In this document: piece after piece, positions 1 to 64,000 of the stretch
Layout: each line of letters opens with the position of its first letter
How positions within the stretch are numbered: position 1 is the first letter of the stretch
Assembly: GCA_035622635.1 (NCBI GenBank)
Contig: DASPUZ010000163.1
Span: forward strand, 4,813-68,812
Direction of reading: 5' to 3'
Length of the DNA: 64,000 nucleotides
Source: a bacterium
Lineage (GTDB): Bacteria > Sysuimicrobiota > Sysuimicrobiia > Sysuimicrobiales > Segetimicrobiaceae
Notes under the pieces: model-generated
Told to the model about the DNA's origin: nothing
What the model saw: only the letters and a program-made list of their open reading frames with translations
The model's database searches: none
Program-made: the position numbers and the translations under genes

Positions 1-395
1 CAGGTCCGCGTGAAGTGACTGCACCCAATCAGCGAATCGCTCGACCTGTTCCTTCGTAGGTTTGTGCTGCGGCTTCGCGTTGTGCTTGCGGCCCATGTGA
101 TCGGTGCGAGCGGATTCGTCTTGAGGAGCCCCATCATCAGCAGCCACCGGATAAACGTCCGCAGGGCCCTGTACGCTTGGTGCACGGTCGACGGCTTCAT
201 GCCCCGTGCGGGGAGCTTCGCGAGGTACGTTGTGATCCCGAGCGTATCGAGGTCGGCGACGGTCGACATGTCGGCGGCAATCCGGTCGAGCCACCACCGA
301 TACGTCCCCATCGTCCGTGCCGAACACCCGCCGACCTGCTTTTGGAGCAAGAACGCGTCGACCAGTTGCGGAGTCGTGCGAGGTACTGACGGCAT
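1..395 (-). CDS. Tyrosine recombinase / phage-type integrase, N-terminal part (gene runs off left edge; possible frameshift near nt ~100-110)
   Basis: Reverse translation from ATG 395..393 gives MPSVPRTTPQLVDAFLLQKQVGGCSARTMGTYRWWLDRIAADMSTVADLDTLGITTYLAKLPARGMKPSTVHQAYRALRTFIRWLLMMGLLKTNPLA. This fits the SAM-like N-terminal domain pattern of XerC/XerD-type integrases. It is absent from the ORF track because there is no stop inside the window. It lies 187 nt from the 3' end of tRNA-Pro. Confidence 0.6.
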   Translation of the reverse strand, partial: MPSVPRTTPQLVDAFLLQKQVGGCSARTMGTYRWWLDRIAADMSTVADLDTLGITTYLAKLPARGMKPSTVHQAYRALRTFIRWLLMMGLLKTNPLAPITWAASTTRSRSTNLRRNRSSDSLIGCSHFTRT

Positions 396-581
396 GTCAC
401 CCCGGCGTCTCCCGTGACGCCCTGTCGGACCCATGCGGGGGAACGATTCGGGGCAATGTCGGCGAGTCCGCGAACGGGACCGCCACTCTCACCACCCGCG
501 AAACCGAGAGTCGGACCTTTTAACTTTTCGCCCTGTTTTGCACCCCCTTCATCGTGCGCTAGGCCGTACTGTGTAACGGTT

Positions 582-658
582 TGGTCGGGGCGCCCGGACT
601 TGAACCGGGGACCTTCTGCTCCCAAAGCAGACGCGCTACCAAGCTGCGCTACGCCCCG
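582..658 (-). tRNA. tRNA-Pro (anticodon TGG), CCA encoded
   Basis: Reverse complement reads CGGGGCG-TA-GCGC-AGCTTGGTA-GCGC-G-TCTGC-TTTGGGA-GCAGA-AGGTC-CCCGG-TTCAAGT-CCGGG-CGCCCCG-A-CCA. This is a perfect cloverleaf with a 7-bp acceptor stem, GG in the D-loop, a TTCAAGT T-loop, anticodon loop T-T-TGG-G-A, and G37 as is typical of tRNA-Pro. Confidence 0.93.
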
Positions 659-992
659 TCGTTTCTGGGTCTGCGGAGGTGTGCGTCTGCTCATCCGCGC
701 CACCCCCCCAGATTCGCTCTAGGCTGGAGTGTAGCACAAATGATGACGCAAAGTGACGCGAGTGACATACCCCTCCCTTGCGAGTAATGCGGCAGACTCT
801 CGGCACGAGACGCTGACCATGGCGCTGCACTACGCGCGCCTCGCCCACGTGGACGTCGCGGCGCCTACCGGCGGGCGAGCCCCGTGGACGTCCTCACGCT
901 GGAGTAGGTCCTGCCAGCGTGACTACGCGCAAGGCCAGGCGGGCATAGGGGTCCTCAGACGGCCTCGGGAAAGGAGCGTTGACGTCGGCGCC

Positions 993-1355
993 ATGAAGAC
1001 CGAGAAGGCTATTCGAGACCGCGTGCGCCAGCTGCTCAGCCGCCGGCAGGGTTACCTCAACACGCTGCCGCTGGCTCCGCAGGTTGGCGTGCTCGAACGA
1101 GCCATTATCGAGCTGCTGTGGGTGCTCGGCGATGTGAAGAACGTCGACGAGGGCAACGAGGCGGTGGCGAAGCTGCAGCGTGCGCGCTCCCGCACCGGAC
1201 ACTCCGACCTCGTGGGCATGACCGTACGCGCCGTCAAGACAAACGGGTCTCGGGTGGTGCTGGAGCTCGCCTCCCGGGACGGCAGCGCGGAAATGCACGT
1301 GACGCACCCCGACTCGTCGGGAGGGCTCACCGTGACGCGTTGGGGGCGCACCTAG
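993..1355 (+). CDS. Hypothetical protein (~120 aa; internal Met chosen within ORF 753..1355)
   Basis: From MKTEKAIRDRVRQLLSRRQGYLNTLPLAP... the translation looks protein-like. The upstream part of the long ORF is Arg/Ala-rich shadow sequence. No recognisable family; start uncertain. Confidence 0.35.
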   Translation: MKTEKAIRDRVRQLLSRRQGYLNTLPLAPQVGVLERAIIELLWVLGDVKNVDEGNEAVAKLQRARSRTGHSDLVGMTVRAVKTNGSRVVLELASRDGSAEMHVTHPDSSGGLTVTRWGRT

Positions 1356-1442
1356 ACTGGGATGGCTCAAATCTGGAAGATGTTGGCGCTAATGGCGGCC
1401 AGCCGGGCGTGATAGGTCGCCCGCTCCTGCGGCGTCGGCAAG

Positions 1443-2205
1443 TTACGGCCGCCCTCCGGCCATGACGCTATGAAGGCTCGTAGGGAATGCGAATGATGAG
1501 TACTTGCAACCGCTCTTCCACGAGTTGCGGGAGGCATCGGCAGACGCGTCAACTGGGAAGCAGTCCACCCGTGCGAAAAGTGCGTCGCGCACGGCAACGA
1601 CATCAACGAGCGGGAAATCGGGCTGAGTGTGCGGGTCATACTGCGCGTGGGGCGCGGCCTCGCTCATCCAGAGCAACACTCGTACGCCCGGCTTCCGGTG
1701 GCGCCTCGAGTATGCGCCGAACGTGTGGACAATGGCGTTGCGCGCAGCCCACCACTCACTGCGGCTCAACTCTCCCACTACGCCCAGCCGGTGCAGGTCA
1801 GAGTTTCGGCCAGACCGCGCACGGTACTGTCACCGGCCGGGTGCAGTTCGCAAGCCAGCCGATTCAACGCGGCCTCCGCCTCCGCGTACGTCGGGCGCTC
1901 GTACGCCCACTGCAACTCCGCCGCCACGCCCCCTGCTGGCCGGTCGAAAGATAGGGCGTGACCTCCTCCGCGTAATGTCTGGTGTTGTCGCCGAGCACTC
2001 CATTCACCATGCCAGGGACGCTTCCCCCATTTCTCAATGAACTCCCGCGGAGACTCGTGCGCGGCGCCCCGCGTGTCCGATGCACGTCCGCGAGAACGCA
2101 AGAGGAGGATTCCGGAAGAATTCGCCGGTACTGGCCATCGAACACACGAAGGTGATTGACAGCACTTTCAACCCCACCCATAATGCCCCCAACAACCGAA
2201 TAGTC
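1443..2205 (-). pseudogene. Decayed Mutator/IS256-like transposase remnant (C-terminal half, several frameshifts)
   Basis: Three minus-strand frames read successively ..SVVGGIMGGVESAVNHLRVFDGQ.., ..DVHRTRGAPRTSLR.., and ..AELQWAYERPTYAEAEAALNRLACELHPAGDSTVRGLAETLTCTGWA(stop, -1 shift)VVGELSRSEWWAARNAIVHTFGAYSRRHRK. This order matches the motif order I recall for Mutator-type transposases (DG..L..Av..vF / H..RN / A.t..eAe.aL..l / P.aa.sL.eGleEtLT / tTNaIEs). No intact ORF spans it. Confidence 0.4.
2156..2184 (+). promoter_or_regulatory. Sigma70-type promoter candidate for the riboswitch-led operon
   Basis: TTGACA (2156-2161), exactly 17 nt of spacer, then CATAAT (2179-2184). The predicted transcription start at ~2191-2193 lies ~10 nt upstream of the conserved leader AGTCAGCA. 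Confidence 0.5.
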
Positions 2206-2286
2206 AGCACCGCCTTCGAACGGGCAAACCCGAAGCAATTCGGGGACGCAAAGCCACGGGACCCTCAGGGTCGGCCGGGTTGCCGA
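2202..2286 (+). promoter_or_regulatory. c-di-GMP-I (GEMM-I) riboswitch aptamer, copy 1
   Basis: Reads ..CGGGCAAACC-CGAA-GCAA-TTCG-GGGACGCAAAGCC-ACGGGACCC-TCA-GGGTCGGCCGGGTTGCCG. This aligns block for block with the Vibrio Vc2 aptamer as I recall it (GGGCAAACC, hairpin with GNRA tetraloop, GGGACGCAAAGCC, second hairpin, GGGUUnCCG). P1b stem CCCGAA/TTCGGG is capped by GCAA (2235-2238). Confidence 0.85.
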
Positions 2287-2309
2287 AAAGGAGCCGGGTG
2301 TACGTTGCC

Positions 2310-2350
2310 GGGCACGGAGGCCGTTCTGTGGCATCTGTGCCCTTGTTTTA
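2310..2350 (+). terminator. Terminator-like hairpin in the expression platform of riboswitch 1
   Basis: GGGCACGGA (2310-2318) pairs with TCTGTGCCC (2334-2342), giving 9 bp with one G-U. The loop is 15 nt and the stem is followed by TTGTTTTAT. Confidence 0.5.
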
Positions 2351-2456
2351 TCCTCTGCGGCGTCCGCGCGTTGGCTCGCACCGCTCGTCCGATAGCACTG
2401 CCTGCGCACGACACTACGGGAACGTGCTCCAAAAAAACGAATTGGGGAGGCAACCC

Positions 2457-2708
2457 ATGAGCAGTCGGGTCAATCATCAGGAGATCGTCAAGAAGGCGCT
2501 CGATGCCAAGGCGGTGGATTTTGCGGCGATCGGGAAGGTGATCGCCGAGGTGGGGCCGGCGCTCGCGCTCGCCGATGACCCCGGGGACTTCTTCTGCGGT
2601 ACCATGCGGCATTTCGTGCACGTCTATTCCGTCCGTGTCGTCAACGACGGCAGTGCGGTGGAAGAGTTGGGGGCTCTCGGGCGGGTTGCCGCGGAATTGC
2701 GGTCATAG
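2457..2708 (+). CDS. Hypothetical small protein (83 aa), first gene behind riboswitch 1
   Basis: ATG at 2457 is preceded by GGGGAGG 6 nt upstream. Translation is MSSRVNHQEIVKKALDAKAVDFAAIGKVIAEVGPALALADDPGDFFCGTMRHFVHVYSVRVVNDGSAVEELGALGRVAAELRS. The TAG stop (2706-2708) is immediately followed by the GTG of the next gene. Confidence 0.6.
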   Translation: MSSRVNHQEIVKKALDAKAVDFAAIGKVIAEVGPALALADDPGDFFCGTMRHFVHVYSVRVVNDGSAVEELGALGRVAAELRS

Positions 2709-4031
2709 GTGGCGGCCATTCACGAGGACGCCGAGGCGAGCGCCGGTGCTTCCGATGTCAACGGAGCCCGGTGGGACTCCGAGGACTTGGTGCGCCGTCT
2801 CTGCTGGGCGCTTGATATTGCCGAGCGGGCGGTGGACCGGCTCGCCGCAGCCGGATATGCCGATCCGGATGAAGTTGGAAACCATCTTCGTCCCGAGAAG
2901 CTGATCGCCGAGACCGCGTTTCTGTTGCTCAGTGCTTCGACGGCCGGGCGGTATCCCGAGGTGGAGCGGCGTGTTCGGCGCGTGGCGGAGCGGTTGACCC
3001 CTCACGCCCGAAGCGAGCGCATGATTCTCGGGATCTGCCTGGAGCCGGCCCTGGCCCTCGATTACGCGGAGGCGCACATCTGCCTGGCGAGGCTCGGGTA
3101 CCCCGACGTACGCTTCGACGCCGCACTCCGCCGTAGCCTCGGCGCACAGGCGCACGCCAGCCGCGAACGCCCTCCCCACCGTGTTCTCGAGCAGGATTGG
3201 CTCATGAGCGGCTGGACCGGCGCGCGAGCCTGCCGCGCGGCGCGCAGCTCGCAGGCGGTGTGGAACTCGGCACTGGGCCGCTCGATCGATCTGCTCGGCT
3301 GCACCCGTGAGGACGTGTACGCCTTTACTCACGCTCTAATGTACGTGGCCGACCAGGACCTCCATCCCCGGCGGTTGCCGCGCCCGAAGCCGGTGATCCT
3401 TGAAGAGGCCGAAGCCGCTCTCGCTTGGTGCCTCGACGAGCAGGATTACGATCTGGGCGGGGAGGTTCTGCTTGCATGGCCGCTCGTCCGGAGGCCGTGG
3501 AGCGCGGGGGCAGCGTTCGCGTTTCGAGTGCTGGCGCACGTCGAGGACCAGGCCGGCTTTCTCCCCGCACCGAGTACCCGCCTGCAGCGCCTCAACGCGC
3601 TGCGGGGTGATGCGCGCATCAACTACCTTTTGGCAACGGCGTATCACACGGCATACGTGATGGGGATGCTGTGCGCTGCGGTCCTGCGATTCGGAAGAAC
3701 ACCCCCATCCAAGATCCCTCGGACCCTGGCGGCGCGGGGCAGCGCACACAGAATCCTCCCGCTCCTCGACGCAGACGGAATGCACCCTCACTGGCGCGGC
3801 GAGTTTGACCACCTCCGTGGTCCGGAGCAGGACGCGATTGCGGGCTTCCTGCTGGCCATCGCACTGCGCCGGAAGGTGGGCCGGCGAGACATTGCCGGTC
3901 TCCACGACGTCCTGGCCATGGGACTCAGCCTGGGCCTGGCGGATTCCCCTGCGGCAAGCCAGGCCGCGGAACTGTTGGAACGCCTCGCCGGGGCGGCTCC
4001 GGAGTTACCGGTGGCCGCAGGGCGGAGCTAG
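2709..4031 (+). CDS. Hypothetical protein (440 aa, helix-rich by composition, no TM or signal peptide seen)
   Basis: Long ORF in a coding-like frame, with its GTG start abutting the stop of the 83-aa gene. I cannot assign any family motif. Confidence 0.7.
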   Translation: MAAIHEDAEASAGASDVNGARWDSEDLVRRLCWALDIAERAVDRLAAAGYADPDEVGNHLRPEKLIAETAFLLLSASTAGRYPEVERRVRRVAERLTPHARSERMILGICLEPALALDYAEAHICLARLGYPDVRFDAALRRSLGAQAHASRERPPHRVLEQDWLMSGWTGARACRAARSSQAVWNSALGRSIDLLGCTREDVYAFTHALMYVADQDLHPRRLPRPKPVILEEAEAALAWCLDEQDYDLGGEVLLAWPLVRRPWSAGAAFAFRVLAHVEDQAGFLPAPSTRLQRLNALRGDARINYLLATAYHTAYVMGMLCAAVLRFGRTPPSKIPRTLAARGSAHRILPLLDADGMHPHWRGEFDHLRGPEQDAIAGFLLAIALRRKVGRRDIAGLHDVLAMGLSLGLADSPAASQAAELLERLAGAAPELPVAAGRS

Positions 4032-4039
4032 TCCCGAAG

Positions 4040-4122
4040 AGTCAGCATCCTTCGAAGGGGCAAACCCGAAGCGATTCGGGGACGCAAAGCCATGGGACCC
4101 ACGAGGTCAGCCGGGCTGCCGG
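4040..4122 (+). promoter_or_regulatory. c-di-GMP-I (GEMM-I) riboswitch aptamer, copy 2 (intercistronic)
   Basis: Reads AGTCAGCATCCTTCGAAGGGGCAAACC-CGAA-GCGA-TTCG-GGGACGCAAAGCC-ATGGGACCC-ACGA-GGTCAGCCGGGCTGCCGG. It has the same blocks as copy 1. The tetraloop is GCGA (still GNRA). In the second hairpin, C2257:G2273 of copy 1 is replaced by T4093:A4109. It starts 9 nt after the stop of the 440-aa gene. Confidence 0.85.
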
Positions 4123-4147
4123 AGGGCACGAGCACAAAGGGAACACG

Positions 4148-4190
4148 GACGCGAGCAACTGTGACGGTGCGCTCGCGTCTTGCTTTCTTG
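4148..4190 (+). terminator. Intrinsic terminator-like hairpin in the expression platform of riboswitch 2
   Basis: GACGCGAGC (4148-4156) pairs perfectly with GCTCGCGTC (4171-4179) around a 14-nt loop. The stem is followed by TTGCTTTCTTG. Confidence 0.6.
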
Positions 4191-4222
4191 CTGACCCAAT
4201 TCGAATAAAGGGGGAAACTCAC

Positions 4223-6361
4223 GTGACGGACAACAGCGCCCAGAACCCCGTTTCACGGATCGGCAACCCGCCCGCGAAGGTTGACCTCACGAAATTACCG
4301 CCCGAGCGGGCCCGAGCGTCTTTTCGTGCGCTCATTCTCGCCAATCCCAACTACTTCGGAAACGTGACCGGCAGCCAATTCAAACCCGTCTTGAACATCG
4401 TTTCCGACACGACATACGAGGAGCTGCACTGTGTGGGATTCCAGCCCGCGCTGAACCGGCTGGAGGCCGTGGTCCACGTCAACCAGTCGACGGGGTATGG
4501 CGGCGACGTGTGCTCGAGCGGGTCGCGGGAGTACGTTCGCTTCTACCTCTCCTACGACAACGGCGCCACCTGGCAAGACCAGGGGTCGGTGAGCTTCGCG
4601 GTCTACGACGTGCCAGGGAACAAGCCGCTCGAATATGCTGCCACACTGGAACTCCAGCCCCCGCCGGCGGAGAAGCTGTGCTTCATTCAGAACCTCCCGA
4701 AAGTCAGGGCGATCCTCTCCTGGAACAACGATCCGCCTCCAAACACTCCGGCCTTTACGCCGGTGTGGGGCAACGTAGTGGATGCGCACATCCAGATCGA
4801 AGGGCTCGACCTGATCGTACTGGCCGACGTGCTGCAGGAGGCCAACGTCAGCCTGCCGATCGAGCTCGCCTCGTCGATCGACCTGTCGCAGAGCGTTCAC
4901 ACCGCCAAGGCAAAGGCGCTGAGCGCGGGTGAGTTGGTCGCTCTCTACCAGGGGACCAAGGTGCCATCGCACCGCTTCCTGTTCGCCGAGTTCCAGCAAC
5001 TCCTGGCCCACCCGCCGTTGACCCAGACCTTGATGACGGCAACGCCGTCATTGCCGCTGGCCGGGCTCGGCGTCAATGTCGGGGACGCGGTGGCCGGGCT
5101 GCTTGGCACGAGCGGCGACACCACGTACGAGGAGCTGGACTGCGTCGGGCTCGACTTCAATCGGGACGCGGTGGTGGGCGTGCTGAAGGTCAAGCAGCCC
5201 GGGGGCTATCTTGGCGGCCCGTGCACGGCCGGGAGCCAGGAGTATGTGGCGTTCTGGGTCGACTGGGGGGATGGCAAGGGGTGGACCTATGCGGGGACCG
5301 CGTCGGTCTCCGTTCACGACTTCAGCAGTATTCCGCTGGACGGCCTTGAGTACTCTGTGTATCTCCCCGTTGATATCGTCAGCCACATGCAACCGTGCGG
5401 CAGCGGGGCCAAGACGGCGCGTGTGCGCGCCATCCTTTCCTGGGAGACACCGCCGCCGCCGAGTAATCCAGACTACGTGCCGGTGTGGGGGAACCGGGAC
5501 GACACGTTGGTTCTCGTCCGGCCCGGGACCGCGCCCACCGCGTGCATGGCCAATATCAGCATCATCGGCGGGATCGGCATCGGCCAGATCGACACCGGCA
5601 GCACGGGATACACGGTGCCGAACGCGCTCTTTGCGCTCCAGGGCACCCCTGCCGATCCCTGGGTTCCCGCCCGGCAGTGCCCGTTTGGAGCCCGGATTGT
5701 CATTCAGGGATATCCGTGCGTCGGATACAAGTATCGCGTCAAAGTCAGGGACGTCACGGCCGGCGGGCTCCCGATCATATTGACCGATCAGATTTGGACG
5801 GTGGACAACAACGGCAACGGGACGTGGCGGAGTCCAGACGGGAGTGGGTTCTTCACGTACGTGGGTACGAGCGACAACATCGACAATGTCCTGGCCTACT
5901 GGGATTCCTCCGGCGACGATCTGTGGGAAGTCATGCTGGAGCTCGCGGACGCCAGCGACAACGTGCTCAACTGGACGCCCCAGTACCGAGTCCAGTTGGA
6001 CAACACCGCGCCCATCGCTGCAATCCACATCGATAGCGGCGGTGATTGCAAGCAGTTTACGGCGGGCGCCACGATCAACGGCCACTTCGTGGCGCAGGAC
6101 GCGAACTTCGGCGTGTTCGGGCTGAGCACGCTCCCGGCCTCCGTGAATCCCAATGAACCCACCACCGCCACGCCGGCGACATCGGAAACGGCGCCCTCGC
6201 CGGGTAACCCTTGGCAACTCAACACCGACACTCCCGACGAGATGCCGCCGTGCGGCTATGTCGTACACCTGGATGTGTGGGACCGGTCCATCCTGAACAG
6301 CGCTCCCGGTAACCACAACTACAATTCAGCCGACGTGGGCTTCTGCTTGCTGATCTCCTAG
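4223..6361 (+). CDS. Hypothetical protein (712 aa) with internal duplication of a ~130-aa domain
   Basis: GTG start is preceded by AAAGGGGGAA. Residues ~62-193 and ~299-433 share DTTYEEL.CVG, GY.GG.C..GS.EYV.F, LEY, (A)RVRAILSW..PPP..P...PVWGN. No signal peptide or TM segment; the C-terminal ~270 aa are Gly/Asn/Asp/Thr-rich (beta-like). Confidence 0.8.
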   Translation: MTDNSAQNPVSRIGNPPAKVDLTKLPPERARASFRALILANPNYFGNVTGSQFKPVLNIVSDTTYEELHCVGFQPALNRLEAVVHVNQSTGYGGDVCSSGSREYVRFYLSYDNGATWQDQGSVSFAVYDVPGNKPLEYAATLELQPPPAEKLCFIQNLPKVRAILSWNNDPPPNTPAFTPVWGNVVDAHIQIEGLDLIVLADVLQEANVSLPIELASSIDLSQSVHTAKAKALSAGELVALYQGTKVPSHRFLFAEFQQLLAHPPLTQTLMTATPSLPLAGLGVNVGDAVAGLLGTSGDTTYEELDCVGLDFNRDAVVGVLKVKQPGGYLGGPCTAGSQEYVAFWVDWGDGKGWTYAGTASVSVHDFSSIPLDGLEYSVYLPVDIVSHMQPCGSGAKTARVRAILSWETPPPPSNPDYVPVWGNRDDTLVLVRPGTAPTACMANISIIGGIGIGQIDTGSTGYTVPNALFALQGTPADPWVPARQCPFGARIVIQGYPCVGYKYRVKVRDVTAGGLPIILTDQIWTVDNNGNGTWRSPDGSGFFTYVGTSDNIDNVLAYWDSSGDDLWEVMLELADASDNVLNWTPQYRVQLDNTAPIAAIHIDSGGDCKQFTAGATINGHFVAQDANFGVFGLSTLPASVNPNEPTTATPATSETAPSPGNPWQLNTDTPDEMPPCGYVVHLDVWDRSILNSAPGNHNYNSADVGFCLLIS

Positions 6362-6382
6362 TCATAGGCGGGTGCGTTTCCC

Positions 6383-6415
6383 GAGGAGGGCTCTCCCGTT
6401 GGGCGAGCCCTCCTC
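6383..6415 (+). terminator. Strong hairpin just after the 712-aa gene (terminator candidate, no U-tract)
   Basis: GAGGAGGGCTC (6383-6393) pairs perfectly with GAGCCCTCCTC (6405-6415), giving an 11-bp stem with an 11-nt loop. It begins 22 nt after the stop codon. Confidence 0.45.
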
Positions 6416-6536
6416 CACAAAGGAGCGCTCTTTCGCGGAGCGACAGCCCAACTGGAACCCATTGCAGGGCAACAATTTCCGCACGACGGCCTCTTGAAGG
6501 CCGCCAGAAAGAGGCCCCCCTCGCTCCCGCGGATCA

Positions 6537-6730
6537 GTGACAGGGTCGTGGCGCTCCTCACGCACCTGCAGGTCAGCGGTGCGAGATCGCGCACCCTGGA
6601 ACACCGTCGCATGGGCTCGGCGCGCTCACCAGCGTCCTCGACAACGCCGATCCCGACGCGCTGACACGTCCGAATCTCGTTGCATTCTTGGAGACGTTTC
6701 AGCTCAGCCGGCCTGCGGCCGCTGGAGGGT
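6537..6730 (+). pseudogene. Possible integrase N-terminal remnant (frameshifted)
   Basis: Two adjoining frames give ..ALLTHLQVSGARSRTLEHRRMG / LGALTSVLDNADPDALTRPNLVAFLETFQLSRPAAAG. This parallels the spacing of FLLQKQVGGCSARTMGTYRWWLDRIA....DLDTLGITTYLAKL in the integrase at 1-395. It is short, and no catalytic domain follows. Confidence 0.3.
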
Positions 6731-7091
6731 TCGCGTTCAGCTTCCACTCATCAAAGGACCGGCCCGGAAGACCGCGGTTGGCTGTCGTCAGGTCGAGCGG
6801 TCACGAACTCTTTTGCCCGCCACACCCCCCTTTCGCTCCCGCCCATCGCGCACGACAGTGTGGGAGTTGTTAGTGTCTGTACACCGCGGATTTTGGTCCT
6901 ACCACAAGATATAAAGCACATGTCGAAAGGAGGTGCTATGCGGTGCCCGCGCGTCTGTTGACCCGCAGGAACTGGCTCGCCGTGTCCGGGTGGCACTTGG
7001 AAGACGAGCCGGCAGACAGCGGTGCGGCGGGCGATCGCCTCTCTGCTGACCGGCCGGGACGGCGACGGGCTACAGACGATCGAGTGGAAGA

Positions 7092-7853
7092 TCAAGCTCG
7101 CGCGCGTCGATCGCAGGCGATGCGAACGAACGTCACCAGAATGCGCGTAGCCGCGAGCACCGTACCACGAACCGTTCCGGACACCTTTGAGGTGCCGCCG
7201 GCGCGGCGGCGATGCGCGACGGGGACTTCCAGGATTCGAAGGCCTGCGGCCGCAGCGCGCATCTGCATCTCCAGGTTCCAGCCGTAGGTCTGCTCTCGCA
7301 TGGCCAGCCGTCTGAGCGCGTCCCGGCGGATGGCACGAAACGGGCACATGTCCGTGTACGGGACCCTGTACAGCCACCGCACGAGAAACCCGATCATGCG
7401 ACCGGCGACCAGCTGGGAGAGGCTCATGCTGCCGCGTTCGCGCAGCCCGCGGGTGCGCGAGCCAACGACGAAATCGTAGCGGCCGGCGGCGATCGGTGCC
7501 ACCAACTGGGCCATCAGTTCCGGACGATCACTTCCATCCCCGTCCAGGAACACGATGATCTGGCACGCGGGATCGACGGCCCCTGCGCCGGTGCGGCACG
7601 CCCGCCCGTACCCCCGGTGCGGCTCTCGCACGACGCGCGCCCCGGCGCCGCTCGCGCGGTCGGCGGTCGCGTCTCCGCTGCCATTGTCGACGACGATCAC
7701 TTCACGCGCGACCTCACGCGGCACGGCGGCGACCACCTGGGCGATCGCCGCTTCTTCATTGAGCGCAGGGACGACGACCGACACCCAGGCGTCGCGGCTC
7801 GGACTGCCGCTTGCCGGCGCTGCGGCGTACACACTACTACTGCGCCACCACAC
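7092..7853 (-). CDS. Family 2 glycosyltransferase (dolichyl/polyprenyl-phosphate sugar synthase-like)
   Basis: Motifs VSVVVPALNEE, VVDNGSGDAT, FLDGDGSD, and PFRAIRR near the end. The start is taken as GTG 7853, overlapping the epimerase stop; GTG 7832 is an alternative. Confidence 0.8.
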   Translation of the reverse strand: MWWRSSSVYAAAPASGSPSRDAWVSVVVPALNEEAAIAQVVAAVPREVAREVIVVDNGSGDATADRASGAGARVVREPHRGYGRACRTGAGAVDPACQIIVFLDGDGSDRPELMAQLVAPIAAGRYDFVVGSRTRGLRERGSMSLSQLVAGRMIGFLVRWLYRVPYTDMCPFRAIRRDALRRLAMREQTYGWNLEMQMRAAAAGLRILEVPVAHRRRAGGTSKVSGTVRGTVLAATRILVTFVRIACDRRARA

Positions 7854-8979
7854 GCTGCACAATCCCCCTCGCGCGCAATACCGACTCGGTGGCCGCAAAG
7901 TAGTCACGTACGTCGGCCTGCGCTCGAATCCAGTCGAGATACCGCCCCAGGCCCACGGTCAGGTCCGTTCGGGGCACATATCCGGCCGCGCGCGCCCGGG
8001 AGATGTCAGCGACCAGATGACGGATCTCCCCCGGTCGAAACTCGCCGCGCATCACCGGACTCAGCCGGATCCCCAGCGCGTCCGAAAGCACGCGGCACAA
8101 CTCGCTGATGCTGGTCGCGACGCCGCTTCCTACGTTTACCGGGAGCCCATCCCACGCGCTGGACGTCGCTGCGAGCAAGTTCGCCTCCGCAATGTCTTCG
8201 ACGAAACAGAAGTCACGCGTCTGCGCGCCGTCCTCGTAGAGCACGGGCGGCTGCTGAGCCAGCAGACGCGTGCAGAAGATGGCGATGACTCCGGTGTAGG
8301 GATTAAAGATGGATTGGCGGGGGCCGTATGTGCATGAATACCGCAACGCGACGGCCGGGATGCCCGTGTGTCGCGCCCACGTCAGCACCAGTCGTTCCTG
8401 CGCGACTTTGCTGATCGCGTACGCCGTCTCGCCGCTCAGCGGCACGTCTTCCCGTGTCGGGACGGACGTCACCGGCCCATCGCAGCGGGGGCAGTGCACC
8501 GCAAAGTCGCCGCGGCGTAACTGCACGAGCGGCCTCACGGGTGGAAAGACCGTGCCGTGCCGCGGGCACTCGGCGGCGCCCTCCGGGTAGACGACCTGTG
8601 AGGATGCCACGACCACTTTCTTGACGGGCAACTTTCGATCGCGGATCAGCTCCAGCAACTGCGCGGTTCCGGACGCGTTCACCTCAACGTATTTGGCCAG
8701 CTCGGGCATGAATCCACCGTACGCCGCCTCATGGAACACGACGTCGATGTCTTGCAGCGCCGCAGTGACGGCGGCGCGATCCCGCACGTCCGCGTGGATG
8801 AACTCGGCGGCGCCGGGCACCCAAGCGGGCTTCCCGTGCGGATGTGTCTGCGGCTCCAGGTTGTCGAGAATGCGGACGGCCCAGCCGTCACGCAACAGCC
8901 GGTCCGCGATGTGCGACCCGATGAGACCAGCCCCGCCCGTCACGAGGGCCCGCCGGCCGCGCTGCCCGTCGCTTCTCAT
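7837..8979 (-). CDS. NAD-dependent epimerase/dehydratase (extended SDR) with a Cys/His-containing insertion
   Basis: Rossmann motif VTGGAGLIGSH and catalytic YAISK. An inserted segment ECPRHG...VHCPRCDG lies between the Ser and Tyr regions. The start ATG directly follows the TGA of the upstream gene. Confidence 0.85.
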   Translation of the reverse strand: MRSDGQRGRRALVTGGAGLIGSHIADRLLRDGWAVRILDNLEPQTHPHGKPAWVPGAAEFIHADVRDRAAVTAALQDIDVVFHEAAYGGFMPELAKYVEVNASGTAQLLELIRDRKLPVKKVVVASSQVVYPEGAAECPRHGTVFPPVRPLVQLRRGDFAVHCPRCDGPVTSVPTREDVPLSGETAYAISKVAQERLVLTWARHTGIPAVALRYSCTYGPRQSIFNPYTGVIAIFCTRLLAQQPPVLYEDGAQTRDFCFVEDIAEANLLAATSSAWDGLPVNVGSGVATSISELCRVLSDALGIRLSPVMRGEFRPGEIRHLVADISRARAAGYVPRTDLTVGLGRYLDWIRAQADVRDYFAATESVLRARGIVQRVVAQ

Positions 8980-10362
8980 TCACATCTCCCTTCCAGCGAA
9001 CGCCGGCCCGTCGGCGCGTGGCCGGTAGCGACCGGGCCGCCACGCTCTTGGGCAGACGCGCGGCGCGAGCGCCAGCAGCGCAAACGGCACGTACAGGGCC
9101 ACGTCGAACGACAGCATTTCGTCGTTGATGCCGAAGAACGGACGATACCACAGCGCTGAGAACAACCACGTCGTCGCGGCTGTCAAATAGAGGAGCGAGA
9201 CGGTGGGGGTAAGGGCCAGGAACAGCGCGAGCCACCCGAAGTACCACAGGTAGTGGGTGGAGATGAGCACGATAAACGCCGTCGCCAGCAGACCGGCGTG
9301 GCGGACGTCGCCGAGCGCCGTACGGTCCCGCTCGCGCCACACACGTATCGCGATCACGAGGAGTGCGACGAGCGCAGCGCCGACGTAGGCCAATGTGGGC
9401 ACGGTGACGCCGGCGAGCCGCGCGACGTCGAGGAGGAAGAAACGATCGCCGCTGACCAGCCCTTCCTCCTGCGCATAGCCGGGCAGGAACCCGATGAGCC
9501 CCGTGCCGGCGCCCAGGTAGGGCAGATAGCCTGCAATCACGGTCGCCCCTAACGCGAGCGGCATGATTCTGTCCCCGCGACGATACAGCGCCGGGAACAG
9601 AAAGGCCGGATACCATTTCACGAGGATCGCGCACCCGAGCGCGACACCGGTGAGCGCCTCCCAGCGGCGAACATGAGCGAACAGCGCTACGGCGACAAAG
9701 GCGATCGCCGCCGCATCGACGTGGCCCGCCCCCGCGTACTGCCACAGCACGAGCGGGTTCCACGCGTAGAGCAGTACCCGGTCGCGGGGCAGGCCGAGGC
9801 AGCCGAGCGTGAGGGTGAGCATCCACACGGCCGCGGCCTCGAACGCTACCATCCCGGTTTTCATCCCGGTGACGGTGTCGCTGACCCGCGTGATGGCGAG
9901 AAAGATCATTTGCCCGACGGGCGGATAGATCGTGTGCGCGTAGGTTCGGCGGTTGATGTGTGGGTAGATGGTCGCGTCGCGCAAGCGCGCGAGCGCCGGG
10001 TCGGCCGGGACGTACCGGTAGGGATTGATGCCGACCGCCTGCACGCGCCCATCCCAGACATAGCGGTACACGTCGTCTGAGAACTGAGGCGGCATGAGCA
10101 GGAGTGGCACCCGGCACAGGATTCCGACGAGCAGAATCAGCCCGAGCCCCATGCGGCCGCTGCGGGATCGGAGGATGGTCCAAGCTGCGCCCAGAAACAG
10201 CACGGCCTGCACGAATGCCAAGGCTTGCAGGGCAAAGATATCTCGCACGGGCGCCCACAGCGGATAGAGATACGATCCCACTGTCAGCGCGCCAAGCATC
10301 GCCAGGACGGTCGTGGCGGTCAAGCCACGGGGTCGTCCGCTCTGCGCCGCCGCGACCGTCAC
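8980..10362 (-). CDS. Polytopic membrane protein, GT87/DUF2029-like glycosyltransferase
   Basis: Many TM helices. The segment FSDDVYRYVWDGRVQAVGINPYRYVP and the later YPP..Q / LVKWYP motifs are typical of polyprenol-phosphate-sugar dependent GT-C enzymes. GTG 10362 overlaps the upstream TGA (GTGA). The Arg-rich first ~300 codons of the long ORF are rejected. Confidence 0.7.
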   Translation of the reverse strand: MTVAAAQSGRPRGLTATTVLAMLGALTVGSYLYPLWAPVRDIFALQALAFVQAVLFLGAAWTILRSRSGRMGLGLILLVGILCRVPLLLMPPQFSDDVYRYVWDGRVQAVGINPYRYVPADPALARLRDATIYPHINRRTYAHTIYPPVGQMIFLAITRVSDTVTGMKTGMVAFEAAAVWMLTLTLGCLGLPRDRVLLYAWNPLVLWQYAGAGHVDAAAIAFVAVALFAHVRRWEALTGVALGCAILVKWYPAFLFPALYRRGDRIMPLALGATVIAGYLPYLGAGTGLIGFLPGYAQEEGLVSGDRFFLLDVARLAGVTVPTLAYVGAALVALLVIAIRVWRERDRTALGDVRHAGLLATAFIVLISTHYLWYFGWLALFLALTPTVSLLYLTAATTWLFSALWYRPFFGINDEMLSFDVALYVPFALLALAPRVCPRAWRPGRYRPRADGPAFAGREM

Positions 10363-11168
10363 GGTGGAAGCCGACTGCCGGCCGCGTGCAGCGGCCAGAT
10401 CCGCTTCGGATCGCGCCGCAGCAACCCCCGGAGAAACTGTCGGCTGTGGGGCGCGCCGTAGCCCGGTCGCATACCGGTCGCCTCGTCGTCGGCGAACAAC
10501 TCCTCGCACAGGCGCACCAGGCTGGGCCCGTCGTCCACGTCGTACCAGCGGGGCAACAGCTCGACGTCCAGGCCGAGCTCCCGCGCCCGAGCGATCGTCT
10601 CCGCCAGCACCCGGTCCGTGCTCCACGCGATGTCCGCAAACAGCTCGGGGCGGGATCGCGTCAGCCCGATGAGATAGTAGCCGCCGTCGTCGGCCGGCCC
10701 GAGCACCATGCGCTCGCCGGGCCGTGCGAGCGCGGCGGCGGCGTCGGCGAGCGCAGCCGAAGGCAGTGTGGGACTGTCTGAATCGATGAGGCACGCAGAC
10801 GCGTACCCGGCCGCAAGCAGGTCCGCGACGCCACTCGCGAGCCGGTCGCCAAAACCGTCGCCTCGCTGCGGGACGAGCCGAAAGCTGCGCGGGAGCAACT
10901 CGGACAACTGCGGTTCCGTCCCTACCGGTGTATAGACCGCGACGCCGGCGCACGCGTCCGCGGCGCTCACGGCGGCGATGTTGTCGGCGGTGTCCCTGAG
11001 GAACGCGGTGTGCAGGCCGGCCGCTTCCTCGAACGTCAGCGGCGGGACCAGCCGCGTCTTCACGTGGCGCGGTCTGGGCACCTTCGTCATGATGGCAAGC
11101 GCGCACGCGGCGGCCACCGAGGCGGGCCGCCCGATCGCCGAGATCCGGTGCGTCGGCGCGGGCGTCAT
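10359..11168 (-). CDS. DUF2064-type glycosyltransferase-like protein
   Basis: Reads AIMTKVPRPRHVKTRLVPPLTFEEAAGLHTAFLRDT...CLIDSDSPTLP...GPADDGGYYLIGL...WSTDRVLAETI. This is the pattern I associate with DUF2064 (CofC-like nucleotidyltransferase fold). The ATG overlaps the upstream stop (ATGA at 11165-11168). Confidence 0.75.
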   Translation of the reverse strand: MTPAPTHRISAIGRPASVAAACALAIMTKVPRPRHVKTRLVPPLTFEEAAGLHTAFLRDTADNIAAVSAADACAGVAVYTPVGTEPQLSELLPRSFRLVPQRGDGFGDRLASGVADLLAAGYASACLIDSDSPTLPSAALADAAAALARPGERMVLGPADDGGYYLIGLTRSRPELFADIAWSTDRVLAETIARARELGLDVELLPRWYDVDDGPSLVRLCEELFADDEATGMRPGYGAPHSRQFLRGLLRRDPKRIWPLHAAGSRLPP

Positions 11169-12733
11169 TGGACGTGTGCCACCACGCGATGATACCCGGT
11201 CGCGCCTTCGGGCGCGGAACGCCGCACCCGAGGCGTCTGAACGGCGCCGGTGCCGTCGATGGCGCGCACGGCAAGCCGGTACTCGCCCGCCTGACGCGGG
11301 GTCCACGTCAGGGTCCACAGGACCCAGGCGAGCCGCGATCCGCGATAGGCGAGCCCGGCGTCTCCCCACGTGGCGCCGTCGTCGGTGCTCACTTGGACTC
11401 GATCGACCCCGCGATCGCCGGCGAACGCGATTCCTTTCAACAGCACCGCGGCGCCGAGGGGTATCGGCGTCGCGAAGTCCGGCGCATCGAAGCGGGCCAT
11501 CGTGTGCAAGACAAAGTCCGGGCCCCAGCCCTGCGTCTCATAGAAGCCTTTGGCGCCGTGATCGACGAGCTCGATGCGGGTCACCCATTTGACGCTCTTT
11601 TCGCCGACCAGACCGGGCACGATCAATCTGGCCGGGTATCCGTGGCGCGGCGGAAGGGGCACCCCGTTCATCTGGTAGGCGACCAGCGTGGTCTCAGTCA
11701 TCGCTTTTTCCAACGGGATCGTATCCGTGTACCCATCGACCCCGTGACACACGACGTCCCGCACGGTCGCCCCCGGGCCGGCCGTCGCGAGCAGGGTCCT
11801 GAGCGGCACACCGGTCCACATCGCGTTGCTGATCAGCCCCGCCCCCACGCCATTGCTGATGCACTCCAACGTTGTTTCCTGCGCCACTGCGGGAAGGGCG
11901 CTCAAATCCTCGAACCGATAGGTCCTCGGGCGCTGCACCGAACCCGTGATTTCGAGACGCCACAAGCTCCGCTCGGGCCACGGGTCAATGTTGTTCTTTG
12001 TCACGACGTAGAAGCGTTCGTTAGGAGTGAACCGCTGGATGTCGGGGTCTCGATACTGCGTGCCGTCGTACGCGTACGCCGCCCGCCGGTACGCGGCGCG
12101 CAGATACGCGCCCACCCCCACGGCCGCGACGAGACCGGCGGCGGCCACCAGGAGCGCGCGCCGACCCTCGCTGCGTGGGGCCGCCATCGGCTCGCGCGCA
12201 TTGTACGGCACGGCGACGAGGAACCAACACAACCCTCGGAGTACGAGGCCGTAGACCGCATACGATACAAGAAGCCCCACCGCCGTGGCAACCGCCGCCG
12301 TCCCGAGGGGGAGCCCGCTGTAGTTGGTCCCAAGGTTTGGCCAGAGTGCGGCCACAGACACGAGCCACAGGGCGACGACAAACGCGGAGAGAACACGATC
12401 GGCCCGGCGACGCGCGGACGTCTCCGGCCTCGGCGTCCGCCTATGCGTGAGGATCAGGATGTACGCTGCGCCGACGATCGCGCCCACGACGAAGAGCCCA
12501 GCGAGCACGCCGCCGACCCCGAGCTGTTTGAGCTGATTGTATCCTCCAACACGCGCCAAGAGTTCGAGAAAGTACCACACGCCCAGGAACGGGGCGACGC
12601 GGTCGCCGACCAGCTCTGGGAGGGTCGCGACGCCCCAGGCGAAGCGCAAGCTGAGCATGACGAGCATCGTGACAAGCGCGGCGACGCTGCCGGCGAGCAT
12701 GCCGCCGAGTGCAGCCTTCAATTGATGCATCAT
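11165..12733 (-). CDS. Molybdopterin-dependent oxidoreductase (sulfite-oxidase fold) fused to an N-terminal ~5-6 TM domain
   Basis: The C-terminal half has RFYVVTKN, TLECISNGVG (Mo-ligand Cys context), YQMNGVPLPPRHGYPARLIVPG..G.KSVKWV, and then an Ig-like dimerisation-type domain. The N-terminal 220 aa are hydrophobic helices. Confidence 0.8.
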   Translation of the reverse strand: MMHQLKAALGGMLAGSVAALVTMLVMLSLRFAWGVATLPELVGDRVAPFLGVWYFLELLARVGGYNQLKQLGVGGVLAGLFVVGAIVGAAYILILTHRRTPRPETSARRRADRVLSAFVVALWLVSVAALWPNLGTNYSGLPLGTAAVATAVGLLVSYAVYGLVLRGLCWFLVAVPYNAREPMAAPRSEGRRALLVAAAGLVAAVGVGAYLRAAYRRAAYAYDGTQYRDPDIQRFTPNERFYVVTKNNIDPWPERSLWRLEITGSVQRPRTYRFEDLSALPAVAQETTLECISNGVGAGLISNAMWTGVPLRTLLATAGPGATVRDVVCHGVDGYTDTIPLEKAMTETTLVAYQMNGVPLPPRHGYPARLIVPGLVGEKSVKWVTRIELVDHGAKGFYETQGWGPDFVLHTMARFDAPDFATPIPLGAAVLLKGIAFAGDRGVDRVQVSTDDGATWGDAGLAYRGSRLAWVLWTLTWTPRQAGEYRLAVRAIDGTGAVQTPRVRRSAPEGATGYHRVVAHVQ

Positions 12734-12975
12734 TCAACCTCCGGCGGACCCACCGAGCCCTCCGAGTCCTTTGACGCACCGACGCTCGCCGCGTTACGCG
12801 GCAACTTGAGTAGTGAGTGTAAGCAGCGACTGTGATGATTGTATAAAGATCAGATGGCGGTTCCGTTGCTGGAGCCGGGACCTGCGCGCGAGGGCGCCCG
12901 ACCTTTGGCCTCTCCCCCCTTCCCGCCGCAACAGGGGACTGCGCCCGGATCCCATCCCACGGACTTCATATCCGC

Positions 12976-14769
12976 CTACTTACCCTCAAAGCGCACATAG
13001 TACGGAGTATCACCGATCCGTTGCCATCCCGCGGGCACGCGGCCGGCTGGCAGGTCCGCCGTCACGACGGCACGGGCCCCCGTGGACACGAGTGCTCGGA
13101 GCGCCTGCTCCCGTCTGCGTGCCGGGGCTTGCCAAAACGCCTCCACGGACTCGTCGGGCACCTCGGCGACAATCCTGACGCGTGCTAGCCGAGCCCAATA
13201 TTCACCAAACGCGGTTCCGATCACGGCCACCCGGTCGCCTGCGCGGATCCCCATCGCCTGCAGACCAGCTGCTGTCCGCCACGACATGTCCCTGGTGGGG
13301 TCGTCCGCGAAGTTTCCAGCGGCGACGACGCCATGCCAGCCGAGCGCCAGGATCATGACGGTCGCAAACGTTCCGACGATGGCCCGCACGCCATGGAGGT
13401 TCCGGCCGGTCGTCGGGAGACGCACGGCGGCGAGGAGGCTGGTCCAGAGCAATACCCCAAACGCGGCGATGAAGCGCGGCTCGATGTAGACTGCGGTCAG
13501 GCCGGCAAGTCCGAGACCGGCCAGAAGCGCGGGGCCCCACGCGTCGGCGAGGCCACGCAGGGAGGCGGTCCCACAGCGCGACACGATCGCCAGCCCCCAC
13601 AGGCAGAGGATCGCAAGCGTCGTCGCGCCGTTGCGCACGAGCACGAATCGGGACAACTCCCCGAGGTTCGCCATACCTCTCGCCCACAGCTGGCTCGGGA
13701 CGATACATGGGGCGATCCCGCCGTACCAGTACGCGGGAGCGTACCACAACGGGTACGTCGCACGAACAGGGGTTCCGAACTCGTAGACGGACGGTTCGTG
13801 CAAGAGTTGGCGAACCGGATGCGTCAGCACACCGCACCCCGGGGGGCCACCCCGCCAGTGCACGTACGGCACGCCGTTGACATGGAACGCGTAGTTGAGT
13901 ATCGCGCTATCCCCAATCGTGAGATGGCCGTCCTGCAACGACATCGCCACGATCAGCGGAGCGGTGACGGCCACGAACAGCCCGATGGCCAGCAATGCCG
14001 ACCGTCGGGCGCCGCGTGCACCCGGCAACGCCCAACCGGCGCCCAGCAGGACGACCGCCAGCGGGAAGAGTAGCCCTCGAGCCAAGTATCCGATCCCCAG
14101 CACGATCCCGAGCGCAGGCAGATGCCCGCCGCCGACGTCCGACGAACGGCGCCGCACCGACAATCCGGCGGCGAGATATATGAGGGCGGCGGCGAGCACG
14201 TCGGGTGCCACCACCGCCAGGCCGGTGCCGGTCAGCGTTGCCCATGTGAAGAGCGGGTAGCCGACTGCGCGTAATGCCCACACGGGGAGCGGGCCCGCAA
14301 CGTTGTGCGTTCGCGTTCCCGCCTCTTCGTCGCCACGGTCGATCAGCGCCTGCAAGAAGAAATCGAAGCAGAGCACCGCAATGACGTAGAAGACGAAGTT
14401 CACGGCGTGGACCATCGGAAATTCCCCGTGTGGCCCGGTTCCCGTCGCGCGCAGCACGGCGCCGATGAGCACGCCATACAGCGGGCTCCACAGTCCGTTC
14501 ACGGCCGCGTGCCAGTCACCGCGCCAGAACGCACTGCCCATGTCCAGGTACGAGATCCCGTCCGGGTTCATGGTGTTGCGAGCCGCGACGCTGTCGATCA
14601 ACCCGAGGACCAGCGCGAAGACGACAAACGAGTGTCGGAGCGTGCGCGGGAGGGCGCCGCGGGCTGCGCGGACCGGCCGCGTGGCCGGCCAGGAAGAATA
14701 TGCCGCTGCGCTCGGCCGAGTGGCAACCCGCGGCAGGGCAACTCGAGAATTCGTCACGGGCTCATGCAC
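12976..14769 (-). CDS. Large polytopic membrane protein, GT-C/ArnT-like putative glycosyltransferase
   Basis: About 12 hydrophobic segments followed by a ~120-aa soluble C-terminus. The early loop NPDGISYLDMG resembles the DxD/ExD loop of GT-C enzymes. The family assignment is tentative. Confidence 0.55.
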   Translation of the reverse strand: MHEPVTNSRVALPRVATRPSAAAYSSWPATRPVRAARGALPRTLRHSFVVFALVLGLIDSVAARNTMNPDGISYLDMGSAFWRGDWHAAVNGLWSPLYGVLIGAVLRATGTGPHGEFPMVHAVNFVFYVIAVLCFDFFLQALIDRGDEEAGTRTHNVAGPLPVWALRAVGYPLFTWATLTGTGLAVVAPDVLAAALIYLAAGLSVRRRSSDVGGGHLPALGIVLGIGYLARGLLFPLAVVLLGAGWALPGARGARRSALLAIGLFVAVTAPLIVAMSLQDGHLTIGDSAILNYAFHVNGVPYVHWRGGPPGCGVLTHPVRQLLHEPSVYEFGTPVRATYPLWYAPAYWYGGIAPCIVPSQLWARGMANLGELSRFVLVRNGATTLAILCLWGLAIVSRCGTASLRGLADAWGPALLAGLGLAGLTAVYIEPRFIAAFGVLLWTSLLAAVRLPTTGRNLHGVRAIVGTFATVMILALGWHGVVAAGNFADDPTRDMSWRTAAGLQAMGIRAGDRVAVIGTAFGEYWARLARVRIVAEVPDESVEAFWQAPARRREQALRALVSTGARAVVTADLPAGRVPAGWQRIGDTPYYVRFEGK

Positions 14770-15257
14770 GGCGCCGATCCGGTGACGCTCTGCCGGGCCC
14801 GACGTGCGCGTTCGCGATCTCGTCCACGCCGAATGTGCGCAAATGGAATGTACATGATCACGATATCCGCTGATTCGTGGATCGCGCGATAAGGCCTACC
14901 ACCTTTAAGGAATCTTTACAATGGTTGCGTAGAGCGTGGGCCGAGAGTCACCGCCGACGGGATGCGCCTTGGGACGGTGGCGTCATGTGGAGCGAACTTA
15001 CGCGCAGGCTTTGCGTCAACCCGCGCAGCGGCACGGGTTGGCCTTCTCCCGCTGGCCAGGTGGGGATAGGAATTGGCGGCAATATCAGCGGAACCGCGGT
15101 CTTCCTACCGGTTTCAGCGGCCGATGGCCAGTCTGGTTGGTTTCCCGCGGCCACTGGTGATCCTACCGTCGTCGGCAGTTGGCTGACTTCAGGATGCACG
15201 GCTCGGGCTCGCCGGACGGTGAGGACAACCCATGCTCGATGCGGCGAGGGCGAGAGA

Positions 15258-15638
15258 CTATCGCACCTCGAAGGACGTACTGAGGGTCCCTTCTCTTGAC
15301 CCAAGTGAACAGCGCGCTTGTATCGGCCACGTTCCCGGAGTGGTGCGGCTCCCGACCAGCCACGTCCAACTTACGATACCGCCGCTGTCAGCTGCCTTGG
15401 GCGTCAGACCTTGCGCACGGCTGGGCCCGGATTTGTAGAACACGGTGATGTCGCAAGTGGCGTGCGGCGCAGTCCGGATTGCGATGCTTGCGGTGTTGCC
15501 GTGATTCACGGGAGATGTCAGCGATACCACTGTGATTAGCACCGGCTGTTGAGCTAGAGCAGTTCCCGATGTCAAGAGAAGCACGGTCAGCACCAAGAAA
15601 AGACACGGACGTGCCCGTCGTGAAATCCTCTTCGCCAT
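15258..15638 (-). CDS. Small secreted hypothetical protein (126 aa)
   Basis: Internal Met gives MAKRISRRARPCLFLVLTVLLLTSGTALAQQ, a classic signal peptide with an AxA site. The mature part is beta-like and contains 2 Cys. Confidence 0.55.
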   Translation of the reverse strand: MAKRISRRARPCLFLVLTVLLLTSGTALAQQPVLITVVSLTSPVNHGNTASIAIRTAPHATCDITVFYKSGPSRAQGLTPKAADSGGIVSWTWLVGSRTTPGTWPIQARCSLGSREGTLSTSFEVR

Positions 15639-15805
15639 GACGAGCCACCCCGGAGGTTGACCGTCTCGCCAGCAACGACGTGGCTTCTTCGAAGCGCGTC
15701 GTCGCCCGTGTCTCACCGGTGTGAAGACGTGCGGCGCCGCCCCGCGCTTCCGCGGCCCACCCGTCACATCCCTTCCTCGCCCGCGCCGGACTTCAGCGGC
15801 GCGCG

Positions 15806-16459
15806 CTAGCTCTTGTCGGAAGGCTGCTGGGTCTCGCGCTGGGCCTTGAGGGCTTCCGCTTTGGCCTTGGCCGCAGCGATGCGCTCCTCGCGGCTCATCG
15901 CGGCGGCTCCCGCGGCCGGGCCGGCAGGCGTACCGCCCCCTGGCGCCGCGACGGCCGGAGAGGGTCCCGCCTCAGCGGGCGGCGTCTTCGGGACGGGCGC
16001 CTGACCCAGAAACTCCTGCCGGAGGTACTGCTCGACGGCCTGCCGGATTCGATCGAGCTGGTCCTGCTTGCCCGCGATGGCGTCCGCCACCCAGGCCTTG
16101 TCGAGACGGCACGTGACGAGGCGCTTCTCACGCGTCAGGTAGACGACGAAGTGGCCGTGTGCATCCTGCAGCACGAGCGTGCGGGCGTGAATCCCGAGAC
16201 GTTCCACCACCGGGGTGACCTGGTCGAGCACCCACTTCTGCTGTTGCGTCATGGGCCGGGAGGTCAGCGTTTCAGCGGGGGACCGTCCCGCGAGCGGATC
16301 GGTGACTTCCAGCCTGGCTCGCGCCGCGGCCGAGCGCTTCCGGAACGCCTCGAGCAGTTCGTCTTTGACGGTGAGCAGCGCGACGAGAACGGAGAAACCC
16401 CAGATCGTGAGGATCGCAAACAGGAGCGACCAGTAGGTCAGGAACTTGCCGAGCGTCAT
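15806..16459 (-). CDS. Hypothetical membrane-anchored protein (217 aa)
   Basis: N-terminal TM helix [29 protein letters not shown], a soluble middle region, and a Pro/Ala/Gly-rich tail. The ATG overlaps the stop of the 46-aa mini-ORF (ATGA). Confidence 0.65.
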   Translation of the reverse strand: MTLGKFLTYWSLLFAILTIWGFSVLVALLTVKDELLEAFRKRSAAARARLEVTDPLAGRSPAETLTSRPMTQQQKWVLDQVTPVVERLGIHARTLVLQDAHGHFVVYLTREKRLVTCRLDKAWVADAIAGKQDQLDRIRQAVEQYLRQEFLGQAPVPKTPPAEAGPSPAVAAPGGGTPAGPAAGAAAMSREERIAAAKAKAEALKAQRETQQPSDKS

Positions 16460-16462
16460 CGA
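16391..16462. repeat. 72-nt direct repeat, copy A (encodes the N-terminal TM helix of the 217-aa gene)
   Basis: 69/72 identical to 16528-16599, counted by hand. Confidence 0.9.
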
Positions 16463-16596
16463 CCGATCAGCGGCTTCTTGAACCTCGCCCGCAACTCGTC
16501 TTTCGCATCGATGAGCGCGACTAGCATGGAGAGGCCCCAGATCGTGAGGATCGCAAACAGCAGCGACCAGTAGGTCAGGAACTTGCCGAGCGTCAT
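16456..16596 (-). CDS. Mini-ORF, 46 aa single-TM protein, paralogous to the N-terminus of the downstream gene
   Basis: Reverse translation gives [46 protein letters not shown]. The ATG overlaps the rdgB stop (ATGA) and its own stop overlaps the next ATG (ATGA). It is below the ORF-track size cutoff. Confidence 0.5.
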   Translation of the reverse strand: MTLGKFLTYWSLLFAILTIWGLSMLVALIDAKDELRARFKKPLIGR

Positions 16597-16599
16597 CGA
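16528..16599. repeat. 72-nt direct repeat, copy B (encodes the TM helix of the 46-aa mini-ORF)
   Basis: 69/72 identical to 16391-16462; the copies are 137 nt apart. Confidence 0.9.
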
Positions 16600-17339
16600 C
16601 GCCCTCCCGAAGATGACTCGTCCCAGCCGTCCGTATCGGGCTGCGAGAACGCCGGCGTCCCCGGCGCGCCCGTCCTGGTATTGGCGCCGGGCGCGTGCCG
16701 CTCCTCCCCGGCCGCCGCGGCGATCACCCAGAGCAGATATGGCTCAGCCGCCCGCAGCGCGCGGGCCCGGTGGCTGATCCTGTTCTTCTCCTCGAACGAC
16801 AACTCCGCCATGGTCCGCCCGTCCTGCGTAGCCACGAACATGGGGTCATACCCGAAGCCGCGCCGGCCGCGAGGCGCTCGCGCCACCTTGCCCTCACAGA
16901 GTCCCTCGAACACCCGAGGGGCTCGGCCGGGTGACGCAACGGCCACCGCCGCCCGGTAGCGAGCGGTCCGCCGGTCGTCTGGCACATCGGCGAGCAGGGC
17001 GAGGATGTGCCGGTTGCGTTCGTCATCCGTCGCCTCGTCCCCGAGGAAACGCCGCGAGTGGGGGCCCGGAGCGCCCGCCAGGGCATCGATCTCGATGCCA
17101 GAATCGTCCGCGATCGCAACGAGTCCGGTCGCCGCGGCCGCGGCGGCCGCCTTGCTGGCCGCGTTCTCCGCATAGGTGATCCCGCGCTCCGGCAGCTCAC
17201 CCACCTCAGGCCGGTCGTTCAGCGTGATGATGTCGAGGTGAAGATGCGCGTAGATTGCACGGATCTCCCGAGCCTTGTTCGCGTTCCTCGTCGCAAGCAG
17301 CACGACGCCGCGCACCCGCCGACGGGCGTCCGCGGTCAC
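16593..17339 (-). CDS. rdgB: dITP/XTP pyrophosphatase (RdgB/HAM1 family) with a ~45-aa C-terminal tail
   Basis: Motifs [29 protein letters not shown], and GFGYDPMF, ending in ...KN.ISHR. The GTG overlaps the rph stop (GTGA). Confidence 0.85.
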
Positions 17340-18070
17340 GTCGCGGCCAGAGAGTCCGCCAGGGCATCCCGCTGCCGCGCGATGAGCGTGACGATGCCGC
17401 GCTCGGCCAGGGACATCAGGGCGGCCACCTCCGCCTTCGTGAACGGCCCCCCTTCCCCCGTCCCCTGCACCTCGACGAACTTCCCGGACTCGGTCATGAC
17501 GATGTTCATGTCCACGCGGGCGCGGGAGTCTTCCTCGTACGTGAGGTCGAGCACCGGGACGTTGTCCACGACGCCGACGCTCGTCGCCGCGATGAACTCC
17601 ACGACGGGCAGCTTCGGCACCGCGCCGGTTCGCCTGAGAAGCAGCAACGCGTCCATGAGCGCCACGAACGCTCCCGTAATCGCCGCCGTGCGCGTGCCGC
17701 CGTCCGCCTGCAGGACGTCACAGTCGATCTGGATGGTGCGTTCGCCGAGTTTGGTCAGATCCACCGCGGCGCGCAGCGAGCGGCCGATCAAGCGTTGGAT
17801 CTCCTGAGTGCGGCCCCCGACGCGCCCGACGGCGGAGTCGCGGGCGCTCCGCTCACGGGTGGCACGAGGAAGCATTCCGTATTCGGCCGTGACCCAGCCC
17901 TGCCCGCTCCCGCGGAGAAACGGCGGCACCCTCTCGTCGACGCTGGCCGTGCAGATCAGGCGGGTGTCCCCGAGCTGGACCAGCACCGATCCTTCGGCGT
18001 ACTTGTTGTATTTCCGGGTCAACACCAGAGGCCGCAACTCGTCCGGCCTTCGGCCGTCGTGACGGGTCAT
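17336..18070 (-). CDS. rph: Ribonuclease PH
   Basis: Reads [10 protein letters not shown]...[20 protein letters not shown]...[15 protein letters not shown]...[15 protein letters not shown]...[24 protein letters not shown]. Confidence 0.92.
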
Positions 18071-18160
18071 CGTGGACTCCTTGGAGAGAGTCGAACCGTC
18101 GCTACCTTCGCGTCCGCGAGGAGCCGCTCCTCCGGTGCCGGTCCCGCGCCGGTTGCCGGT

Positions 18161-20194
18161 TCAGTGGGCCGTCGGCTGGGATTGCTCGGCCAGGAACTTC
18201 TCGATGCCCCGGGCGATCGCGTCGGCTATGCGCCGCTGGACTGCCGGATCGCAGAGCATCGCTTCCTCCTTGGGGTTGCTGATGAACGCGGTTTCGATCA
18301 GGATCGCCGGCATCTGCGCGTTGACGATCACGTAGAACCGCGCGGTCTGGAGGCCCCGATCAGGCTCGCCGAGCGCGTGGGTCACCTCCGTTTGCACCAG
18401 TTCGGCCAGCGGGCGGCTCTGGGGAGTGTAGTAGTACGTCGTCGTCCCTTGAACGCTGGAATCGCTGCTCGCGTTGGCGTGGATGCTCACGAACAGGACA
18501 CCGCCATAGCGCTGCGCGAGGTCCGGGCGATCCTCGAGCGCGACCGAGGTGTTGGTTGTGCGCGTCATGACCACGCGGATCCCCTGACCTTCGAGCGCGT
18601 CCCTGACCATCGAGCCGATGCCGAGGACGACATCCGCTTCGTGCGTTCCGTGGGGACCGATCGCCCCGGGGTCGTCGCCGCCGTGCCCGGGATCGATGAT
18701 TACCGCGGGTACCACCGGTCCCCGCCGACCCGCGCCGGCGAACGCGACCGTGAGGGTCCGGCCGCCGTCGGCGGCCGCCACGGTGTAGGCCACCTTCTGG
18801 TTGAGACGCACCAGAACTCGGGTCATATTCGGACGGAGGGTGAATTGAGAGACCACGACGTTGCGAATGCCGCCGCTATCGATCTCGATGTCGGCCCGCC
18901 GGTCTCGAAACACTCCGTTCGCGATGTCGATCGCGATGCGGTCCGGGTACGTCCACTGGTGCACCTCGAACGCAACGCGCTGAGACGCTTGGATGAGAAG
19001 ACGCCCGGTAGCGCCGTCGTACGTCACCGACTGGACGTGAAACGCCCCGGGACCGTCGGTGAACTCCGGGAGGGGCGGCAGTGCAACGGGCTCCGGCTCG
19101 CCCGAGGCCTCGGCCGTCGAGACCTGTCCCGAGCCGGAATCGGCGACGCTCGCATCCGATCCTCCCTTGGCGCCGGTCGCAGCGGACGTCGGTTCTGATC
19201 TGGGCGGCGCCGGCGTCGAGCCGGGAGATTCGCGTCCCGGCGGCGCACTCCCCGCGGCGGCACCGGGCGGGCCCGACCCCGCCGCGGACGGGACGGATCC
19301 CGCGGCCTGCGGCCCGTTCCCCGCCGCGTGCGCGCCGGTCGAGGCCCCTGGCGCCTGGCCCGACGGGGTTGACGCTGCGCCGCTCGCCGCCGCCGTGGCT
19401 GCCCCGCCGCCTCCGGCGCCGCTCGCGGGCGGCGTCGAGGCGGACGAGCCTGCCGCCGGAGATCCGGCACCGAGCGCCAGCGTCACCGCCCCGGGGCTCG
19501 CCGTCACGCGAAACGGCAACGGGCGTGCGAGGTCGAAGACGAGCCGCGTCACGTAGGGCCGTACGTGGAACTGCGCGGCCCGCATGTCGATGACCGCCCC
19601 TAACCCGATCGAGGCTTGAGGAGGATTGAGCCGGATCACCGCGCTCTGAAGATCGATGACGAGCCGGTCCGGCGCGTGGAGCACACTCCCGGTCGCCCGC
19701 ACCGGCCCGGTCGAGGACACCGTCACGGCCAGGCCCGCGGCGTCTCCGTGCCAGTCCAGGCCGGTGACCTGCGACACCACGTCGAGCGTCCCGTCGTCGT
19801 GCTGCTCGACGTAGGCGCCGAGCCCCCGCAACACCCGCGCCACAGGGGCGACCACCACGCCGTCCTGCAGGACCGGTGCCACCGGGAGGTCCCATTGGGC
19901 ATCGCCCTGGGTGACGGCCGTCTGGCCGACGACCAGCCGGAGTGTGGTGCCCGAGACGCCACGCAACACGAGCGCGTGCGCCGCCGCGTCCCACTGCGTC
20001 GTGCCGCCAAACGCCTGCACGATCGGGGCGATCGGGGCCACGACGACCCCGTCCCCCGCTTCGGCCGGCGCGGGCAGCGACACCGCGGTATCGTTCACCA
20101 CGATTTGAACCGGTGCGGCTTGAGCGGACGCCGTACGGGAACCCGCACACAACAATGCCGGGAGAAGAGCGAGGGCGGCCCACCACGGCTTCAT
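18161..20194 (-). CDS. N-acetylmuramoyl-L-alanine amidase (Amidase_3) with N-terminal stalk, AMIN-like domains and a Pro/Ala/Gly/Ser linker
   Basis: Signal peptide MKPWWAALALLPALLCAGSRTASAQA. The catalytic end reads VIIDPGHGGDDPGAIG...FVSIHANA...ILIETAFISNPKEE. Confidence 0.85.
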   Translation of the reverse strand: MKPWWAALALLPALLCAGSRTASAQAAPVQIVVNDTAVSLPAPAEAGDGVVVAPIAPIVQAFGGTTQWDAAAHALVLRGVSGTTLRLVVGQTAVTQGDAQWDLPVAPVLQDGVVVAPVARVLRGLGAYVEQHDDGTLDVVSQVTGLDWHGDAAGLAVTVSSTGPVRATGSVLHAPDRLVIDLQSAVIRLNPPQASIGLGAVIDMRAAQFHVRPYVTRLVFDLARPLPFRVTASPGAVTLALGAGSPAAGSSASTPPASGAGGGGAATAAASGAASTPSGQAPGASTGAHAAGNGPQAAGSVPSAAGSGPPGAAAGSAPPGRESPGSTPAPPRSEPTSAATGAKGGSDASVADSGSGQVSTAEASGEPEPVALPPLPEFTDGPGAFHVQSVTYDGATGRLLIQASQRVAFEVHQWTYPDRIAIDIANGVFRDRRADIEIDSGGIRNVVVSQFTLRPNMTRVLVRLNQKVAYTVAAADGGRTLTVAFAGAGRRGPVVPAVIIDPGHGGDDPGAIGPHGTHEADVVLGIGSMVRDALEGQGIRVVMTRTTNTSVALEDRPDLAQRYGGVLFVSIHANASSDSSVQGTTTYYYTPQSRPLAELVQTEVTHALGEPDRGLQTARFYVIVNAQMPAILIETAFISNPKEEAMLCDPAVQRRIADAIARGIEKFLAEQSQPTAH

Positions 20195-20327
20195 GCCATC
20201 CTCCGACGAAAGGTGCGATCTGAGCAGCCTGCCGCGCAGCGCGTATTCGCGCCGGATCGTCTGATTCCTGCGTTCGCCGGGTGATCGCGCGGGTGGGGGA
20301 GCCGGCGGAGCGCCTCCGCCGGGGGGA

Positions 20328-21290
20328 TCAGGACAGCCGCCGCGGATCGAGCGCGTCGCGCAGGCCGTCTCCCACGTAGTTGATGGAGAGCACGGCGAGA
20401 CAGATCATCAACCCGGGGAAGATCGCCATGTGCGGCGCCATATCCAGGTAGTTCTGCGCGTCGTAGAGCAGGCGTCCCCACGTCGGGGTGTCGGGCGGGA
20501 ACCCCAGCCCGAGAAACGACAGCGTCGACTCGGAGATGATCGCCGCCCCGATCGACAGCGTCGCCGACACGATGACGGGGCTCAGCACGTTCGGCAGGAT
20601 GTGGCGGAAGATCTGGGAGATCGTCCCCACGCCGATGCTGCGGGCCGCCTCGATGAACTCCTTCTCCTTGACCGCGAGGAACCCCGCGCGCACGAGCCGC
20701 GCCGTGGGCATCCAGTTCAATCCGCCGATCACGCCGACGATCAGCCAGAAGATGCCGAACTGCGGCCCGAACGTCCGCGCCAGCGTGTCCCGGAACAGGT
20801 AGATGACCAGCAGCAGCAGCGGGAGCGACGGCAGCGAGATGAACACGTCGGTGATCCTCATGAGCACCATGTCGGTGGTCCCCCCGAAGAACCCTGAGAT
20901 CGAGCCCATCAGGGTCCCCGCGGTCACCGACATCAGCATCGCCGTGACGCCGACGGCAATCGAGACGCGCCCGCCGTAGAGTACCCGCGCCAGCATGTCC
21001 TGGCCGAGATCGTTGGTGCCGAGGGGGTGCGCCCCCGACGGCGCCGCCATCGACGCGTGGAAGTCGATCGTGTTGATCCCGACGTGATAGATCACCGGAC
21101 CCACGAGCGTCGACGCCACCAGGAAGAAGAACACGGCGGCACCCGCCATGGCGAGGCGGTGTCGCCGGAACCGGCGCCACGCGTCTCCCCACATCGTCCG
21201 GACCGGGCGCGGCTGGACCGCCACGACCGCCCTCGAGGCGGCCGCCGCCCCGGCGACGGCGGCGACCGGATCGGGCCGCGCGCTAGCCAT
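20328..21290 (-). CDS. ABC transporter permease (DppC/OppC-like)
   Basis: Six hydrophobic segments and the EAA-type loop EFIEAARSIGVGTISQIFRHILPNV. Confidence 0.85.
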   Translation of the reverse strand: MASARPDPVAAVAGAAAASRAVVAVQPRPVRTMWGDAWRRFRRHRLAMAGAAVFFFLVASTLVGPVIYHVGINTIDFHASMAAPSGAHPLGTNDLGQDMLARVLYGGRVSIAVGVTAMLMSVTAGTLMGSISGFFGGTTDMVLMRITDVFISLPSLPLLLLVIYLFRDTLARTFGPQFGIFWLIVGVIGGLNWMPTARLVRAGFLAVKEKEFIEAARSIGVGTISQIFRHILPNVLSPVIVSATLSIGAAIISESTLSFLGLGFPPDTPTWGRLLYDAQNYLDMAPHMAIFPGLMICLAVLSINYVGDGLRDALDPRRLS

Positions 21291-22227
21291 ATCTGATCCT
21301 CGGGTCCAGGAGCCCGTACAGCACGTCGGCCATGATATTGAACAGCACGACCAGGATCGCGTAGACGAACGTGATCGCCATCACCACCGGGGTGTCGCTG
21401 TTCTGAATCGACGAGATCAGGAGCGAGCCGATCCCGGGTACGCGGAAGATCTGCTCCGTGACGATGGCGCCGATGAAGATCGCCGGCACGCCAAGCGCGA
21501 GCAGCGTGACAACCGGGATCAGCCCGTTTCGCAGCACGTGCCGCATGATCACCTTCCGGTGGGCCAGTCCCTTCGCGCGCGCGGTGCGCACGTAGTCCTG
21601 CCCGACGTTGTCGAGCATCGACGAGCGCACAAACCGCATCAGCGCCGCCGAGTTGAACAGCGCGAGCACACCCACCGGCATCACCGCCTGCTTGAGCATC
21701 GCGACCGGGTCCGTCAGCTGCGCGTTATAGATGAACGGCAGCCAGTGCAGCCGCACGCTGAAAATGATGATGAACAGGACCCCGGTGAAGAACGTCGGGA
21801 GAGAGAACCCGATGAACGCGAAGGTCGTCGCGACCTGGTCGAGCAGCGAGTACTGCTTGACCGCGGACAGCACCCCGATCGGAATGGCCAGCGCAACCGC
21901 GACGAGGTACGACGAACCGATCACCCACAGGTCCGTGGGCAGACGCTGCAGGATGAGCCGGTCGGCCGGCACGCGGCTCGCGAACGAGTACCCCCAGTCG
22001 CCGTGCAGGAACGCCGTCGCCCATTTCACGTACCGCACCGGCACCGGCTGATCGAGCCCGAGCTGGTGACGGATGTTCATCCGCACCTCGGGCGGGATGT
22101 CCGGGTTCGCCGCGAACTGGCCCAGGGGATCCCCGGGCGCGAGCGCCAGGATGCCGAAGACCACCATGCTGATCAGGATCAGCGTGGGGATGGACGAGAG
22201 AAGCCGCCGTCCGATGTATCCCGTCAT
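21283..22227 (-). CDS. ABC transporter permease (DppB/OppB-like)
   Basis: Internal Met gives MTGYIGRRLLSSIPTLILISMVVFGILALAPGDP, the typical N-terminus. The EAA loop reads DYVRTARAKGLAHRKVIMRHVLRN. Confidence 0.85.
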   Translation of the reverse strand: MTGYIGRRLLSSIPTLILISMVVFGILALAPGDPLGQFAANPDIPPEVRMNIRHQLGLDQPVPVRYVKWATAFLHGDWGYSFASRVPADRLILQRLPTDLWVIGSSYLVAVALAIPIGVLSAVKQYSLLDQVATTFAFIGFSLPTFFTGVLFIIIFSVRLHWLPFIYNAQLTDPVAMLKQAVMPVGVLALFNSAALMRFVRSSMLDNVGQDYVRTARAKGLAHRKVIMRHVLRNGLIPVVTLLALGVPAIFIGAIVTEQIFRVPGIGSLLISSIQNSDTPVVMAITFVYAILVVLFNIMADVLYGLLDPRIRYG

Positions 22228-22255
22228 CCCGGCGCCGCGCTCCGGTGCGTTGCTC

Positions 22256-24055
22256 CTACCCCTTGCGCGTCCAGTCGCCGATGTTCCAGGTCTCGTCGTC
22301 GAACGGGGACATGTTCGGTCCGACCTCCAGGTTGTTCGCCCGCGACGACACGATCTTCCGGTCGATGAGGGGAATCGACACACCTTGCCCGACGACGCGG
22401 TCGTTCATCTGGATCCACAGTCCGGCGTTCTTCTTCGGGTCGAGCTCGACCTGCGACTGGTCGTACCACGTGTTGTACTGCTTGTCCACCCACCGCGGGA
22501 TGTTGAGCCCGGACCAGTCGTTCTCCTTCTGCGCGAGATCCTTGGCGGGGTCCCCGCTGTAGAACCGGCCCATGTACTGCGCCGGGAACGGTGAGCTATA
22601 CGTCGATTGGAACATCTCGACGTCCGTGTAGAAGTGCGCGTACGTGTCGTCGTTGCCGGGGGAACTGCTGAAGAACACCCCCGCGTCCACCGACTTGAGC
22701 GTGGTGGCGGCGCCGAGCTGCTGCCAGCCCGCCTTGACGATCTCCTGCTCCTTCTGGCGGAGGCTGTTGACACTCGTCTGGTACGTCATCTGCATCTTCA
22801 CGCCACCCTTCTGGCGGATCCCGTCCGGCCCCTTCTGCCACCCGGCCTCGTCCAGCAGCTGGCCGGCCTTGGCGATGTCGAACACGATCTTGGTATTCTT
22901 GGACGCGAGGCTGGTCGGGATCGTGAGGACGTTCGGGGTGGCGTCGCCCTCGAGGCCGTACAACTGCTTCGCCATCGTCTCCGTGTCCACGGCGAGCGCC
23001 AGCGCCTGGCGCACCTTCACGTCCGACAGGAACGGGTGCGGCGCCTTCGCCGAGGACCGCTGGCCGTCGATCGTCTTGTTCGGATCGGTCATATTGCAGT
23101 AGATCTGCTCAACGCCGTTGCTGGGACCGACCGCCAGCTGGCCCTTGCCTTCCCCCATCATGTGCTGCAGGACCGGCCACTCCACCTGGAGATTCCACGC
23201 GTAGTCGTACTCGCCCGTCTCGAACACCGCGCGCGCGGCCGACGTCGCGTCCCCGCCGCCCTTCAGCTGGACCTCGCTGAACGCCGGCTTGTTGGGATCC
23301 CTGTAGTACGGGTTCATCTTGTACACGACGAGGTCCCCCGGCCGGAAGCTGTCCACCATGTACGGCCCCGTGCCGAACGATTTCAGGTTGAAAGGCGCGT
23401 TGCGCGAGTTGCTCCCGATATAGGCGTCGAGTGCGTGGCGGGGGAGGATCATGCCCAGGGTCCCCACGAACGGCAGGTACCAGGCCGGCGTCGGCGCATT
23501 GAACGTGATCTTCACAGTGGAGGGATCGACCGGCTCCACCTTCGCCACGTTCACGTAGCTACCATAGGTGGTCGCCCCCGTCTGCTTGTTCGCGATGAAC
23601 TGGTAGGTGAACACGACGTCGTCCGACGTGAACGGCCGACCGTCCGCCCACCTGACGCCCCGCTTCAGTTTGTAGATGACGGATTTCCCGTCGGCGGCGA
23701 CCTGGCCATTCTCGCGCGACGGCACGTTCGCCGCCAGCACAGGCGTGAACTTGCCCGCCGCATCCACCGACATCAGCGATTCGCAGACGACGTGCGAGGC
23801 GTGGAAGTCCTTCGTGCCCTGGGCGAGATGCGGGTTCAGAATCGTGGGCGCCTGCCAGTACAGCAGCTTCAGCACGCCGCTGGCGCCTCTCCCGGCCGCC
23901 GCGGCCCGTGCGGATTGCGGGACCGCCGCATCAAGCACCGAACTGATGCCCGCTGCCGACACCCCGAGCGCCATGAGCCGGGTGATTACTTGGCGTCGGC
24001 TCAACCGGCCGCTTCGGAGGTCGCGAATCAGCAAACTCGACTCTCTCTCCCCCAT
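22256..24055 (-). CDS. ABC transporter substrate-binding protein, family 5 (peptide/nickel type), Tat signal
   Basis: The start MGERESSLLIRDLRSGRLSRRQVITRLMALGVSAAG has a twin-arginine-like motif. The body is typical of SBP_bac_5 (LLYWQAPTILNPHL..., NPYY.DPNKP). Confidence 0.85.
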   Translation of the reverse strand: MGERESSLLIRDLRSGRLSRRQVITRLMALGVSAAGISSVLDAAVPQSARAAAAGRGASGVLKLLYWQAPTILNPHLAQGTKDFHASHVVCESLMSVDAAGKFTPVLAANVPSRENGQVAADGKSVIYKLKRGVRWADGRPFTSDDVVFTYQFIANKQTGATTYGSYVNVAKVEPVDPSTVKITFNAPTPAWYLPFVGTLGMILPRHALDAYIGSNSRNAPFNLKSFGTGPYMVDSFRPGDLVVYKMNPYYRDPNKPAFSEVQLKGGGDATSAARAVFETGEYDYAWNLQVEWPVLQHMMGEGKGQLAVGPSNGVEQIYCNMTDPNKTIDGQRSSAKAPHPFLSDVKVRQALALAVDTETMAKQLYGLEGDATPNVLTIPTSLASKNTKIVFDIAKAGQLLDEAGWQKGPDGIRQKGGVKMQMTYQTSVNSLRQKEQEIVKAGWQQLGAATTLKSVDAGVFFSSSPGNDDTYAHFYTDVEMFQSTYSSPFPAQYMGRFYSGDPAKDLAQKENDWSGLNIPRWVDKQYNTWYDQSQVELDPKKNAGLWIQMNDRVVGQGVSIPLIDRKIVSSRANNLEVGPNMSPFDDETWNIGDWTRKG

Positions 24056-24324
24056 GCCCGTCACCCCTTTTTCGCGCCGCGTTCGCGCTCGATCGGATGT
24101 CTCTAGGCACATCGTTGCCTAGCATACGCACTAGCTCCGCACGGAGTTCGAGGTGCTGTTAGAGACTCCTGCGTCGCCCCGGCTCCGGGCGGCTCCCGCC
24201 GAGGAGAGGACGCGTGTCACTCGCACCGAATAGCGAGGGGTTGTCGTTCGCCGGAGGGCGTCGCTCGTCGTTGCCGGGCTCGCCCTCGCGGATCGGAGGG
24301 GAGCGCACCCCTGGAGGGACGGGG

Positions 24325-25308
24325 ATGTTGCTCGCTGGTGACATCGGAGGCACCAAGACGGCGCTCGGCATCTTCTCCCGGGAGGCCGGGCCGCGGGCGG
24401 CGGTCCTGGAGACCGCCTTCCCGAGCCATCGTTACCCCAGCCTGGAAGCGATCATCGCAGAGTTCCTCCGGCAAGCGCAGTACTCGATCGACCGCGCGAG
24501 CTTCGGCGTGGCGGGCCCGGTCATCAACGGCGTCGCGAAGATCACGAACCTCCCCTGGACGGTGGACGAGGCTGCGCTGGCCCGCGTGCTCCCCGGCGCC
24601 AGAGTCCGGGTGGTCAATGATCTCCTGGCGATTGCGAGCGCCGTGCCGGTGCTGGACGCGTCCGACCTCCACACGCTGAACCGGGGCACCCCGATCCCGG
24701 AGGGAGCCATCGGGGTCATCGCGCCCGGGACCGGACTCGGCGAAGCGTTCCTGACGTGGGACGGCGGCCGGTATCACGCTCATGCGTCCGAGGGCGGACA
24801 CGCCGACTTCGCGCCCCGCACGGCCGTCCAGCGGAGTCTTGTGGAGGCTCTCGGGCGCGCCGGCGCGCACGTGAGCTACGAGCGTGTGTGCTCGGGCCTC
24901 GGCATCCCCCACATCTACGAGCACCTTCGAGACAGCGGTGTCTTCCCGGAACCGGCCTGGCTGTCGCAGGAGCTCGGCGCGAGTGCCGACCCGACACCCG
25001 TCATCATGCGCGCGGCCGTCGAGCACAGGCCCCCCGCGGACCTCGCCGTCGCCGCCCTCCACGAATTCGTCTCGATCCTGGGAGCCGAAGCGGGGAACCT
25101 TGCGCTCAAGGTGCTCGCCACTGGGGGCGTGTATCTCGGGGGAGGAATCCCCCCGCGCATCATCCCGGCCCTCGAGGACGGGCGATTCATGCGGGCGTTT
25201 ACGGACAAGGGCCGCCTCTCGGAGGTCCTGTCGGCGATTCCCGTTCACGTGATCACGCACCCGGACGTTGCGCTCATCGGGGCCGCCTGCGTCGGGTTTG
25301 CGCTGTAA
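24325..25308 (+). CDS. glk: Glucokinase
   Basis: Reads MLLAGDIGGTKTALGIF..., NLPW.VD, VVNDL.A.A, APGTGLGEAFL, SEGGHADFAP, VCSGLGI..IY, and GGVYLGGGI. Confidence 0.85.
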   Translation: MLLAGDIGGTKTALGIFSREAGPRAAVLETAFPSHRYPSLEAIIAEFLRQAQYSIDRASFGVAGPVINGVAKITNLPWTVDEAALARVLPGARVRVVNDLLAIASAVPVLDASDLHTLNRGTPIPEGAIGVIAPGTGLGEAFLTWDGGRYHAHASEGGHADFAPRTAVQRSLVEALGRAGAHVSYERVCSGLGIPHIYEHLRDSGVFPEPAWLSQELGASADPTPVIMRAAVEHRPPADLAVAALHEFVSILGAEAGNLALKVLATGGVYLGGGIPPRIIPALEDGRFMRAFTDKGRLSEVLSAIPVHVITHPDVALIGAACVGFAL

Positions 25309-25416
25309 CGCTCGCCGGTCGGCGGCAGGGGCCGCCGCTTCCGCTGCCCAATCGCCTTCCCATTCGGTGCTTCGTGTCACACGCCGGTGGGTCCGGCGTG
25401 CACCCTCACAACGGAG

Positions 25417-26382
25417 GTGAGTCCGATCAAGTACCGCCAGCTTGGGCGTTCCGGACTGCGTGTCTCCGCCTACGCGCTCGGCACCAACGCGTTCGGTGTG
25501 CGCGCCGACGAAGCCGCCTCGATTGCGGTGATCCACCACGCGCTCGACCACGGCGTCAACCTGATCGACACGGCCAATATCTACACCGAGACTCGCTCGG
25601 AGACGATCATCGGCAAGGCGCTGAACGGACGGCGCGCGCAGGCGATCGTGGCGACCAAGTGCGGCATGCGCACCGGCGCCGGCCCGAACGACGAGAGCTC
25701 CTCGCGGTGGCACATCATGCGCGAGATCGAGGGGAGCCTGCGGCGCCTGCAGACCGACTACATCGACCTGTATCAGATCCACCGCTTCGACGGGCTCACG
25801 CCAGTCGAGGAAACGCTGCGGGCGTTCGACGACCTCATCCGGAGGGGCAGCGTCCGCTACATCGGGTGCTCGAACTTCGCGGCATGGCAGGTGTGCAAGG
25901 CCCTCTGGATGAGCGACCGATACGGGCTCCCGCGGTACGAGTGCGTGCAGCCGGCGTACTCGCCCGCCGACCGCCGGATCGAGACGGAACTCGTGCCGCT
26001 GTGCCTCGACCAGGGGGTCGGCCTGATCGTGTACTTCCCGCTGGCAGGCGGGATCCTCACCGGCAAGTACAAGCCTGGCGCCCAGCCCCCCCAGGGGTCC
26101 CGCGCCGACAAGCAACCGGCGTTCGCGCGTCGCATCAACGAGCAGAACCTCGTCCTCGTTCGAGACATGGAGCGGCTCGCCGCGGAGACGGGAACCACGG
26201 TGGCCCAGCTCACGCTCGCGTGGGTGATGAACCGGCCGGGAATCACGAGCGCGATCGTCGGCGCCACGCGCGTCGCGCAGCAGGAGGAGAACCTCAAGTC
26301 GGTGGATCTCGAGCTCAGCGCCGAGGTGATGGACCGCATCAACGAGATCTCGCAACCCTTCGTCACCCTCCCCGGGTGGTAG
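25417..26382 (+). CDS. Aldo/keto reductase
   Basis: Reads KYRQLGRSGLRVSAYALGTNAFG, GVNLIDTANIY, DLYQIHRFD, VRYIGCSNF, and GILTGKY. The start may be GTG 25417 or GTG 25387. Confidence 0.85.
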   Translation: MSPIKYRQLGRSGLRVSAYALGTNAFGVRADEAASIAVIHHALDHGVNLIDTANIYTETRSETIIGKALNGRRAQAIVATKCGMRTGAGPNDESSSRWHIMREIEGSLRRLQTDYIDLYQIHRFDGLTPVEETLRAFDDLIRRGSVRYIGCSNFAAWQVCKALWMSDRYGLPRYECVQPAYSPADRRIETELVPLCLDQGVGLIVYFPLAGGILTGKYKPGAQPPQGSRADKQPAFARRINEQNLVLVRDMERLAAETGTTVAQLTLAWVMNRPGITSAIVGATRVAQQEENLKSVDLELSAEVMDRINEISQPFVTLPGW

Positions 26383-26466
26383 CGCGTATGATAGACTCAT
26401 GAGGCTTCTGCCGGTGCGCGGCCCGGGTCCCCGCGCCCGGCCGCCAGGCGATCGAGGAGGCAGGAG

Positions 26467-27120
26467 ATGACCAGCGGTCCACGGATGCACGGATTTCTCT
26501 TCTTACGCGTCCCGGCGGGCGAGCGGACGTCGCGGCGGGCGGGACGCACACGGGAAGCCATCGAGTCGGCGGCGGGCACGCCGGAGGTCGCGGGCCTGTA
26601 CACGTACAGTCTCGTGGGGCTGCGCGGCGACGCCGACCTCGGGATCTGGATCGCGGCGGCGGAGCCGGATGCCTATCAGGAAGCCGCCCGGCGCGTGCTG
26701 GAGTCGGATCTCGAGCTCACCTGGAGCTTCTGGGGGTTCGTGCGCCCGTCCCAGTACACCGGGCGGGACGGCACGAACGTCAAGATCCCCGGCGAGCGGC
26801 GGCGCTTCCTCGTCGTCTACCCTTTCAGTAAGACCCACGAGTGGTACCAGATGGCCCCGGAGATCCGCCGCACGATGATGATGGAGCACGCGCGGCTGGG
26901 ACACGGCTTCGACGACATCGAGCAGCTGCTACTCTACTGCACGGGGCTTGCGGACTGGGAGTTCGTCGTCGCCTACGAGACGGACGAGCTGACGAGGTTC
27001 CAGGAACTCGTCACCGCGATGCGGAGCACCGCCGGCCGGCCCTATACGCTGCGCGACACCCCGACGTTTTCGGGCCGGTGGGGGTCGATCGAGGACACAA
27101 TGAAGCGCATCTTCGGATAG
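26467..27120 (+). CDS. Chlorite dismutase-family protein (HemQ/ChdC-like coproheme decarboxylase candidate)
   Basis: RBS GAGGAGG precedes the start. Motifs: VVYPFSKTHEWYQMAPEIRRTMMMEHARLG, LLLYCTGLADWEFVVAYETDEL, and FQELVTAMRST. Confidence 0.75.
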   Translation: MTSGPRMHGFLFLRVPAGERTSRRAGRTREAIESAAGTPEVAGLYTYSLVGLRGDADLGIWIAAAEPDAYQEAARRVLESDLELTWSFWGFVRPSQYTGRDGTNVKIPGERRRFLVVYPFSKTHEWYQMAPEIRRTMMMEHARLGHGFDDIEQLLLYCTGLADWEFVVAYETDELTRFQELVTAMRSTAGRPYTLRDTPTFSGRWGSIEDTMKRIFG

Positions 27121-27132
27121 GAGGACGACACG

Positions 27133-27642
27133 GTGGAGTTCGTACGCGTCTATGACGTGCAGCTTCAGGCCCGTGGAAAGCTGCTGGACTGGGTCCGACC
27201 GCTCGACCAAGCCCAGTACACCAGGGCGTTCCCGTTTGGGCTCAAGTCTCTGCGCCGCACGCTCGTGGAGATTGCCCGCGCCGAGATGTACTTGTCGATG
27301 CGGCTCCGAGAGGAGCCGCTGCCGCCGGTCGCCGAGTGGCCAATGAACGAGGAACGGCTCCAGACGCTCGCGGACTTGGAGCGCGTCTGGGCCCCCCAGT
27401 CGCGGCAGACCCGCGCCACCCTGGCCGAAACAAAGGATTGGGACCGCGCCGTCACCTGTCGGCTCATCCGACCGGACCAGACGGTTCGGCTCACGGCGAC
27501 CAAAGCGGACATCGCGGTGCAGCTCCTGATGCACGAGGTCCATCACCGGGCGCAGGCGATGGCCATGCTGCGGCAGTTGGGGGTCGAAGCGCAGAACCTC
27601 GACTACATCAGGTTCGTACAGACCACTGAACCGGAAGCCTAG
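27133..27642 (+). CDS. DinB-family protein
   Basis: Four-helix-bundle pattern with the terminal metal motif LLMHEVHHRAQ. GTG start with RBS TAGGAGGA. Confidence 0.75.
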   Translation: MEFVRVYDVQLQARGKLLDWVRPLDQAQYTRAFPFGLKSLRRTLVEIARAEMYLSMRLREEPLPPVAEWPMNEERLQTLADLERVWAPQSRQTRATLAETKDWDRAVTCRLIRPDQTVRLTATKADIAVQLLMHEVHHRAQAMAMLRQLGVEAQNLDYIRFVQTTEPEA

Positions 27643-27775
27643 TGTAGGATCCCACGAGACTTTGCACCCGCCTTCAGTCACGACCGCTGATGAGTGACGC
27701 GCGGTCGAGCGAGCGGTTACAGGTAGCCAGAGACGTTCACGTCGACCCGGTCCAGTCGCGCTTGGGGGATATGCC

Positions 27776-29155
27776 ATGGATCATTCGTCGGTAGGGGTGC
27801 TCTTGCACGATGCGGCTTGGCGAGCGACGGCGTATCTGGAAGGGCTCGAGAGCCGGCGTGTTTTCCCAGCGGCGGAAGCGATCGACAGGCTCGGCGCTCT
27901 GGGCGGTCCTCTGCCCGAGAAGCCGGCCGAAGCCGGCGCGGTGCTGGCTCTGCTCGACGAGATCGGATCGCCTGCGACCGTGGCGTCGGCGGGTCCCCGG
28001 TACTTCGGATTCGTCACCGGCGGATCCGTGCCCGCGGCGTTGGCAGCCGACTGGCTGGCCGGCGCCTGGGACCAGAACGCGGCGTTTGCGGTCATGTCGC
28101 CCGTGGCTGCAGCGGTGGAGGAAACCGCGCTGGCGTGGCTCGTCGATTTGTTACACCTGCCGGCGGGATCAGCCGGTGCCTTTGTCACCGGCACGACGGT
28201 CGCGAACCTGACCGCGTTGGCCGCGGCACGGCACGCCGTGCTGGGTCGGGTCGGCTGGGATGTGGAAGCGGACGGCCTGTTCGGTGCGCCGCCGATAACC
28301 GTGGTCGTGGGGGACGAGGTCCACGTGAGCCTCCTGAAGGCGCTGAGTCTGCTGGGCCTCGGGCGCGACCGCATCACGCGGGTCCCCGTTGACCGGCACG
28401 GGCGCATGCGCCCGGAGGCGTTGCCCCGCATCAACGGTCCTGCGATCGTGTGCGCCCAGGCCGGCAACGTCAACACCGGATCGTTCGACCCGATGCCGGA
28501 TATTTGTGCGACGGCGCATGAGACCGGAGCATGGGTGCACGTGGACGGCGCTTTCGGGCTCTGGGCCGCGGCATCGCCGAGCCTTTCCCACCTCACGCGT
28601 GGGGTGGACGGTGCGGATTCGTGGGCCGTGGACGCCCACAAGTGGTTGAATGTGCCGTACGACAGCGGCATTGCGTTCGCGCGTGATCCAGCCCAGCTAC
28701 GGGCGGCGATGTCGGCTGCAGCGGCATACCTACCACAAGGCGGGCCGCGCGAACCGTGCCACTACACGCCGGAAATGTCGCGACGCGCCCGAGGCATCGA
28801 GATATGGGCGGCGCTACGCAGCCTCGGGCGAACCGGCGTTGTCGAGTTGATCGAACGAAACTGCCGTCAGGCGGCTCGTCTCGCCCATGGCCTGGCGCAA
28901 GGCGGGTATGCGATCCTCAACGACATCGTGCTCAATCAGGTCCTCGTGTCGTTCGGAGACGACAGGGCCACGGGGCAGGTGATTGAGGCGGTGCAGCGCG
29001 ACGGCACGTGTTGGTGCGGGGGCACCGTGTGGCGAGGACGCGCTGCGATGCGCATCAGTGTGTCGTCGTGGGCCACGACGGACGGCGACATAGACCGGGT
29101 CATTTCCGCCATCCTGCGCGTCGCGCGGGAGGCCGTTCGGGGCGGTAACGGCTAG
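27776..29155 (+). CDS. Pyridoxal-phosphate-dependent decarboxylase (group II / fold type I)
   Basis: Motifs GGS.ANL.AL, VHVDGAFG, and the PLP-lysine context SWAVDAHKWLNVPYDSG. Confidence 0.8.
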   Translation: MDHSSVGVLLHDAAWRATAYLEGLESRRVFPAAEAIDRLGALGGPLPEKPAEAGAVLALLDEIGSPATVASAGPRYFGFVTGGSVPAALAADWLAGAWDQNAAFAVMSPVAAAVEETALAWLVDLLHLPAGSAGAFVTGTTVANLTALAAARHAVLGRVGWDVEADGLFGAPPITVVVGDEVHVSLLKALSLLGLGRDRITRVPVDRHGRMRPEALPRINGPAIVCAQAGNVNTGSFDPMPDICATAHETGAWVHVDGAFGLWAAASPSLSHLTRGVDGADSWAVDAHKWLNVPYDSGIAFARDPAQLRAAMSAAAAYLPQGGPREPCHYTPEMSRRARGIEIWAALRSLGRTGVVELIERNCRQAARLAHGLAQGGYAILNDIVLNQVLVSFGDDRATGQVIEAVQRDGTCWCGGTVWRGRAAMRISVSSWATTDGDIDRVISAILRVAREAVRGGNG

Positions 29156-29549
29156 TCTGGAGGGCGATCACGTCTTCTTCGGGCGGGGAGGAGCCATGGA
29201 CACTCCCCGCGACTTCCCCGCCGACATCCCGGCCCGGTTCCAGCCTCGGATGGAGTCGTGGGATTTCGAACGATGCGTCGAGATGGTGGCGGATGCGCAA
29301 CGGAGCCGCGCTGAGGACCATCATCCCGCCACCGAAGAGTGCCCGGGACGCGCCGATCCTCCTGTGCCGGACGCCCTGCGACGCCGCCACGACGACCGCG
29401 CGACTCAACTCGTCTCCCCTTGCACCGACGCGCCATCCCGCGGAACTCTCCGCGGCCGAGCGTCGCTGTTACCATATGGGGGCATAATCAACATGACGGC
29501 ATTCCCGCCCCAGCGGCGGACCGTCAAGACGGAAGGAGGAGGACACATC

Positions 29550-29879
29550 TTGAAGAACAGGCTCGCAGCCCTTGCCCTCGTATTCGCCATCGCAGGCGGC
29601 GCTATCGTCGCGCCGACGATCGCCGCACCGACCACAGCGTCGGCCCTCACCGTCATCGTCGCCCCTGGACCACCGCCGGGTCCAATTTATGAGCGTGTAC
29701 CCCCCCGCCCGGCACCCGGCTGGGTCTGGGTGGGCGGCCACTGGGCATGGAACGGAGCTCGGTGGGTCTGGATCCGCGGCTACTGGGCACAGGTGCCCCG
29801 ATATCGGACCGCATGGGTCCCAGGCCATTGGGCGCATCGCGCCGGCGGGTGGGTCTGGATCGAGGGACACTGGCGCTGA
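29550..29879 (+). CDS. Secreted YXWGXW/WxxGxW-repeat protein (109 aa)
   Basis: TTG start lies 7 nt after GGAAGGAGGAGG. The signal peptide reads (M)KNRLAALALVFAIAGGAIVAPTIAAPTTASA. The repeats read GWVWVGGHWAWNGARWVWIRGYWAQ...AWVPGHWAHRAGGWVWIEGHW. Confidence 0.65.
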   Translation: MKNRLAALALVFAIAGGAIVAPTIAAPTTASALTVIVAPGPPPGPIYERVPPRPAPGWVWVGGHWAWNGARWVWIRGYWAQVPRYRTAWVPGHWAHRAGGWVWIEGHWR

Positions 29880-30096
29880 TTCAAGCTTTAGGGATCATCG
29901 CCGAGGTCCGCGAAGGTGAGGATGGGATGTGACGGGTCCGCCCGTCACATCCCGTTTTCTCTCGGAACCGGGTCCTGAGACCCAGTCTTTTAGTCTGTGC
30001 CTGCGGCGCCAGCCAGGACGCGTGGACCAAAACGCCATGGACCGGAACGGCGACGCCCCGGACCGGTACCCTCTCGGCCGTTCGCCGAGCGCGCCG

Positions 30097-32106
30097 TCAA
30101 CGTTGCTCGACCGTATACCGGTGCACCCAGTCGGCGACGCGCTGGACGATGTCGATCCTGTGGCTCGGGCGGCCGTTCCCCCGGAATGTGTGGCTCTCCC
30201 CAGGGTACCGCACCAGCTCAACCGGCACCCGGCCCGCCGCCACGAGTCCTGTGAAAAACTCCTCGCCCTGTCCGATCGGGCAGCGATCATCCGCCTCGCC
30301 ATGCACGATCAGCGTCGGGGTGGTGACGCTCTCCACGTAGTTGATGGGCGACAGGCGCCGGTATGCCTCCCGTTGCCGTGTGAGATCCCCCCCCACCTCC
30401 CACGCACCGAACCACAGCCCGACGTCGGAGGTCCCGTAGAACGATTCGAAGTTCACGACGGGGGCGCCGACGACCGCGGCCTTGAACCGGTCGGTGTGCG
30501 TGATCGTCCAGGCCGTCATGAAGCCGCCGTAGGAATACCCGCTCACCGCGAGCCGCGCCGGATCCGCCAAGCCCGATGCGACGAGCGCGTCCACCGCGGC
30601 CAGTTGTTCCGGAAGATCGTATTCGCCCCACCGGCCCCGGATGCCGTGCGCGAACGCCTTGTCATAGGAACCCGAACCGGTCGGGTTCAGCTCGAGCACC
30701 GCCCAGTTGCGTGCGGCCAGGACGAACACGTGGAACGACCCGGTGGGAAACCCGTTGCCGTGATAGCTGTGCGGCCCGCCGTGGATCTCGACGAGGAGCG
30801 GGACCGGCCCCCTACCGCTTTCAACGGGGTGGACGACCCACCCGTCGAGTTCGACGCCCTGGGGACTGACGAATACGCGGCGCTCCACCCGGGGCAGGAT
30901 CCCCGGGGAGAGCCAATCCTCGTTCACGCGAGTCAGCCGGTGTTCATTGGTCCCGTCCTCACGGCACGCATACACGTCGCTGGGAACATGCCACTCGGTG
31001 GCGCAGAACGCGATCCGCCCCGCCGCCAACGAGAACCCCTGTACCTGGCGCCCGCCGCCGACGACGGATCGTACGGCTCCGTCAGGCACGGACACCCGCG
31101 CCAGGTGCACGTCCCCCGTGTCGGCGATCGGCACGACCACGGACCCGCCGTCCGCTGACCACGCCGGCGGCGGCGTCGCCTCCGGTGGGCGAGCCAGCGC
31201 GACGGAGCGGTGATAGCCTGCGGTGATCGCCCGGGCCGGTCCGCCATCCGCGGGTACCACCCAGACGCGCACCATCGCGTCCCCTAACCCGGGCTCCTGC
31301 TCGTCGTGACCGTAGAAGGCGATGAGCCGGCCATCGGGGGACCAGGACGGCACGGCGACCCGCCCGACGGCGTCCGTGAGGCGCCGCGCGTTCCCGCCGT
31401 CGACGTCCATCACCCACAGATCGAACAGGCTGTAGTCTGTCACGCCGGTGCGTGCACGGGCGAAGGCGAGCCGGCGCCCGTCGGGTGACCACGCGGGGGA
31501 AACGTGCTCCGCGTCACCGGCGGTGCGCTGCGAGGTCTCACCGCCGTCGATCGTTGCGACGAACACATGGGCGACCGTGTCGAACGTGTACCCCACCCCG
31601 TCCGTCTTGTATTGGGCCCGCGTCACAACGCGAGGCCGCTGTGCACGTCGGTCGTGGGCCCCGTCCTCGGCCGGCGCCGGATCCTTCGCGACGCGCGCCG
31701 AGAACGCAAGCTGGGAGCCGTCGGGCGACCAGATCGCCGGTCCTGCCCCGCCTGCCAGCGAGGTCAGCCGGTGGGGCTCACCGCCGGCAATCGGGAGCAG
31801 ATAGAGTTGCGCCGCCTGTCCGCCGCGGTCAGAGAGGAAGGCCATCCAGCGCCCGTCGGGCGACCATCGCGGCGCCCAGTCGCGGCCGGGACCTCTCGTG
31901 ACCCGGCGGTGACTGTCGCTGTCCGTCACCGTCCAGATCGCGGAGCGATAGCCGTCGTCCGCCAGATCCATCTCGGTGCGGGTGTACGCGACGAGCCGGC
32001 CGTCCGGCGAGAGCTGAGCGTCGGACGCGATCACAACCTTTGCCAGATCACGGGGCTGGATGACATGCGGTGGATCGGGCACAGGGTTCCTCCTTCCGTT
32101 TCTCAC
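30097..32106 (-). CDS. S9 family serine peptidase (beta-propeller plus prolyl-oligopeptidase/acylaminoacyl-peptidase domain)
   Basis: Repeated SPDG..(L/I)AF propeller motifs. Nucleophile context [10 protein letters not shown], then HG..D..CP. GTG overlaps the glgB stop (GTGA). Confidence 0.85.
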
Positions 32107-34427
32107 CCTCGCCGGACGCCCACGATGGACCGCTCGCCTACGGCGCCGAGTGCCGCGAGCCGCCGATCGAGGTCGCGGATCCCGCGGCGGTGGCGCAGTT
32201 CTTCACCGACGGATTCCAACACGTACCGTAGGACGGCAGGCGCCATTGAACTGTGACGCTCCTGCTCGAGTGTCCAGATGAGCGCCGCCAACCGCCGGAC
32301 CGCGTCACGCGGGCCGAGCCGGGGCCTCGTCTGGACCGCCGCGACACCGGGTTCGTGGAGTGTCACAAGAGCCTGCGCGCCCTCGGAGCGGGCGCGCGGG
32401 GTCACCTGCGGCACGCCTTCGGGCGTGCGCTGGGAGGCGTCCGCACTGCCGTTCGCCCGCCATCCCTCTCCTAGCTGCCACGACGCCTCGGACGCCGCAT
32501 CGTCCCACGGGATGACGGCATCGCTCAGGAGAAAGATCGCACCGAGCGGAGGCAGCGTGAGCACCACCGAATACGGGTGACCGTGAGCCGGGACCGACTC
32601 GCCAAAGATGCCTTCGTTTGTGACCCCGCTGCCTCCGTACTCGCGCGCGTCGCTGTTCAGCACCTCACGCCACACCCCCCCGCGGGGCACGCCGACACGA
32701 TATCCGGGACGAGGGACAGGCGTGAAGTTGAGCACGCCGACCACCAGGCGACCGGGCGAGCGCCCACGACGGATCAGGCTGACCACGCTCTGGTCCCGAT
32801 CGCCGCAGTCGATCCACGCGAACCCTCGAGGATCGCAGTCCCACTCGTGCAACGCCGGTTCCGCACGGTACCACCCGTTGAGCGCCCGCACCCACCGCTG
32901 GATCCCGAGGTGGGGAGGGTGATCCAGCAGGTGCCAGTCGAGGCTCTCGTCGTGGTGCCACTCCCGCCACTGCCCGAACTCTCCGCCCATGAATAGGAGC
33001 TTCTTGCCGGACTGCAGGTACATATAGCCCAACAGCAGGCGCAGGTTGGCAAACTTCTGCCAGTCGTCCCCGGGCATCTTTGCGAGCAACGACCCTTTGC
33101 CGTGGACCACCTCGTCGTGCGACAACGGAAGCACGAAGTTCTCGGTAAAGGCGTAGAGGCCCCGAAACGTGAGCGTGTCGTGATGATACCTGCGGTGCAC
33201 CGGGTCGTGCGCCATGTACTGCAGGGTGTCGTGCATCCACCCCATGTCCCACTTGAGCCCAAAACCCAATCCCCCGGTGTCCGTGGGACGGGAGACCTGA
33301 GACCACGCCGTAGACTCTTCCGCGATCGTGTATGCCGAGGGATAGTGCCGATAGACCTCTTCGTTGAGGCGGCGCAGAAACGCGAGCGCCTCGAGGTTCT
33401 CGCGCCCGCCCTGTTCGTTCGGGATCCACTCTCCCTCACGCCGCGAGTAGTCCAGGTACAGCATCGACGCCACCGCGTCCAGGCGCAGCCCGTCTGCGTG
33501 GTACTTGTCGAGCCAGAACAACGCGTTGCTCAATAGGAAGCTCCGCACTTCGTGCCGCCCGTAGTTGAAGATGCTACTGTGCCAATCGGGATGCAGGCCG
33601 CGCCTGGGATCGGCGTGCTCGTACACGTGCGTGCCGTCGAAATACACCAGCCCGTGCTCGTCTGTCGGAAAGTGCGACGGGACCCAGTCCAGGATGACGG
33701 CGATACCGTGCCGGTGGAAGGTGTCCACCAGGTACATGAAGTCCTGCGGGGCGCCGTATCGGCTCGTGGGAGCGAAGTACCCGGTGGTCTGGTATCCCCA
33801 GGACCCGTAGAAGGGATGCTCCATCACCGGCATCAACTCGACGTGGGTAAAGCCCAGGTCCCGGACATATCTGGGCAGGCGGGCAGCGAGCTCCCGGTAC
33901 GTCAGGGCGCGGTGGCCCTCCGACGGGACCCGCATCCATGAGCCGAGGTGAACCTCGAAGATGGCCGCGGGCGACACGAGGATGTTCCGGCGGCCTCGCG
34001 ACGCAAGCCACGCCGCGTCGCTCCACGCATAGCCGAGGTCCCATACGACGGACGCGGTGCCCGGCGGCCGCTCGGCGCGCAGGGCAAAGGGATCGGCTTT
34101 GTCCACCCGGTAGCCGCCGCCTTTGGCGACGATGTGATACTTGTACAGACTCCCCGGGGGTACGCCCGGGACAAAGCGCTCCCAGATTCCCGATGTCTCC
34201 CGCACCCGCATCGGGTGGACATCCCGGTCCCACCCGTTGAAGTCTCCGACGACGGACACCTGCTCGGCGTTGGGCGCCCAGACGGCAAAGTACGCGCCCG
34301 GCACACCGCCGACGGTCATCAAATGCGCGCCGAGCTTCTCGTAGAGGCGGACGTGGCTGCCCTCGTTGAACAGGTACAGATCCTCCGCGGTCAACATCGT
34401 CACGTCCTGCGTTCCGGTCGTCTTCAT
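32103..34427 (-). CDS. glgB: 1,4-alpha-glucan branching enzyme with ~138-aa C-terminal extension
   Basis: Reads YEKLGAH...[74 protein letters not shown], and [14 protein letters not shown]. Confidence 0.9.
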
Positions 34428-34505
34428 GGCCGCCGCAGCCTCCCGGGCGTCTGACCCTCGTGTGACCTGCCGGCGCGGGTGTGCTGTCCGTGCCGCGTCA
34501 CGGGC

Positions 34506-37040
34506 CTACCGTTGCCACAAGATAAGCCCGGCTTCCGCCGGGATGCGCACATCGCGGTGGAATGGCACGATCCGAGGCGTGTAGTCCGAAGCAGACCGGG
34601 ACGCCGGGAGATGCGCACGGTAATGGTAACTGTTGCCCTCTCCCGGCAGCCGCTCCTGCCGCTCCATCGCCACGCACTCGGCGGGCCCCGCGCTGTCCAG
34701 CGGCGGGGCGTAGAGCTCGACGTTGATCCACCCCGGCTCGAGCGCGCCCAACGATACCGCGATATCGAAGCGCCACCCGTCGCCCTCCTGGCGCACATCC
34801 AGCGGCCCGAACTTCATCTCCGACCAGTGCTCGGCAAGACCGTTCCACCACTTGCGCAGCTCCTTCGAGAGCCTGGCCCCTTCAGCGCACCGGCACCTGA
34901 CGGCCTCCATCGCCGGCAGGTAGAACCGATCCAGATACTGCCGGATCATCCGGTTCCCGCTGAACTGGGGCGCGAGGCGCGCCATGCTGGTCCGCATCCG
35001 CGCGATCCAGGCACGCGGCAGTCCGGCGCCGTCCCGTGCATAGAACTTCGGGACGACGTCTTCCTCGAGGAGCGTGTAGAGCTGGACCGCCTCTTGGGCG
35101 TCACGCGCGGCGTCGGTGCAGTTGCCGGGGCCGCCCAGCGCCCATCCCACGTCCGGCGCATACCCCTCGTCCCACCACCCATCGAGCGCCGACAGGTTCA
35201 GGCCGCCGTTCACGAGCACCTTCATCCCGCTGGTCCCGCAGGCCTCCCAAGGGCGCCGGGGCGTATTGAGCCAGAGGTCCACGCCCTGCACGAGTTCCTG
35301 CGCGAGCGCCATGTCGTAGTCCTCCAGGAAGATCGCGTGCTCCCGCACCGCGGGATCAGCGGCAAACTCCGTCCACATGCGCACGATCTCCTTACCCGGC
35401 GCATCCGCCGGGTGAGCCTTGCCCGCGACGATGATCTGCACCGGGTGCGCCGGATCCAAAAGCAGCCGGACCAGCCGGTTGCGGTCGCGCAGCAAGAGTG
35501 CCGGCCGCTTGTACTCGGTCATGCGCCGCGCAAACCCGATCGTCAGCGCCTTCGGATCGAGCACGCGGCGTGCCCGTATCACGGCGTCCGGAGTCGCGCC
35601 CTGGTGCGCGAGTTGCCGCGCCAGGCGTTCGCGAGCGTAGCGGATCAGCTCCTCGCATTTCGAGTTTCGGAACCTCCACAGCGTCTCATCGGCAATCCGC
35701 TCGATTGCCTCCATGACCGGGGGCACGTCGCCCCGCCACCGCTCCTTGCCACACGCTTCGGACCACAGCGCGTCCGCCGGAACGGAGTCCCACGACGACG
35801 TGTGCACGCCGTTGGTGACGTACCCGATGGGAATCTCATGCTCGGGCCAGCGCGGATACAGCGGCTGGAAGATCCTCCGGCTCACCATCCCGTGCAGCCG
35901 GCTGACGCCGTTGGCGCCCCCGCACCCGCGCATGGCTAGGTACGCCATGCTGAACGGTTCCTGTTCATCGTGCGCGTCCCTGCGGCCGAGGGCCAGCAGT
36001 TCCCGGGAGGAGAGACCGCCCGATCCGGTCAGACCCGGGAGTTGTGAGAAGTGCTGCGCGACGAGGTCCGGAGGGAAGACATCGAATCCCGCGGCAATGG
36101 GCGTGTGCGTCGTGAAGAGGTTGCCAGCCCTGGTCGCCCACCACGCGTCCCAAAACGACACGCCGGAATCCGCCATGAACCGTCTCGCCCGTTCGACGAC
36201 GACGAACGCCGCGTGGCCCTCGTTGAGGTGGCAGACCGTCACCGGCACTTCGAGCGCCTCGAGCGCCCGCCAGCCCGCGATCCCCAGGACGAACTCCTGC
36301 AGAAACCGCTGCTCGACACCGCCACCGTACAGGGTGCTCGTGATGCCACGGTCCGGGGCGCTGTTCCACGGATCGTTCGTGTCGAGCAGATACAACATCA
36401 CCCGACCGACGACGGCGGACCACACACGGACCCAGAGCGTGCGTCCCGGCAGCGCCAGCGGGACACGCAGCCATGCCCCTTGGGCCGTGCGGGCGGGCTG
36501 GATCGGAAGACTGCCCGGATCGCTGTAGGGGTAACTCTCCTGCTGATGTCCCTCCGCGTCCAGAACCTGTCGAAAATACCCCTCGTAGTACAGCAGCCCG
36601 ACGGCGACGACCGGAACGCCGAGATCGCTCGCGGTCTTCAGGTAGTCTCCGGCGAGCACCCCGAGGCCGCCCGCATAGAGCGGCAGGGCATCGCTCAACC
36701 CGAACTCCATGCTATAGTACGCGATCGTTCCGACCGAGGAACCGGGATAGGTCCGCGCGCACCAACCGGGATTGTCGAGATACCGGGTGCGCTCGTCGAC
36801 CAGGCGCCGCAGGGTCGCGACGAACTCACGGTCCCCGGCGAGCCGTTCGAGCGTGGCGCGTGGTACCTCCTGCAGGACCAGCCATGGATTGTGAAACCGC
36901 GCCCACGCCTCCGCGCTGAGGGAGCGCCATAGCTCGTCCCCCGCACGGTTCCAGGTCCACCGCAAATCCAGCGCTAACTCGTGAAGCTCCTCAAGTTCCT
37001 GTGGAAGGTCAGTGCGCGATACGGCACGCAACGAGTTCAT
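34506..37040 (-). CDS. glgP: Alpha-glucan phosphorylase (GT35, maltodextrin/glycogen phosphorylase type with DUF3417-like N-terminus)
   Basis: Internal Met 37040 with RBS GGAGG. Reads LALDLRWTW, AYYSMEFGL...LPLYAGGLGVLAGD, NEGHAAF, and GTSGMKVLVNGGLNLSALDGWW. Confidence 0.88.
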   Translation of the reverse strand: MNSLRAVSRTDLPQELEELHELALDLRWTWNRAGDELWRSLSAEAWARFHNPWLVLQEVPRATLERLAGDREFVATLRRLVDERTRYLDNPGWCARTYPGSSVGTIAYYSMEFGLSDALPLYAGGLGVLAGDYLKTASDLGVPVVAVGLLYYEGYFRQVLDAEGHQQESYPYSDPGSLPIQPARTAQGAWLRVPLALPGRTLWVRVWSAVVGRVMLYLLDTNDPWNSAPDRGITSTLYGGGVEQRFLQEFVLGIAGWRALEALEVPVTVCHLNEGHAAFVVVERARRFMADSGVSFWDAWWATRAGNLFTTHTPIAAGFDVFPPDLVAQHFSQLPGLTGSGGLSSRELLALGRRDAHDEQEPFSMAYLAMRGCGGANGVSRLHGMVSRRIFQPLYPRWPEHEIPIGYVTNGVHTSSWDSVPADALWSEACGKERWRGDVPPVMEAIERIADETLWRFRNSKCEELIRYARERLARQLAHQGATPDAVIRARRVLDPKALTIGFARRMTEYKRPALLLRDRNRLVRLLLDPAHPVQIIVAGKAHPADAPGKEIVRMWTEFAADPAVREHAIFLEDYDMALAQELVQGVDLWLNTPRRPWEACGTSGMKVLVNGGLNLSALDGWWDEGYAPDVGWALGGPGNCTDAARDAQEAVQLYTLLEEDVVPKFYARDGAGLPRAWIARMRTSMARLAPQFSGNRMIRQYLDRFYLPAMEAVRCRCAEGARLSKELRKWWNGLAEHWSEMKFGPLDVRQEGDGWRFDIAVSLGALEPGWINVELYAPPLDSAGPAECVAMERQERLPGEGNSYHYRAHLPASRSASDYTPRIVPFHRDVRIPAEAGLILWQR

Positions 37041-37351
37041 CAACCTCCGGCTCGGACACGCCGACGCTTCTCGACACACGCATACCAGGGACGCCGCGAG
37101 CGCCCCTGGCGGCACGGTGCGCATCCGAAACATCCCGCGACCGGCCGGGCATCCGCGGACAGGCCCGCCCGCGCACCGGTCGCGACCGTCGCATCCAGGA
37201 CGTCTGAAACGATGGCGTTCTGCGTCCTCGTCGGGCGGGTCTCGCCTCCCGCCGGACGCGGACACCGCCCGCTATCTTCCGCCTCCGTTCCGGTTATTCC
37301 CTCCCGGCGTGATCGAGGGACCTAGCGCGTGACGGCGCCCCGCGCGGTGGG

Positions 37352-38308
37352 TCACTCGGCGACCGCACGCGCCTCGCGGACGGAACCGACCGTGTAGATC
37401 GTCAGCACCGCGACGAGCACCATCCCCAACCCGAAAAGTTGCGCCGGAGTCAGGGGCGCCCGCCTCGTGGCGGCCACCAGCAGCGTGGTGATGATTGGAG
37501 CCCCGGCGGAGATTGCCATGACCCCCGTTGCCGACGCATGGCGCAGGCCCCACAACTCGGTAAGCGTGAATCCCAGCAAGACCAAGCCGGTCACCACGAC
37601 GAATCCCCACTGCACGGACGACAAGTGGGCCACCGCACCCAACCGCCCGGTGACTGCCACGTACGCGAACAGGAGCGCGGACCCGAGCGTCATCTTGACG
37701 GCAACCACCACGGCGACCGAGATCGTGCGAAGCGCCGCTTTCATGATCACCGCGCCGAGCGCAAACAGCACGGTGCTCGACACGAGAAACGGGACGCCGG
37801 CGTCCATGCGGACCGCCCCGATTCTCACCCCGAGCGCCAGCCCGCATGCCAGGACGCCGAGCGCGCACACCACGGCGCCACCGGGCCGCTCGCCGAGCAG
37901 GACCGCGGCAAGCGCCGCGACGAGCAAGAACTGCGTATGGTCGATGACCGCCGCGGTCGCGGCGGTGCTGAGCTGGAGCCCGCGGAAGTCCAGCCCGTAG
38001 GCGGCGCTGCCGGCGACGAGCGCCACCAAGGCCAGGAGGCCCCAGTCACGCCGGCCGAGCGCGGCGAGCTCACGACGATGCGCGGCGTTCACTAACAACG
38101 GCACGAGCACGACGGCGCCGACGACGCCGTTCTTCAACGTCGTGTACAGCGTGGAGTCCGCGAAGGTCCGCACCCCAACGCTGTTGATGAAGATCGCGCA
38201 GCCGCTGATGAGCGCGTTCAGCGCGGCGAACTGGTATCCGAGACGCGGATCGGCAGAAGGAGCGGTGGCGGCCGCCGCGCTCCGCCCGCTATGCGGCTCA
38301 GGGATCAC
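37352..38308 (-). CDS. EamA/DMT-family transporter (10 TM)
   Basis: Two EamA-like halves of hydrophobic helices. GTG 38308 overlaps the hypB stop (GTGA). The Arg-rich N-terminal part of the long ORF is rejected. Confidence 0.75.
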   Translation of the reverse strand: MIPEPHSGRSAAAATAPSADPRLGYQFAALNALISGCAIFINSVGVRTFADSTLYTTLKNGVVGAVVLVPLLVNAAHRRELAALGRRDWGLLALVALVAGSAAYGLDFRGLQLSTAATAAVIDHTQFLLVAALAAVLLGERPGGAVVCALGVLACGLALGVRIGAVRMDAGVPFLVSSTVLFALGAVIMKAALRTISVAVVVAVKMTLGSALLFAYVAVTGRLGAVAHLSSVQWGFVVVTGLVLLGFTLTELWGLRHASATGVMAISAGAPIITTLLVAATRRAPLTPAQLFGLGMVLVAVLTIYTVGSVREARAVAE

Positions 38309-38982
38309 GCCGGGCAAGATGCGGCCCGCTTCCGGGCAAACTCCGCCTCCAGCCGGTCGAGCCACTCCGGGATTCCCGCGCCGGTCCGGACCGAAACCCT
38401 GAAGACCTCGAGTCCCGGGCGGACGGCATCGAGTGCCTGGCGCGCGAGCGCGTCGTCGTAGCCGGCGGCCTCCGCGAGGTCCAGCTTCGTCACCACGCAG
38501 AGATCTGCCGTGCTGAAGATGGTGGGATACTTCTGGGGTTTGTCTTCGCCCTCGGTAACGGAGAGGAGGACGGCGCGCAGATCCTCGCCGAGATCGTAGC
38601 TTGCGGGACAGACGAGATTGCCCACGTTCTCCAGGAACAGCAGGTCCAAGGTCGAGAGGTCCCAACCGGCGAGGGCGCGGGCGACCATCTCCGCATCGAG
38701 GTGACACACCGTCCCGGTCGTGATCTGGTGGACCGGCGCCCCGCTCTCGCGCAAACGCCTCGCGTCATTGTCGGTCGCGAGGTCGCCGACGAACGCCGCG
38801 ACCCGGTAGCGCGAGCGCAGCCGGGCAAGCGTCTCGCACAACAACGCGGTCTTGCCCGCGCCGGGACTCGAGACCAGGCTGACGACGCAGACCCCGGCCG
38901 AGCCGAACGTCCGGCGAAGCTCTCGCGCCCGCGCGTCGTTCTTCGTTAGCACGGCTTGGCGCACCTCAACGATCCGCGCCAT
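38305..38982 (-). CDS. hypB: Hydrogenase nickel-incorporation GTPase HypB
   Basis: P-loop SSPGAGKT. Also TGTVCHLDA, ENVGNLVCP, and TKLDL. Confidence 0.9.
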   Translation of the reverse strand: MARIVEVRQAVLTKNDARARELRRTFGSAGVCVVSLVSSPGAGKTALLCETLARLRSRYRVAAFVGDLATDNDARRLRESGAPVHQITTGTVCHLDAEMVARALAGWDLSTLDLLFLENVGNLVCPASYDLGEDLRAVLLSVTEGEDKPQKYPTIFSTADLCVVTKLDLAEAAGYDDALARQALDAVRPGLEVFRVSVRTGAGIPEWLDRLEAEFARKRAASCPA

Positions 38983-39325
38983 CGTCGCTCACCTCCAACG
39001 CCGTCAACTCCAGTTCGCGGCCGCGCACCACGTCTCCCGCAGGCTGCCCGCATACGGGACACCTGAGGGGGAACCCGTCGAGCGTGTGCACGGCACGGCA
39101 CCGGCTGCAAAAAACCGCGAGGGGAACGTGCTCGATCACGAGCCGGGCGCCGTCCAGCGGCGTGCCGCGGCATGCCACGTCGAACGAGAACGTGAGGGCG
39201 TCCTCGACCACGCCGGCTAGCGCCCCGAGCCGAAGGTGCACGGCTTCGACGCGGGCGCCGTTGAGTGGACCGGCGTGCTCCAGGACGAGTTCCACGAGGC
39301 TCATCGCGATCGACAACTCATGCAC
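38966..39325 (-). CDS. hypA: Hydrogenase nickel-insertion protein HypA
   Basis: N-terminal MHELSIA and the zinc motif CSRC...CPVCG. Confidence 0.9.
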   Translation of the reverse strand: MHELSIAMSLVELVLEHAGPLNGARVEAVHLRLGALAGVVEDALTFSFDVACRGTPLDGARLVIEHVPLAVFCSRCRAVHTLDGFPLRCPVCGQPAGDVVRGRELELTALEVSDDGADR

Positions 39326-39506
39326 GGACGGCCCCTGATTGTCGGCGGTGCGTCGTCAAAGTCCGGCGGCGGGAAGGAGGCACGGGGAGGGCCTGGACGG
39401 ACGTCGCGGCCCGCGCGCGCAGTGGCTCACGCCGCAGGCACAGGCTGCGACAGAAGGGCCACCGAGCCACCGACCGGATCGGCCGCCACCCTTCCGAGAC
39501 GGTCCA

Positions 39507-40268
39507 CTAGCCCCGGGCCTCGAGCAGCGCGCGTCCCCGCCGCTGCCGGTTTGCGAGCCCCAGATGATGACGGGTGTACCGCACGAGATCCTGATACTGC
39601 CTGGCGTTGAGTCGGTGACACGCGCACTGCCAGTGGATCGCGACCACGTCTCCAGGCGCAGCCTCGGCGACCAGGGCCGTGCCGTCGAACCGGCGGAAGA
39701 CACGACAGGGCTCGGGCCGTCCCAGCTGGATCTCCTCGCCGACGAGGACGAGTGGGCGCCGCTCGACGAGCAGGGAGTCGCCTTGGTCGGCGAGCACGCG
39801 TCCCCAGCTGATCCGGCACGCGTCCATGGTGGCCAGGTCGTGCTCCTGCTCCTGGTGCCCCGTGCGCACCGGCATGCTGAACACGTGAAAGTTGTGGTGC
39901 GGGCGCGCGCCGGCCGGCACCTGTCCCAACACCGCCTGCAACAAGCGCACCGGGAAGCGCCGCTGGAACCGATCCTCGAGATGGCGCCACAGATCCGCCG
40001 CCTCGACGTGGTCGAGCAGCGCGTTGCCGATCCAGTACGCCTCGATCACGCTCACGTGAAACGGGTCGGAGATGCCGTTCGCCGCGGCGATAAACGTGTA
40101 GTATGGAAATGCGCCGGCGAAGCGACTCAGGATCTGCTCCAGCCCTCGCCCGCCGTGCCCATCGGCGAGGTATTGCAGCATCGTTCGGTTCTCTTCAGGG
40201 CCGCAGTAGCCGAGCCGGTTCGGCATGAAGCTGAACTGCGCGGCCAGGAGCGCCCCCTCGCGGCTCAC
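39507..40268 (-). CDS. Conserved-looking hypothetical protein embedded in the hyp cluster (253 aa)
   Basis: Contains FMPNRLGYCGPEEN. The GTG overlaps the hypC stop (GTGA). I cannot place it in a named family with confidence. Confidence 0.6.
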   Translation of the reverse strand: MSREGALLAAQFSFMPNRLGYCGPEENRTMLQYLADGHGGRGLEQILSRFAGAFPYYTFIAAANGISDPFHVSVIEAYWIGNALLDHVEAADLWRHLEDRFQRRFPVRLLQAVLGQVPAGARPHHNFHVFSMPVRTGHQEQEHDLATMDACRISWGRVLADQGDSLLVERRPLVLVGEEIQLGRPEPCRVFRRFDGTALVAEAAPGDVVAIHWQCACHRLNARQYQDLVRYTRHHLGLANRQRRGRALLEARG

Positions 40269-40606
40269 TTGGTCCTCTCTGCGGCGGCCGGCTTCTCGGG
40301 ATCACGCGGCTGCTCGCACTCGCCTTGGGCCGCATCCGAGCTGCTCGCGGGGGCGCCCGTGCCCTCCCGCGTCTCGAGGCCGGCAAGCACCTCGCCCAAC
40401 TCCTCGAACAATTCCACCGTCTCCGCAGCGTCCTCCGGGCTCATCCGCGCCACGGCGGACCCCATCTGCACGAGGACCCACTCTCCCGGCGCGACGCCGC
40501 TCACGAGGCTCAGGTCCACGGTGCGAGACGTGCCGAGAACGTCGACGCGGCCGGACGTCCCGGCTTCGTCCACGCTGAGCACCTTCCCCGGCATCGCCAA
40601 GCACAT
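40265..40606 (-). CDS. hypC: Hydrogenase assembly chaperone HypC/HupF with an acidic/Pro-rich C-terminal tail
   Basis: The start MCLAMPGKV is the hallmark N-terminal Cys2. RBS GGGGAGGG. About 113 aa, versus the usual ~80-90. Confidence 0.85.
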   Translation of the reverse strand: MCLAMPGKVLSVDEAGTSGRVDVLGTSRTVDLSLVSGVAPGEWVLVQMGSAVARMSPEDAAETVELFEELGEVLAGLETREGTGAPASSSDAAQGECEQPRDPEKPAAAERTK

Positions 40607-40640
40607 CGTGAACCCTCCCCCGCAACGAGGCAGACCTCGG

Positions 40641-41141
40641 CTACGGGCTACCCCCCACAACTGTCTTCGGCGCGGCCGCTGCCATGCGATCGATCTCGAC
40701 CTGCGCCCGGCGGACCGCCCGGCGCACGCCCCCCTCCACCGCCTGGGACAGCCCCACGCCCGCGCCGAAGTTTCTTCCCTCGATACCGAACACGATCAGT
40801 TGGGCCGGAAGGCGTCCCAGCGCCCGGCCCAGCTCCACGGCGTCCGCCACCCCAAACGCGTGGGTCGAATACCTGAAGAACTTGGACGGCAGGGGCGACG
40901 TCCCCGCGTCGAGGCGCCGGACCGTACCGGGCCGCGCACCGGACCATATGGCGTCGATCAGGATCACGGCGGGCGCATTCGCCCACGTATTGAGCAGGGC
41001 CGCCCCTTCCCCAGTGGCCTCGCGGACGGTTACGCGGCCGCTGGCGGCCGCCGCCAGTTGGCGCGCCGCCACGAGGCCCGCCGCATCGTCGCCCCCGTAC
41101 GCATTGCCGATTCCAATGACGAGGACGGGCGGCTCCGGCAC
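40641..41141 (-). CDS. Hydrogenase maturation endopeptidase (HyaD/HoxW family)
   Basis: Reads VLVIGIGNAYGGDDAAG and ILIDA, then H.FG. Located immediately downstream of the large subunit. Confidence 0.85.
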   Translation of the reverse strand: MPEPPVLVIGIGNAYGGDDAAGLVAARQLAAAASGRVTVREATGEGAALLNTWANAPAVILIDAIWSGARPGTVRRLDAGTSPLPSKFFRYSTHAFGVADAVELGRALGRLPAQLIVFGIEGRNFGAGVGLSQAVEGGVRRAVRRAQVEIDRMAAAAPKTVVGGSP

Positions 41142-41142
41142 G

Positions 41143-42441
41143 CTACTCCCGCTCGATCTGCAGCTTGAGGAAGTGCGTCGAGCACGAGATGCACGGGTCG
41201 TAATTGCGCACGGCCTGCTCGCACTGCCACGTGAGCTGGTCTTCCGGCAGCGCCAGCGACGCCTGCACGAAGCCGCGCAGGTCCACCTCGATCTGCGCCT
41301 GGTTCTGCGAGGTCGGGGGGGTGATCCTTGCGTCCATGATACCCCCGGAGGCGTAGATCCTGTACCGGTGATACAGGATTCCGCGCGGCGCCTCGGTGCA
41401 TCCGTACCCGGTACCCGCTCGAACGGGCACGTCCGCCGCGGGCGGGTCGGGCGGCTCGTACGCGCCGATCAACCGGAGCGCCTCCTCACAGGCGTACACG
41501 GTCTCGACCGCACGCACCACGATGCTCTGGAACGGGTTGCGGCAGGTGGGACCGAGACCGGCCTCGCGCGCAGCCTCCTGAGCGAGCGGCGTTAACTCGT
41601 CGAAGGCCAGATTGTACCGGGCCAGCGGCCCCACGAAGTACGTACCGCGCGCTCGGACCCGCGAGTGGAGTGCGGTGGAGTGCTGCACGTGTTCCTCCAC
41701 AAAGTGCTGATCGTACTCCTGGACGGCGATGTCCAGTCCCCGGTTCGAGACGATCCGGCCGCGGTCGATCGGGTACTCGCCCGGCTGCCGGAGCGACACA
41801 AACTCGTAGTCCTGGACGAAGTCCGGGAACGAGAACCCGGCTACCCAGCGGACCGTCTCGAGCGCCGCATCGCGCGCCCAACGGAGGCGTTCGGCGATCT
41901 CCGTGAACTCCCGCCGGGCGGGTGCACGGTAAAAGCCGCCGACCCGCTCGTTGATGGGGTGCACCTCCCGGCCGCCGATGATCACCATCAGATCGTTCCC
42001 GATCTTCTTGAGCCGCAGCCCGCGCTCGGCGATCTGCGGATGGTCCCGGGCCATCGGGATCACGCTCTCGTACCCAAGGAAGTCAGGCGCATGGAGCATA
42101 TAGATGTGCAGCGCGTGGCTCTCGATCCACTCCCCGCAGTACAAAAGCCGCCGCAGCAGGCGCACTCGATCGTCCACGGTGACCCCGCACGCGTCCTCCA
42201 TCGCCGCGCAGGCGCTCATCTGGTACGCCACGGGGCAGATCCCGCAGATGCGCGACGTGATATCGGGGGCCTCCGTGAACCGCCGGCCCCGCAGGAACGC
42301 CTCGAAGAAACGGGGTGGCTCATAGAACCGCAGGCGGACTTCGCGCACCTGACCGTCTTTGACCCGGACGTACAACCCGCCCTCGCCCTCGACGCGTGCC
42401 AGGGCATCGACCCTGATTGTGCGCGTGCTACCTTTTTTCAT
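41143..42441 (-). CDS. [NiFe]-hydrogenase large subunit, group 3b-like
   Basis: N-terminal Ni-binding motif [10 protein letters not shown] and C-terminal motif DPCISCSTH, followed by a 9-aa cleavable tail. About 432 aa, typical of cytosolic group 3 enzymes. Confidence 0.9.
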
Positions 42442-43207
42442 GCGCGTCCCCCGCTTTTCGGAACGCTTCCGCGCCCGCGTTGATCCCGCGGAACGCTCGA
42501 ACGATGTCCACATCGGGCACGCCGAGCTGCACCCATCGCTGGTCGAGCGCTCCGGTGTTCGGCGACTCCATCGGCCCGTAGCAGCCGTAGCACCCGCGAT
42601 CGTACGCCGGGCACAGCGCGCCGCACCCGGCATGCGTCACCGGCCCGAGGCACGGCACACCGCGGGCCACCATCACGCACACCGTCCCCCGCCGCTTGCA
42701 CTCAACGCAGACGCTGTACGCAGGGGTGTTCGGCTGGCGTCCGTGCAGGAGGGCCTCGATCACCTCGACGAGCTGCGCCTTGTTGATGGGGCACCCTTGC
42801 AGCTCAAAATCGACGCGCACGTGATGGGAGATCGGGGTGGAGGTCGCTAGCGTGTCGATGTACTCGGGGTTGGCATAGACCGTCGCACAGAACATGTTCA
42901 CGTCGCGGAAGTTCCGGAGCGCCTGGATACCTCCGGCCGTGGCGCAGGCCCCGATGGTCACGAGATACCGAGACTCGCGGCGAACCTGCTGGACCCGCTC
43001 GGCATCATGCGGCGTCGTCACCGATCCTTCGACCAGCGAGAGATCATACGGCCCGCGGATCACCGCGCGGGACGCCTCCGGAAAATACGCGACCTCTACC
43101 GCGCCCACGAGTGCCAGCAGCTCGTCCTCGCAGTCGAGAAGGCTGAGCTGACATCCATCGCACGACGCGAACTTCCACACCGCGAGACGCGGACGGCGGG
43201 CGGCCAT
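42428..43207 (-). CDS. [NiFe]-hydrogenase small subunit (delta, NuoB-like fold), no Tat signal
   Basis: Reads [22 protein letters not shown], and C-terminal clusters [11 protein letters not shown]...[15 protein letters not shown]...GCYGCYGP. Confidence 0.85.
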
Positions 43208-44058
43208 CACAGTTCTCGCACGCGCAGCAACGGCGCGACCCGATCGTACCGGAACACCGGCCCGTCCTTGCACACGAACGTGGGGCCGAACTGGCAATGT
43301 CCGCAGAACCCAATCGCACACTTCATGTTCCGCTCCATCGATACGTAGATGCGTTCGGCGGGGATCCCCCGCTGCATGAGATCGGCGACTGCGAAGCGCA
43401 ACATTATCTCGGGGCCGCACACCATGGCGGTAGTTGCCTCCGGATCGAACGCCGCGCCCGGGATCAGCGTCGTCACGACACCCACGTGTCCGCGCCACGA
43501 CTCAATCTGCGCCGCGTCCACCGTCGCTTCCACCTGGATGTCGAACCGCCCCCGCCAGCGGGCGACCTCCTGCATATACAGCAAGTCGCCGGGCGTTCGC
43601 GCGCCGTAGAGCAGCGCGACCCGGCGATACAGGTCTCGGTGCGACAGCACATGGTAGAGGAGCGGCCGCAGCGGCGGAAGGCCCACGCCGCCGGCGAGGA
43701 TCACGAGGTCGCCCCCGGCCGCCGTGTCCACCGGCCAGGAGCTTCCGAACGGCCCCCGGACGCCGAACACCTCTCCCTTCTTGAGGGCGCACAGCGCCGT
43801 CGTAAGCGGGCCGACCGCCCGAATCGTGTGAACGAGCACGCGCGGCGTGGCCGGATCCCCGCTGATGGAGATCGCCGCCTCGCCGCGGCCGAAGAGGTAC
43901 AGCATGTTGAACTGTCCCGGCGCGAACGGGAGCTCCTGAAGGCCGTCCACCGGCTCGGCCTCGAGCGTCACAACGTCATGACTTTCCCGACGGGTCCGCC
44001 GGACGCGAAACGGACGCGGCGCCATGGGATCGGCGCTCACCGGCCACGTCGCCACCAT
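43207..44058 (-). CDS. Hydrogenase gamma subunit: FAD/NAD(P)-binding oxidoreductase with C-terminal 2Fe-2S motif (AsrB-like)
   Basis: Reads RPFRV...[30 protein letters not shown], and C.IG.CGHCQ. An alternative start lies at 44082. Confidence 0.8.
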
Positions 44059-44059
44059 C

Positions 44060-44521
44060 CTACCCTCGCTTACCGTAGACATCCAGCAGTTGCAACCTCG
44101 CCGCCTGGAGTCGGTGCCCGATGATCTGCGCGAACCGCTTGAGGAGCTCGTAGCCCAGCCGGGGGTCGGTCTCGCACTTCGCGCGGATACAGGCGCCGTC
44201 GAACGACGTGGCGCGGACCGCGTCGACCGCCCGCGCGTCAAACTGCTTGCGATACGGGGGCACGAGCCACGACCACCCCAGGATGTCGCCCGGCTTGAGC
44301 GTCTCGATCGTCAGCGGGCCGCGTCCGGGGCTCGAAATCTCGACCGCGACCCGCCCGTGCCGGATGAGAAAGAACCGTTCGGACGTGTCGCCCTCGTGAA
44401 AGAGATAGGTGCCCTCGTCGAAGTGCATATTGGACCCGCACCCCGCGATCAACTGCAGGTCCTCCGGTGCCAGCCCCTGGAAAAACGGATGCTGCGCGAG
44501 GATCGCATCAAGCTCCTGCAT
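44060..44521 (-). CDS. Stand-alone cyclic-nucleotide-binding (cNMP/CAP effector) domain protein, 153 aa
   Basis: Reads FFQGL..EDL..IA......F.EG.YLF.EGD....[12 protein letters not shown]....G...[12 protein letters not shown]. No helix-turn-helix follows. Confidence 0.75.
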
Positions 44522-45683
44522 CGTCCCCCTCCCGGCCCCGCGCCGCCGGCTGGCGGGGCTCGCTCTCACGGATCGCCCGGAGCTCCTCGGTGATATCGAT
44601 CCCGACTGGGCACCAAGTGATGCACCGGCCACAGCCCACGCACCCGGGCGTCCCAAACTGATCGATCCAACTAGCCAGCTTGTGGGTCATCCACTGGCGA
44701 TAGCGCGACCGCGCCGAGGTCCGCACGGACCCGCCGTGGATGTAGGAAAAGTCCGTCGTGAAACAAGAGTCCCACTTCCGCCACCGCTCGGCGTGATCGC
44801 CGGTGAGATCAGCGGTGTCCTCAACGGTGGTGCAGAAGCAAGTGGGACACACCATCGTGCAGTTGCCGCAGGTGAGACACCGGCCGGCGACCTGCGCCCA
44901 TCGCGGATGTTCGTAGTTGCGGTACAGGAGGTCTTTCATGTCCGTGGTGTCCATCACACGGCCCATCTGAGATGCCGCGCGCTCGACCGCACGGCGCGCC
45001 GCACCCGTGTCCTCCGCCTCCGCCGCGACATGAGGAACGTCCGCGAGCACCTCCGCGCCGCGTTCCGAGCCGACCTCGACCAGGAACCGGTGACGCCCCC
45101 CCTCCAGAATCTCCGTCAGGGCGAGGTCGAATCCCGACTGGGCCTTCGGCCCCGTCTTCATCGACACGCAGAAACAGGTCCCGCCCGCCTGGCCGCAGTT
45201 GACCGCGACAATGAACGCGCCGTCGCGCCGCGCACGGTAGGTCGGATCGACGCGCGCGCCTTGCAGAAACACGCGGTCCTGGATCGCGATGGCGTGAAGC
45301 TCGCAGGAGCGCACCCCGATGAATGCGTACCGGGGCGGCTCAGCCGGCTCTTCCACCGTCGCGAATCCGCCGGTGGGTTCGCGCCGTCCGTTCCACAATC
45401 GCACCACCGGCGGAAACAGAAACTTCTTCCATGAGTGCGGGCCGACGACGTACCCGAACACCGCCTGGTCGTCGCGGCGCCGGAGACGGTACGTCCCGCC
45501 GTCCTGCTCGTCGGTCCATCCCGTCGGCAGATCGGCAGGGGTCTCGATCTCCGCATAGGTGATGGCGCCGTCGGCCGCCGTCGGGCCGATCAGCCGGAAC
45601 CCCCGACGGCGTAGCGCGACAAACAACGCCTCCAGGCCTTCCATCGTGATGACCGAGGACTCGAGTGCTCCACGCTCGGACAT
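44508..45683 (-). CDS. Hydrogenase beta subunit: 4Fe-4S dicluster protein (AsrA-like)
   Basis: Motifs [26 protein letters not shown], and [12 protein letters not shown]. Confidence 0.8.
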
Positions 45684-45835
45684 CGATCTCGTTCTCCTCA
45701 CCGCCGACGCCGGAATCGTGCCCGGGTCCGGCTCGCGTTTCTGCCTTGCCTTGCCCTCAACCGCTCGCGCAGGCCCTTGCCCCGAATCTTTCCGAGTTCG
45801 TTGACTCCGGGCCCGGCGCATCCGCGGCCACCCCG

Positions 45836-46270
45836 CTATCTGACGACGAGAACGGGAAGGTGCGCGCGGTGCAGCACGCGCTCGCTCACGCTCCCCAGAA
45901 TCAGGCCGCCGATCTGACCGAGGCCGCGGCTGCCGACGACGATCATGTCTGCGCCGATCTCCTGCGCAGCCTTCATGATCTCCGCCGACGGATCCCCGGT
46001 GCGGTACGCGGTGGTCACCGGCACGCCGGTTCCCTCGATCTCCCGGGTCGTCTTATCCAACGCGGCTCGCCCGACCTGTTCGAGTCCTTGCTCCACCGCC
46101 TCAAGGCCGGCTATTGCATCCCGGCTTGAGCCGCCCGTCGCGAGCGCGGGAACGTGCCCGACGGACACCACGACAAGCTCCGTCCCGGGAACCTCACGGG
46201 CCAAGCGCGCGGCGAACACGGCAGCGCGGATCGCGTGCGGCGACCCGTCGGTTGCCACGAGCACTTTCAT
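45836..46270 (-). CDS. Universal stress protein (UspA family)
   Basis: Reads MKVLVATDGS, then ADMIVVGSRGLG......GSVSERVLHRAHLPVLVV. Strong RBS GGGGGAGGGAA. Confidence 0.8.
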   Translation of the reverse strand: MKVLVATDGSPHAIRAAVFAARLAREVPGTELVVVSVGHVPALATGGSSRDAIAGLEAVEQGLEQVGRAALDKTTREIEGTGVPVTTAYRTGDPSAEIMKAAQEIGADMIVVGSRGLGQIGGLILGSVSERVLHRAHLPVLVVR

Positions 46271-46636
46271 GGAGTTCCCTCCCCCGCCTGTTCCACGGAT
46301 CCGCGGAAGGATGCGCGTTTGCAGAACCACGTCATGGCCATCTCGTCGGACGCTCTCTGTAGCGCACCGCAGGATCACCCGTCCGATCGGCGCGTCGATC
46401 GAGCACCCGTCACCGCAGCGATGTCGCAACCAACCGGCACACGATTCCACGGACATGATAACTCACGTCCGGCCGTGCACAATCTAGCACAGTCTCCGAC
46501 TCAAAGGGATCGGGCCGCGGCCTGATTTCGACCTCGCGGGGGCATCCCGAGTTGCACCGCCCGCAGAACTCAAAGATGGTCTTGGACAAGGTGCAATATG
46601 GTTCCTTCTGCGTGCGCGGGATGGAAACGTAGCGCG

Positions 46637-46659
46637 GGACCGGCCGTGATGGCCGGTCT
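46637..46659 (-). terminator. Hairpin downstream of the protease gene (weak terminator candidate)
   Basis: GGACCGGCC / GGCCGGTCT (9 bp with one wobble, 5-nt loop), 20 nt past the stop. The U-tract is poor. Confidence 0.3.
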
Positions 46660-46678
46660 CGGCGCGGTAGTGACGATG

Positions 46679-47785
46679 CTACTGACCTCGAGGCGTCTCT
46701 CCCAGCGTCACGGTCTCGTACGTCGTGTGCCCGCGATGCAGCACGAGGAGAACCACTTTCGATCCGACTTTCTGCTTGTGGATGAACGTGACCAGCGCGC
46801 TCGGATCCAACGTACGCTCGCCACCCGCTTGCACGATCACGTCTCCGCGCTCCAGGCCCGCCGCCGCCGCAGGGCTGTTCGGTGCCACGTCGGCGACCAG
46901 CGCACCCTTCGTGTCCGACGGCAGGTTAAGCTCGGAGGCCAGGTCCGGGGTCAGCGGCTGCAGGGACACGCCCAGATATGGGCGCACGACATGGCCGCTC
47001 GAGATGAGGTCGCTCATGATCCCCTTTGCGGTGTTGATCGGTATCGAAAACCCGATGCCCTGCGCGTTCTCGAACTTCGCGCTGTTGATGCCCACGACGC
47101 GCCCGTCCGTGTCCACCAGCGGGCCACCGCTGTTTCCGGGGTTGATTGCAGCGTCGGTCTGGATGAACGTCTCCTCCGGGCCGTCGGGAAGAGTCCGACC
47201 CGTCGCGCTGATGACGCCGACGGTCACGGTGAAATTCAGCCCATAGGGGTTGCCGATCGCGATCGCCCAGTCGCCCGGCACGAGCGACGACGAATCGCCG
47301 AGTGGGGCCGCGGGCAGCGACGTGGCCGGGATCTTCACCACGGCAAGATCGGTCACCGTGTCGCTGCCAACCACCGCCCCCTTGAACGTGCGCCCGTCCA
47401 GCAGCGTGACGGTGAGTTGCTGGGCCCCGTCGACGACGTGTGCATTCGTCAAGATGTACCCGTCCTGGCTCACGGTCACGCCGGACCCGATCGCCTTCTG
47501 CCGAATCGGGCCGGACGGGAGTCCGAAGAACGGCGAAAACTGCTGACCCACGGGGTTTTGCACGGTCTGCACCGTGCTGATGTTCACCACCGCGGGCCGA
47601 ACCCGCGCGACGGCGTCAACGAATGGGCTTTTCACCCCGCCGGACGGCGACGGCGCCGCCGCTGCGCTCGCCGCCTCGACGGAGCGCGGGCCTACAAACG
47701 ACGATACGGCGGCCCCGACTCCGCCGCTGAGCGCGGCGACGAGCAGGAGAACCATCGCGAACTGAAGATAGCGTAGTCTCACCAT
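46679..47785 (-). CDS. htrA: HtrA/DegP-family serine protease with PDZ domain
   Basis: N-terminal anchor MVRLRYLQFAMVLLLVAAL. Reads GSGV..S.DGYILTNAHVV, D.AV.K, TDAAINPGNSGGPLV, then a PDZ-like end. Confidence 0.85.
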   Translation of the reverse strand: MVRLRYLQFAMVLLLVAALSGGVGAAVSSFVGPRSVEAASAAAAPSPSGGVKSPFVDAVARVRPAVVNISTVQTVQNPVGQQFSPFFGLPSGPIRQKAIGSGVTVSQDGYILTNAHVVDGAQQLTVTLLDGRTFKGAVVGSDTVTDLAVVKIPATSLPAAPLGDSSSLVPGDWAIAIGNPYGLNFTVTVGVISATGRTLPDGPEETFIQTDAAINPGNSGGPLVDTDGRVVGINSAKFENAQGIGFSIPINTAKGIMSDLISSGHVVRPYLGVSLQPLTPDLASELNLPSDTKGALVADVAPNSPAAAAGLERGDVIVQAGGERTLDPSALVTFIHKQKVGSKVVLLVLHRGHTTYETVTLGETPRGQ

Positions 47786-48104
47786 GCCGTTCCCCCTCGG
47801 GATCCGGAGAGTCGGAGCGCGGACCCTTCGAAGCCGGATCCCGTGACGTCCACCGACGCCGCCCGCCTCCGGGGAGTCGTCTCCCAAGCAGTCACGTTAC
47901 CTGCGGAAGATTACGGCCAGATGACGCCGCGGGCCGGCGGCGCCGGGTGAACCCGTACACGGCGGGCGCATCGATGTGAAGTGACCGCAGCCCGTGCCCG
48001 GGGCAGCCTCGGACGGCCCCGCCGCGCGGAGGCGGCTTCGGGGGTCACGCCTGAAAGTCGATTCGGTGGAATAGACGGACATCGAGCGGGCGTTTTGGGA
48101 TTGT

Positions 48105-49103
48105 ATGAAAAGAGACATCGAGATCGTGCCGCGTCAACTCGGGTCCCCGGCGCTGGAGGTCTTCCCGCTGGCGCTTGGATGCATGGCAATGTCGGGCATG
48201 TACGGCCACGCCGAGGAACACGAGAGCATCGCCACAATTCACGCGGCGATAGATGCCGGCGTCACCGTGTTCGATAGCGGAGACTATTATGGCATGGGCC
48301 ACAACGAAATGCTGCTCGGCCGGGCGGTCAAGGGTCGGCGCGAGAAGCTCTTGATCTCGGTCAAGTTCGGAGCGCTCCGAAGCCCCGACGGCGCCTGGCT
48401 GGGGTACGACGCGCGTCCCGCCGCGGTGAAGAATTTTTTGTCGTACAGCCTCTTGCGTCTGGGCGTGGACTACATCGACATCTACCGGCCCGGCCGTCTC
48501 GATTCACAGGTGCCGATTGAGGAGACGATCGGCGCGATCGCCGACATGGTGAGGGCCGGGTTCGTCCGCAACATCGGTCTCTCCGAGGTCGGCTCGGAAA
48601 CGATTCGCCGCGCGAACGCCGTTCACCCGATCAGCGATCTTCAAATCGAATACTCACTCCTGAGCCGCAATCCGGAGACGACCATTTTCCCGACTCTTCA
48701 GGAACTCGGCATCGGCGTGACCGCCTACGGCGTTCTGTCGCGGGGCCTCCTGAGCGGCCGGATTCCCACGGCCGCGAACGACCTCCGGGTCCACTTCCCT
48801 CGGTTTGCCGGGGAGAACCTCAACCGCAACAGGCGTCTCGTCGAAGCGCTGAGGGCGATCGCAACCGAGCGCGGAGTGACCCCCTCGCAGCTCGCGATCG
48901 CGTGGGTCCTCGCCAAAGCGCAGAACATCGTTCCCGTGGTCGGCGCCCGCACGCGGACTCAGCTCGAAGAATCGCTGGGCGCGCTTCGCGTGCGGCTGGA
49001 CGCCCGCGATGTCGCGCAAATCGAAGCGGCGGTGCCGGCGTCAGAAGTTGCGGGCAGCCGCTACGGAGAACAACAAATGAAGACGCTGGACAGCGAGCGC
49101 TAG
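48105..49103 (+). CDS. Aldo/keto reductase (second copy in window)
   Basis: Motifs LGCMAMSG, GVTVFDSGDYYG, DIYRPGRLD, and VRNIGLSEV. Confidence 0.85.
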   Translation: MKRDIEIVPRQLGSPALEVFPLALGCMAMSGMYGHAEEHESIATIHAAIDAGVTVFDSGDYYGMGHNEMLLGRAVKGRREKLLISVKFGALRSPDGAWLGYDARPAAVKNFLSYSLLRLGVDYIDIYRPGRLDSQVPIEETIGAIADMVRAGFVRNIGLSEVGSETIRRANAVHPISDLQIEYSLLSRNPETTIFPTLQELGIGVTAYGVLSRGLLSGRIPTAANDLRVHFPRFAGENLNRNRRLVEALRAIATERGVTPSQLAIAWVLAKAQNIVPVVGARTRTQLEESLGALRVRLDARDVAQIEAAVPASEVAGSRYGEQQMKTLDSER

Positions 49104-49168
49104 CCCGGACACGCGGACCGGATGAGACTACGCGCTCGGTGGCCATCCGGTGTGCCGGAACGGAGCGC

Positions 49169-50422
49169 CTAGTGCGGCGCGTCCGGTCCGAGCAGCAATA
49201 CCGGATGCTCGAGCAGCCGTTTGACCTCGGCGAGGAACGCGGCGGCGCCCACGCCGTCCGTTACGCGGTGGTCCACGGACACGGTCAGCTCCATGAGCGG
49301 CCTCGCGACAATGTCTCCGTCGCGCACGACGGGCCGCTCCTGGATCTGCCCCACGGCGAGAATCCCGGCCTGAGGAGCGTTGATGATCGCCGAGAACGTC
49401 GTCACGTCGTACATTCCCAGATTGCTGACGGAGAACGTCGCGCCGGTGAAGTCGTCCTGGCGGAGCCGCAACTGGCGGGCCCCCTCGACGAGACGACGGG
49501 CTTCCTTGCTCAGCGCGAGCAGCGGCAGACGGTCGGCGTCGCGCAGCACCGGGACGACCAACCCGTCGGGCACCGCCACCATCACGCCAAGGTGAATGCG
49601 CCGGAACCGCCTGACCGTCCCCGGCGACACCAGGGTGGCGTTTAGCTCGGGACACGCGCGCAGCGCGAGCGCACTGGCTTTGAGAATCAGATCGTTGATC
49701 GAGAGCGTTCCAGCGGCGTCCCCGTACGCTTCCTTGAGCTGAACCCGCAGGTCGAGCGCGCGGCGCATCTCCACGTCACCGGTGACGTAGAAATGCGGGA
49801 TCGTCTGCTTGCTCTGGGCGACGCCGCGTGCGATCGCCTGCCGCATCCGGGACTGCGCAACGTCCTCGTAGTCGGCGCCGGCCGGCGCCACGGCCGCCTG
49901 GCCGGGCGCGGCGGGCGCGCCCGCCGCCACGGCTTCGATATCGCGCTCGACGATGCGGCCGCCTGGCCCCGTCCCGGTGACGCGCGTCAGGTCGATACCG
50001 CGCTCCGCGGCGAGGCGCCGGGCGAGCGGTGAGACCTTGAGGCGCGGTGCGGGACCTTCCTCCGCGACTCCCGCGGGGAGTTGGGCCTCCTCGGCCGGCT
50101 GCGCGGGGCGTGGCTGGACCGCGGGCGACACACCGACCCTGGCCGGGATACCCTCGGCCGGGCCCGTCCGGGGTGCCGCGGCGGCGCTCCCGCCGTTGAT
50201 CTGCGCGATCACCGTGCCGACCGGGGCGAACTGGCCCTCCTGCACGAGGATCTCCGACAGCATGCCCGCCGACTCCGCCTCGATCTCCACGTTGACTTTG
50301 TCGGTCTCGATTTCCGCCAGCACGTCGCCCCGCCCGACGCGGTCACCCACGCGCTTGCGCCAGGACAGCACCTTGCCCTCTGTCATGGCATCACTCATCT
50401 TTGGCATAATGACTTCGGCCAT
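49169..50422 (-). CDS. Dihydrolipoamide acyltransferase (E2) of a 2-oxoacid dehydrogenase complex
   Basis: Lipoyl motif EIETDKV, E3-binding segment SPLARRLAAERGIDL, and catalytic DHRVTDG. Confidence 0.88.
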   Translation of the reverse strand: MAEVIMPKMSDAMTEGKVLSWRKRVGDRVGRGDVLAEIETDKVNVEIEAESAGMLSEILVQEGQFAPVGTVIAQINGGSAAAAPRTGPAEGIPARVGVSPAVQPRPAQPAEEAQLPAGVAEEGPAPRLKVSPLARRLAAERGIDLTRVTGTGPGGRIVERDIEAVAAGAPAAPGQAAVAPAGADYEDVAQSRMRQAIARGVAQSKQTIPHFYVTGDVEMRRALDLRVQLKEAYGDAAGTLSINDLILKASALALRACPELNATLVSPGTVRRFRRIHLGVMVAVPDGLVVPVLRDADRLPLLALSKEARRLVEGARQLRLRQDDFTGATFSVSNLGMYDVTTFSAIINAPQAGILAVGQIQERPVVRDGDIVARPLMELTVSVDHRVTDGVGAAAFLAEVKRLLEHPVLLLGPDAPH

Positions 50423-50439
50423 CGTTCCCCCCTCCGGCG

Positions 50440-51420
50440 CTACGCGATGGTGCGCCGGATCGCCGCAGTAATCTTCGCCTCGTTGGGTTGCGCCAGGAGC
50501 TCCAGGCTCCGGGCGTACGGCATCGGAACATCCTCACCCGAGACGCGCGCCGCGGGCGCATCGAGATCGTCGAAGCAGCGTTCGTAGATCCCGGTCACGA
50601 CCTCGGCCGCGATGCCGTACATTCCACCCTGTTCCTCGACAACCACCGCGCGGTGCGTGCGCCGCACGCTCGCGGCAACGCTGTCCATATCCAGGGGGCG
50701 CAGCGTGCGCAGGTCGATCACCTCGCACTCCACCCCCTCCGCGGCCAGATGCGCGGCCGTGGCGAGGGTCACGTGCAACATCCGTCCGTGGGTCACGAGG
50801 GTCACGTCGCGCCCCTCGCGCGCCACCGCCGCGCGGCCAAACGGCACGACGTAGTCCCCGTCCGGCACCTCGCCGCGAATCCCGTACAGCGAAGCGTTCT
50901 CCAGAAAACACACCGGATCGCTGCCGCGGATCGCCGTCCGCAACAGCCCTCGCGCGTCCGCCGGTGTGGCAGGGGCGGCCACGATCAGCCCCGGGAAATA
51001 CCCGTACAGCGACTCCAACGCCTGCGAGTGCTGGGCCGAGAGCTGCACGCCGGATCCGTTCGGACCGCGAATCACCATCGGCGCCCCGATCTGTCCGCCC
51101 GAGAAGTACCGGACCTTCGCGGCGTTTTGGATGATCTGGTCCGCGGCGACGAGCGAGAAGTTCCAGGTCATGACCTCGATCACGGGGCGCAGGCCCAGCA
51201 TCGCCATCCCGATCCCGCAGCCGACGAACCCGATCTCCGAGATCGGCGTGTCGATGACGCGCTTCGGCCCATACCGCGCAAGGAGGCCCTCGGTGACCAG
51301 GAACGTGCCTCCGTACACGCCGATGTCCTCGCCGAGGAGGAGCACACGGGGATCCCGGTCCATCTCCTCGATGAGGGTGCCCTTCAAGGCATCGCGATAC
51401 GTCAGTTCGGACACCAACAT
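50440..51420 (-). CDS. 2-oxoacid (pyruvate/acetoin-type) dehydrogenase E1 beta subunit
   Basis: Reads LTYRDAL...EM..DP.V.LLGEDIG.YGG.F.VT.GL, DTPISE, and a transketolase C-terminal-like end. Confidence 0.9.
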   Translation of the reverse strand: MLVSELTYRDALKGTLIEEMDRDPRVLLLGEDIGVYGGTFLVTEGLLARYGPKRVIDTPISEIGFVGCGIGMAMLGLRPVIEVMTWNFSLVAADQIIQNAAKVRYFSGGQIGAPMVIRGPNGSGVQLSAQHSQALESLYGYFPGLIVAAPATPADARGLLRTAIRGSDPVCFLENASLYGIRGEVPDGDYVVPFGRAAVAREGRDVTLVTHGRMLHVTLATAAHLAAEGVECEVIDLRTLRPLDMDSVAASVRRTHRAVVVEEQGGMYGIAAEVVTGIYERCFDDLDAPAARVSGEDVPMPYARSLELLAQPNEAKITAAIRRTIA

Positions 51421-51448
51421 CCCTCCACATGCGCCACGCCGCGTCCGC

Positions 51449-52465
51449 TCACCGGGGCGCCCCGCCGTCCCCGTAGACGTCCGTGAAGAGCTCATCCGGC
51501 GCCGGGTCGGGGCTCGCTTCCGCAAAGGTCACCGCCTCCTGGACCTTGCGGTCGGCCTCCGACGCGATCGCAGCCACCGCGGCCTCGTCCAGGGCGCCGG
51601 CGTCCCTCAAGCGCCGCTCGATCTGCACGATCGGATCGCGTACCTTCCACTCCTCGATCTCCGACTTCGGACGGTAGGGTTGGAGCAGGTCGGCCGCACC
51701 ATGCGCCGCATACCGGTACGTCAGCGTCTCCACTGCCCACGGGCGGCCGTTCCGGCGGACGTCGTCGACCACCCGGCGGACGACGTCGTAGACCACCTCG
51801 GGATCCATGCCGTCGCACCGCTCGTTCCGGATGTCGTACGCGCCGAAGCGGGATGCGAGCATGGTCACCGCCGACGATCGCGGCACCGAGGTGCCCATGC
51901 CGTACTGGTTGTTCTCGATGATGAACACGACGGGGCAGAGACCGTCGTGTCCCCACAGACCCGCAAGGTTCGCCGCTTCGTGGAATGCTCCGGTGTTCAT
52001 GGCACCATCGCCGAGGAAGCACATACACACGCGGTCCCCGCCGGTCTCGTAGCGCAGGGCGTACGCTGCACCCACCGCGAGCGGGAGGTGGCCGCCGACG
52101 ATCCCGTAGCCGCCGTAGAACCCGTGCGGCACGTCGAACAGGTGCATCGAACCTCCCTTGCCCTTGCACAACCCGGTCGCCTTGCCGTAGAGTTCAGCCA
52201 TTACCGCACCGGCATCCGCTCCGCGAAGGAGGACGTAGGCGTGATCGCGGTACGAGCCAAACAGAATGTCGTCGTCCCGCAGCGCGGCCAAGGCGCCGAC
52301 CGCCACCGCCTCTTGCCCCACGTACAGGTGCAGGTAGCCGCCCACCTTGCCGCGCCGGAAGCTTCGCTCGGCCTGCTCCTCGAAGCGGCGGAGGAACACC
52401 ATCGAACGGTACCACTCCTGCAGGCGCTCCGTCTCTACCCTGCGGTGCTCGACCTTCTTCGCCAT
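51449..52465 (-). CDS. 2-oxoacid dehydrogenase E1 alpha subunit (ThDP-binding)
   Basis: Reads RRFEE......G...G..HLY.GQEAV, GKGGSMH, and the ThDP motif GDGA.N.G.F.E..N.A.......V.F..ENN.Y. Confidence 0.88.
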   Translation of the reverse strand: MAKKVEHRRVETERLQEWYRSMVFLRRFEEQAERSFRRGKVGGYLHLYVGQEAVAVGALAALRDDDILFGSYRDHAYVLLRGADAGAVMAELYGKATGLCKGKGGSMHLFDVPHGFYGGYGIVGGHLPLAVGAAYALRYETGGDRVCMCFLGDGAMNTGAFHEAANLAGLWGHDGLCPVVFIIENNQYGMGTSVPRSSAVTMLASRFGAYDIRNERCDGMDPEVVYDVVRRVVDDVRRNGRPWAVETLTYRYAAHGAADLLQPYRPKSEIEEWKVRDPIVQIERRLRDAGALDEAAVAAIASEADRKVQEAVTFAEASPDPAPDELFTDVYGDGGAPR

Positions 52466-52806
52466 CTCTCGACCGTCACCACCATCGGCATTGGACAGTC
52501 CCGGCTCAATTGCCACACAGGTATTCCCCCGGCAACCGCCGACCCCCTCTCGGCCGCGCATCCGTCCCCGTCGCCGGCTGCTCGGCACCGACAGGACCGC
52601 GTCAGGGTCGGGCAGAAGCACAGGTCGCGGACATCGGCGCGAACCATCCCACGTTCTCTACCATACCGGACCGGACACGGCGCGGGCGCGGCTCGCATCG
52701 TTCGGGGCAAAGATGCGCCGGGCAGAGGGAGCCTGGCGCCGGAGACCGCCATCGCGCACCGGCGCGGAGCCGCGACCATGCCGGACACGGCGTCCGGAGG
52801 GACCGC

Positions 52807-54222
52807 ATGAACGACGGGGCATATCACATCGGCATGGTCGGACTCGGCACCATGGGCCGCAACCTGCTGCTCAACATGGCGGACCGGGGCTACGCCGTCG
52901 CGGGGTACGACAAGAACGCCGCCAGCGTCGGGGCGCTCCTTCAGGAGTCGGGCAGTCGCGCGATCGGGGCGACGTCCCAGCTCGCCGAGTTCGTCCAGAT
53001 GCTGCGCTCCCCGCGAGCGGTGATGATGTTGGTTCCCGCGGGGCCCGTGGTCGACTCGGTGATCGGGGACCTCCTGCCCCATCTCCGGCGGGGCGACCTC
53101 CTCATCGACGGCGGAAACTCGTTCTTCAAGGACACGGATCTCCGCGGGCAGATGCTCGTCGGGCACGGCATCCACTTCATGGGGGTCGGCGTGTCCGGCG
53201 GAGAGCACGGCGCGCGTCACGGTCCGAGCCTGATGCCGGGCGGCCCCCCGGAGGCGTACGAACGAGTCCGCCCCCTATTCGAGGCGGTCGCCGCGAGCGT
53301 CGGGGGCGATCCGTGCGTGGCATACATGGGTCCCGGCTCGGCGGGACATTACGTGAAGATGGTGCACAACGGGATCGAGTACGGCCTGATGCAGCTCATC
53401 GCCGAGGCATACGATCTCATGAAGCGCGGGCTCGGCATGGGGGAGGACGACCTGCACGAGGTGTTCGCCCGCTGGAACACGGGGGAGCTCGCAGGGTACC
53501 TGATCGAGATCACAGCGGACATCTTCCTGAAGGTCGACGACCGCACCGGGAAGCGCCTGGTGAACGTCATTCTGGACGCGGCGAAGCAAAAGGGCACCGG
53601 CATGTGGACGTCGCAGAACGCGATGGATCTGCACGTTCCGCTCCCCACGACCGACATGGCCGTCGCCATGCGCGACCTCAGCAGCCTGGAGGCGGAGCGG
53701 ACCGCCATGAGCCGGCGGCTCGCTGGTCCGGTCCCGACGGTCCACGACGATCGCGGCTCGTTCACGACGACGCTCGGAAGCGCCCTCTACGCTTCGATGC
53801 TGCTCGCCTACGCGCAGGGCATGGCGCTGCTCAGTCGAGCGTCCATCGCTTACGGGTACGGCGTGAGCCTGGAAGCGGTCGCCCGGATCTGGCGCGGCGG
53901 CTGCATCATTCGCTCCGCGTCGCTCGAGAAAATCCGCGCCGCGTATCTCGCGCGCCCCGACCTGGCGACCCTGCTGTTGGACCCCTCGCTCGGCAGCGAG
54001 GTGGCCGACCGATCCGGCGCCCTGCGCGCCATCGTCTCCACGGGCGCCGCGTGCGGCATCCCTGTGCCAGCGTTCGCCGCGTCGCTCGCCTACTTCGACG
54101 GGTACCGCAGCGCGTGGCTGCCGGCCAATCTCATCCAGGCGCAGCGCGACTACTTCGGCGCCCACACCTACGAGCGCATCGACGAGAAGGGCGTCTTCCA
54201 CACGGAGTGGAGCCGTGAGTGA
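52807..54222 (+). CDS. gnd: 6-phosphogluconate dehydrogenase (decarboxylating)
   Basis: Reads [55 protein letters not shown], and [12 protein letters not shown]. Confidence 0.9.
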
Positions 54223-55756
54223 TCACCGCCGGTTCCCGGCCGGCACCCGCCCCGGCCCCACCGCGGTTGTGATCTTCGGGGCGGGCGGCGATCTGGCGTG
54301 GCGCAAGCTCGTGCCGGCGCTGTACAACCTGTTCCTGGACGAGTGGCTGCCGCCCGAGTCCGCCGTGATCGGCATCGACCGAAAGCCCCTCACGGACGAC
54401 GTATTTCGCCAGCACCTCCGGGACGGCGTGGACCAGTTCTCTCGGCGGGGACGCGCCGACGAGGCCTCATGGCGCGACTTCGCCGCGCGGGTCTCGTTCC
54501 TGCCGATGGACTTCGTCAACCCGGGCGGCGACGCAATCCGCGGCCACCTCGAGCCGATCGAGAAGGCGTGGAGTGCCCCCGCAAACCGCATCTTCTATCT
54601 CGCGACGCCCCCCACCGCGGTGCCGACGATCGTGGACCGGCTCGGCGAGGCCGGGGTGGCCCGCGGGGACCCCGGCGTTCGGATCGTCGTCGAGAAGCCC
54701 TACGGGCGTGACCTCGCGTCTGCACGCGCGCTGACACAGACGCTCTACCGCTTGTTCGAAGAACGGCAGATCTACCGGATCGATCACTACCTCGGCAAGG
54801 ACACCGTCCAGAACATCCTGGCCTTCCGCTTCGCCAATGCGTTGATCGAGCCGATCTGGAACCGACGCTACGTCGATCACGTGCAGATCACGGTCGCCGA
54901 AGAGGTCGGCATCGAGCACCGCGGTGCGTACTACGATCGGGCGGGGGCCGTGCGCGACATGGTGCAGAACCACCTGCTCCAGATCCTGTGCCTCGTCGCG
55001 ATGGAACCGCCCGTGTCGTTCGACGACGACGAGATCCGCAACAAGAAGACGGACGTGCTCCGGGCTCTCAGGCCGATCGACCCCGACCATGTCGCGGACA
55101 CGGCGGTGCGGGGCCAGTACGGGGCGGCGACGATCGCCGGGAAGTCCCTCCCCGGGTACCGCCAGGAGGCCGACGTGCCGCCGGACTCCGCCACCGAGAC
55201 ATACGCCGCGGTCAAGTTCTACGTCGACAATTGGCGCTGGCAGGGCGTCCCGTTCTACCTGCGGACCGGCAAGCGACTGCCGGCCAAGGCGTCAGAGGTC
55301 TCGGTTGTGTTCCATCCTGCCCCGCACCAGCCGTTTCCCGCATCGGCGGTCGAACACTGGCAGCCGAACCGAATGGCGATCCGCATCCAACCGGCGGAGG
55401 GCATTCTTGCCAGACTGCAAGCGAAGAGCCCGGGCCCGATCATACACCTCGACCCAGTCGACATGCTGTTCTCGTACGAGCAGGCGTTCCGCACCCCGTC
55501 GCCCGAGGCGTACGAGACGCTTCTCCTCGACGTCATGCGCGGGGACGCCACGTTGTTCATGCGCGACGATCAGGTCGACCAGGCGTGGTCCGTCGTCGCA
55601 CCGCTGTTGACGGCCTGGGACGCCCGGCTGCCGGCACGATTTCCGAACTACGCGGCTGGCTCGTGGGGACCGGAGGCCGCTGACGCACTGCTCGCGAAAG
55701 ACGGACGGCGGTGGTTGCTTCCCACGAGCCTGGAGCCACCCAGGGACGATGAGTGA
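54215..55756 (+). CDS. zwf: Glucose-6-phosphate dehydrogenase
   Basis: Motifs [35 protein letters not shown], and the later YE.LL.D...GD..LF. GTG overlaps the gnd end by 8 nt. Confidence 0.9.
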
Positions 55757-55804
55757 TCTCGACCAGAATCCGTGATGTTCATCCGAAAGGAGGCAGTTCT
55801 TCCG

Positions 55805-56185
55805 ATGGAACGTAAAGCGCTCTTCCCGCCCGGGCGGCCGCGTCCGGCCGCGCCCTATTCCCCAGGGATCCGCCTCGACCGCCTCGTCTTCACCTCGGGC
55901 CAGGTTGGCAGCGACGCCGGAGGAAAAGTCCCGGCCGACGTCCGCGAGCAGACGCGAAACTGCATCGACAACTGCAGGATCGTGCTCGAGGCCGCCGGCT
56001 CCAGTCTCCACCATGTCGCGAAGGTCACCGTGTTTTTGACGGACATCGGCGACTTCCCAGCGATGAACGAGGTGTACCGGAGTGCGTTCTCGGGCGACCT
56101 CCCGGCGCGCAGCACCGTGCAGGTCGCCGCGCTCGCCAGGCCGGAGCTGCACGTCGAGATCGAGATGATCGGGTACGTCCCGTAG
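55805..56185 (+). CDS. ridA: RidA/YjgF-family reactive-intermediate deaminase
   Basis: Reads P.APYS.G.........SGQ, K.TVFL.D...F..MN.VY, and PARS.V.VA.L......EIE. Confidence 0.85.
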   Translation: MERKALFPPGRPRPAAPYSPGIRLDRLVFTSGQVGSDAGGKVPADVREQTRNCIDNCRIVLEAAGSSLHHVAKVTVFLTDIGDFPAMNEVYRSAFSGDLPARSTVQVAALARPELHVEIEMIGYVP

Positions 56186-56254
56186 CGCTCCGGGACGAAG
56201 CCCGCAAGGGCCCTCCTGAACTGCGCTGTCGCGCGCCCGCCCGCGGACGCGACG

Positions 56255-57388
56255 CTACAATTCCGCGAGCAGGCGCGTGAACCACGCGAGCCGCGGCGTG
56301 ATCGCGGACACGATGATGTGCTCGTCGTCCGCGTGCCCGCCGTCGCCCACGGCGCCGAGCCCGTCGAACGTCGGCACCCCGACGGCGGCGGTGAAGTTTC
56401 CGTCGCTGCCGCCTCCCGTCCCGGTGGCCGAGAGCTCGACTCCCTCGTCCGCGGCCAGACGGCGCGCGAGCTCGTAGAGTTTACGGGACGCCGCAGTCTC
56501 CTCCATCGGCGGCCGGTTGAGGCCGCCCGTGACCTCGGTAGTGACGCCTTCGACAAACGTCGGTCGTGCCTTGATTCGCTCGTCCGCGCGGCGCGCTTCG
56601 TCCATCGTCCGCACGCGCAGGTCGATCTCGGCCTCGGCGGACGCAGCGATGACGTTCGACCGCGTGCCGCCGCGCACGACGCCGACGTTTACGGTGGTCC
56701 CTTTCGCGGCGTCGTTGATCGCGTACAGGTCGATGATTTGGTGGGCCAGTTCGAGCACGGCGCTGCGACCACGCTCGGGGTCGGCCCCCGCATGACTGGC
56801 GACGCCCTGCAGCAGCAGCCGGTACATGCCCACACCCTTGCGCCACAGCTTCACGGCGCCCTCTTCGCCGACGGCCGGCTCCAGGATCAGCGCGCACTCG
56901 GACTGGCGGGCGAGCCGCTCGATGATGGGGCGCGACGTGGGACTCCCGACCTCCTCCTCGGTGTTTCCGAAGAACACGAATGTCTTGTCCGCGGCCGCCC
57001 CGCTCTCGACGATGGCCCGGAGCGCCCACACGGCCTGGATGTCACCGTACTTCATGTCGAAGCATCCGGGCCCGGTCATCCGGTCTCCGTCGATCCGGCA
57101 CGGCAGCCGCTGGAGCGTTCCCACAGGCCAGACCGTGTCGAAGTGGCCGAGGAGCAGCACCCGGCGCGGACCGCTCCCCACGCGCGCCTCGAAATGGTCG
57201 CCCCAGCGCTCCTGAGGATGCCACACGATTTCTGCGCGGGCGGCGTCCGCGAACCGGCCGGCCAGATGCTTGCCGGCGCGATCCACGGCGGCCTTGTCGG
57301 TGGTGGGCGACTCCAGCTCGACAAACGCCTTGAGATCGGCCAGGACGTCGCTAAGATGTCGGTCGGCGAATCCTCGGTAGCGGGTCAA
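56255..57388 (-). CDS. M20-family metallopeptidase (carboxypeptidase G2-like)
   Basis: Reads LLGHFDTVWP, GPGCFDMKYG, FGNTEEEVGS, and the end SDGNF....G.P..DGLG..G.G.H..DE. Confidence 0.8.
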   Translation of the reverse strand: MTRYRGFADRHLSDVLADLKAFVELESPTTDKAAVDRAGKHLAGRFADAARAEIVWHPQERWGDHFEARVGSGPRRVLLLGHFDTVWPVGTLQRLPCRIDGDRMTGPGCFDMKYGDIQAVWALRAIVESGAAADKTFVFFGNTEEEVGSPTSRPIIERLARQSECALILEPAVGEEGAVKLWRKGVGMYRLLLQGVASHAGADPERGRSAVLELAHQIIDLYAINDAAKGTTVNVGVVRGGTRSNVIAASAEAEIDLRVRTMDEARRADERIKARPTFVEGVTTEVTGGLNRPPMEETAASRKLYELARRLAADEGVELSATGTGGGSDGNFTAAVGVPTFDGLGAVGDGGHADDEHIIVSAITPRLAWFTRLLAEL

Positions 57389-58446
57389 TGCGGCACCTCC
57401 TCAGGGTACGCGGCGTCGCTGAGACCGCGCAACTCGGCGAGGTTCTCCCGCGCCATGACGCGGCGTCCCGTCTCGAGATCGTGGATCACTTCGATGAGCC
57501 GCTCGTTCAGCGGCAGCGCAAGCCCGTGCGTTCGGGCGATTTCGACGACCGGACCGAGCTGGTGGTCCACCTCGGTGGGCCGGTGCCGGACGGCGAGGTC
57601 CCGCCAGATGCCACTCTTCTGCTTGAGCGATTTGCGGTTGAACACGGTGAGGCGATCGAGGCTCTCCCGGATCCCGGCCCAGTTGCGCGGGGTGGCGAAC
57701 CGCATCGCGCCCGGCTCGTACCCGTCGAACCCCTCGCTGCGCACGCCTTCGGCTTCCGCCGTCCGGACGACCTCCGCCGCCAGGTTGGCCAGAAGCGCCG
57801 TGTTCTCGGGCGCCGCGAGAACGTTCGCCATGGTGTCGTCCACGGTCGCCGACGCGAACAACTGCGAGGCGTAGCCGAGCTTGCCCCAGAGATACCCCCA
57901 GATATTCGGCGTCAGCGTGGTGTTCCGGAGGAACGCTCCCTGCACCGCGGCGCCCAGCTGCTGAAGCCGTTCCGTCATCCGGCCGTCGAGCTCGCCGAGA
58001 TACAGCGCACCGGCCCCCCCGTACATGATGCGGCCGGGAGCCTGATAGTCCGCGCCGAAGTTGACGAACGCTCCGATGGTTCTCGCGGGGCCGATCCGGC
58101 CGGCAATGATGCGCTCGTTGAGGCCGTTCTGCATCGACACGACGTAGCTCTCGGGCCCGAGCAATGACACCACCGGCGCGAGTGCGGCGGCGGTGTGCTG
58201 GGCCTTGACGGATAGCAGCACGGCCTCGGGAACCCGACCACCGAGTGCCGTCGCGAGCTCGGCCGGCGTGACGGCGGGCGCGCGAACGCGGAATTCTTCC
58301 GCTCCCTCGATCAGGAGGCCCTCGCGCGCGATGGCTTCCACGTGCTCCGCCACGTTGTCCACGAACAACACGTCGTGTCCCGAACGCAGAAGGTACGCGC
58401 CGACCGTTCCGCCGATCGCCCCTGCTCCGATCACGGTGAAATGCAT
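57385..58446 (-). CDS. Ketopantoate reductase (PanE/ApbA) family oxidoreductase
   Basis: Reads MHFTVIGAGAIGGTVGAYL, V.MQNG, and the C-terminal helical domain with .P.NE.L...I. Substrate unknown. Confidence 0.7.
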   Translation of the reverse strand: MHFTVIGAGAIGGTVGAYLLRSGHDVLFVDNVAEHVEAIAREGLLIEGAEEFRVRAPAVTPAELATALGGRVPEAVLLSVKAQHTAAALAPVVSLLGPESYVVSMQNGLNERIIAGRIGPARTIGAFVNFGADYQAPGRIMYGGAGALYLGELDGRMTERLQQLGAAVQGAFLRNTTLTPNIWGYLWGKLGYASQLFASATVDDTMANVLAAPENTALLANLAAEVVRTAEAEGVRSEGFDGYEPGAMRFATPRNWAGIRESLDRLTVFNRKSLKQKSGIWRDLAVRHRPTEVDHQLGPVVEIARTHGLALPLNERLIEVIHDLETGRRVMARENLAELRGLSDAAYPEEVPH

Positions 58447-58458
58447 CGCTCCCCCCTC

Positions 58459-60105
58459 CTACCAGCCGATCGCGTAACCGTTCCGACGGGGATCGGCCGC
58501 ACCCGCAATCCATCCCGAGCGCGCGTCGACCAGGATGCCTTGGACGCCGCCAACCCGCATGGACCAGGCACCGAGCGGTTCGACCGTGTACCCGCGCGCC
58601 ACGATCGCGTCGCGCGTCGCGTCGGCGAACCGGGACTCCATGCGCATGCGTTCGGCCGGGAGCGGATCACCGACGTCGTCCACCCAGCGAAACCGCGGCG
58701 CGGCGATGGCGTCCTGCAAATTGAGCCCGAAGTCGATCAGATTGACCAGCACCTGCACGGTCGTGACGAGGATGCCGTACGATCCCGGCGTCCCGATCGC
58801 GCCCCACAACCGGCCGTCCCGGAACAGGTGTACCGGCGCAATCGGCCACTCGTGCCGCTTGTGGGGCTCGATCACGTTCGGATGCCCGGGCGTCATGGAG
58901 AACCAGTGGAGCGCGTTGTTGAGGCAGACCCCGGTGCCCGGCACGACGACTCCGCTGCCGAAGCCGCTGCCCAGGCTGTGCGTGATGTTGACGGCGAGCC
59001 CACTCGCGTCGGCGGCGGCGAGGTGCGTCGTCGACGCGGCGGCCGGGCCCGCCCCGTCCGCCGCGATCCGGCCGTCGGGTCGGGAGGTCCTCTCGAGCCT
59101 CTGCGGGATCCGGCCACGCAGCTCGTCGATGTGGGACGCGGACAGCACGCGGTCCACCGCGGCGGCCACGCGGTCGGGATCGCCGACGTAGCGGTCCGTA
59201 TCCACGCGCGCCAGCCGCGCAGCCTCGGCGACGAGACCGACGTGCTCGGGTCCGAGATGCGCAGTGCCGCCGAGGTCGAAGCCGTCGAGAATTCTGAGGG
59301 TCTCGAGCACCTGCACGGCGCTGGTGGGCGGCGGCGGTGCGTACACGGTCACGCCTCGATACGCGGCCTCGATCGGCGCCACCCACCGAAGCTTGCCGGG
59401 GTAATCGCGAAGGTCCGCTTCGGTGATGAGACCGCCGCGCTCGCGCATCACGCGGCCGATCTGGGCACCGAGCGGACCGCCGTACAGGTAGGCCGGGCCT
59501 TCCGCAGCAATGGCCCGGAGCGTAGCCGCAAGATCGGGTTGGCGGAAGAGTGCGCCGATCTCCGGCACATGCCCCTCGTGCAGGTATGTCGCAGCGGCTT
59601 CGGGCCCGAGCCGGCCGCACAATTCCTGAAACTCGAAGTGGTCGAACGGCGTGAACGGGATGCCGCCCTCGGCGTACTCGACCGCCGGCTCCAGGACCCG
59701 ATCGAGCGGCATCGTGCCGTAGTCGGCGAGCAGCCGGGTCCAGCCGGCGAGGTTGCCCGGCACGGCCGGGGCGAGATAGCCCTCGATGGGAGGAGTGGTC
59801 CCGAACCGGTCGGGCGTTGCGCCCGAGGGTGCACGGCCGAGGAAGACCAGCGCGCGCGGGGTGCCCCTCGGGGGCGTCACCACCAGGGTGCCGCACCCCG
59901 CAAGCCCGGACATGTACGGTTCGACGACCCCGATGGCCGCGGCGGCCGCCACCACCGCGTCCACAGCGTTTCCACCCTGAGCGAGCATCCGCACGCCTGC
60001 CAGCGTGGCGAGTGGGTTTGCGGTGGCCACCATGCCGCGCCGGCCGTACGCGATCGGTCGAAGCCCAAACCGCGTCGCATACGTTTCATGCGGCTCATGC
60101 GTCAT
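58459..60105 (-). CDS. ggt: Gamma-glutamyltransferase
   Basis: Reads GM.VATANPLAT.AG..ML..GGNAVDA, with autoprocessing/nucleophile context STTHLAAADASG, then GSGFGSG.VVPG.G..LNN and P...G.PGS. Confidence 0.88.
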   Translation of the reverse strand: MTHEPHETYATRFGLRPIAYGRRGMVATANPLATLAGVRMLAQGGNAVDAVVAAAAAIGVVEPYMSGLAGCGTLVVTPPRGTPRALVFLGRAPSGATPDRFGTTPPIEGYLAPAVPGNLAGWTRLLADYGTMPLDRVLEPAVEYAEGGIPFTPFDHFEFQELCGRLGPEAAATYLHEGHVPEIGALFRQPDLAATLRAIAAEGPAYLYGGPLGAQIGRVMRERGGLITEADLRDYPGKLRWVAPIEAAYRGVTVYAPPPPTSAVQVLETLRILDGFDLGGTAHLGPEHVGLVAEAARLARVDTDRYVGDPDRVAAAVDRVLSASHIDELRGRIPQRLERTSRPDGRIAADGAGPAAASTTHLAAADASGLAVNITHSLGSGFGSGVVVPGTGVCLNNALHWFSMTPGHPNVIEPHKRHEWPIAPVHLFRDGRLWGAIGTPGSYGILVTTVQVLVNLIDFGLNLQDAIAAPRFRWVDDVGDPLPAERMRMESRFADATRDAIVARGYTVEPLGAWSMRVGGVQGILVDARSGWIAGAADPRRNGYAIGW

Positions 60106-60289
60106 CGTGCACCCCCAACCGATGATCCTGGGAGATTGCGAGAGGGCGACTCAGCGCGCGCAGGATCGATACTCATGTGTTTGTGTCCCCCAACGGCGAA
60201 CTCCTGCCGGTTCGACACTTCGGCAACAAAGCACTGGGGACGGCCTCATCGGCCGTCCCCAGCACGCAGCGTCGTTTGTAGGGTCGAAG

Positions 60290-60496
60290 CTACCGAAGCA
60301 CGCGCACGTTTGCTGCCTGCGGACCCTTACGCCCCTCAGACTCCTCGTACTCGACCTTGTCGCCTTCGTTCAATGACTTGTAGCCGTCTGCCTGGATCGC
60401 GCTGAAGTGCACGAACAAGTCCTTGCCGCCGCCGTCGGGTGTGATGAAGCCGTATCCCTTCTCCGAGCTGAACCATTTCACTGTCCCTGCCGCCAT
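60290..60496 (-). CDS. cspA: Cold-shock protein (CspA family)
   Basis: Reads [51 protein letters not shown] (RNP1 KGYGFI, RNP2 VFVHF-like). A long AT-rich 5' leader lies upstream at 60497-60610. Confidence 0.92.
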
Positions 60497-60661
60497 ACTA
60501 TCCCACCTTCTTACCAGTGCTACCAACCGACTTTTCAGCCCGCTGATGCCGTATTAGTATGGCATATTCGATCCATAAAGTAAACAAAAAAAGCTACTGC
60601 CCATAATCGCCGACCACCCGGTCGGACAGGCGGGAAGACCGAACCGAACCGTAGTTCGGCT

Positions 60662-60693
60662 CACAAAAGCGGCACCTCGAGGGGCGTTGCCGC
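60662..60693 (-). terminator. Intrinsic terminator candidate after the PAS-sensor gene
   Basis: On the minus strand GCGGCA..13 nt..TGCCGC is followed by TTTTGTG, beginning 10 nt past the stop at 60703. Confidence 0.45.
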
Positions 60694-60702
60694 GGCATCG
60701 CT

Positions 60703-61536
60703 TCAAGCGCCTATGAGAACGACCAGGAGGTCCCCGATGCCGTCGCCGCCATCTTGGGCCCTGTCCGCGTCGGGAGTCGGGTGCCCGTCACGCCAAACGG
60801 GCCGGACGGCGTGGCGCAACGGCCGGACGATCGTCTGGACCGAAGTGGTCGTCCCGTCGGCGCGTCGGACGCGCAGCGCGGCCGTCCCCGTGTCGCCGCC
60901 CGCGGGTGAACCAGAGGCGGGACCGAGCCGCAGGGGCTCCACACACAGGTCGTTCAGGTTCGTGCCGTGCATGTCGTCCGGCACCAGAAATCCGAACGTC
61001 TCCGCAGCCGCGGCGTTGGCGCGGAAGATCCGCCCCCCTGCTGACGCCCACAACAAACCGACGGGCGCACCGTCCAGCAGGAGCCGGTAGCCGTGTTCGG
61101 ACTCGCGGAGCGCGCGGATCGCTCGTTCACGCGCTCCGATCCGGTCCAGCAGGACAGCATTCTCGGTGGCGATCTCGAGCACCCGGCCCGCCTGTTGCCT
61201 GAGCACTCCCACCAGCAGTCCGGCGATGGGAACCGCCATCACCCACACGATTACCCGGCGGAGATTCTCGGCGGTGTAGGAAAGGAAATGGCCCGGACTC
61301 GAGAGGACGATTACGAAGTAACATGCCGCGGCCGCGGCGGTGGCCAACCCGGTAGACACTCCTCCGGCGAACGCCGAGAACATCACGGTCAACAGGACGA
61401 TCGGGCCAGGGACCATGATCGTGTCCCGGCCGAGCCACGCTACGGCCACCGCGCCGGCCGCAACCGGCAGCAGCCAGCCGATTCGCGGCCCTGCCCACGC
61501 CTTGACCGGCTTTCGATACCATTGAACGGTACGCAT
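60703..61536 (-). CDS. Membrane-anchored PAS-domain protein without recognisable output domain (277 aa)
   Basis: Four hydrophobic helices (WLLPVAAGAVAVAWL, IVLLTVMFSAFAGGV, AAAAACYFVIVL, VIVWVMAVPIAGLLVGVL), a coiled linker, then a PAS-like segment ESEHGYRLLLDGAPVGLLWASAGGRIFRANAAAAETFGF. The Arg-rich upstream part of the long ORF is rejected. Confidence 0.6.
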   Translation of the reverse strand: MRTVQWYRKPVKAWAGPRIGWLLPVAAGAVAVAWLGRDTIMVPGPIVLLTVMFSAFAGGVSTGLATAAAAACYFVIVLSSPGHFLSYTAENLRRVIVWVMAVPIAGLLVGVLRQQAGRVLEIATENAVLLDRIGARERAIRALRESEHGYRLLLDGAPVGLLWASAGGRIFRANAAAAETFGFLVPDDMHGTNLNDLCVEPLRLGPASGSPAGGDTGTAALRVRRADGTTTSVQTIVRPLRHAVRPVWRDGHPTPDADRAQDGGDGIGDLLVVLIGA

Positions 61537-61661
61537 ACTCGCGATTGCGCCAGAGGTGTCGTGTCCCGAACCTCGGACTGCCCCACGAGCAACATTTCCC
61601 CGAAACACGGCCGCGTAGACGCCCGGACGCCGAAAATGTGCTCGCCGCGGTACCCACCGGG

Positions 61662-62387
61662 CTAGAGCACGGGACGAATGGGAACGACTTGAAGAATCCA
61701 GGTGTTGAGGCGGTACACCCAGTCGAACAGAAGCGCGGTTCCCATCGCTACGAGGAACACGCCGCTTGCCACCTCGATCGCCCTCGCGTAGCGGTGAGCG
61801 GCGCGAAACACGCGCCAGGCCCCGGCAAAGAACGCCGCCGCGGCGAGGAACGGAAGACCAAGCCCCAACGAGTAGACGAAGAGCAGTACCGCCCCACCCC
61901 CCGCCCGTTCGGTCGTCGCGGCGAGGGTCAGGATCGCTCCGAGGATCGGCCCCACGCACGGTGTCCATGCGAACCCAAACGCCATGCCCACGAGAAGGAC
62001 GCCGATCCATCCCGTCGGGCGGCGCGTGATGAGGATGCGCCGCTCTCGTGCGAGACCCGGGATCGCGACCACGCCGAGCACGGTGAGTCCGAACAGGATC
62101 ACGATCGCCCCGCCCAAGCGGCTGAGGAGGTCGCGGTTCGAGAGCACGAAGCTTCCCGCGAGCGATGCAGAAGCGCCGAGCGCCGTGAAGATCACGGAGA
62201 ACCCGATCACGAACAGCGCCGTCGCCCCGAGCACTCTGCCCCGGTGCCCGATGCGACCCGTCTCCAATTCGTCGAGCGACAATCCGCAGACGAACGACAG
62301 ATAGCCGGGGATCAGCGGCAGGATGCACGGGGAGAAGAACCCCAGCACCCCCGCCGCGAAGGCGATCGGGAGGTTCAGAGCTGGCAT
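61662..62387 (-). CDS. ccdA: Cytochrome c biogenesis / thiol-disulfide electron transporter CcdA (DsbD family)
   Basis: Motifs GFFSPCILPLIPGYLSF and WTPCVGPILGAIL; six TM helices. Confidence 0.85.
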   Translation of the reverse strand: MPALNLPIAFAAGVLGFFSPCILPLIPGYLSFVCGLSLDELETGRIGHRGRVLGATALFVIGFSVIFTALGASASLAGSFVLSNRDLLSRLGGAIVILFGLTVLGVVAIPGLARERRILITRRPTGWIGVLLVGMAFGFAWTPCVGPILGAILTLAATTERAGGGAVLLFVYSLGLGLPFLAAAAFFAGAWRVFRAAHRYARAIEVASGVFLVAMGTALLFDWVYRLNTWILQVVPIRPVL

Positions 62388-62772
62388 CGCAGCACCGCAC
62401 TGCTCTTCCGCGACGCGGGAACGCCGATCTGGACGACCCGTGTCCCCCTCATCGCCGCGCCAGCATCGTGATCGCGGCAACCAGCTCACCACGATCCGAT
62501 GGACCGCAACTCGCCAGTCGCAAGACGCCGTCCAGCCCGATCCATCCTACGACACGAGCAATCCGCATCCGCACCCCGACTCACCTGGCGGCACGTACCG
62601 GCCCCGACGTTCAACCACAATCTTACACCAGAAATTTGCGAAGAACCGACATCGTGCACGCCGGCGTGTTGCCGGGTGCCGCCGACCCGCGGGAGGTGAC
62701 GCAAGGAGTGCCGGATTCCGCAGCCAACATTGTCGACGTAGGTGCAAGGGTGTGGTACTCGGGAGGCGTTCC

Positions 62773-63537
62773 ATGGGATGGTTCTCCCGCAGGGCTCGAA
62801 AGCCGGGAGTCCAGCGCCTCGGTCCGGTGGAACTGGCGTTGTCGCTCACGGCAATCACCGGGAGGGGCTTTGACGGCGCCCTCAAGTCCGCGCGCGAGCT
62901 GAGTTTCACGGTGCTCCCGCTCGAGCTATTCGCGGTCGGCGTGTTTGCGACCGCATGGAATGCGTCGCGCCACGCATTGGTGACCGGGCTCACCCGGGCG
63001 CAAGGCCGGGTCGTGATGGACGCCTATGCCGTCCTGGCCTATTGCCTGTGGATCAATGGCCGCGAGGGACTCTCAAAACGTCTGCCCGGAAGGCTCGACT
63101 GGGCGGACTTCGTGAGGTTCAAGCAAACCGTCGATTGGCGCCAGTACGGGGTGTTCACGGAGGTCGTCCGCGAACGCTCCGCAGAGTACGGCCCTCTCGC
63201 CGCGGCCTCCACCGCGGGAACCGAACGAGGCCCGCTGGAGATCCAGCTCGGGAATGCCATCGCCCGTCACGTCCTCGGCCACAGCACCAAGGTCGGGCCG
63301 ATGGAGTCGCTCTGGTGCGCCGGGCTCTTTCGGGAGATAGGCGCAACCGTCCCCGCGGCGCTCAACAATTGCCGGTACCGGCCCGACCCCGAGGCGGAAG
63401 CTCAGGCGGCAGCCGCGCCTGACGAACCGGAAGGCGATCTGATCCTGACGTGCGGCGCATGCGGCCAGAAGAACCGCGTTCGTGCCGGACGCCGCCGTCA
63501 GGACGCCGTCTGCGGCCGCTGCGGCAGCCCGCTGTGA
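62773..63537 (+). CDS. Hypothetical protein with C-terminal CxxC...CxxC zinc ribbon (254 aa)
   Basis: ATG 62773 with RBS GGGAGG 6 nt upstream. It ends LTCGACGQKNRVRAGRRRQDAVCGRCGSPL, which resembles the N-terminal zinc finger of Trx2-type thioredoxins. The body is unassigned. Confidence 0.55.
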   Translation: MGWFSRRARKPGVQRLGPVELALSLTAITGRGFDGALKSARELSFTVLPLELFAVGVFATAWNASRHALVTGLTRAQGRVVMDAYAVLAYCLWINGREGLSKRLPGRLDWADFVRFKQTVDWRQYGVFTEVVRERSAEYGPLAAASTAGTERGPLEIQLGNAIARHVLGHSTKVGPMESLWCAGLFREIGATVPAALNNCRYRPDPEAEAQAAAAPDEPEGDLILTCGACGQKNRVRAGRRRQDAVCGRCGSPL

Positions 63538-63667
63538 CACTCGCTGCAGCCCGAAACACGGCGCGCACGTGAGGCCCCGCCCCTGACTCGCCGATCCGGG
63601 CGCGCCGGAGACTGCACGATCTCTACCTTCGCGCGGGCACGGCCGCGGGTGCGCTGAAGGGCCCGAA

Positions 63668-64000
63668 TCACTCCCGGCGCTCGGAGGTGCGCGAGCGGCG
63701 AACGGCCTGCCACACCGTTTCCGGCGTCGCAGGCAAGTCCAGAGCCGAGACACCCATGGGACGCAACGCGTCGAGGATCGCGTTCACGAGCGCCGGCGGC
63801 GCGCCGGTCGTTCCCGATTCCCCGATGCCCTTCCCTCCGAGCGGATTGACGGGAGAAACCGTTTCCACGCGGCCGGTCTCGATCCTCGGCACCTGGGAGG
63901 CGTGCGGCATGGTGTAGTCGAGCAGCGACGTCGTGAGGAGTTGACCGTTGTCGTCGTGCGCGACGCGCTCCAGCAGCCCCTGCCCGATGCCCTGAACGAT
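63668..64000 (-). CDS. Molybdopterin-binding subunit of a xanthine dehydrogenase/CO dehydrogenase-family enzyme, C-terminal end (gene runs off right edge)
   Basis: The in-frame reverse translation to the window end reads IVQGIGQGLLERVAHDDNGQLLTTSLLDYTMPHASQVPRIETGRVETVSPVNPLGGKGIGESGTTGAPPALVNAILDAL. This is the conserved C-terminal pattern of CoxL/XdhB-type large subunits. Confidence 0.75.
   Translation of the reverse strand: MVQGIGQGLLERVAHDDNGQLLTTSLLDYTMPHASQVPRIETGRVETVSPVNPLGGKGIGESGTTGAPPALVNAILDALRPMGVSALDLPATPETVWQAVRRSRTSERRE

Follow-up and report, generated by a model that had tools for sequence, protein, structure and literature searches.

Two c-di-GMP-I riboswitches, named RS1 and RS2, were found one behind the other in a 64-kb stretch of DNA from an uncultured bacterium (GCA_035622635.1 DASPUZ010000163.1:4813-68812; 67% G+C), hereafter called the window, which was scanned on both strands (128 kb). 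They are accompanied by a sigma-70-type promoter, two intrinsic terminators, and three genes that all run in the same direction (+ strand) and encode an 83-aa protein, a DUF6895 protein, and a 712-aa protein. The reading that we favour, with moderate confidence, is that of one operon controlled by two serial OFF riboswitches with c-di-GMP as their ligand. A single transcription unit would start at the promoter at 2156-2184; RS1 (2214-2351) in the 5' leader would be the gate for the 83-aa and DUF6895 genes, and RS2 (4050-4189) would be an additional gate for the 712-aa gene. The distal 712-aa gene would pass two checkpoints and the proximal genes one, and a steeper response to c-di-GMP would therefore be expected of the distal gene than of the proximal ones. 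All three genes would probably be switched off at high c-di-GMP by both riboswitches together.

Two Aptamers of the c-di-GMP-I Clan

The Rfam analysis (cmscan of 128 kb against 4227 families) gave three matches at the gathering thresholds in the window, namely a tRNA (585-658, − strand) and the aptamers of RS1 and RS2. The RS1 aptamer (2214-2288, + strand) matched RF03167 with 61.6 bits (E 4e-12, model positions 1-80 of 80; gathering score 59). The RS2 aptamer (4050-4124, + strand) lies approximately 1.8 kb 3' of RS1, is 88% identical to it, and matched the same family over its full length with 61.4 bits (E 4.7e-12); it had not been reported in the earlier note on this DNA. No further aptamer copies were found in the window by a permissive Rfam scan (E ≤ 0.1). 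Both aptamers belong to clan CL00126 (RF01051/RF03167), to which they align in full length, at or above the gathering score and on the strand of the downstream genes. The earlier note had predicted a match to RF01051 above the cutoff on the + strand; the clan and the strand were borne out, and the top-ranking model was RF03167 instead of RF01051. The scan keeps only the best-scoring clan member per site, and lower-ranking members are merely counted. Such hidden same-clan matches reached the gathering score twice in the window scan, three times in the scan of further loci, and 19 times in the scan of 17 metagenomic loci, and the window held four of them at E ≤ 0.1. These counts fit RF01051 (gathering score 35) reaching its own cutoff at RS1 and RS2 as well.

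The individual blocks that the earlier note had quoted for the aptamer, GGGCAAACC (2222-2230), GGGACGCAAAGCC (2243-2255), and GGGTTGCCG (2277-2285), were all found in place, as was its CCCGAA/TTCGGG hairpin with a GCAA loop (2229-2244), followed by a second hairpin at 2257-2277. In RS1, P1 is formed by the segments at about 2212-2218 and 2284-2295, P2 by CCCGAA-GCAA-UUCGGG (2229-2244), and P3 by 2252-2281. In RS2, P1 consists of CCUUCG and CGGAGG (4049-4054 and 4120-4125). All modelled pairs of P1, P2, and P3 are G-C, A-U, or G-U in both copies, and the P2 loops, GCAA and GCGA, are GNRA tetraloops. P1 pairs in a register 1 nt off the Rfam alignment, leaving a 5-nt joining strand (AACGG in one copy and AAGGG in the other), which was also seen in several metagenomic members.

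The differences between the stems of RS1 and RS2 retain pairing (G-U to G-C, C-G to U-G, and U-A to U-G); the remaining ones between the two aptamers affect the joining strand, a bulge, and loops. L169, a metagenomic contig of 70% G+C that is otherwise without similarity to the window, was found to carry an aptamer with 96% identity to that of RS1. That the aptamers are so strongly conserved next to unrelated flanks speaks for selection on their structure and for their being functional.

Promoter, Terminators, and the Case for One Operon

A sigma-70-type promoter precedes RS1 at 2156-2184 (+ strand), consisting of TTGACA (2156-2161), a 17-nt spacer, and CATAAT (2179-2184), with 11 of 12 consensus positions and a predicted transcript start near 2191. 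No second site of this kind occurs in 1800-5000 (3.2 kb), where shuffled sequences led us to expect 0.1. On contig L169, TTGACA-17-GATAAT is located equally far from the aptamer, and as this promoter matches while the spacer sequence is unrelated, the comparison provides a small phylogenetic footprint.

The RS1 intrinsic terminator occupies 2310-2351 (+ strand). Its 9-bp stem (GGGCACGGA/UCUGUGCCC) and four inner pairs (GCCG/UGGC) span 2310-2342 and are followed by the tail UUGUUUUAU; the arm duplex was calculated at −24.3 kcal/mol. That of RS2, at 4147-4189 (+ strand), has a 10-bp stem (GGACGCGAGC/GCUCGCGUCU) spanning 4147-4180, the tail UGCUUUCUU, and an energy of −23.2 kcal/mol. When a strict definition was applied (a stem of 8 bp or more with a minimum of five G-C pairs, and six or more T in the next nine bases), five terminator-like sites were obtained on both strands of the window (128 kb), compared to 0.7 in shuffled sequences. 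Two of these five are located 21-22 nt 3' of the two aptamers and on the same strand. L169 carries a 17-bp terminator in the corresponding place.

With these results, each part of the unit described in the earlier note was recovered. It had listed a promoter, an aptamer of the c-di-GMP-I (GEMM-I) clan, and a terminator, the promoter being TTGACA-17nt-CATAAT at 2156-2184, for which the consensus fit, the lack of any second site in 1800-5000, and the L169 counterpart all speak. The terminator had been described as a 9-bp hairpin with a T tail at 2310-2350, in agreement with the hairpin at 2310-2342 and the tail TTGTTTTAT, which together make up one of the five strict sites of the window. The end that had been assigned to the unit, position 4031, did not hold, as RS2 follows the DUF6895 stop codon and is itself followed by the conserved 712-aa gene.

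RS2 is situated inside a gap of 191 nt 3' of the DUF6895 gene. Its leader box, CCGAAGAGTCAGCA at 4034-4047 (+ strand), is shared with the RS1 leader (2196-2209) and forms the 5' boundary of the segment that was duplicated; it begins 3 nt past the DUF6895 stop codon (TAG, 4029-4031). When aligned from the shared leader box (CCGAAnAGTCAGCA) through P1, RS1 and RS2 are approximately 88% identical, after which they diverge completely, and the sequences of the two expression platforms are unrelated. The duplicated segment thus corresponds to the transcribed RS1 leader without the RS1 promoter. In addition, the scan of 1800-5000 for sigma-70-type sites revealed no promoter-like site 5' of RS2. Because of these three observations, namely the missing promoter-like site, the exclusion of the promoter from the duplication, and the position of the leader box just past the stop codon, the simplest interpretation is that RS2 is transcribed from the RS1 promoter, and we infer that co-transcription proceeds through RS2.

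The same observations weigh against RS2 being a separate transcription unit with an unrecognised promoter of its own, an arrangement that would yield two transcripts instead of one two-checkpoint operon. A weak or non-consensus promoter may exist here, RS1 and RS2 each have a complete terminator, and in other genomes the 712-aa gene was never found next to the cassette of the 83-aa and DUF6895 genes, as would be expected of separable modules. We consider two transcripts improbable on balance and retain the single operon as our working model.

Predicted Polarity of the Switches

In the OFF model, binding of c-di-GMP would lock P1, the terminator would form, and transcription would stop. At low c-di-GMP, the 5' strand of RS1 P1 would pair with the 5' arm of the terminator and act as an antiterminator, and the polymerase would read through. 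An OFF switch is predicted because in RS1, RS2, and L169 alike, the aptamer is separate from the terminator and both are present together in the full-length minimum-energy fold, and because antiterminator alternatives are available in RS1 and L169.

The candidate antiterminator of RS1 lies in the switching region at 2293-2328 (+ strand), which comprises a linker hairpin (2293-2313) and a segment (2315-2328), both able to pair with the leader and the P1 5' strand (2205-2218). For the RS1 transcript ending at 2328, immediately 5' of the second terminator arm, the antiterminator was the minimum-energy fold, calculated at −53.7 kcal/mol, and the fold in which the aptamer was enforced had −44.5 kcal/mol, i.e., the former is better by about 9 kcal/mol. 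In this antiterminator fold, 2205-2218 pairs with 2315-2328, covering the terminator 5' arm and loop, and the aptamer segments GGCAA and ACCCG pair with 2295-2309. In L169, the P1 3' strand and the linker (AGAGGGCUCCG) pair with the terminator 5' arm over 11 bp, which is the textbook arrangement.

Duplex energies, in turn, failed as support for the antiterminator helices, as shuffles do equally well in such G+C-rich sequence: the RS1 antiterminator duplex, at −16.4 kcal/mol, was no better than shuffled sequence with a mean of −15.9 kcal/mol. At equilibrium, the RS1 terminator is favoured even without ligand (−63.5 vs. −54.3), and the OFF model therefore depends on kinetic control during transcription. 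For RS2, no alternative fold was found to rival the aptamer or to engage a terminator arm (−39.7 vs. −39.6). Since a competing fold is missing, the RS2 terminator might be constitutive or act in some other way; any role for it beyond constitutive attenuation is putative.

The opposite polarity has to be weighed at this point. In ON switches, expression would increase upon binding of c-di-GMP, e.g., because the Shine-Dalgarno sequence is released from pairing with the CU-rich 5' strand of P1, and the hairpins would serve only as leaky constitutive attenuators. The P1 5' strands, GCCUUCG and UCCUUCGAAGGG, do resemble anti-Shine-Dalgarno sequences, and that of RS2 is complementary to 4195-4212, a stretch 3' of the terminator that includes the Shine-Dalgarno AGGGGG (−14.9 kcal/mol). 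This complementarity would point to translational ON control; however, it was matched by 70 of 1000 shuffles, which makes it weakly significant, and it spans 150 nt across the terminator. RS2 is also without a convincing antiterminator, and ON polarity has been predicted for some c-di-GMP-I riboswitches elsewhere (PMC9481103). On the other hand, the non-overlapping aptamers and terminators of RS1, RS2, and L169 represent an OFF layout, and the antiterminators of RS1 and L169 are mutually exclusive with P1. Taken together, we regard ON control as unlikely and OFF polarity, for the system as a whole, as the somewhat better than even prediction of the folding models.

Binding Pocket and Ligand

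To read the binding pocket, the ligand contacts were located by the Rfam alignment at model positions 10, 37, and 75, and correspond to G2223, A2250, and C2283 in RS1 and to G4059, A4086, and C4119 in RS2. These model positions we take to be G20, A47, and C92 of the Vibrio cholerae aptamer Vc2. With this mapping, both aptamers have the c-di-GMP-I pocket G20/A47/C92.

The first place of RF03167, the model of the c-di-GMP-I-GGC variant, raised the question of whether RS1 and RS2 are true GGC variants with a possibly altered ligand specificity. RF03167 is indeed the best family at both sites, just over its gathering score (61.6 and 61.4 vs. 59). At model position 37, the consensus of this family (GACGCGAAgCc) has G; both aptamers read GACGCAAAGCC and have the canonical A47 there. 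The name 'GGC', which reportedly goes back to Weinberg et al. 2017, presumably denotes the bases at positions 20/47/92 (G/G/C), judging from the consensus. In the metagenomic pattern search, either A or G was permitted at position 47, and all 122 aptamers of the same architecture that were found have A. Nevertheless, for the best-scoring aptamer RF03167 ranked first in 13 of 17 scanned metagenomic loci with A47, reaching up to 80 bits, and RF01051 ranked first in the rest. As canonical A47 aptamers mostly prefer RF03167, its top rank is without meaning for a variant pocket; the ranking reflects a short, G+C-rich P3 and the compactness of canonical aptamers, not the binding pocket. The A at position 37 together with the behaviour of the 17 control loci thus led us to reject a true GGC variant, to which we give very little probability.

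The c-di-GMP binders can be separated from c-AMP-GMP binders by the identity of one contact base, G or A, the latter binders carrying A (PMC9481103). Although 3',3'-cGAMP (GEMM-Ib) riboswitches share the structural clan and are distinguished from c-di-GMP binders by very few bases, we consider it slightly less probable still that RS1 and RS2 are of this kind, as the Vc2 G20 equivalent is G in both and the cGAMP-selective variants have A (PMC9481103). The ligand of both riboswitches would most likely be c-di-GMP, because the equivalents of G20/A47/C92 are canonical, the tetraloop is of the GYRA type, and the G20 position is occupied by G where the c-AMP-GMP-selective relatives have A.

Genes behind the Riboswitches

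The first gene (2457-2708, + strand; Shine-Dalgarno GGGGAGG at 2445-2451) encodes the 83-aa protein, for which no match was found in Pfam, NCBIfam, or PADLOC. Homologues with 52-58% identity are located directly 5' of DUF6895 genes in three unrelated contigs, and we therefore regard it as a real gene and its product as a conserved partner of DUF6895 proteins. The second gene (2709-4031, + strand) encodes a protein of 440 amino acids and begins with a GTG codon immediately behind the stop codon of the preceding gene. The protein was assigned to DUF6895 (Pfam PF21836) with E 2.2e-46 and 159 bits against a gathering score of 23.8, over profile positions 4-289 of 289. Its 549 homologues are mostly from metagenome bins of Acidobacteriota and Verrucomicrobiota. 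The two genes thus make up a conserved two-gene cassette. The structure model of the 440-aa protein is all-alpha (pLDDT 87), with no significant fold match in the PDB; the best was a weak resemblance to (alpha/alpha)6-barrel enzymes (E > 0.4). The NCBIfam search gave one weak match to a sigma factor (E 0.026).

The third gene (4223-6361, + strand; Shine-Dalgarno AGGGGG at 4209-4214) encodes a conserved hypothetical protein of 712 amino acids with beta-sandwich domains and two N-terminal repeats. It has 2467 homologues in Acidobacteriota, Nitrospirota, Chloroflexota, cyanobacteria, and other groups. The structure model is a chain of beta-sandwich domains (pLDDT 86), and the fold search returned only generic multi-Ig or macroglobulin-like multi-domain matches (TM 0.1-0.17). 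None of the three proteins had a PADLOC match, a PDB sequence match, or an informative NCBIfam match. The genes at 2457-4031 had been described as orphans without recognisable function. The first part of this description was not upheld, as the 440-aa protein belongs to DUF6895 (E 2e-46) and the 83-aa protein is its conserved partner; the second part stands, as the families are uncharacterised.

A DUF6895-family epimerase reportedly acts on a lasso peptide, according to the title of a 2026 paper in ACS Catalysis that is cited in PMC13352647. Since that title presents a family member as a peptide epimerase, the small protein and the DUF6895 protein could, by analogy, be a RiPP-like peptide-modification pair. 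No lasso-peptide genes were found in the 64-kb window. The 712-aa protein, with its several beta-sandwich domains, may be located at the cell surface.

Riboswitch Control as a Probable Lineage-Specific Acquisition

Rfam detected no c-di-GMP riboswitch at any of the 11 closest genome loci with a gene of the 712-aa family. A regular expression for the GEMM-I core, which recovers 114 of 120 positive controls, was without a hit in 80 loci with homologues of the 712-aa protein and in three DUF6895 loci. With 0 of these 83 loci from other genomes positive, conservation of the riboswitch together with the genes is ruled out. Likewise, DUF6895 and its partner were absent from the flanks of the 712-aa homologues, and the genes of the window were not encountered at 120 metagenomic riboswitch loci, except for one contig of the same strain. 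The three genes as one conserved module are ruled out as well, the two modules never being neighbours elsewhere. As the association is not conserved elsewhere, riboswitch control appears to be a lineage-specific acquisition, which probably took place via duplication of one riboswitch leader.

The same locus is present on four other public contigs of the same strain and on the contig L106. Among the GTDB species representatives with a match, the best hit reached 59%, and the source genome is not one of them. The nearest named relatives of GlgB have approximately 70% identity and are spread over Chloroflexota, Armatimonadota, and NC10.

Implications

The locus offers a clean and complete example of a c-di-GMP-I riboswitch, with promoter, aptamer, and terminator, in an uncultured bacterium of 67% G+C. 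It also illustrates that a top match to the Rfam 'GGC variant' model does not equal a variant pocket, and that the pocket bases need to be read directly. Two large uncharacterised families are placed in a c-di-GMP regulon, one being DUF6895 with its 83-aa partner and the other the beta-sandwich family of approximately 700 amino acids, which has thousands of members in soil bacteria; this placement hints at a role in the switch between motile and sessile lifestyles. The two-checkpoint operon is a testable design in which different dose-responses to one signal would occur within one operon. The general understanding of riboswitch mechanism is left unchanged.

A bolder interpretation, which we offer as speculation and believe to be more probably wrong than right by a good distance, is that c-di-GMP signalling of this lineage captured two widespread modules that are otherwise free of riboswitches (0 of 83 loci), namely a DUF6895 enzyme with its small protein and a multi-beta-sandwich protein, and wired them in series behind duplicated riboswitches. 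If true, one second messenger would regulate the first module in a graded manner and the second more sharply, by way of its two checkpoints, and both uncharacterised families would have gained their first regulatory handle.

Comparison with Known Riboswitches

The aptamers of the window share with Vibrio cholerae Vc2 (c-di-GMP-I/GEMM-I, RF01051) the three-helix junction of P1, P2 with a GNRA-type tetraloop, and P3, as well as the conserved blocks GGCAAACC and GGGACGCAAAGCC and the G/A/C contacts. Like Vc2, they precede an expression platform within a 5' leader. They differ from Vc2 in the tetraloop, which is GCAA or GCGA (GYRA) instead of GAAA plus receptor, in the short and G+C-rich P3, and in the strand joining P1 to P2, which, at 5 nt (AACGG/AAGGG), is shorter than the 6 nt of Vc2. 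A GYRA tetraloop is characteristic of the 'type 2' GEMM layout. The c-di-GMP-I-GGC family (RF03167) is the best-scoring model and has the same compact architecture; the variant-defining G at model position 37, however, is A in the window aptamers, so that the variant pocket is absent.

As to mechanism, Cd1 of Clostridioides difficile, located 5' of the flagellar flgB operon, works as an OFF switch: c-di-GMP favours early termination of transcription within the leader. The riboswitches of the window resemble Cd1 in a transcription-terminating OFF polarity that is only predicted for the window, and differ from it in the genes controlled and in the host, a high-G+C uncultured bacterium. The flgB operon is discussed in PMC5386303.

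Among multi-riboswitch arrangements, tandem or serial c-di-GMP-I riboswitches are the most common, with 347 doublets and 12 triplets reported, and in Desulfobacca acetoxidans such riboswitches form clusters with ORFs between them (PMC9481103). The kind of regulator, its serial copies, and ORF-separated clusters are therefore already known. As in the tandem arrangements, one gene region of the window contains more than one aptamer of this class, every copy having its own terminator, and a sharper response would be expected. Unlike those copies, RS1 and RS2 are not stacked in one leader, but split by two genes (1.8 kb), so that the proximal genes would see one checkpoint and the distal gene two. 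Mildly unusual are the predicted pair of checkpoints in a single operon and the identity of the gene families under their control.

A predicted long-range helix around the second riboswitch

RS2, the second c-di-GMP-I riboswitch of the operon (aptamer at 4050-4124, + strand), is preceded by the leader box GUCAGCA (4041-4047), which is the exact complement of UGCUGAC at 4189-4195, directly past the tail of the RS2 terminator. In the full-length fold, the two segments pair as a long-range helix, inside which lie the aptamer and the terminator. The leader box is also present ahead of RS1, the first riboswitch (aptamer at 2214-2288, + strand), whereas its downstream partner is absent there.

Genomic context

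An integrase fragment at the left edge of the window adjoins a tRNA-Pro(TGG) gene (582-658, - strand). On L081 (1-5471), a contig of the same strain, an HTH_17 excisionase-like gene and about 10 small ORFs come after the integrase. The integrase region is probably an element inserted at the tRNA's 3' end, and the riboswitch operon, on the opposite side of the tRNA gene from the integrase, lies outside it.

The chromosomal surroundings in the window include a NiFe-hydrogenase large-subunit-like gene and genes for a glycogen branching enzyme, a glucan phosphorylase and a 6-phosphogluconate dehydrogenase (jointly 41143-42633 (-), 32103-37265 (-) and 51985-54222 (+)), as well as an AMIN/Amidase_3 protein with a Cu_amine_oxidN1 domain (18161-20194, - strand).

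In the region 60231-60653 (-), the cspA thermoregulator family (RF01766) matches below threshold (47 bits, gathering score 78, E-value 7e-9). The region is probably a cold-shock protein gene with its leader, and it carries a strict terminator-like hairpin at 60262-60234 (-). In a Terriglobia bin (L005, 10132-10452, - strand), the Acido-Lenti-1 small RNA (RF01687) occurs as four copies in tandem, close to a homologue of the 712-aa gene.

Related aptamers in metagenomes

Closely spaced multiple c-di-GMP-I aptamers occur on several metagenomic contigs: five within 1.2 kb on L182 (270-1426), three within 4 kb on L139 (5155-9292), and multiple copies on L112 (871-1008), L144 and L149. Another metagenomic contig (L169, 70% G+C) carries at 1-330 (-) an aptamer 96% identical to that of RS1, although the flanks are unrelated. 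This riboswitch has its own promoter, TTGACA-17-GATAAT, a 17-bp terminator and a textbook overlap of P1, antiterminator and terminator; the contig stops short of the regulated gene.

Follow-up and report, generated by a model that had tools for sequence, protein, structure and literature searches.

Conserved-precursor RiPP systems such as PqqA/PqqE-PqqD and mycofactocin MftA/MftB/MftC encode a small, conserved, single-copy product beside its processing enzyme, and the two are inherited together. The Pfam family DUF6895 (PF21836) received its first functional assignment only recently, in a lasso-peptide pathway, where the title of Shi et al. (ACS Catal. 2026, 16:1757; via PMC13352647 and PMC13453073) names one member as a lasso-peptide epimerase. 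In the canonical c-di-GMP-I (GEMM-I) riboswitches of clan CL00126, represented by Vc2 of Vibrio cholerae and Bc1 of Bacillus, residues G20, A47 and C92 of Vc2 have ligand-contacting roles (PMC5888326). Here we describe a locus in which these themes meet, found in a 64,000-nucleotide stretch of a Segetimicrobiaceae contig (DASPUZ010000163.1), hereafter the window. It holds a gene for an 83-aa protein and a gene for a 440-aa DUF6895 protein behind one c-di-GMP-I aptamer, and a gene for a 712-aa protein behind another.

Aptamers, expression platforms and ligand

A sigma-70-type promoter-like site (TTGACA, 17 nt, CATAAT; 11 of 12 matches) is located at 2156-2184 on the + strand. It is the sole such match in 1800-6800 (shuffled sequences gave a mean of 0.5), and the start predicted from it, near 2191, falls about 20 nt ahead of the first aptamer. 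Rfam placed aptamer 1 at 2214-2288 (+ strand; RF03167 best, 61.6 bits, E 4e-12) and aptamer 2 at 4050-4124 (+ strand; 61.4 bits), both exceeding the gathering score of 59 bits for RF03167. Aptamer 1 is followed by an intrinsic-terminator-like platform (2310-2351, + strand) composed of the G+C-rich hairpin GGGCACGGAGGCC...GGCAUCUGUGCCC (2310-2342) and then UUGUUUUAU; this hairpin is present in the MFE fold and is missed by a simple terminator scan because its loop is long. The platform of aptamer 2 (4148-4189, + strand) was recovered by both terminator scan and folding, and consists of the hairpin GACGCGAGC...GCUCGCGUC (4148-4179) followed by UUGCUUUCUU. At both platforms a U-tract lies 3′ of the G+C-rich hairpin. 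The locus carries two aptamers with terminator-type platforms, and in its Rfam scores above gathering, its GNRA-capped hairpin and the platform after each aptamer it resembles Vc2 and Bc1. The riboswitch gating of the gene pair that a first-pass annotation had proposed is supported; that annotation had overlooked aptamer 2 and the 712-aa gene, both part of the same predicted unit. A third GEMM-like motif near 15017 on the - strand, picked up by a motif scan, was discarded as a chance match unsupported by Rfam even at E <= 1.

The two aptamers are identical at 65 of 75 nt (87%), and all 18 internal pairs are standard in both, leaving the helices intact. Three of the differences fall at paired positions and keep or improve the pairing (G-U to G-C, C-G to U-G), and the loop of the first hairpin is GNRA in both copies (GCAA and GCGA). 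Since the differences within helices all preserve pairing, they point to a local duplication of the aptamer with both copies still under structural constraint. Two near-identical aptamers in one operon, the second of them intergenic, set this locus apart from Vc2 and Bc1.

Aptamer 2 starts 19 nt past the stop codon of the DUF6895 gene, and neither a promoter-like site nor a terminator was detected between that stop codon and aptamer 2. On the simplest reading, 2156-6361 would form one transcription unit with two successive checkpoints, co-transcription over 4031-4223 being deduced from the predicted folds and the lack of a promoter-like match. Transcription would run from the 2156-2184 site through aptamer 1 and its terminator into the 83-aa and 440-aa genes, and then through aptamer 2 and its terminator into the 712-aa gene. 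Binding of c-di-GMP to each aptamer would decide whether the downstream terminator forms, and the gene pair and the 712-aa gene would be expressed according to the cellular c-di-GMP level. In stepwise folding, the 5′ arm of terminator 1 pairs briefly with aptamer sequence in an alternative structure, so that ligand binding would favour termination; the predicted folds weakly suggest that the switch direction is OFF.

The best Rfam model for both aptamers, RF03167, describes the c-di-GMP-I-GGC variant, a point of difference from Vc2 and Bc1. It outscores the other clan family at both sites, and this raises the alternative that the aptamers are true GGC variants, or are otherwise altered in specificity, and bind a ligand other than c-di-GMP. 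At model position 37, where the variant consensus GACGC-G-AAGCC has G, both window aptamers carry a mismatched A (GACGC-A-AAGCC). At the ligand-contacting segments both aptamers read GGGCAAACC, GACGCAAAGCC and UUGCCGA; two of the three are identical to the canonical class and the third is one base off. We take the corresponding window letters to be the equivalents of Vc2 G20, A47 and C92, and these segments are a further likeness to Vc2 and Bc1. Membership of the GGC variant was rejected since both aptamers have A rather than G at the A47 equivalent, as in the canonical class, and the remaining two ligand-contacting segments are canonical too. Moreover, two weaker, overlapping matches to other CL00126 families also score above gathering, and are removed by clan competition alone. 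An altered ligand is improbable on these grounds. The A found at the diagnostic position is the canonical base, which makes c-di-GMP the probable ligand, and both aptamers are likely canonical-type c-di-GMP sensors. The Rfam label "GGC variant" can evidently fall on aptamers with a canonical binding site.

The 83-aa and DUF6895 gene pair across phyla

The 83-aa protein is encoded at 2457-2708 (+ strand, ATG start) and the 440-aa protein at 2709-4031 (+ strand, GTG start). The stop codon TAG (2706-2708) abuts GTG 2709 and the two ORFs share one frame, which confirms the coordinates and the junction as first described. No in-frame start other than GTG 2709 lies ahead of the conserved core of the larger protein, the next candidates (L27/V28) being within an invariant helix. 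A strong SD sequence, GGGGAGG, is found at 2444-2450 upstream of the 83-aa ATG; none comparable precedes the 440-aa gene, which makes termination-reinitiation coupling plausible. The two genes are probably translationally coupled, in agreement with the earlier suggestion that their products are made together. The database searches mark both ORFs as real genes rather than chance ORFs, with 549 homologs of the 440-aa protein and 102 of the 83-aa protein. Neither a TM segment (the Kyte-Doolittle-19 maximum was 1.46) nor a Walker A motif was seen in the two proteins, consistent with the initial description of a pair lacking signal peptide, TM helix and P-loop.

The first-pass annotation had regarded both proteins as orphans. 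This holds for the 83-aa protein, which has no family name, but not for the 440-aa protein, which matches Pfam DUF6895 with 159 bits against a cut-off of 23.8 (E 2.2e-46), its residues 34-323 aligning to positions 4-289 of the 289-position model; no other Pfam match was found for it at E <= 1. Its predicted all-helical, Ala/Leu/Arg-rich nature was verified by composition (17.7% Ala, 13.4% Leu, 11.1% Arg) and by an AF2 model with about 22 helices (pLDDT 88.5, pTM 0.87). Among 8,000 scored candidates 549 were significant homologs, the best 120 of which share about 55-70% identity and come from several phyla, with the closest named relative in a Terriglobia MAG (67% identity). A profile search of 1.84 billion representatives returned 1,115 clusters, counted at 50% identity, with E <= 1e-3, and 410 with E <= 1e-30. 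Alignment of 30 members revealed 71 invariant columns rich in H/D/E/Y/R/C, including the motifs DxYAFTHA, YHTxYVMG, ERxPxR, CLDxQDYDLxxE, VEDxxGFLP and HW. Among the invariant residues of the 440-aa protein are H123, E153/R154, D202/Y204/H208, D246-Y247-D248/E252, E279/D280, Y312/H313 and H361/W362, which would line its putative pocket. This invariant His/Asp/Glu/Tyr/Cys/Arg set looks like an active site, and the 440-aa protein is a probable enzyme.

Sequence searches of the PDB with the single 440-aa protein and with its profile gave nothing significant, nor did a Foldseek search of the PDB with its model, in which the best match was LanCL1 (E 0.37). The all-alpha model with its 22 or so helices is reminiscent of (alpha/alpha)6 toroids such as LanC-like proteins, GH88 unsaturated glucuronyl hydrolase and AGE-type epimerases. 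Toroids are among the best non-significant Foldseek matches (LanCL1 3e6u, UGL 3wiw/3vxd, 3k7x and C3d/C4Adg; E >= 0.37, TM 0.18-0.32), and for the predicted fold of the 440-aa protein this is only a hint. No natural fusion of the 83-aa and 440-aa proteins was seen among the homologs, the longer ones being start or stop miscalls; the single longer homolog that is not a miscall is a sulfotransferase fusion.

An 83-aa homolog lies directly upstream of, and co-oriented with, the DUF6895 gene in 74 of 80 loci by tblastn and in 76 by HMM, and two of the four loci where the HMM detected none are cut by contig ends. The gap between the two genes is typically 10-60 nt, or they overlap. The 80 loci span more than 10 phyla, including Acidobacteriota, Verrucomicrobiota, Actinomycetota, Gemmatimonadota, Eremiobacterota, NC10, Chloroflexota and Planctomycetota, and the taxa Rhodanobacter/Dyella/Fulvimonas, Mucilaginibacter, a Deinococcaceae MAG and a Saccharibacteria MAG. 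The small and the large protein diverge in step: their pairwise identities, with means of 0.41 for the small protein and 0.46 for the enzyme, are tightly correlated (Mantel r 0.83; reached by 0 of 999 permutations). The central motif of the small protein falls into the classes FCGTMR (48 loci), GVxFGxxNxLAC (16) and other (7), which broadly track the divergence of the enzyme, with overlapping identity ranges. The comparison of these loci shows the 83-aa/440-aa pair to be a self-contained, co-evolving and horizontally scattered two-gene cassette of many phyla.

All-against-all clustering of the ORFs in the 80 loci yielded no other recurrent neighbour outside about 10 related Acidobacteriaceae genomes, where it reflects synteny. 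In Acidobacteriaceae the position of the cassette, downstream of rpoC, is stable; a promoter-like motif belongs to the cassette itself there, and no RiPP-type gene was found at this site. The Pfam matches among neighbours in the window and in Acidobacteriaceae are GT2, NAD-epimerase, Mo-oxidoreductase, rpoC and bestrophin-like. The MAG DATHMH01 has two copies of the cassette on long contigs (L011 and L027), Rhodanobacter holds two divergent subfamilies, and one homolog has an IS remnant and an int-alpA RNA close by.

Such a distribution bears on whether the pair might be a toxin-antitoxin or anti-phage defence module, or mobile-element cargo, with no enzymatic function. A two-gene cassette that is patchy over phyla would suit such a module, as would the double occurrences in DATHMH01 and Rhodanobacter and the mobile-element traces by one homolog. 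Against this, none of the three proteins matches PADLOC or PHROGs at E <= 1, the site downstream of rpoC is stable, and identity of about 60% is kept across phyla. The size of the large protein (440 aa) and its many invariant catalytic-type residues also set it apart from typical toxin-antitoxin components, and we consider a role as TA, defence or cargo genes very improbable.

The 83-aa protein as a putative substrate or partner

The database searches yielded 102 homologs of the 83-aa protein, whose gene is single-copy at every locus, with no tandem copies. Residues 1-45 (HQEIVKKxLDxKAVDFxAIGKxVAExGP) are conserved in every subfamily. The next segment, ADEPWxxFCGTMRxF, is near-invariant within the window's subfamily and differs among subfamilies; it is followed by a variable stretch and then a C-terminal amphipathic helix. 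Modelled alone with 82 homologs, the protein showed no confident globular fold (pLDDT 63, pTM 0.33). Helices were predicted at 7-16, 22-37 and 71-82, the first two forming an N-terminal helical hairpin, and the invariant centre (residues 38-70) had the lowest confidence (pLDDT <60). Neither the 83-aa nor the 712-aa protein matched Pfam, NCBIfam, PADLOC or PHROGs. Taken most simply, predicted disorder in the most conserved segment of a protein that constantly accompanies one enzyme would mark that protein as a substrate of the enzyme or a partner that folds on it.

We infer that the 83-aa protein is a dedicated substrate or obligate binding partner of the DUF6895 enzyme. The N-terminal helical hairpin would be the recognition element, and the central segment (EPW..FCGTMR.F) would enter the enzyme active site and be modified post-translationally. 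Given that a peptide epimerase has been reported within DUF6895, epimerisation is the reaction that first suggests itself, and by analogy the enzyme of the window may catalyse it. The best explanation of the locus as a whole would be a c-di-GMP-controlled unit for a DUF6895 enzyme and its dedicated 83-aa substrate or partner, to which we assign a probability of roughly 0.45.

The likeness to known systems is partial. Judged from its title, the enzyme of Shi et al. shares the Pfam family PF21836 with the 440-aa protein and is a peptide-modifying enzyme beside a small ribosomal product, the modification being putative in the present case. Unlike in that pathway, linked genes for a lasso cyclase, a peptidase or an RRE are absent from the window and from the 80 loci, no lasso genes were found near the cassette, and the partner is a conserved protein of about 80 aa instead of a lasso precursor of about 40-50 aa. 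The short gene adjoins the enzyme gene in the same orientation, as in RiPP precursor-enzyme pairs in general, and, as in the PqqA and MftA systems, the small product is single-copy, conserved and co-inherited with the enzyme. The cassette differs from the PqqA and MftA systems by lacking a radical-SAM enzyme, a PqqD-like RRE and a peptidase, and by a partner of about 80 aa that is predicted to be helical at each end. More broadly, no RRE/PqqD domain, protease or exporter accompanies the cassette (Pfam at E <= 1; neighbours in 80 loci), and the 83-aa homologs have no hypervariable core, unlike classical RiPP precursors.

The substrate reading has one main rival, in which the 83-aa protein would serve as a subunit other than the substrate, as a chaperone or as a regulator of the DUF6895 enzyme, whose real substrate would be another peptide, a cell-envelope component or a small molecule. 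The small protein is single-copy, without a hypervariable core, and conserved over its full length at about the rate of the enzyme (0.41 versus 0.46), all of which would be expected of a subunit. The tight stop/start coupling would suit equal amounts of two subunits, and a partner-dependent folder would also model poorly alone. Yet no further conserved gene that might supply a substrate pathway is linked to the pair, and invariance within the 83-aa protein peaks in a loop predicted to be disordered and not in the core of a fold, which suits a bound peptide segment although it is compatible with a subunit as well. We regard a role as subunit, chaperone or regulator as possible but, on balance, unlikely, and the toxin-antitoxin or defence and altered-ligand alternatives as less likely still.

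Riboswitch recruitment, the 712-aa family and wider meaning

The 712-aa protein is encoded at 4223-6361 (+ strand), with an SD sequence GGGGG at 4210-4214. It belongs to a large uncharacterised family with more than 2,400 homologs, has an internal duplication and lacks a Pfam match. Its homologs are stand-alone genes in the four loci examined, and Rfam detected no GEMM-I there. A member of the family also adjoins the cassette in the NC10 locus L040, with the order reversed, which hints weakly that the two are functionally connected.

Linkage of the homologs to each other (76 of 80 loci) is not matched by linkage to a riboswitch, which was never seen outside this organism. With Rfam, none of 11 diverse loci had a GEMM-I ahead of the cassette, nor did the three closest relatives (68-69% identity, other contigs) or the NC10 locus, and a scan for the GEMM-I core motif near the pair in all 80 loci was negative. 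A metagenome scan for the aptamer-type pattern found the pair at only one of 120 loci (L137), which is from the same organism as the window (100% and 98.8% identity). Comparison of these loci shows that recruitment of the cassette to a c-di-GMP riboswitch was recent, local and lineage-specific.

In the 120 aptamer loci the recurring downstream ORFs start with N-termini that resemble signal peptides; one such cluster has 29 members, the longest of more than 1,600 aa. Such ORFs fit the usual GEMM-I regulon of secreted, pilus, motility and signalling proteins, so the cytoplasmic-looking proteins of the window are unusual targets, as the first-pass annotation had remarked.

The riboswitch class and the Pfam family are already known. 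In the literature searched, neither an obligate cassette of a small protein and a DUF6895 protein, free of lasso machinery, nor c-di-GMP control of such a cassette with a duplicate aptamer inside the operon appears to have been described. Beyond the lasso-peptide pathway named in the title of Shi et al., a large branch of DUF6895 (Acidobacteriota, Verrucomicrobiota, Pseudomonadota, Bacteroidota, Actinomycetota and others) is paired solely with a protein of about 80 aa, and the hypothesis of an enzyme with a dedicated substrate or partner extends to more than 1,000 uncharacterised proteins.

In its boldest form, which is rather unlikely as a whole, the cassette would be a minimal two-gene post-translational modification system spread over more than 10 phyla of soil bacteria, in which the DUF6895 enzyme modifies the invariant loop of its partner without RiPP machinery and which would here be wired to c-di-GMP, through a duplicated riboswitch, together with the 712-aa protein. 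If this is true, the modification of the loop of the approximately 80-aa partner would be stereochemical or covalent. For the organism of the window, the c-di-GMP riboswitches are a rare regulatory handle: they offer a simple reporter for studying both the cassette and the 712-aa family, and they suggest that biofilm versus motile lifestyle may be the condition under which these proteins matter.

Junction of the cassette genes and the region upstream

The 83-aa gene (window 2457-2708) and the 440-aa DUF6895 gene (2709-4031) share an identical frame and are separated by a single TAG (junction at 2706-2711), so stop-codon read-through would yield a 524-aa fusion. The same-frame single-TAG junction is also present in L137, a metagenome locus of the organism of the window, while elsewhere the cassette genes lie in various frames with a gap of 10-60 nt, which indicates that this junction is peculiar to the window's organism. 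Upstream, about 1.5 kb (window 700-2150) between the tRNA-Pro(TGG) gene (582-658, minus strand) and the operon promoter contains no recognisable gene, and the ORFs in this region gave no Pfam match.

At the protein level, helix 1 of the 83-aa protein (HQEIVKKALDAKAVDFAA) and helix 1 of DUF6895 homologs (e.g. TEDLVRRLSHALDIAKQA) were repeatedly placed in register by MAFFT, with residues 7-24 of the former against residues 24-41 of the 440-aa protein. The similarity is weak and both helices are amphipathic; the likeness is probably coincidental. In P0066, a homolog from a JGI metagenome, a sulfotransferase domain (PF17784) at the N-terminus is joined to a full DUF6895 domain.

Aptamer class and the 712-aa gene

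Both window aptamers (2214-2288 and 4050-4124) were assigned by Rfam to the c-di-GMP-I-GGC variant, but carry the canonical A rather than the variant's diagnostic G; the label reflects the overall score and not the binding site. A GEMM-I core-like sequence, GGCCAACCCG followed by GACGCAAAGCC, was seen at window ~15017 on the minus strand, and was rejected as a third GEMM-I because Rfam returned no match there even at E <= 1; the resemblance is probably due to chance.

The second aptamer, together with a terminator, gates the 712-aa protein (the whole unit spanning window 4050-6361). This protein has an obvious internal duplication (residues ~60-200 and ~300-430) and no match in Pfam, NCBIfam or PDB; it belongs to a large, uncharacterised family with 2,467 significant matches among the candidates scored. 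At the four loci examined elsewhere, its homologs are stand-alone genes with no riboswitch. An NC10 MAG (L040, 488-4488) has a 712-aa homolog (40% identity) directly upstream of the small gene and DUF6895 pair; all three genes of the window recur there in another order, and this locus has no riboswitch.

Cassette loci in other genomes

Acidobacteriaceae-type loci (L002, L004, L007, L015-L020, L022, L025, L045 and L049) have in common a promoter-like motif (TGAAACGAAA, 13-14 nt, then CACTAT), which lies 85-115 nt before the small gene. In the loci that are syntenic, rpoC lies upstream of the cassette. MAG DATHMH01 has two copies of the cassette, both on long contigs (L011 and L027), and Rhodanobacter genomes hold two divergent subfamilies, with 59% (L009/L013) versus 40% (L077/L080) identity to the window. 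One further cassette (L029) lies on a contig of 4 kb whose binning as Saccharibacteria may be artefactual. The cassette is patchily distributed, which suggests horizontal transfer.

Follow-up and report, generated by a model that had tools for sequence, protein, structure and literature searches.

The locus examined here lies in a window of 64,000 nucleotides (the whole stretch of bacterial DNA that was analysed). It raises the question of whether a second c-di-GMP-I-type aptamer, placed directly behind the stop codon of one gene and ahead of the next, could serve as a checkpoint inside an operon whose 5' leader already carries such an aptamer.

Two intact c-di-GMP-I-type aptamers lie on one strand

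The preliminary description had claimed a second c-di-GMP-I-type aptamer at this position, and the element is present and intact. An Rfam covariance-model scan of the whole window returned three matches: a tRNA on the minus strand (585-658) and two matches to RF03167 (c-di-GMP-I-GGC). With RF03167 as the best model in cmscan, copy 1 scored 61.6 bits (2214-2288, E 4e-12) and copy 2 scored 61.4 bits (4050-4124, E 4.7e-12), against a gathering score of 59. Weaker matches of both copies to models of the same clan (CL00126) also exceeded their own gathering scores and were masked by clan competition. The aptamer appeared where a match to RF01051 had been expected, with RF03167 instead as the best-scoring family. 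The features of the region, all on the plus strand, are as follows.

2156-2184, plus strand: sigma-70-like promoter (TTGACA-17-CATAAT, 11/12), the sole promoter-like site in 1800-6800
2196-2209, plus strand: 5' leader motif, copy 1 (CCGAATAGTCAGCA), identical to 4034-4047 at 13/14 positions and also found in L119, L126, L160 and L168
2212-2291, plus strand: c-di-GMP-I-type aptamer, copy 1 (model match 2214-2288)
2310-2350, plus strand: terminator 1, a two-tier hairpin (2310-2342) plus a U-rich tract (dG -22.9 kcal/mol, z -4.7)
2457-2708, plus strand: 83-aa ORF without a Pfam match, the usual partner upstream of DUF6895
2709-4031, plus strand: 440-aa DUF6895 gene (PF21836, E 2e-46), whose start codon directly follows the stop codon of the 83-aa ORF
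4034-4047, plus strand: leader motif, copy 2 (CCGAAGAGTCAGCA), beginning 3 nt past the DUF6895 stop codon
4048-4126, plus strand: c-di-GMP-I-type aptamer, copy 2 (model match 4050-4124), with a three-helix minimum free energy (MFE) fold
4147-4189, plus strand: terminator 2, a 10-bp two-tier hairpin (4147-4180) plus UUGCUUUCUU (dG -21.3 kcal/mol, z -2.9)
4189-4195, plus strand: UGCUGAC, a perfect 7-nt complement of GUCAGCA (4041-4047), seen in MFE folds and noticed post hoc
4209-6361, plus strand: Shine-Dalgarno (SD) sequence (AGGGGG) and 712-aa gene starting at GTG 4223, whose product is all-beta and internally duplicated

Copy 2 is located in the 191-nt spacer that separates the DUF6895 gene from the 712-aa gene. 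It had been placed at 4040, 9 nt past the stop; the adjacency holds, but the start does not, since the likeness to copy 1 sets in at 4034, 3 nt beyond the TAG (4029-4031), and the aptamer proper at 4048-4050. As a side observation on the leader of copy 1, a long ORF can be read from GTG 2298, just past the aptamer; it was set aside for its non-coding-looking translation, and ATG 2457 has a strong SD sequence and 83-aa homologs.

The two 75-nt aptamers are 86.7% identical, within the range of 85-90% estimated by eye, and each of their 10 mismatches falls in a loop or bulge or is compatible with a wobble pair. In the 60-nt flanks on either side, identity between the copies drops to 40-50%, which is the random level. 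Because 10/10 differences spare the pairing while the flanks have been randomised, both copies are under selection.

The aptamer fold is supported by covariation, except at one claimed pair

Folded alone, 4048-4126 adopts the three-helix shape as its MFE structure, with P1 formed by 4048-4054 and 4120-4126, P2 capped by a GCGA loop, and P3 at 4088-4117. At least 120 related aptamers were gathered from metagenomes, of which 108 instances were parsed and 43 sequences were aligned for covariation analysis. Over the 43 relatives 97.3% of the consensus structure is paired and four pairs show double-sided changes; 0/500 shuffles reached as high a value. Copy 2 has the covariation-supported P1/P2/P3 junction with its GNRA loop on P2. 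The reported change of the tetraloop from GCAA to GCGA between the copies, both of the GNRA type, is correct, and all 43 sequences of the family alignment have a GNRA loop here.

The differences between the copies had been described as structure-preserving and, more specifically, as including a compensatory change from C2257:G2273 to U4093:A4109. The general statement is borne out by the mismatches listed above, but the specific pair is not. In the covariance-model structure 2257/4093 pairs with 2277/4113, so that the change between the copies is from C-G to U-G, and 2273/4109 is an unpaired bulge. The pair of the model is C-G in 40 of the 43 aligned aptamers (U-A 1, U-G 1, other 1) and in 103 of the 108 parsed instances (U-A 2, C-A 2, U-G 1). 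In the latter set the bulge carries A or G regardless of what stands at its alleged partner position. The alleged pair itself can form in 18.6% of the 43 aptamers, no better than in shuffles. The covariation argument built on it fails because the proposed pair is no pair.

The second aptamer lacks the promoter of its siblings

Within 1800-6800, no promoter site of 9/12 or better was found besides 2156-2184, and none lies anywhere in the DUF6895 gene. The 110 nt upstream of copy 2 were searched for a sigma-70-like promoter and none was found; the best site there reaches 6/12, which is background. The earlier remark that copy 2 has no obvious promoter is therefore upheld, against a score of 11/12 in every sibling cassette that carries the leader motif. 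No terminator was found in the sequence between the stop at 4031 and aptamer 2. From the U-tract of terminator 2 to GTG 4223 there are only 34 nt, SD included, into which no promoter fits; the 712-aa gene would therefore be transcribable only through the hairpin.

The sibling cassettes (L119/L159, L126, L160, L168, L092 and L193) resemble the window copies in their leader motif, in an aptamer that is up to ~95% identical, and in a two-tier terminator, and they differ from copy 2 in having a promoter throughout. The 14-nt leader motif has the form CCGAA(T/G)AGTCAGCA; it is common to L119/L159, L126, L160 and L168, with a close, short-J1/2 form in L092 and L193. All six of these distinct loci have an 11/12 sigma-70-type promoter of the form TTGACA-17/18-(C/G)ATAAT at a fixed distance, 26-29 nt upstream of the aptamer. 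Each cassette stands upstream of its associated gene and never downstream of it, and in L126 a full promoter-riboswitch cassette drives a 712-family gene that is 40% identical to the one in the window.

The promoter block is conserved well beyond the hexamers. An upstream CGAACACAC block precedes the promoter at the same distance to the aptamer in window copy 1, L119/L159, L126, L160 and L168, and the whole reads CGAACACAC-N3-GGTGATTGACA-N17/18-CATAAT (2140-2184 in the window). Because the block precedes unrelated genes on different contigs, it points to a common regulator site or UP element moving together with the riboswitch cassette.

Since copy 2 has no promoter of its own, no terminator precedes it, and the 712-aa gene can be reached only through the hairpin, read-through from the upstream promoter is the simplest model. 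We therefore favour, at a probability of roughly 0.6, the reading that copy 2 and terminator 2 form an intra-operon attenuator, a second checkpoint in one operon, in which co-transcription of the 83-aa, DUF6895 and 712-aa genes and ligand-dependent termination at terminator 2 are both parts that we infer.

An alternative that we consider unlikely would make riboswitch 2 the 5' leader of an independent 712-aa unit, transcribed from a weak or alternative-sigma promoter in the 3' end of the DUF6895 gene. The gene modules around the 712-aa and DUF6895 genes were never linked in the other genomes examined, as separate units would have it, and apart from the true tandem L162 the two-aptamer loci found elsewhere are themselves separate units, in which a dedicated terminator (L098, L146, L151 and L181) or a tRNA (L140 and L156) follows the first gene. 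Most of the 122 metagenomic instances of the aptamer family likewise have no recognisable sigma-70 consensus upstream, and because of this a missing consensus match is not proof of a missing promoter. Against this stands the cassette lineage itself, where the promoter is highly conserved and easily recognised yet absent at copy 2, with no site of 9/12 or better in the DUF6895 gene to take its place. Moreover, copy 2 becomes homologous to the sibling leaders only ~5 nt past their predicted start site, and this homology directly adjoins the stop codon; the leader is kept and the promoter is not.

Terminator 2 shows no folding link to aptamer 2

The terminator stem reported at 4148-4156/4171-4179, followed by a U-rich tract, is real, and its stem has 10 bp rather than 9. 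Terminator 1 is conserved in L168 with one change from G-U to G-C. Under constraint folding, no coupling of the P1 state of aptamer 2 to the terminator was found, the terminator forming with a probability of 0.99-1.00 in every state. When the RNA was folded up to the terminator loop, pairing of the left arm of the terminator (T-left) in copy 2 was 0.51 versus 0.50 between the P1 states. Window copy 1 and L168 were the same as copy 2 in showing no P1-terminator coupling in folding. A search of both window copies for an antiterminator (co-transcriptional windows, forced or forbidden P1, and RNAduplex) gave no duplex that beats shuffles.

Translational control was considered as well, with the anti-SD-like 5' strand of P1 pairing to the SD (the SD being its next-best partner); the candidate was rejected, as SD accessibility under constraint folding was 0.49 in every P1 state of aptamer 2.

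The siblings behave differently. In L119, L126, L160 and L092, though not in the window copies, the 3' strand of P1 forms an antiterminator when P1 is open (folded up to the terminator loop), T-left being sequestered at 0.80-0.92 with P1 open versus 0.03-0.68 with P1 closed; the same antiterminator helix was seen by eye in L121 and is absent from these numbers. Judged by these folds, four to five of the siblings resemble OFF switches. By homology with them, the OFF direction, in which c-di-GMP would promote termination, is weakly favoured for copy 2.

A further reading, to which we give little credence, takes hairpin 4147-4180 as mainly a constitutive, leaky terminator of the 83-aa/DUF6895 mRNA, with aptamer 2 either acting in the 3' UTR, for instance by protecting the mRNA 3' end in a ligand-dependent manner as in the Vc2 element of Vibrio cholerae, or decoupled from any expression platform. 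The absence of communication in folding from aptamer 2 to either the terminator or the SD accords with this, as does the position of DUF6895 in its three closest loci (L207-L209), where it is the last gene of its unit and is followed by convergent genes. So does the predicted pairing of 4035-4046 with 4190-4203 in the read-through RNA, which would close aptamer and terminator into one self-contained domain. The negative folding result is weak evidence, however, because copy 1, which is clearly a 5' leader, equally lacks in-silico coupling. Aptamer 2 is also no less preserved than copy 1, although its neutral flanks are randomised, the 712-aa gene has no other route of transcription, and every sibling cassette stands upstream of its gene; all three points speak against a role confined to the 3' UTR.

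On the RNA of the spacer we add that GUCAGCA/UGCUGAC together with CGAA/UUCG (4035-4038/4200-4203) bracket the aptamer and terminator region and could form only in read-through RNA; the bracketing complement is not conserved in the sibling cassettes.

Both copies carry the pocket of canonical c-di-GMP-I aptamers

The cmscan alignment places G, A and C at model positions 10, 37 and 75 in both copies. We take these positions to be G20, A47 and C92 of Vc2, in the ligand-contacting pocket, and the change that defines the 'GGC' variant to be A47G, read together with the printed consensus of RF03167. That consensus has G at model position 37 (...GACGCGAAgCc), where both copies have A (...GACGCAAAGCC), so that neither copy carries the variant-defining G. 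RF03167 was the best family for 13/13 further related aptamers tested, though these had been chosen for A at the variant position. The higher score of RF03167 thus reflects the architecture of the lineage (a short P3 and a 6-bp P2), not a variant pocket, because relatives selected for A also match it best. The window copies share the compact P2/P3 architecture of the GGC variant as well as its best score; the variant G is what they do not have.

Both copies are read as ordinary c-di-GMP-I because of this A, and they appear from their sequences to be canonical c-di-GMP-I (GEMM-I) aptamers of one soil-bacterial sub-lineage, predicted to bind c-di-GMP. That they belong instead to the RF03167 'GGC' class, sensing a ligand other than c-di-GMP or c-di-GMP with altered specificity, is very improbable. 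RF03167 is indeed the top Rfam match of the two copies as well as of the 13 relatives. Position 37, however, is A in both copies where the consensus has G, and the metagenomic relatives match RF03167 best despite having been selected for A. A caveat to this counter-evidence is the equivalent of A18 of Vc2, where copy 1 has C and copy 2 has G instead of A.

Sensors of c-di-GMP and of c-AMP-GMP are told apart by the ligand-contacting position 20, which is G in the former and A in the latter (PMC9481103); both copies have G at model position 10, not the A of GEMM-Ib (c-AMP-GMP) aptamers. RF03167 outscores the parent family throughout the soil lineage with the parental A (2214-2288 and 4050-4124 in the window, and L098, L126, L140, L146, L151 and L156). 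Automatic 'GGC variant' labels are accordingly unreliable or misleading for RF03167 matches in this lineage.

The arrangement differs from published tandem riboswitches

With c-di-GMP-I riboswitches in general (GEMM-I, RF01051/CL00126; V. cholerae Vc2 and C. difficile Cd1), copy 2 shares three helices, a GNRA loop on P2, the GGCAAACC...GGGACGCAAAGCC core, the G/A/C pocket nucleotides and a downstream intrinsic terminator. It differs from the class in standing directly after a stop codon inside an apparent operon, in a J1/2 one nucleotide shorter than in most relatives, in the C or G at the A18 equivalent, and in having no recognisable switching helix from aptamer to terminator.

The preliminary description had called serial or intercistronic use of GEMM-I much less documented than single leader copies. 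This is overstated: 347 doublets and 12 triplets have been published for c-di-GMP-I, the commonest tandem class, including a triplet in B. thuringiensis, and in Desulfobacca acetoxidans seven riboswitches in 7 kb (c-di-GMP-I, AdoCbl and c-AMP-GMP) form clusters separated by ORFs (PMC9481103). The window locus resembles the published tandems (PMC9481103) in that a single ligand has two complete riboswitches, both equipped with a terminator, which would here act in series on one downstream gene. It differs from them in that its units are 1.8 kb apart; they are not contiguous, and the 83-aa and 440-aa ORFs (2457-4031) intervene. In D. acetoxidans, highly similar c-di-GMP-I aptamers likewise recur along one gene cluster with ORFs between them; there, however, c-di-GMP-I is paired with AdoCbl and the series is read as independent logic devices, whereas the window holds a single class, and its second copy is without the siblings' promoter. 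The element itself is ordinary; its placement, as a promoter-less copy abutting a stop codon, is unusual.

Other serial arrangements were seen among the loci collected. L098 (1441-2800), L146, L151 and L181 each hold two paralogous small secreted-protein genes in a row, each gene with a c-di-GMP-I aptamer beside its SD and with a terminator between the paired genes; this two-unit design is recurrent and belongs to another high-GC lineage. L162 (minus strand, oriented 1100-1335) carries true tandem c-di-GMP-I aptamers ~145 nt apart, in the second of which GCAAAACC replaces GCAAAGCC; it mixes transcriptional and translational platforms, because its first aptamer has a terminator and its second abuts the SD.

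Predicted consequences of the proposed intra-operon attenuator

If copy 2 acts as an intra-operon attenuator, 2156-6361 would form one plus-strand unit consisting of promoter, riboswitch 1, the 83-aa gene, the DUF6895 gene, riboswitch 2 (4048-4126 plus 4147-4189) and the 712-aa gene. A polymerase that had passed riboswitch 1 and two genes would, 17 nt beyond the DUF6895 stop, meet a promoter-less aptamer that senses c-di-GMP and, because of this distance, a terminating ribosome would not cover P1. The polymerase would then meet intrinsic terminator 2, and read-through would be needed for expression of the 712-aa gene. Because two genes lie between the riboswitches, the proximal genes would see one c-di-GMP checkpoint and the distal gene two, a 'split tandem' in which a steeper or shifted dose-response of the distal gene would be expected. 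Whether the one mRNA indeed yields a graded proximal output and a distal output that is steeper, or band-limited in c-di-GMP if the two polarities are opposite, is a tentative proposal that we hold at somewhat below even odds. A sharper response is expected of tandem riboswitches, and in this locus the tandem would be divided by genes; should both aptamers act on the same mRNA, the locus would offer a compact natural example of an operon whose cistrons differ in their sensitivity to one second messenger.

The two-aptamer arrangement is confined to one lineage

The arrangement is identical in three further assemblies (strain variants L082, L205 and L206), which are ~99.7% identical to the window and offer no informative substitutions in the riboswitch. 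It was seen only in these near-identical strains and is thus specific to one species-level lineage. Among 81 loci of the 712-aa family (80 genome loci plus L081), none has a GEMM-I core, and none of the five loci of the closest DUF6895 homologs gave a match to a c-di-GMP riboswitch. The small upstream ORF is kept in 5/5 of these DUF6895 loci (L083, L084 and L207-L209), with lengths of 83-117 aa. Other structured RNAs were noticed nearby: four tandem Acido-Lenti-1 RNAs at L005 11132-11452, near one 712-family locus, and an int-alpA RNA at L083 12588-12653, near a DUF6895 locus.

Putatively regulated proteins and genomic surroundings

The locus would link c-di-GMP to two large uncharacterised families, DUF6895 and the 712-aa all-beta family, the latter with thousands of members, archaeal ones included. 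The DUF6895 protein has an all-alpha AF2 model (pLDDT 84), and the 712-aa protein an all-beta, multi-domain, internally duplicated one (pLDDT 85). No Pfam domain was found in the 83-aa and 712-aa proteins, the DUF being the only match across the regulated proteins, and no sequence relatives of these proteins were found in the PDB. A Foldseek search with the 712-aa model returned generic Ig-like arrays only (TM 0.16 or less). The 712-aa protein has 2467 homologs. In its family (window 4223-6361; loci L001-L080) the duplication covers residues ~60-190 and ~300-430, and the homologs, in their thousands, are spread over Acidobacteriota, Nitrospirota, cyanobacteria, Chloroflexota and archaea (Nitrososphaerota and Methanosarcinaceae).

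No genes of the c-di-GMP machinery are visible within the window. At its start (1-660; L082 1-5500), a Phage_int_SAM_4 integrase fragment, an HTH_17 excisionase-like gene and numerous small ORFs lie around the tRNA gene (585-658, minus strand). This tRNA-flanking region (window 1-660) probably represents an integrated element; L205 and L206 differ in what it contains. Farther downstream (32106-37265 and 51985-54219), the window encodes GlgB, alpha-glucan phosphorylase and 6-phosphogluconate dehydrogenase; the nearest named relatives of GlgB, at ~70% identity, are scattered among NC10, Chloroflexota, Nitrospirota and Armatimonadota.

Follow-up and report, generated by a model that had tools for sequence, protein, structure and literature searches.

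Within the 64,000-nucleotide stretch of DNA analysed here (hereafter the window), an open reading frame on the forward (+) strand at positions 4223 to 6361 encodes a protein of 712 amino acids (76 kDa, pI 4.55). The preliminary description of this locus took it to be a real gene, and our analysis agrees. Its GTG start codon at 4223 is the earliest possible in-frame start, and the frame cannot be extended in the 5′ direction; the Shine-Dalgarno-like sequence AAAGGGGGA lies 7-8 nt 5′ of the start, so that ribosome-binding site and start codon together occupy positions 4207 to 4225 (+). A perfect 11-bp hairpin without a U tract, recognised by reading the sequence, follows 22 nt past the stop codon (6383 to 6415, +), and may mark the transcript end or act as a stabiliser.

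The genes and RNA elements that precede this reading frame are all on the same strand. A sigma-70-like promoter, TTGACA-17-CATAAT, is located at 2156 to 2184 with 11 of 12 consensus matches, and is the only promoter-like site that a sigma-70 consensus scan returned between positions 1800 and 7000. It is followed by a c-di-GMP-I-type aptamer at 2214 to 2288 (aptamer 1; Rfam RF03167, 61.6 bits, E=4e-12), whose expression platform at 2310 to 2351 reads as a terminator-like hairpin, GGGCAC...GUGCCC, followed by UUGUUUUAU; this hairpin is present in minimum-free-energy folds. Next comes an 83-aa reading frame that lacks a family match and has the ribosome-binding site GGGGAGG (2457 to 2708), translationally coupled to the gene for a 440-aa DUF6895 protein (2709 to 4031; PF21836, E=2e-46). 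A second aptamer begins 18 nt past the DUF6895 stop codon (aptamer 2, 4050 to 4124; RF03167, 61.4 bits), and is ~90% identical to the first in an alignment that includes ~15 nt of leader. Aptamer 2 ends 98 nt 5′ of the GTG, in the 5′ leader and in sense orientation. Its expression platform at 4148 to 4192 is intrinsic-terminator-like, with a perfect 9-bp stem, GACGCGAGC/GCUCGCGUC, and then UUGCUUUCUUGCU, and this GC-rich hairpin with its U-rich tail appears in all near-optimal folds. A search of the platforms of the window aptamers, meant to tell an ON from an OFF switch, returned no competing anti-terminator structure within 6 kcal/mol.

Both aptamers can be placed in the c-di-GMP-I riboswitch clan (CL00126), because their scores of 61.4 and 61.6 bits (E ~4e-12) lie above the RF03167 gathering score of 59, and because aptamer 2 reads in the sense direction within the 5′ leader and is followed by an expression platform ahead of the reading frame, as expected of clan members. 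The window aptamer also shares the conserved core GGCAAACC...GGGACGCAAAGCC with c-di-GMP-I riboswitches. Although Rfam assigns the window match to RF03167, the 'GGC' variant, the G that defines this variant is an A here. The variant consensus reads GACGCGAAG, whereas both window aptamers read the canonical GACGCAAAG (in aptamer 2 the canonical A falls within GACGCAAAGCC), and we therefore reject assignment to the variant class. The column that discriminates RF01051 from RF03167 is one that we take to be A47 of the Vc2 structure, the ligand-intercalating position. Judged by sequence, c-di-GMP would be the ligand of both window aptamers.

The preliminary description had placed the 712-aa gene under its own aptamer. 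The aptamer is real (61.4 bits), but the sigma-70 consensus scan gave no promoter-like site between it and the upstream gene. The promoter at 2156 probably drives the whole array of aptamer 1, the 83-aa frame, the DUF6895 gene, aptamer 2 and the 712-aa gene. From this arrangement we infer both the extent of the transcript and an operon structure, in which a transcript from the 2156 promoter would probably pass two near-identical aptamers in series, with the 712-aa gene as its distal cistron. Because an aptamer of the c-di-GMP-I type and then an intrinsic terminator precede this gene, we propose that c-di-GMP gates its transcription. The known targets of c-di-GMP-I (GEMM-I) riboswitches include surface and matrix proteins, for example in Vibrio and Clostridioides. 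The window gene resembles such genes in having a sense 5′-leader aptamer, a terminator-type platform and a non-enzymatic, beta-rich product. It differs in that the 712-aa protein is unrelated in sequence to the characterised targets and carries neither a signal peptide nor a sorting motif, and in that two ~90% identical aptamers follow one another, separated by two genes. Since the riboswitch and the folds are both standard, the system is not categorically new.

No Pfam or NCBIfam model matches the 712-aa protein, and the earlier remark that its repeated domain could not be recognised was thus justified. Searches against PDB sequences with phmmer and hmmsearch gave only chance-level matches (E≥0.25), and membership in a defence or phage protein family was rejected because no PADLOC or PHROG match was obtained at E≤0.1. 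The internal duplication, for which 35-40% identity had been estimated by eye, is confirmed: in a BLASTP alignment of 148 aa (E=3e-29), residues ~50-193 are 36% identical to residues ~287-433, and hhalign matches profiles of the two domains, each built from 12 homologues, with a probability of 100% and E=3e-40 over 138 columns. The second domain (B) is an ancient duplicate of the first (A), and the duplication has been kept in every aligned homologue.

An AlphaFold2 model of the full-length protein (pLDDT 89) consists of a short helical N-terminal module, two paralogous beta-sandwiches split by a helical linker, and two Ig/Fn3-like domains. The conserved helical module (4280 to 4375, +; LPPExAR...LLLANPNYFGN) is preceded by a variable, disordered tail. 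Domain A, a beta-sandwich of residues ~52-196 (4376 to 4810, +), holds the invariant cysteines C70, C97 and C153 together with an Asp-box-like SxDxGxTW loop. The linker comprises residues ~197-288 (4811 to 5086, +), and its helical character, first suggested by eye, is reproduced by the model, in which about residues 197-295 are helical (helices 200-294, pLDDT 54-92). Domain B, the paralogue of A, spans residues ~289-436 (5087 to 5530, +) and contains the invariant C307, C334 and C392. The remaining residues, 437-712 (5531 to 6358, +), form two tandem Ig/Fn3-like beta-sandwiches modelled with a pLDDT of 96.4, so that the tail region singled out in the preliminary description is all-beta in the model over the C-terminal ~275 aa; the motif DNTAP marks the start of the second sandwich, and C486, C609, C677 and C708 are invariant in the pair. 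The whole protein has 12 cysteines, an even number, of which 10 are invariant among the aligned homologues, and invariant polar and cysteine-containing loops include GGxCSxGSxEY, QCPFG and IDSGGDCK.

Foldseek searches of the PDB, with either the whole model or residues 437-712, matched only generic multi-Ig, Fn3, S-layer and matrix proteins, at TM-scores that are low and generic to any Ig-like array. The matches include SbsC, Deinococcus radiodurans HPI (TMq 0.36), the Fn3 domains of CbhA (TMq 0.32), RbmA and alpha-2-macroglobulin-type arrays. For both queries, no enzyme fold is among the PDB matches listed. The C-terminal 276 aa superpose on Vibrio cholerae RbmA, Geobacillus SbsC, D. radiodurans HPI and Clostridium thermocellum CbhA with E values of 1e-5 to 4e-4, a likeness at the level of fold only (7-14% identity, TMq ≤0.36). 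A further difference is that these four proteins are exported by known routes. As modelled, the only folded units of the 712-aa protein besides its helical segments are binding-type beta-sandwiches, and it would be a non-enzymatic binding or structural protein.

The gene had been called an orphan, a status that is ruled out by homologues across many phyla. Among the candidates tested, 2,467 proteins are related at E≤1e-3, and relatives are encoded in 544 of 599 pattern-matched stretches from a collection of species-representative genomes. Clustering of relatives at 50% identity gives 1,088 groups, of which 434 reach E≤1e-30, and query coverage is mostly 96-100% among the top 120 homologues listed. 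At least eight bacterial phyla are represented, including Acidobacteriota, Nitrospirota, Chloroflexota, Cyanobacteria, Planctomycetota, Proteobacteria and Verrucomicrobiota, as are archaea of the Nitrososphaerota. Judged by sequence comparison, then, the 712-aa protein is a member of a very large, uncharacterised family that is unnamed in Pfam and NCBIfam and annotated everywhere as 'hypothetical protein'. The family is large and ancient, its architecture does not vary, ten of its cysteines are invariant, and it has members also in ammonia-oxidising archaea. It is a solid case for a new DUF entry and merits characterisation. Massilia sp. TWP1-3-3 and Microseira wollei NIES-4236 are cultivable carriers of homologues.

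The pairing of an aptamer with a gene of this family recurs in two genomes of Candidatus Brocadia, where the aptamers (489-602 of locus L019 and 7090-7209 of locus L056) lie 5′ of homologues and the homologue is the nearest same-strand gene. Both Brocadia aptamers also read GACGCAAAG, matching the RF01051 consensus. Such pairings are rare (3 of 163 loci). Rfam models run on 22 loci, and a fuzzy regular expression and nhmmer run over all 162 homologue loci, gave aptamers only in L019 and L056, so that a c-di-GMP aptamer is not common to the family at large. The 83-aa/440-aa gene pair, whose conservation the preliminary description suggested checking, is not linked to the family either, since it adjoins none of the 162 homologue loci.

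A different signal appears in the Acidobacteriota. The ECF-type motif TGAAACG-N16-CACTA occurs within 400 nt 5′ of the family gene in 28 of 162 loci, and exact copies number 55 in 3.5 Mb against 0.21 expected. The 28 copies differ in spacer sequence, and the motif is also found 5′ of sigma and anti-sigma genes. In 17-25 loci the family gene adjoins genes for a sigma factor, an anti-sigma factor, a 281-aa protein and a TPR-CHAT protein; neither the motif nor the sigma, anti-sigma and TPR-CHAT genes are present in the window. The acidobacterial setting resembles ECF sigma/zf-HC2 anti-sigma modules that have a TPR-CHAT protease as partner, in that the family gene carries the bipartite motif of the sigma and anti-sigma genes and adjoins the gene for the TPR-CHAT protein. 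The arrangement has a conceptual parallel in the Craspase-Csx30-RpoE logic of type III-E systems, from which it differs in that the acidobacterial module contains no CRISPR component. That the CHAT protein cleaves the anti-sigma factor is a conjecture. The family would thus be wired to lineage-specific signals, with c-di-GMP serving here and an ECF sigma-factor promoter in Acidobacteriota. The aptamer before the 712-aa gene, in a pairing that recurs in anammox Brocadia, offers one regulatory handle on the family; the sharply defined ECF motif, with its sigma/anti-sigma/TPR-CHAT module, offers a second. Taken together, the two handles put the family forward as an output gene under signal control in bacteria of soil and wastewater that are abundant but little studied.

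Where such an output would act depends on the location of the protein. The preliminary description noted the lack of a Sec/Tat signal and of a transmembrane segment, and this is borne out by the lack of a hydrophobic N-terminus and by a maximum 19-residue Kyte-Doolittle mean of 1.39. A hydropathy scan combined with reading of the sequence revealed no signal peptide, lipobox, transmembrane anchor or wall-sorting motif, and on these grounds we reject the identification of the 712-aa protein as a Sec/Tat-exported adhesin or S-layer protein. The same holds for most of the family, as ~95% of 177 representatives lack a signal peptide, lipobox or transmembrane segment. Six of the 177 have Sec-type signal peptides directly N-terminal of the conserved module. 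About seven representatives carry an N-terminal PG_binding_1-type module (confirmed by Pfam in P0158, P0173 and P0185, the rest recognised by eye), and others have ComEA-like HhH, transthyretin-like or C-terminal lamin-tail domains. Signal peptides are missing from the fusions with PG_binding_1 and HhH as well, and some of these are archaeal; archaea lack peptidoglycan. Some family loci adjoin genes for GGDEF-REC proteins, L,D-transpeptidases or DUF1360 membrane proteins. The neighbourhood is not conserved outside Acidobacteriota, and the two closest NCBI homologues have radical SAM, sedolisin, trypsin-like peptidase and tyrosinase neighbours that are not common to both loci.

We favour the interpretation that the 712-aa protein is a signal-regulated binding or scaffold protein of the cell envelope or extracellular matrix, to which we give a probability of roughly 45%, with location and binding both inferred. 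Following a variable tail, it would present the helical NPNYFGN module, sandwich A, the ~100-aa helical linker, sandwich B and the Ig/Fn3-like pair in that order, and in most lineages family proteins would reach their envelope or matrix site without a Sec signal. Hints of an envelope role come from the Sec-type signals and PG_binding_1-type modules of a few representatives, from the GGDEF-REC, L,D-transpeptidase and DUF1360 neighbours, and from the even number of cysteines. Against it stand the missing signals of most members, fusions that are signal-less and in part archaeal, the rarity of aptamer pairings, the generic fold matches and the variable neighbourhood outside Acidobacteriota. The protein may instead be cytoplasmic. 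The absence of signal peptides from the 712-aa protein and from ~95% of representatives, the basic, Lys/Ala-rich N-terminal tails of many members, the HhH DNA-binding fusions of archaeal ones, and the occurrence of the family in Bacteria and Archaea alike would all be consistent with a cytoplasmic scaffold, sensor or nucleoid- or polymer-associated binder. Each repeat domain, moreover, has three invariant cysteines, an odd number, and the ten invariant cysteines might bind metal or sense redox state rather than form disulfides. Nevertheless, we judge this alternative somewhat unlikely. The six representatives with clear Sec-type signals before the conserved module argue against it, as do the N-terminal PG_binding_1 and C-terminal lamin-tail fusions and the presence of Ig/Fn3, GEVED-like and Asp-box elements, all typical of extracytoplasmic proteins. 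In addition, the functions controlled by ECF sigma factors and by c-di-GMP riboswitches are mostly those of the envelope or surface.

A broader form of the envelope or matrix interpretation is doubtful. The family might be a previously unrecognised, cross-domain matrix or envelope 'glue' that is released mostly without Sec, by a holin/lysis-type or other route, and is placed under a different switch in each lineage. If so, exchangeable N-terminal modules would anchor the proteins to polymers, with basic tails and HhH for eDNA and PG_binding_1 for murein; the switch would be a c-di-GMP riboswitch here and in anammox Brocadia, and a proteolytic ECF sigma/TPR-CHAT switch in Acidobacteriota. The family would then serve soil and wastewater bacteria generally as an output of the programme by which they settle or aggregate.

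Release by lysis or holins would also suit an origin in a mobile element or virus, from which a capsid-, fibre- or tailocin-like structural protein was domesticated. The spread of the family over Bacteria and Archaea is patchy and its gene stands mostly alone. The basic N-terminal arm ahead of the paired beta-sandwiches, N-terminal PG_binding_1 modules that, like those of phage endolysins, have no signal peptide, and a gene for a DUF1360-like small membrane protein directly downstream in 15 loci could be read in the same way. The closest homologue of the 712-aa protein is 61% identical, whereas relatives of a housekeeping protein encoded in the window reach 82-84%. However, we consider a viral origin improbable, since the PHROG and PADLOC searches gave no match, the 50 best PDB fold matches listed include no capsid or tail, and phage genes do not recur in family neighbourhoods. 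The base composition of the gene is also native at the codon level. Its GC content of 0.636, noted early on as lower than that of its neighbours, is indeed the lowest among the long reading frames, which average 0.68 (sd 0.019) across the window, but the hint of foreign origin drawn from it does not stand: GC3 (0.833) is level with the window mean (0.821, sd 0.069), and the deficit lies in GC1 (0.607) and GC2 (0.468), both low because of amino-acid composition. Composition therefore gives no sign of foreign DNA, and a horizontally acquired island gene was rejected for want of codon-level deviation. Least probable of all is an enzyme with its active site in the Cys/His/Asp-rich loops, whether glycan- or peptide-modifying or a thioester- or isopeptide-forming adhesin domain, because the many invariant polar residues and cysteines of the loops and the sedolisin, trypsin-like peptidase and tyrosinase neighbours (single loci each, not conserved) are set against plain beta-sandwiches in every domain and the absence of a catalytic family from Pfam, NCBIfam, PDB sequence and PDB fold searches.

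A more distant resemblance concerns domain B. GEVED (PF20009) is a domain of the stalk type that occurs in fibrillar adhesins like CshA (PMC10952558). The GEVED model (gathering threshold 24.4 bits) does not match the 712-aa protein, and finds nothing at E≤10 among its closest domain sequences (12 of domain A and 12 of domain B), so that membership was rejected. Proteins with GEVED are fibrillar adhesins that are secreted through Sec and anchored to the wall, and the present family differs in having three invariant cysteines per domain. Only three distant homologues touch the model, in the region of domain B: P0103 (25.8 bits) and P0118 (27.0 bits) lie just above the threshold, and P0110 also has a match. 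They and GEVED have in common a 'W-x-D-W/N-x-D-G' loop and a G-x-V-x-D-like motif at the C-terminal end (WGNVVD). A remote homology of domain B to GEVED is therefore possible.

The protein of 712 amino acids encoded at window positions 4223-6361 on the forward strand had been described preliminarily as an orphan, but this status is rejected by database searches. At E≤1e-3, a homology search that scored 8,000 candidates yielded 2,467 proteins, and the best 120 of these are 44-61% identical to the query and nearly all full length. An exhaustive phmmer search of 1.84 billion cluster representatives recovered 1,088 clusters (50% identity) at E≤1e-3, with 434 of them at E≤1e-30. In a one-genome-per-species collection, relatives are encoded by at least 544 among the 599 pattern-matched stretches listed, where named carriers include Acidobacteriota, Nitrospirota, Chloroflexota, Cyanobacteria, Planctomycetota (Ca. 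Brocadia), Methylomirabilota, Gemmatimonadota, Verrucomicrobiota, Bacteroidota/Ignavibacteria and Proteobacteria. Archaeal members with an N-terminal helix-hairpin-helix (HhH) were deposited as Candidatus Nitrosocaldus and Nitrososphaerales archaea, and one relative resides on a 2.25-Mb Nitrososphaerota MAG chromosome. The source annotation reads "hypothetical protein" or is taken from the fused HhH, and the 712-aa protein has no match among Pfam, NCBIfam, PADLOC or PHROG models. It is a riboswitch-linked new member of a conserved hypothetical family rather than an orphan or a new kind of system, and this family, both large and ancient, has an invariant architecture and is entirely uncharacterised.

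The reading frame extends from its first possible start, a GTG codon with AAAGGGGGA 7-8 nt on its 5′ side, to the stop, and cannot be extended upstream. Its product is an acidic protein of 76 kDa (pI 4.55) with 12 cysteines. The duplicated Cys-containing domain first recognized by eye is borne out by alignment: residues 41-215 match residues 281-460 with 36% identity over 148 aa (BLASTP E=3e-29), and profiles of the two repeat domains, A and B, each made from segments cut from 12 homologues, align with an hhalign probability of 100% (E=3e-40, 38% identity, 138 columns). Each domain carries three invariant cysteines (C70/C97/C153 in A and C307/C334/C392 in B), and four others (C486, C609, C677 and C708) are invariant in the C-terminal half. 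The profile match implies that the duplication is older than the divergence of the family, and the duplication is present in all 37 aligned members.

An AlphaFold2 model of the full-length protein, based on the 37-sequence alignment (mean pLDDT 89, pTM 0.85), begins with a disordered tail (residues 1-19) and two short helices around an LPPExAR...LLLANPNYFGN motif, in which most positions are invariant or nearly so. These are followed by beta-sandwich A (residues ~60-190), a helical linker (~197-295), beta-sandwich B (~300-432) and a beta-rich C-terminus, in agreement with the linker and the Gly/Asn/Asp/Thr/Trp-rich region noted previously. Residues 437-712 modelled alone form two consecutive sandwiches (pLDDT 96.4). 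The protein is thus predicted to be built of standard beta-sandwich folds, and Foldseek searches of the PDB with the whole model or its C-terminal half gave no specific and no catalytic match. The whole model retrieved alpha-2-macroglobulin-type and other Ig arrays at TM≤0.17, and the C-terminal half retrieved beta-galactosidase Ig domains, scFvs, cadherins, V. cholerae RbmA, the S-layer proteins SbsC and D. radiodurans HPI (TMq 0.36) and CbhA Fn3 modules (TMq 0.32). Sequence searches of the PDB returned chance-level matches only.

The repeated domain, which the first inspection did not recognize, indeed lacks a Pfam or NCBIfam match in the 712-aa protein. An Asp-box-like SxDxGxTW loop occurs in domain A of 11 of 12 sequences, under the Pfam threshold. 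In three distant homologues, whose identity to the 712-aa protein is 46-50%, domain B matches Pfam GEVED (PF20009), barely exceeding the cut-off of 24.4 bits in P0103 (25.8) and P0118 (27.0), with the match in P0110 being on record. GEVED was defined as a stalk-type domain of CshA-like fibrillar adhesins, where it is always found together with the ligand-binding NR2 domain (PMC10952558). Neither the 712-aa protein nor its 24 closest domain sequences match GEVED even at E≤10, and the link is read as a possible remote relationship rather than as membership.

The preliminary description also remarked on a low GC content and took it as a hint of foreign origin. The gene is indeed less GC-rich (0.636, about 2.3 sd under the mean of 0.68, sd 0.019, for long ORFs of the window), but the hint does not hold: GC3 is 0.833 versus a window mean of 0.821 (sd 0.069). 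Because the deficit is confined to GC1 (0.607) and GC2 (0.468), it stems from amino acid composition, and reflects a protein rich in Asn, Asp, Thr and Tyr rather than foreign codon usage. The housekeeping G6PD of the window has relatives at 82-84% identity, versus 61% for the best relative of the 712-aa protein, a gap that gives a weak hint of patchiness. Transfer RNA genes are common integration sites, and one for tRNA-Pro (UGG) lies at 582-658 (-), ~1.5 kb upstream of the first aptamer described below; GC3 reveals no island signature near it.

Two aptamers match Rfam RF03167 (c-di-GMP-I-GGC, gathering score 59): aptamer 1 at 2214-2288 (61.6 bits) and aptamer 2, the one previously noticed ahead of the 712-aa gene, at 4050-4124 (61.4 bits). 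The GGC-variant label should not be taken at face value. At the variant-defining position, which we take to be A47 of the Vc2 aptamer, intercalating between both guanines, the RF03167 consensus has GACGCGAAG and the canonical RF01051 consensus has GACGCAAAG. Both aptamers read GACGCAAAG and thus retain the canonical base, so the expected ligand would be c-di-GMP. Within the c-di-GMP-I clan the riboswitch is unexceptional, and two serial aptamers with genes between them are a minor variation. A terminator-like element follows each aptamer: after aptamer 1, a GGGCAC...GUGCCC hairpin at 2310-2342 and then UUGUUUUAU, and after aptamer 2, a perfect 9-bp stem (GACGCGAGC/GCUCGCGUC) at 4148-4179 and then UUGCUUUCUUGCU. 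These hairpins are present in all near-optimal folds, and no competing anti-terminator was found among the predicted folds. The aptamer regions (2197-2292 and 4033-4128) share about 90% identity across ~95 nt, with ~15 nt of leader included, and the sequences up- and downstream are unrelated. Identity limited in this way suggests that the riboswitch, and not a promoter, was recently duplicated within the genome.

Directly before aptamer 1 is a strong sigma-70-like promoter (TTGACA-17-CATAAT, 2156-2184), which is the only such site in 1800-7000. With its own terminator hairpin, aptamer 1 would control an 83-aa ORF (2457-2708) translationally coupled to the gene for a 440-aa DUF6895 protein (2709-4031), and aptamer 2 starts 18 nt past the DUF6895 stop codon. 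In the simplest reading, both aptamers may therefore lie on one transcript running from the promoter through aptamer 1, the 83-aa ORF, DUF6895 and aptamer 2 to the 712-aa ORF, which would place the distal gene behind two c-di-GMP checkpoints. Alternatively, the 712-aa gene may have an internal, non-consensus promoter. The 83-aa protein has no family match. A 2026 review refers to an epimerase of the DUF6895 family whose substrate is a lasso peptide (reference 371 in PMC13352647), and the pair could therefore be a peptide-modification module under c-di-GMP control. It is not a conserved neighbor of the family, as it adjoins none of 162 homologue loci.

Aptamers at homologue loci were surveyed by Rfam on 22 loci and by fuzzy regex and nhmmer on all 162 (1.75 Mb). 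By these searches c-di-GMP aptamers are rare, being found only in two Ca. Brocadia genomes, at 489-602 of locus L019 and 7090-7209 of locus L056, with the family gene (starting at 1098 and ~7893, respectively) being the next same-strand ORF of at least 120 aa after a leader of 0.5-0.7 kb. The pairing of aptamer and family gene is thus seen again in a phylum to which the window organism is unrelated. Locus L056 (Ca. Brocadia carolinensis) has a third c-di-GMP-I aptamer (RF01051, 53.9 bits) at 15559-15652 (-); it lies about 5.5 kb downstream of the family gene, which is on the other strand. A Terriglobia MAG (L005) has four tandem Acido-Lenti-1 RNA motifs (RF01687, 38-53 bits) at 12132-12452 (-), about 2 kb downstream of its family gene.

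Another mode of control is seen in Acidobacteriota. At 17-25 loci, the family gene adjoins genes for an ECF-type sigma factor, an anti-sigma factor of the zf-HC2 type, a TPR-CHAT protein of ~900 aa and a 281-aa protein that matches no family, in orientations that differ among loci. The exact motif TGAAACG-N16-CACTA, which is absent from the window, occurs 55 times in 3.5 Mb searched versus 0.21 expected. At 28 different loci, one copy lies upstream of the family gene at a distance of no more than 400 nt, with unlike spacer sequences (L010, L011, L013, L015, L016, L022, L049, L059, L064, L065, L069, L077, L083-L085, L096, L098, L099, L107, L128, L130, L131, L139, L142, L146, L149, L152 and L156); the 12 with a record title are all Acidobacteriota, and the other 16 are metagenome contigs. 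The motif looks like an ECF-type promoter, and copies of it also stand ahead of the sigma and anti-sigma genes and of an operon for unknown proteins of 286, 303 and 248 aa. Such an arrangement is characteristic of an autoregulated ECF regulon, and we consider it a candidate acidobacterial regulon that includes the family gene and the TPR-CHAT protein. Elsewhere the family gene is essentially free-standing, with occasional neighbors encoding a REC-GGDEF diguanylate cyclase (3 loci) or an L,D-transpeptidase (5 loci), and with a small DUF1360-like membrane protein encoded directly downstream at 15 loci. Three regulatory links, namely the c-di-GMP aptamer in two phyla, the ECF/TPR-CHAT module of a third phylum, whose promoter motif is sharply defined, and the occasional GGDEF neighbors, converge on one uncharacterised protein and render its function experimentally approachable.

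Inspection of the 712-aa protein reveals no lipobox and, as first described, neither a signal peptide nor a TM helix or LPXTG motif, and mean Kyte-Doolittle hydropathy reaches at most 1.39 over any 19 residues. A signal peptide is likewise missing in about 95% of 177 full-length representatives, as would be expected if the family comprised cytoplasmic binding or redox proteins, the main rival explanation. However, six of the 177 (P0123, P0135, P0156, P0157, P0200 and P0260) have textbook Sec-type signal peptides, each directly ahead of the conserved ER..F..L...NPNYFG module. Moreover, every recognisable domain type of the family is normally found outside the cytoplasm. About seven representatives have an N-terminal PG_binding_1-type module (three by Pfam and four by eye), combined in two of them with a lamin-tail domain at the C-terminus. 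Transthyretin-like or ComEA-type HhH modules occur in other representatives. The three Pfam-supported examples (P0158, P0173 and P0185) are metagenomic, extremely acidic proteins with PG_binding_1 from residue 9 and no signal peptide, ending in a lamin-tail domain (P0158, P0173) or an Asp/Gly/Ser/Glu-rich tail (P0185); their composition suggests halophiles. The variable N-terminal modules of the family (a basic Lys/Ala-rich tail, HhH or PG-binding) look like polymer anchors. ECF sigma factors and c-di-GMP riboswitches typically control envelope and surface functions. Together, the Sec-bearing members, fused modules and regulator types favor a binding or scaffold protein of the envelope or matrix that is induced by a signal and would, in most lineages, leave the cell by a non-Sec route. 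We assign this a probability of about 0.45-0.5; a cytoplasmic role is somewhat less probable.

On the 3′ side of the 712-aa gene, ~730 nt (6362-7091) have no convincing ORF and no Rfam match, and near their start is a perfect 11-bp hairpin without a U tract (6383-6415). Beyond lies an ORF cluster on the reverse strand (7092-11369). By eye only, its 271-aa ORF resembles a glycosyltransferase, its 380-aa ORF, with a Rossmann-type N-terminal motif, a sugar epimerase or dehydratase, its long hydrophobic ORF a membrane glycosyltransferase, and its 336-aa ORF a nucleotidyl- or glycosyl-transferase. If these assignments are correct, an envelope glycan cluster adjoins the riboswitch-controlled genes.
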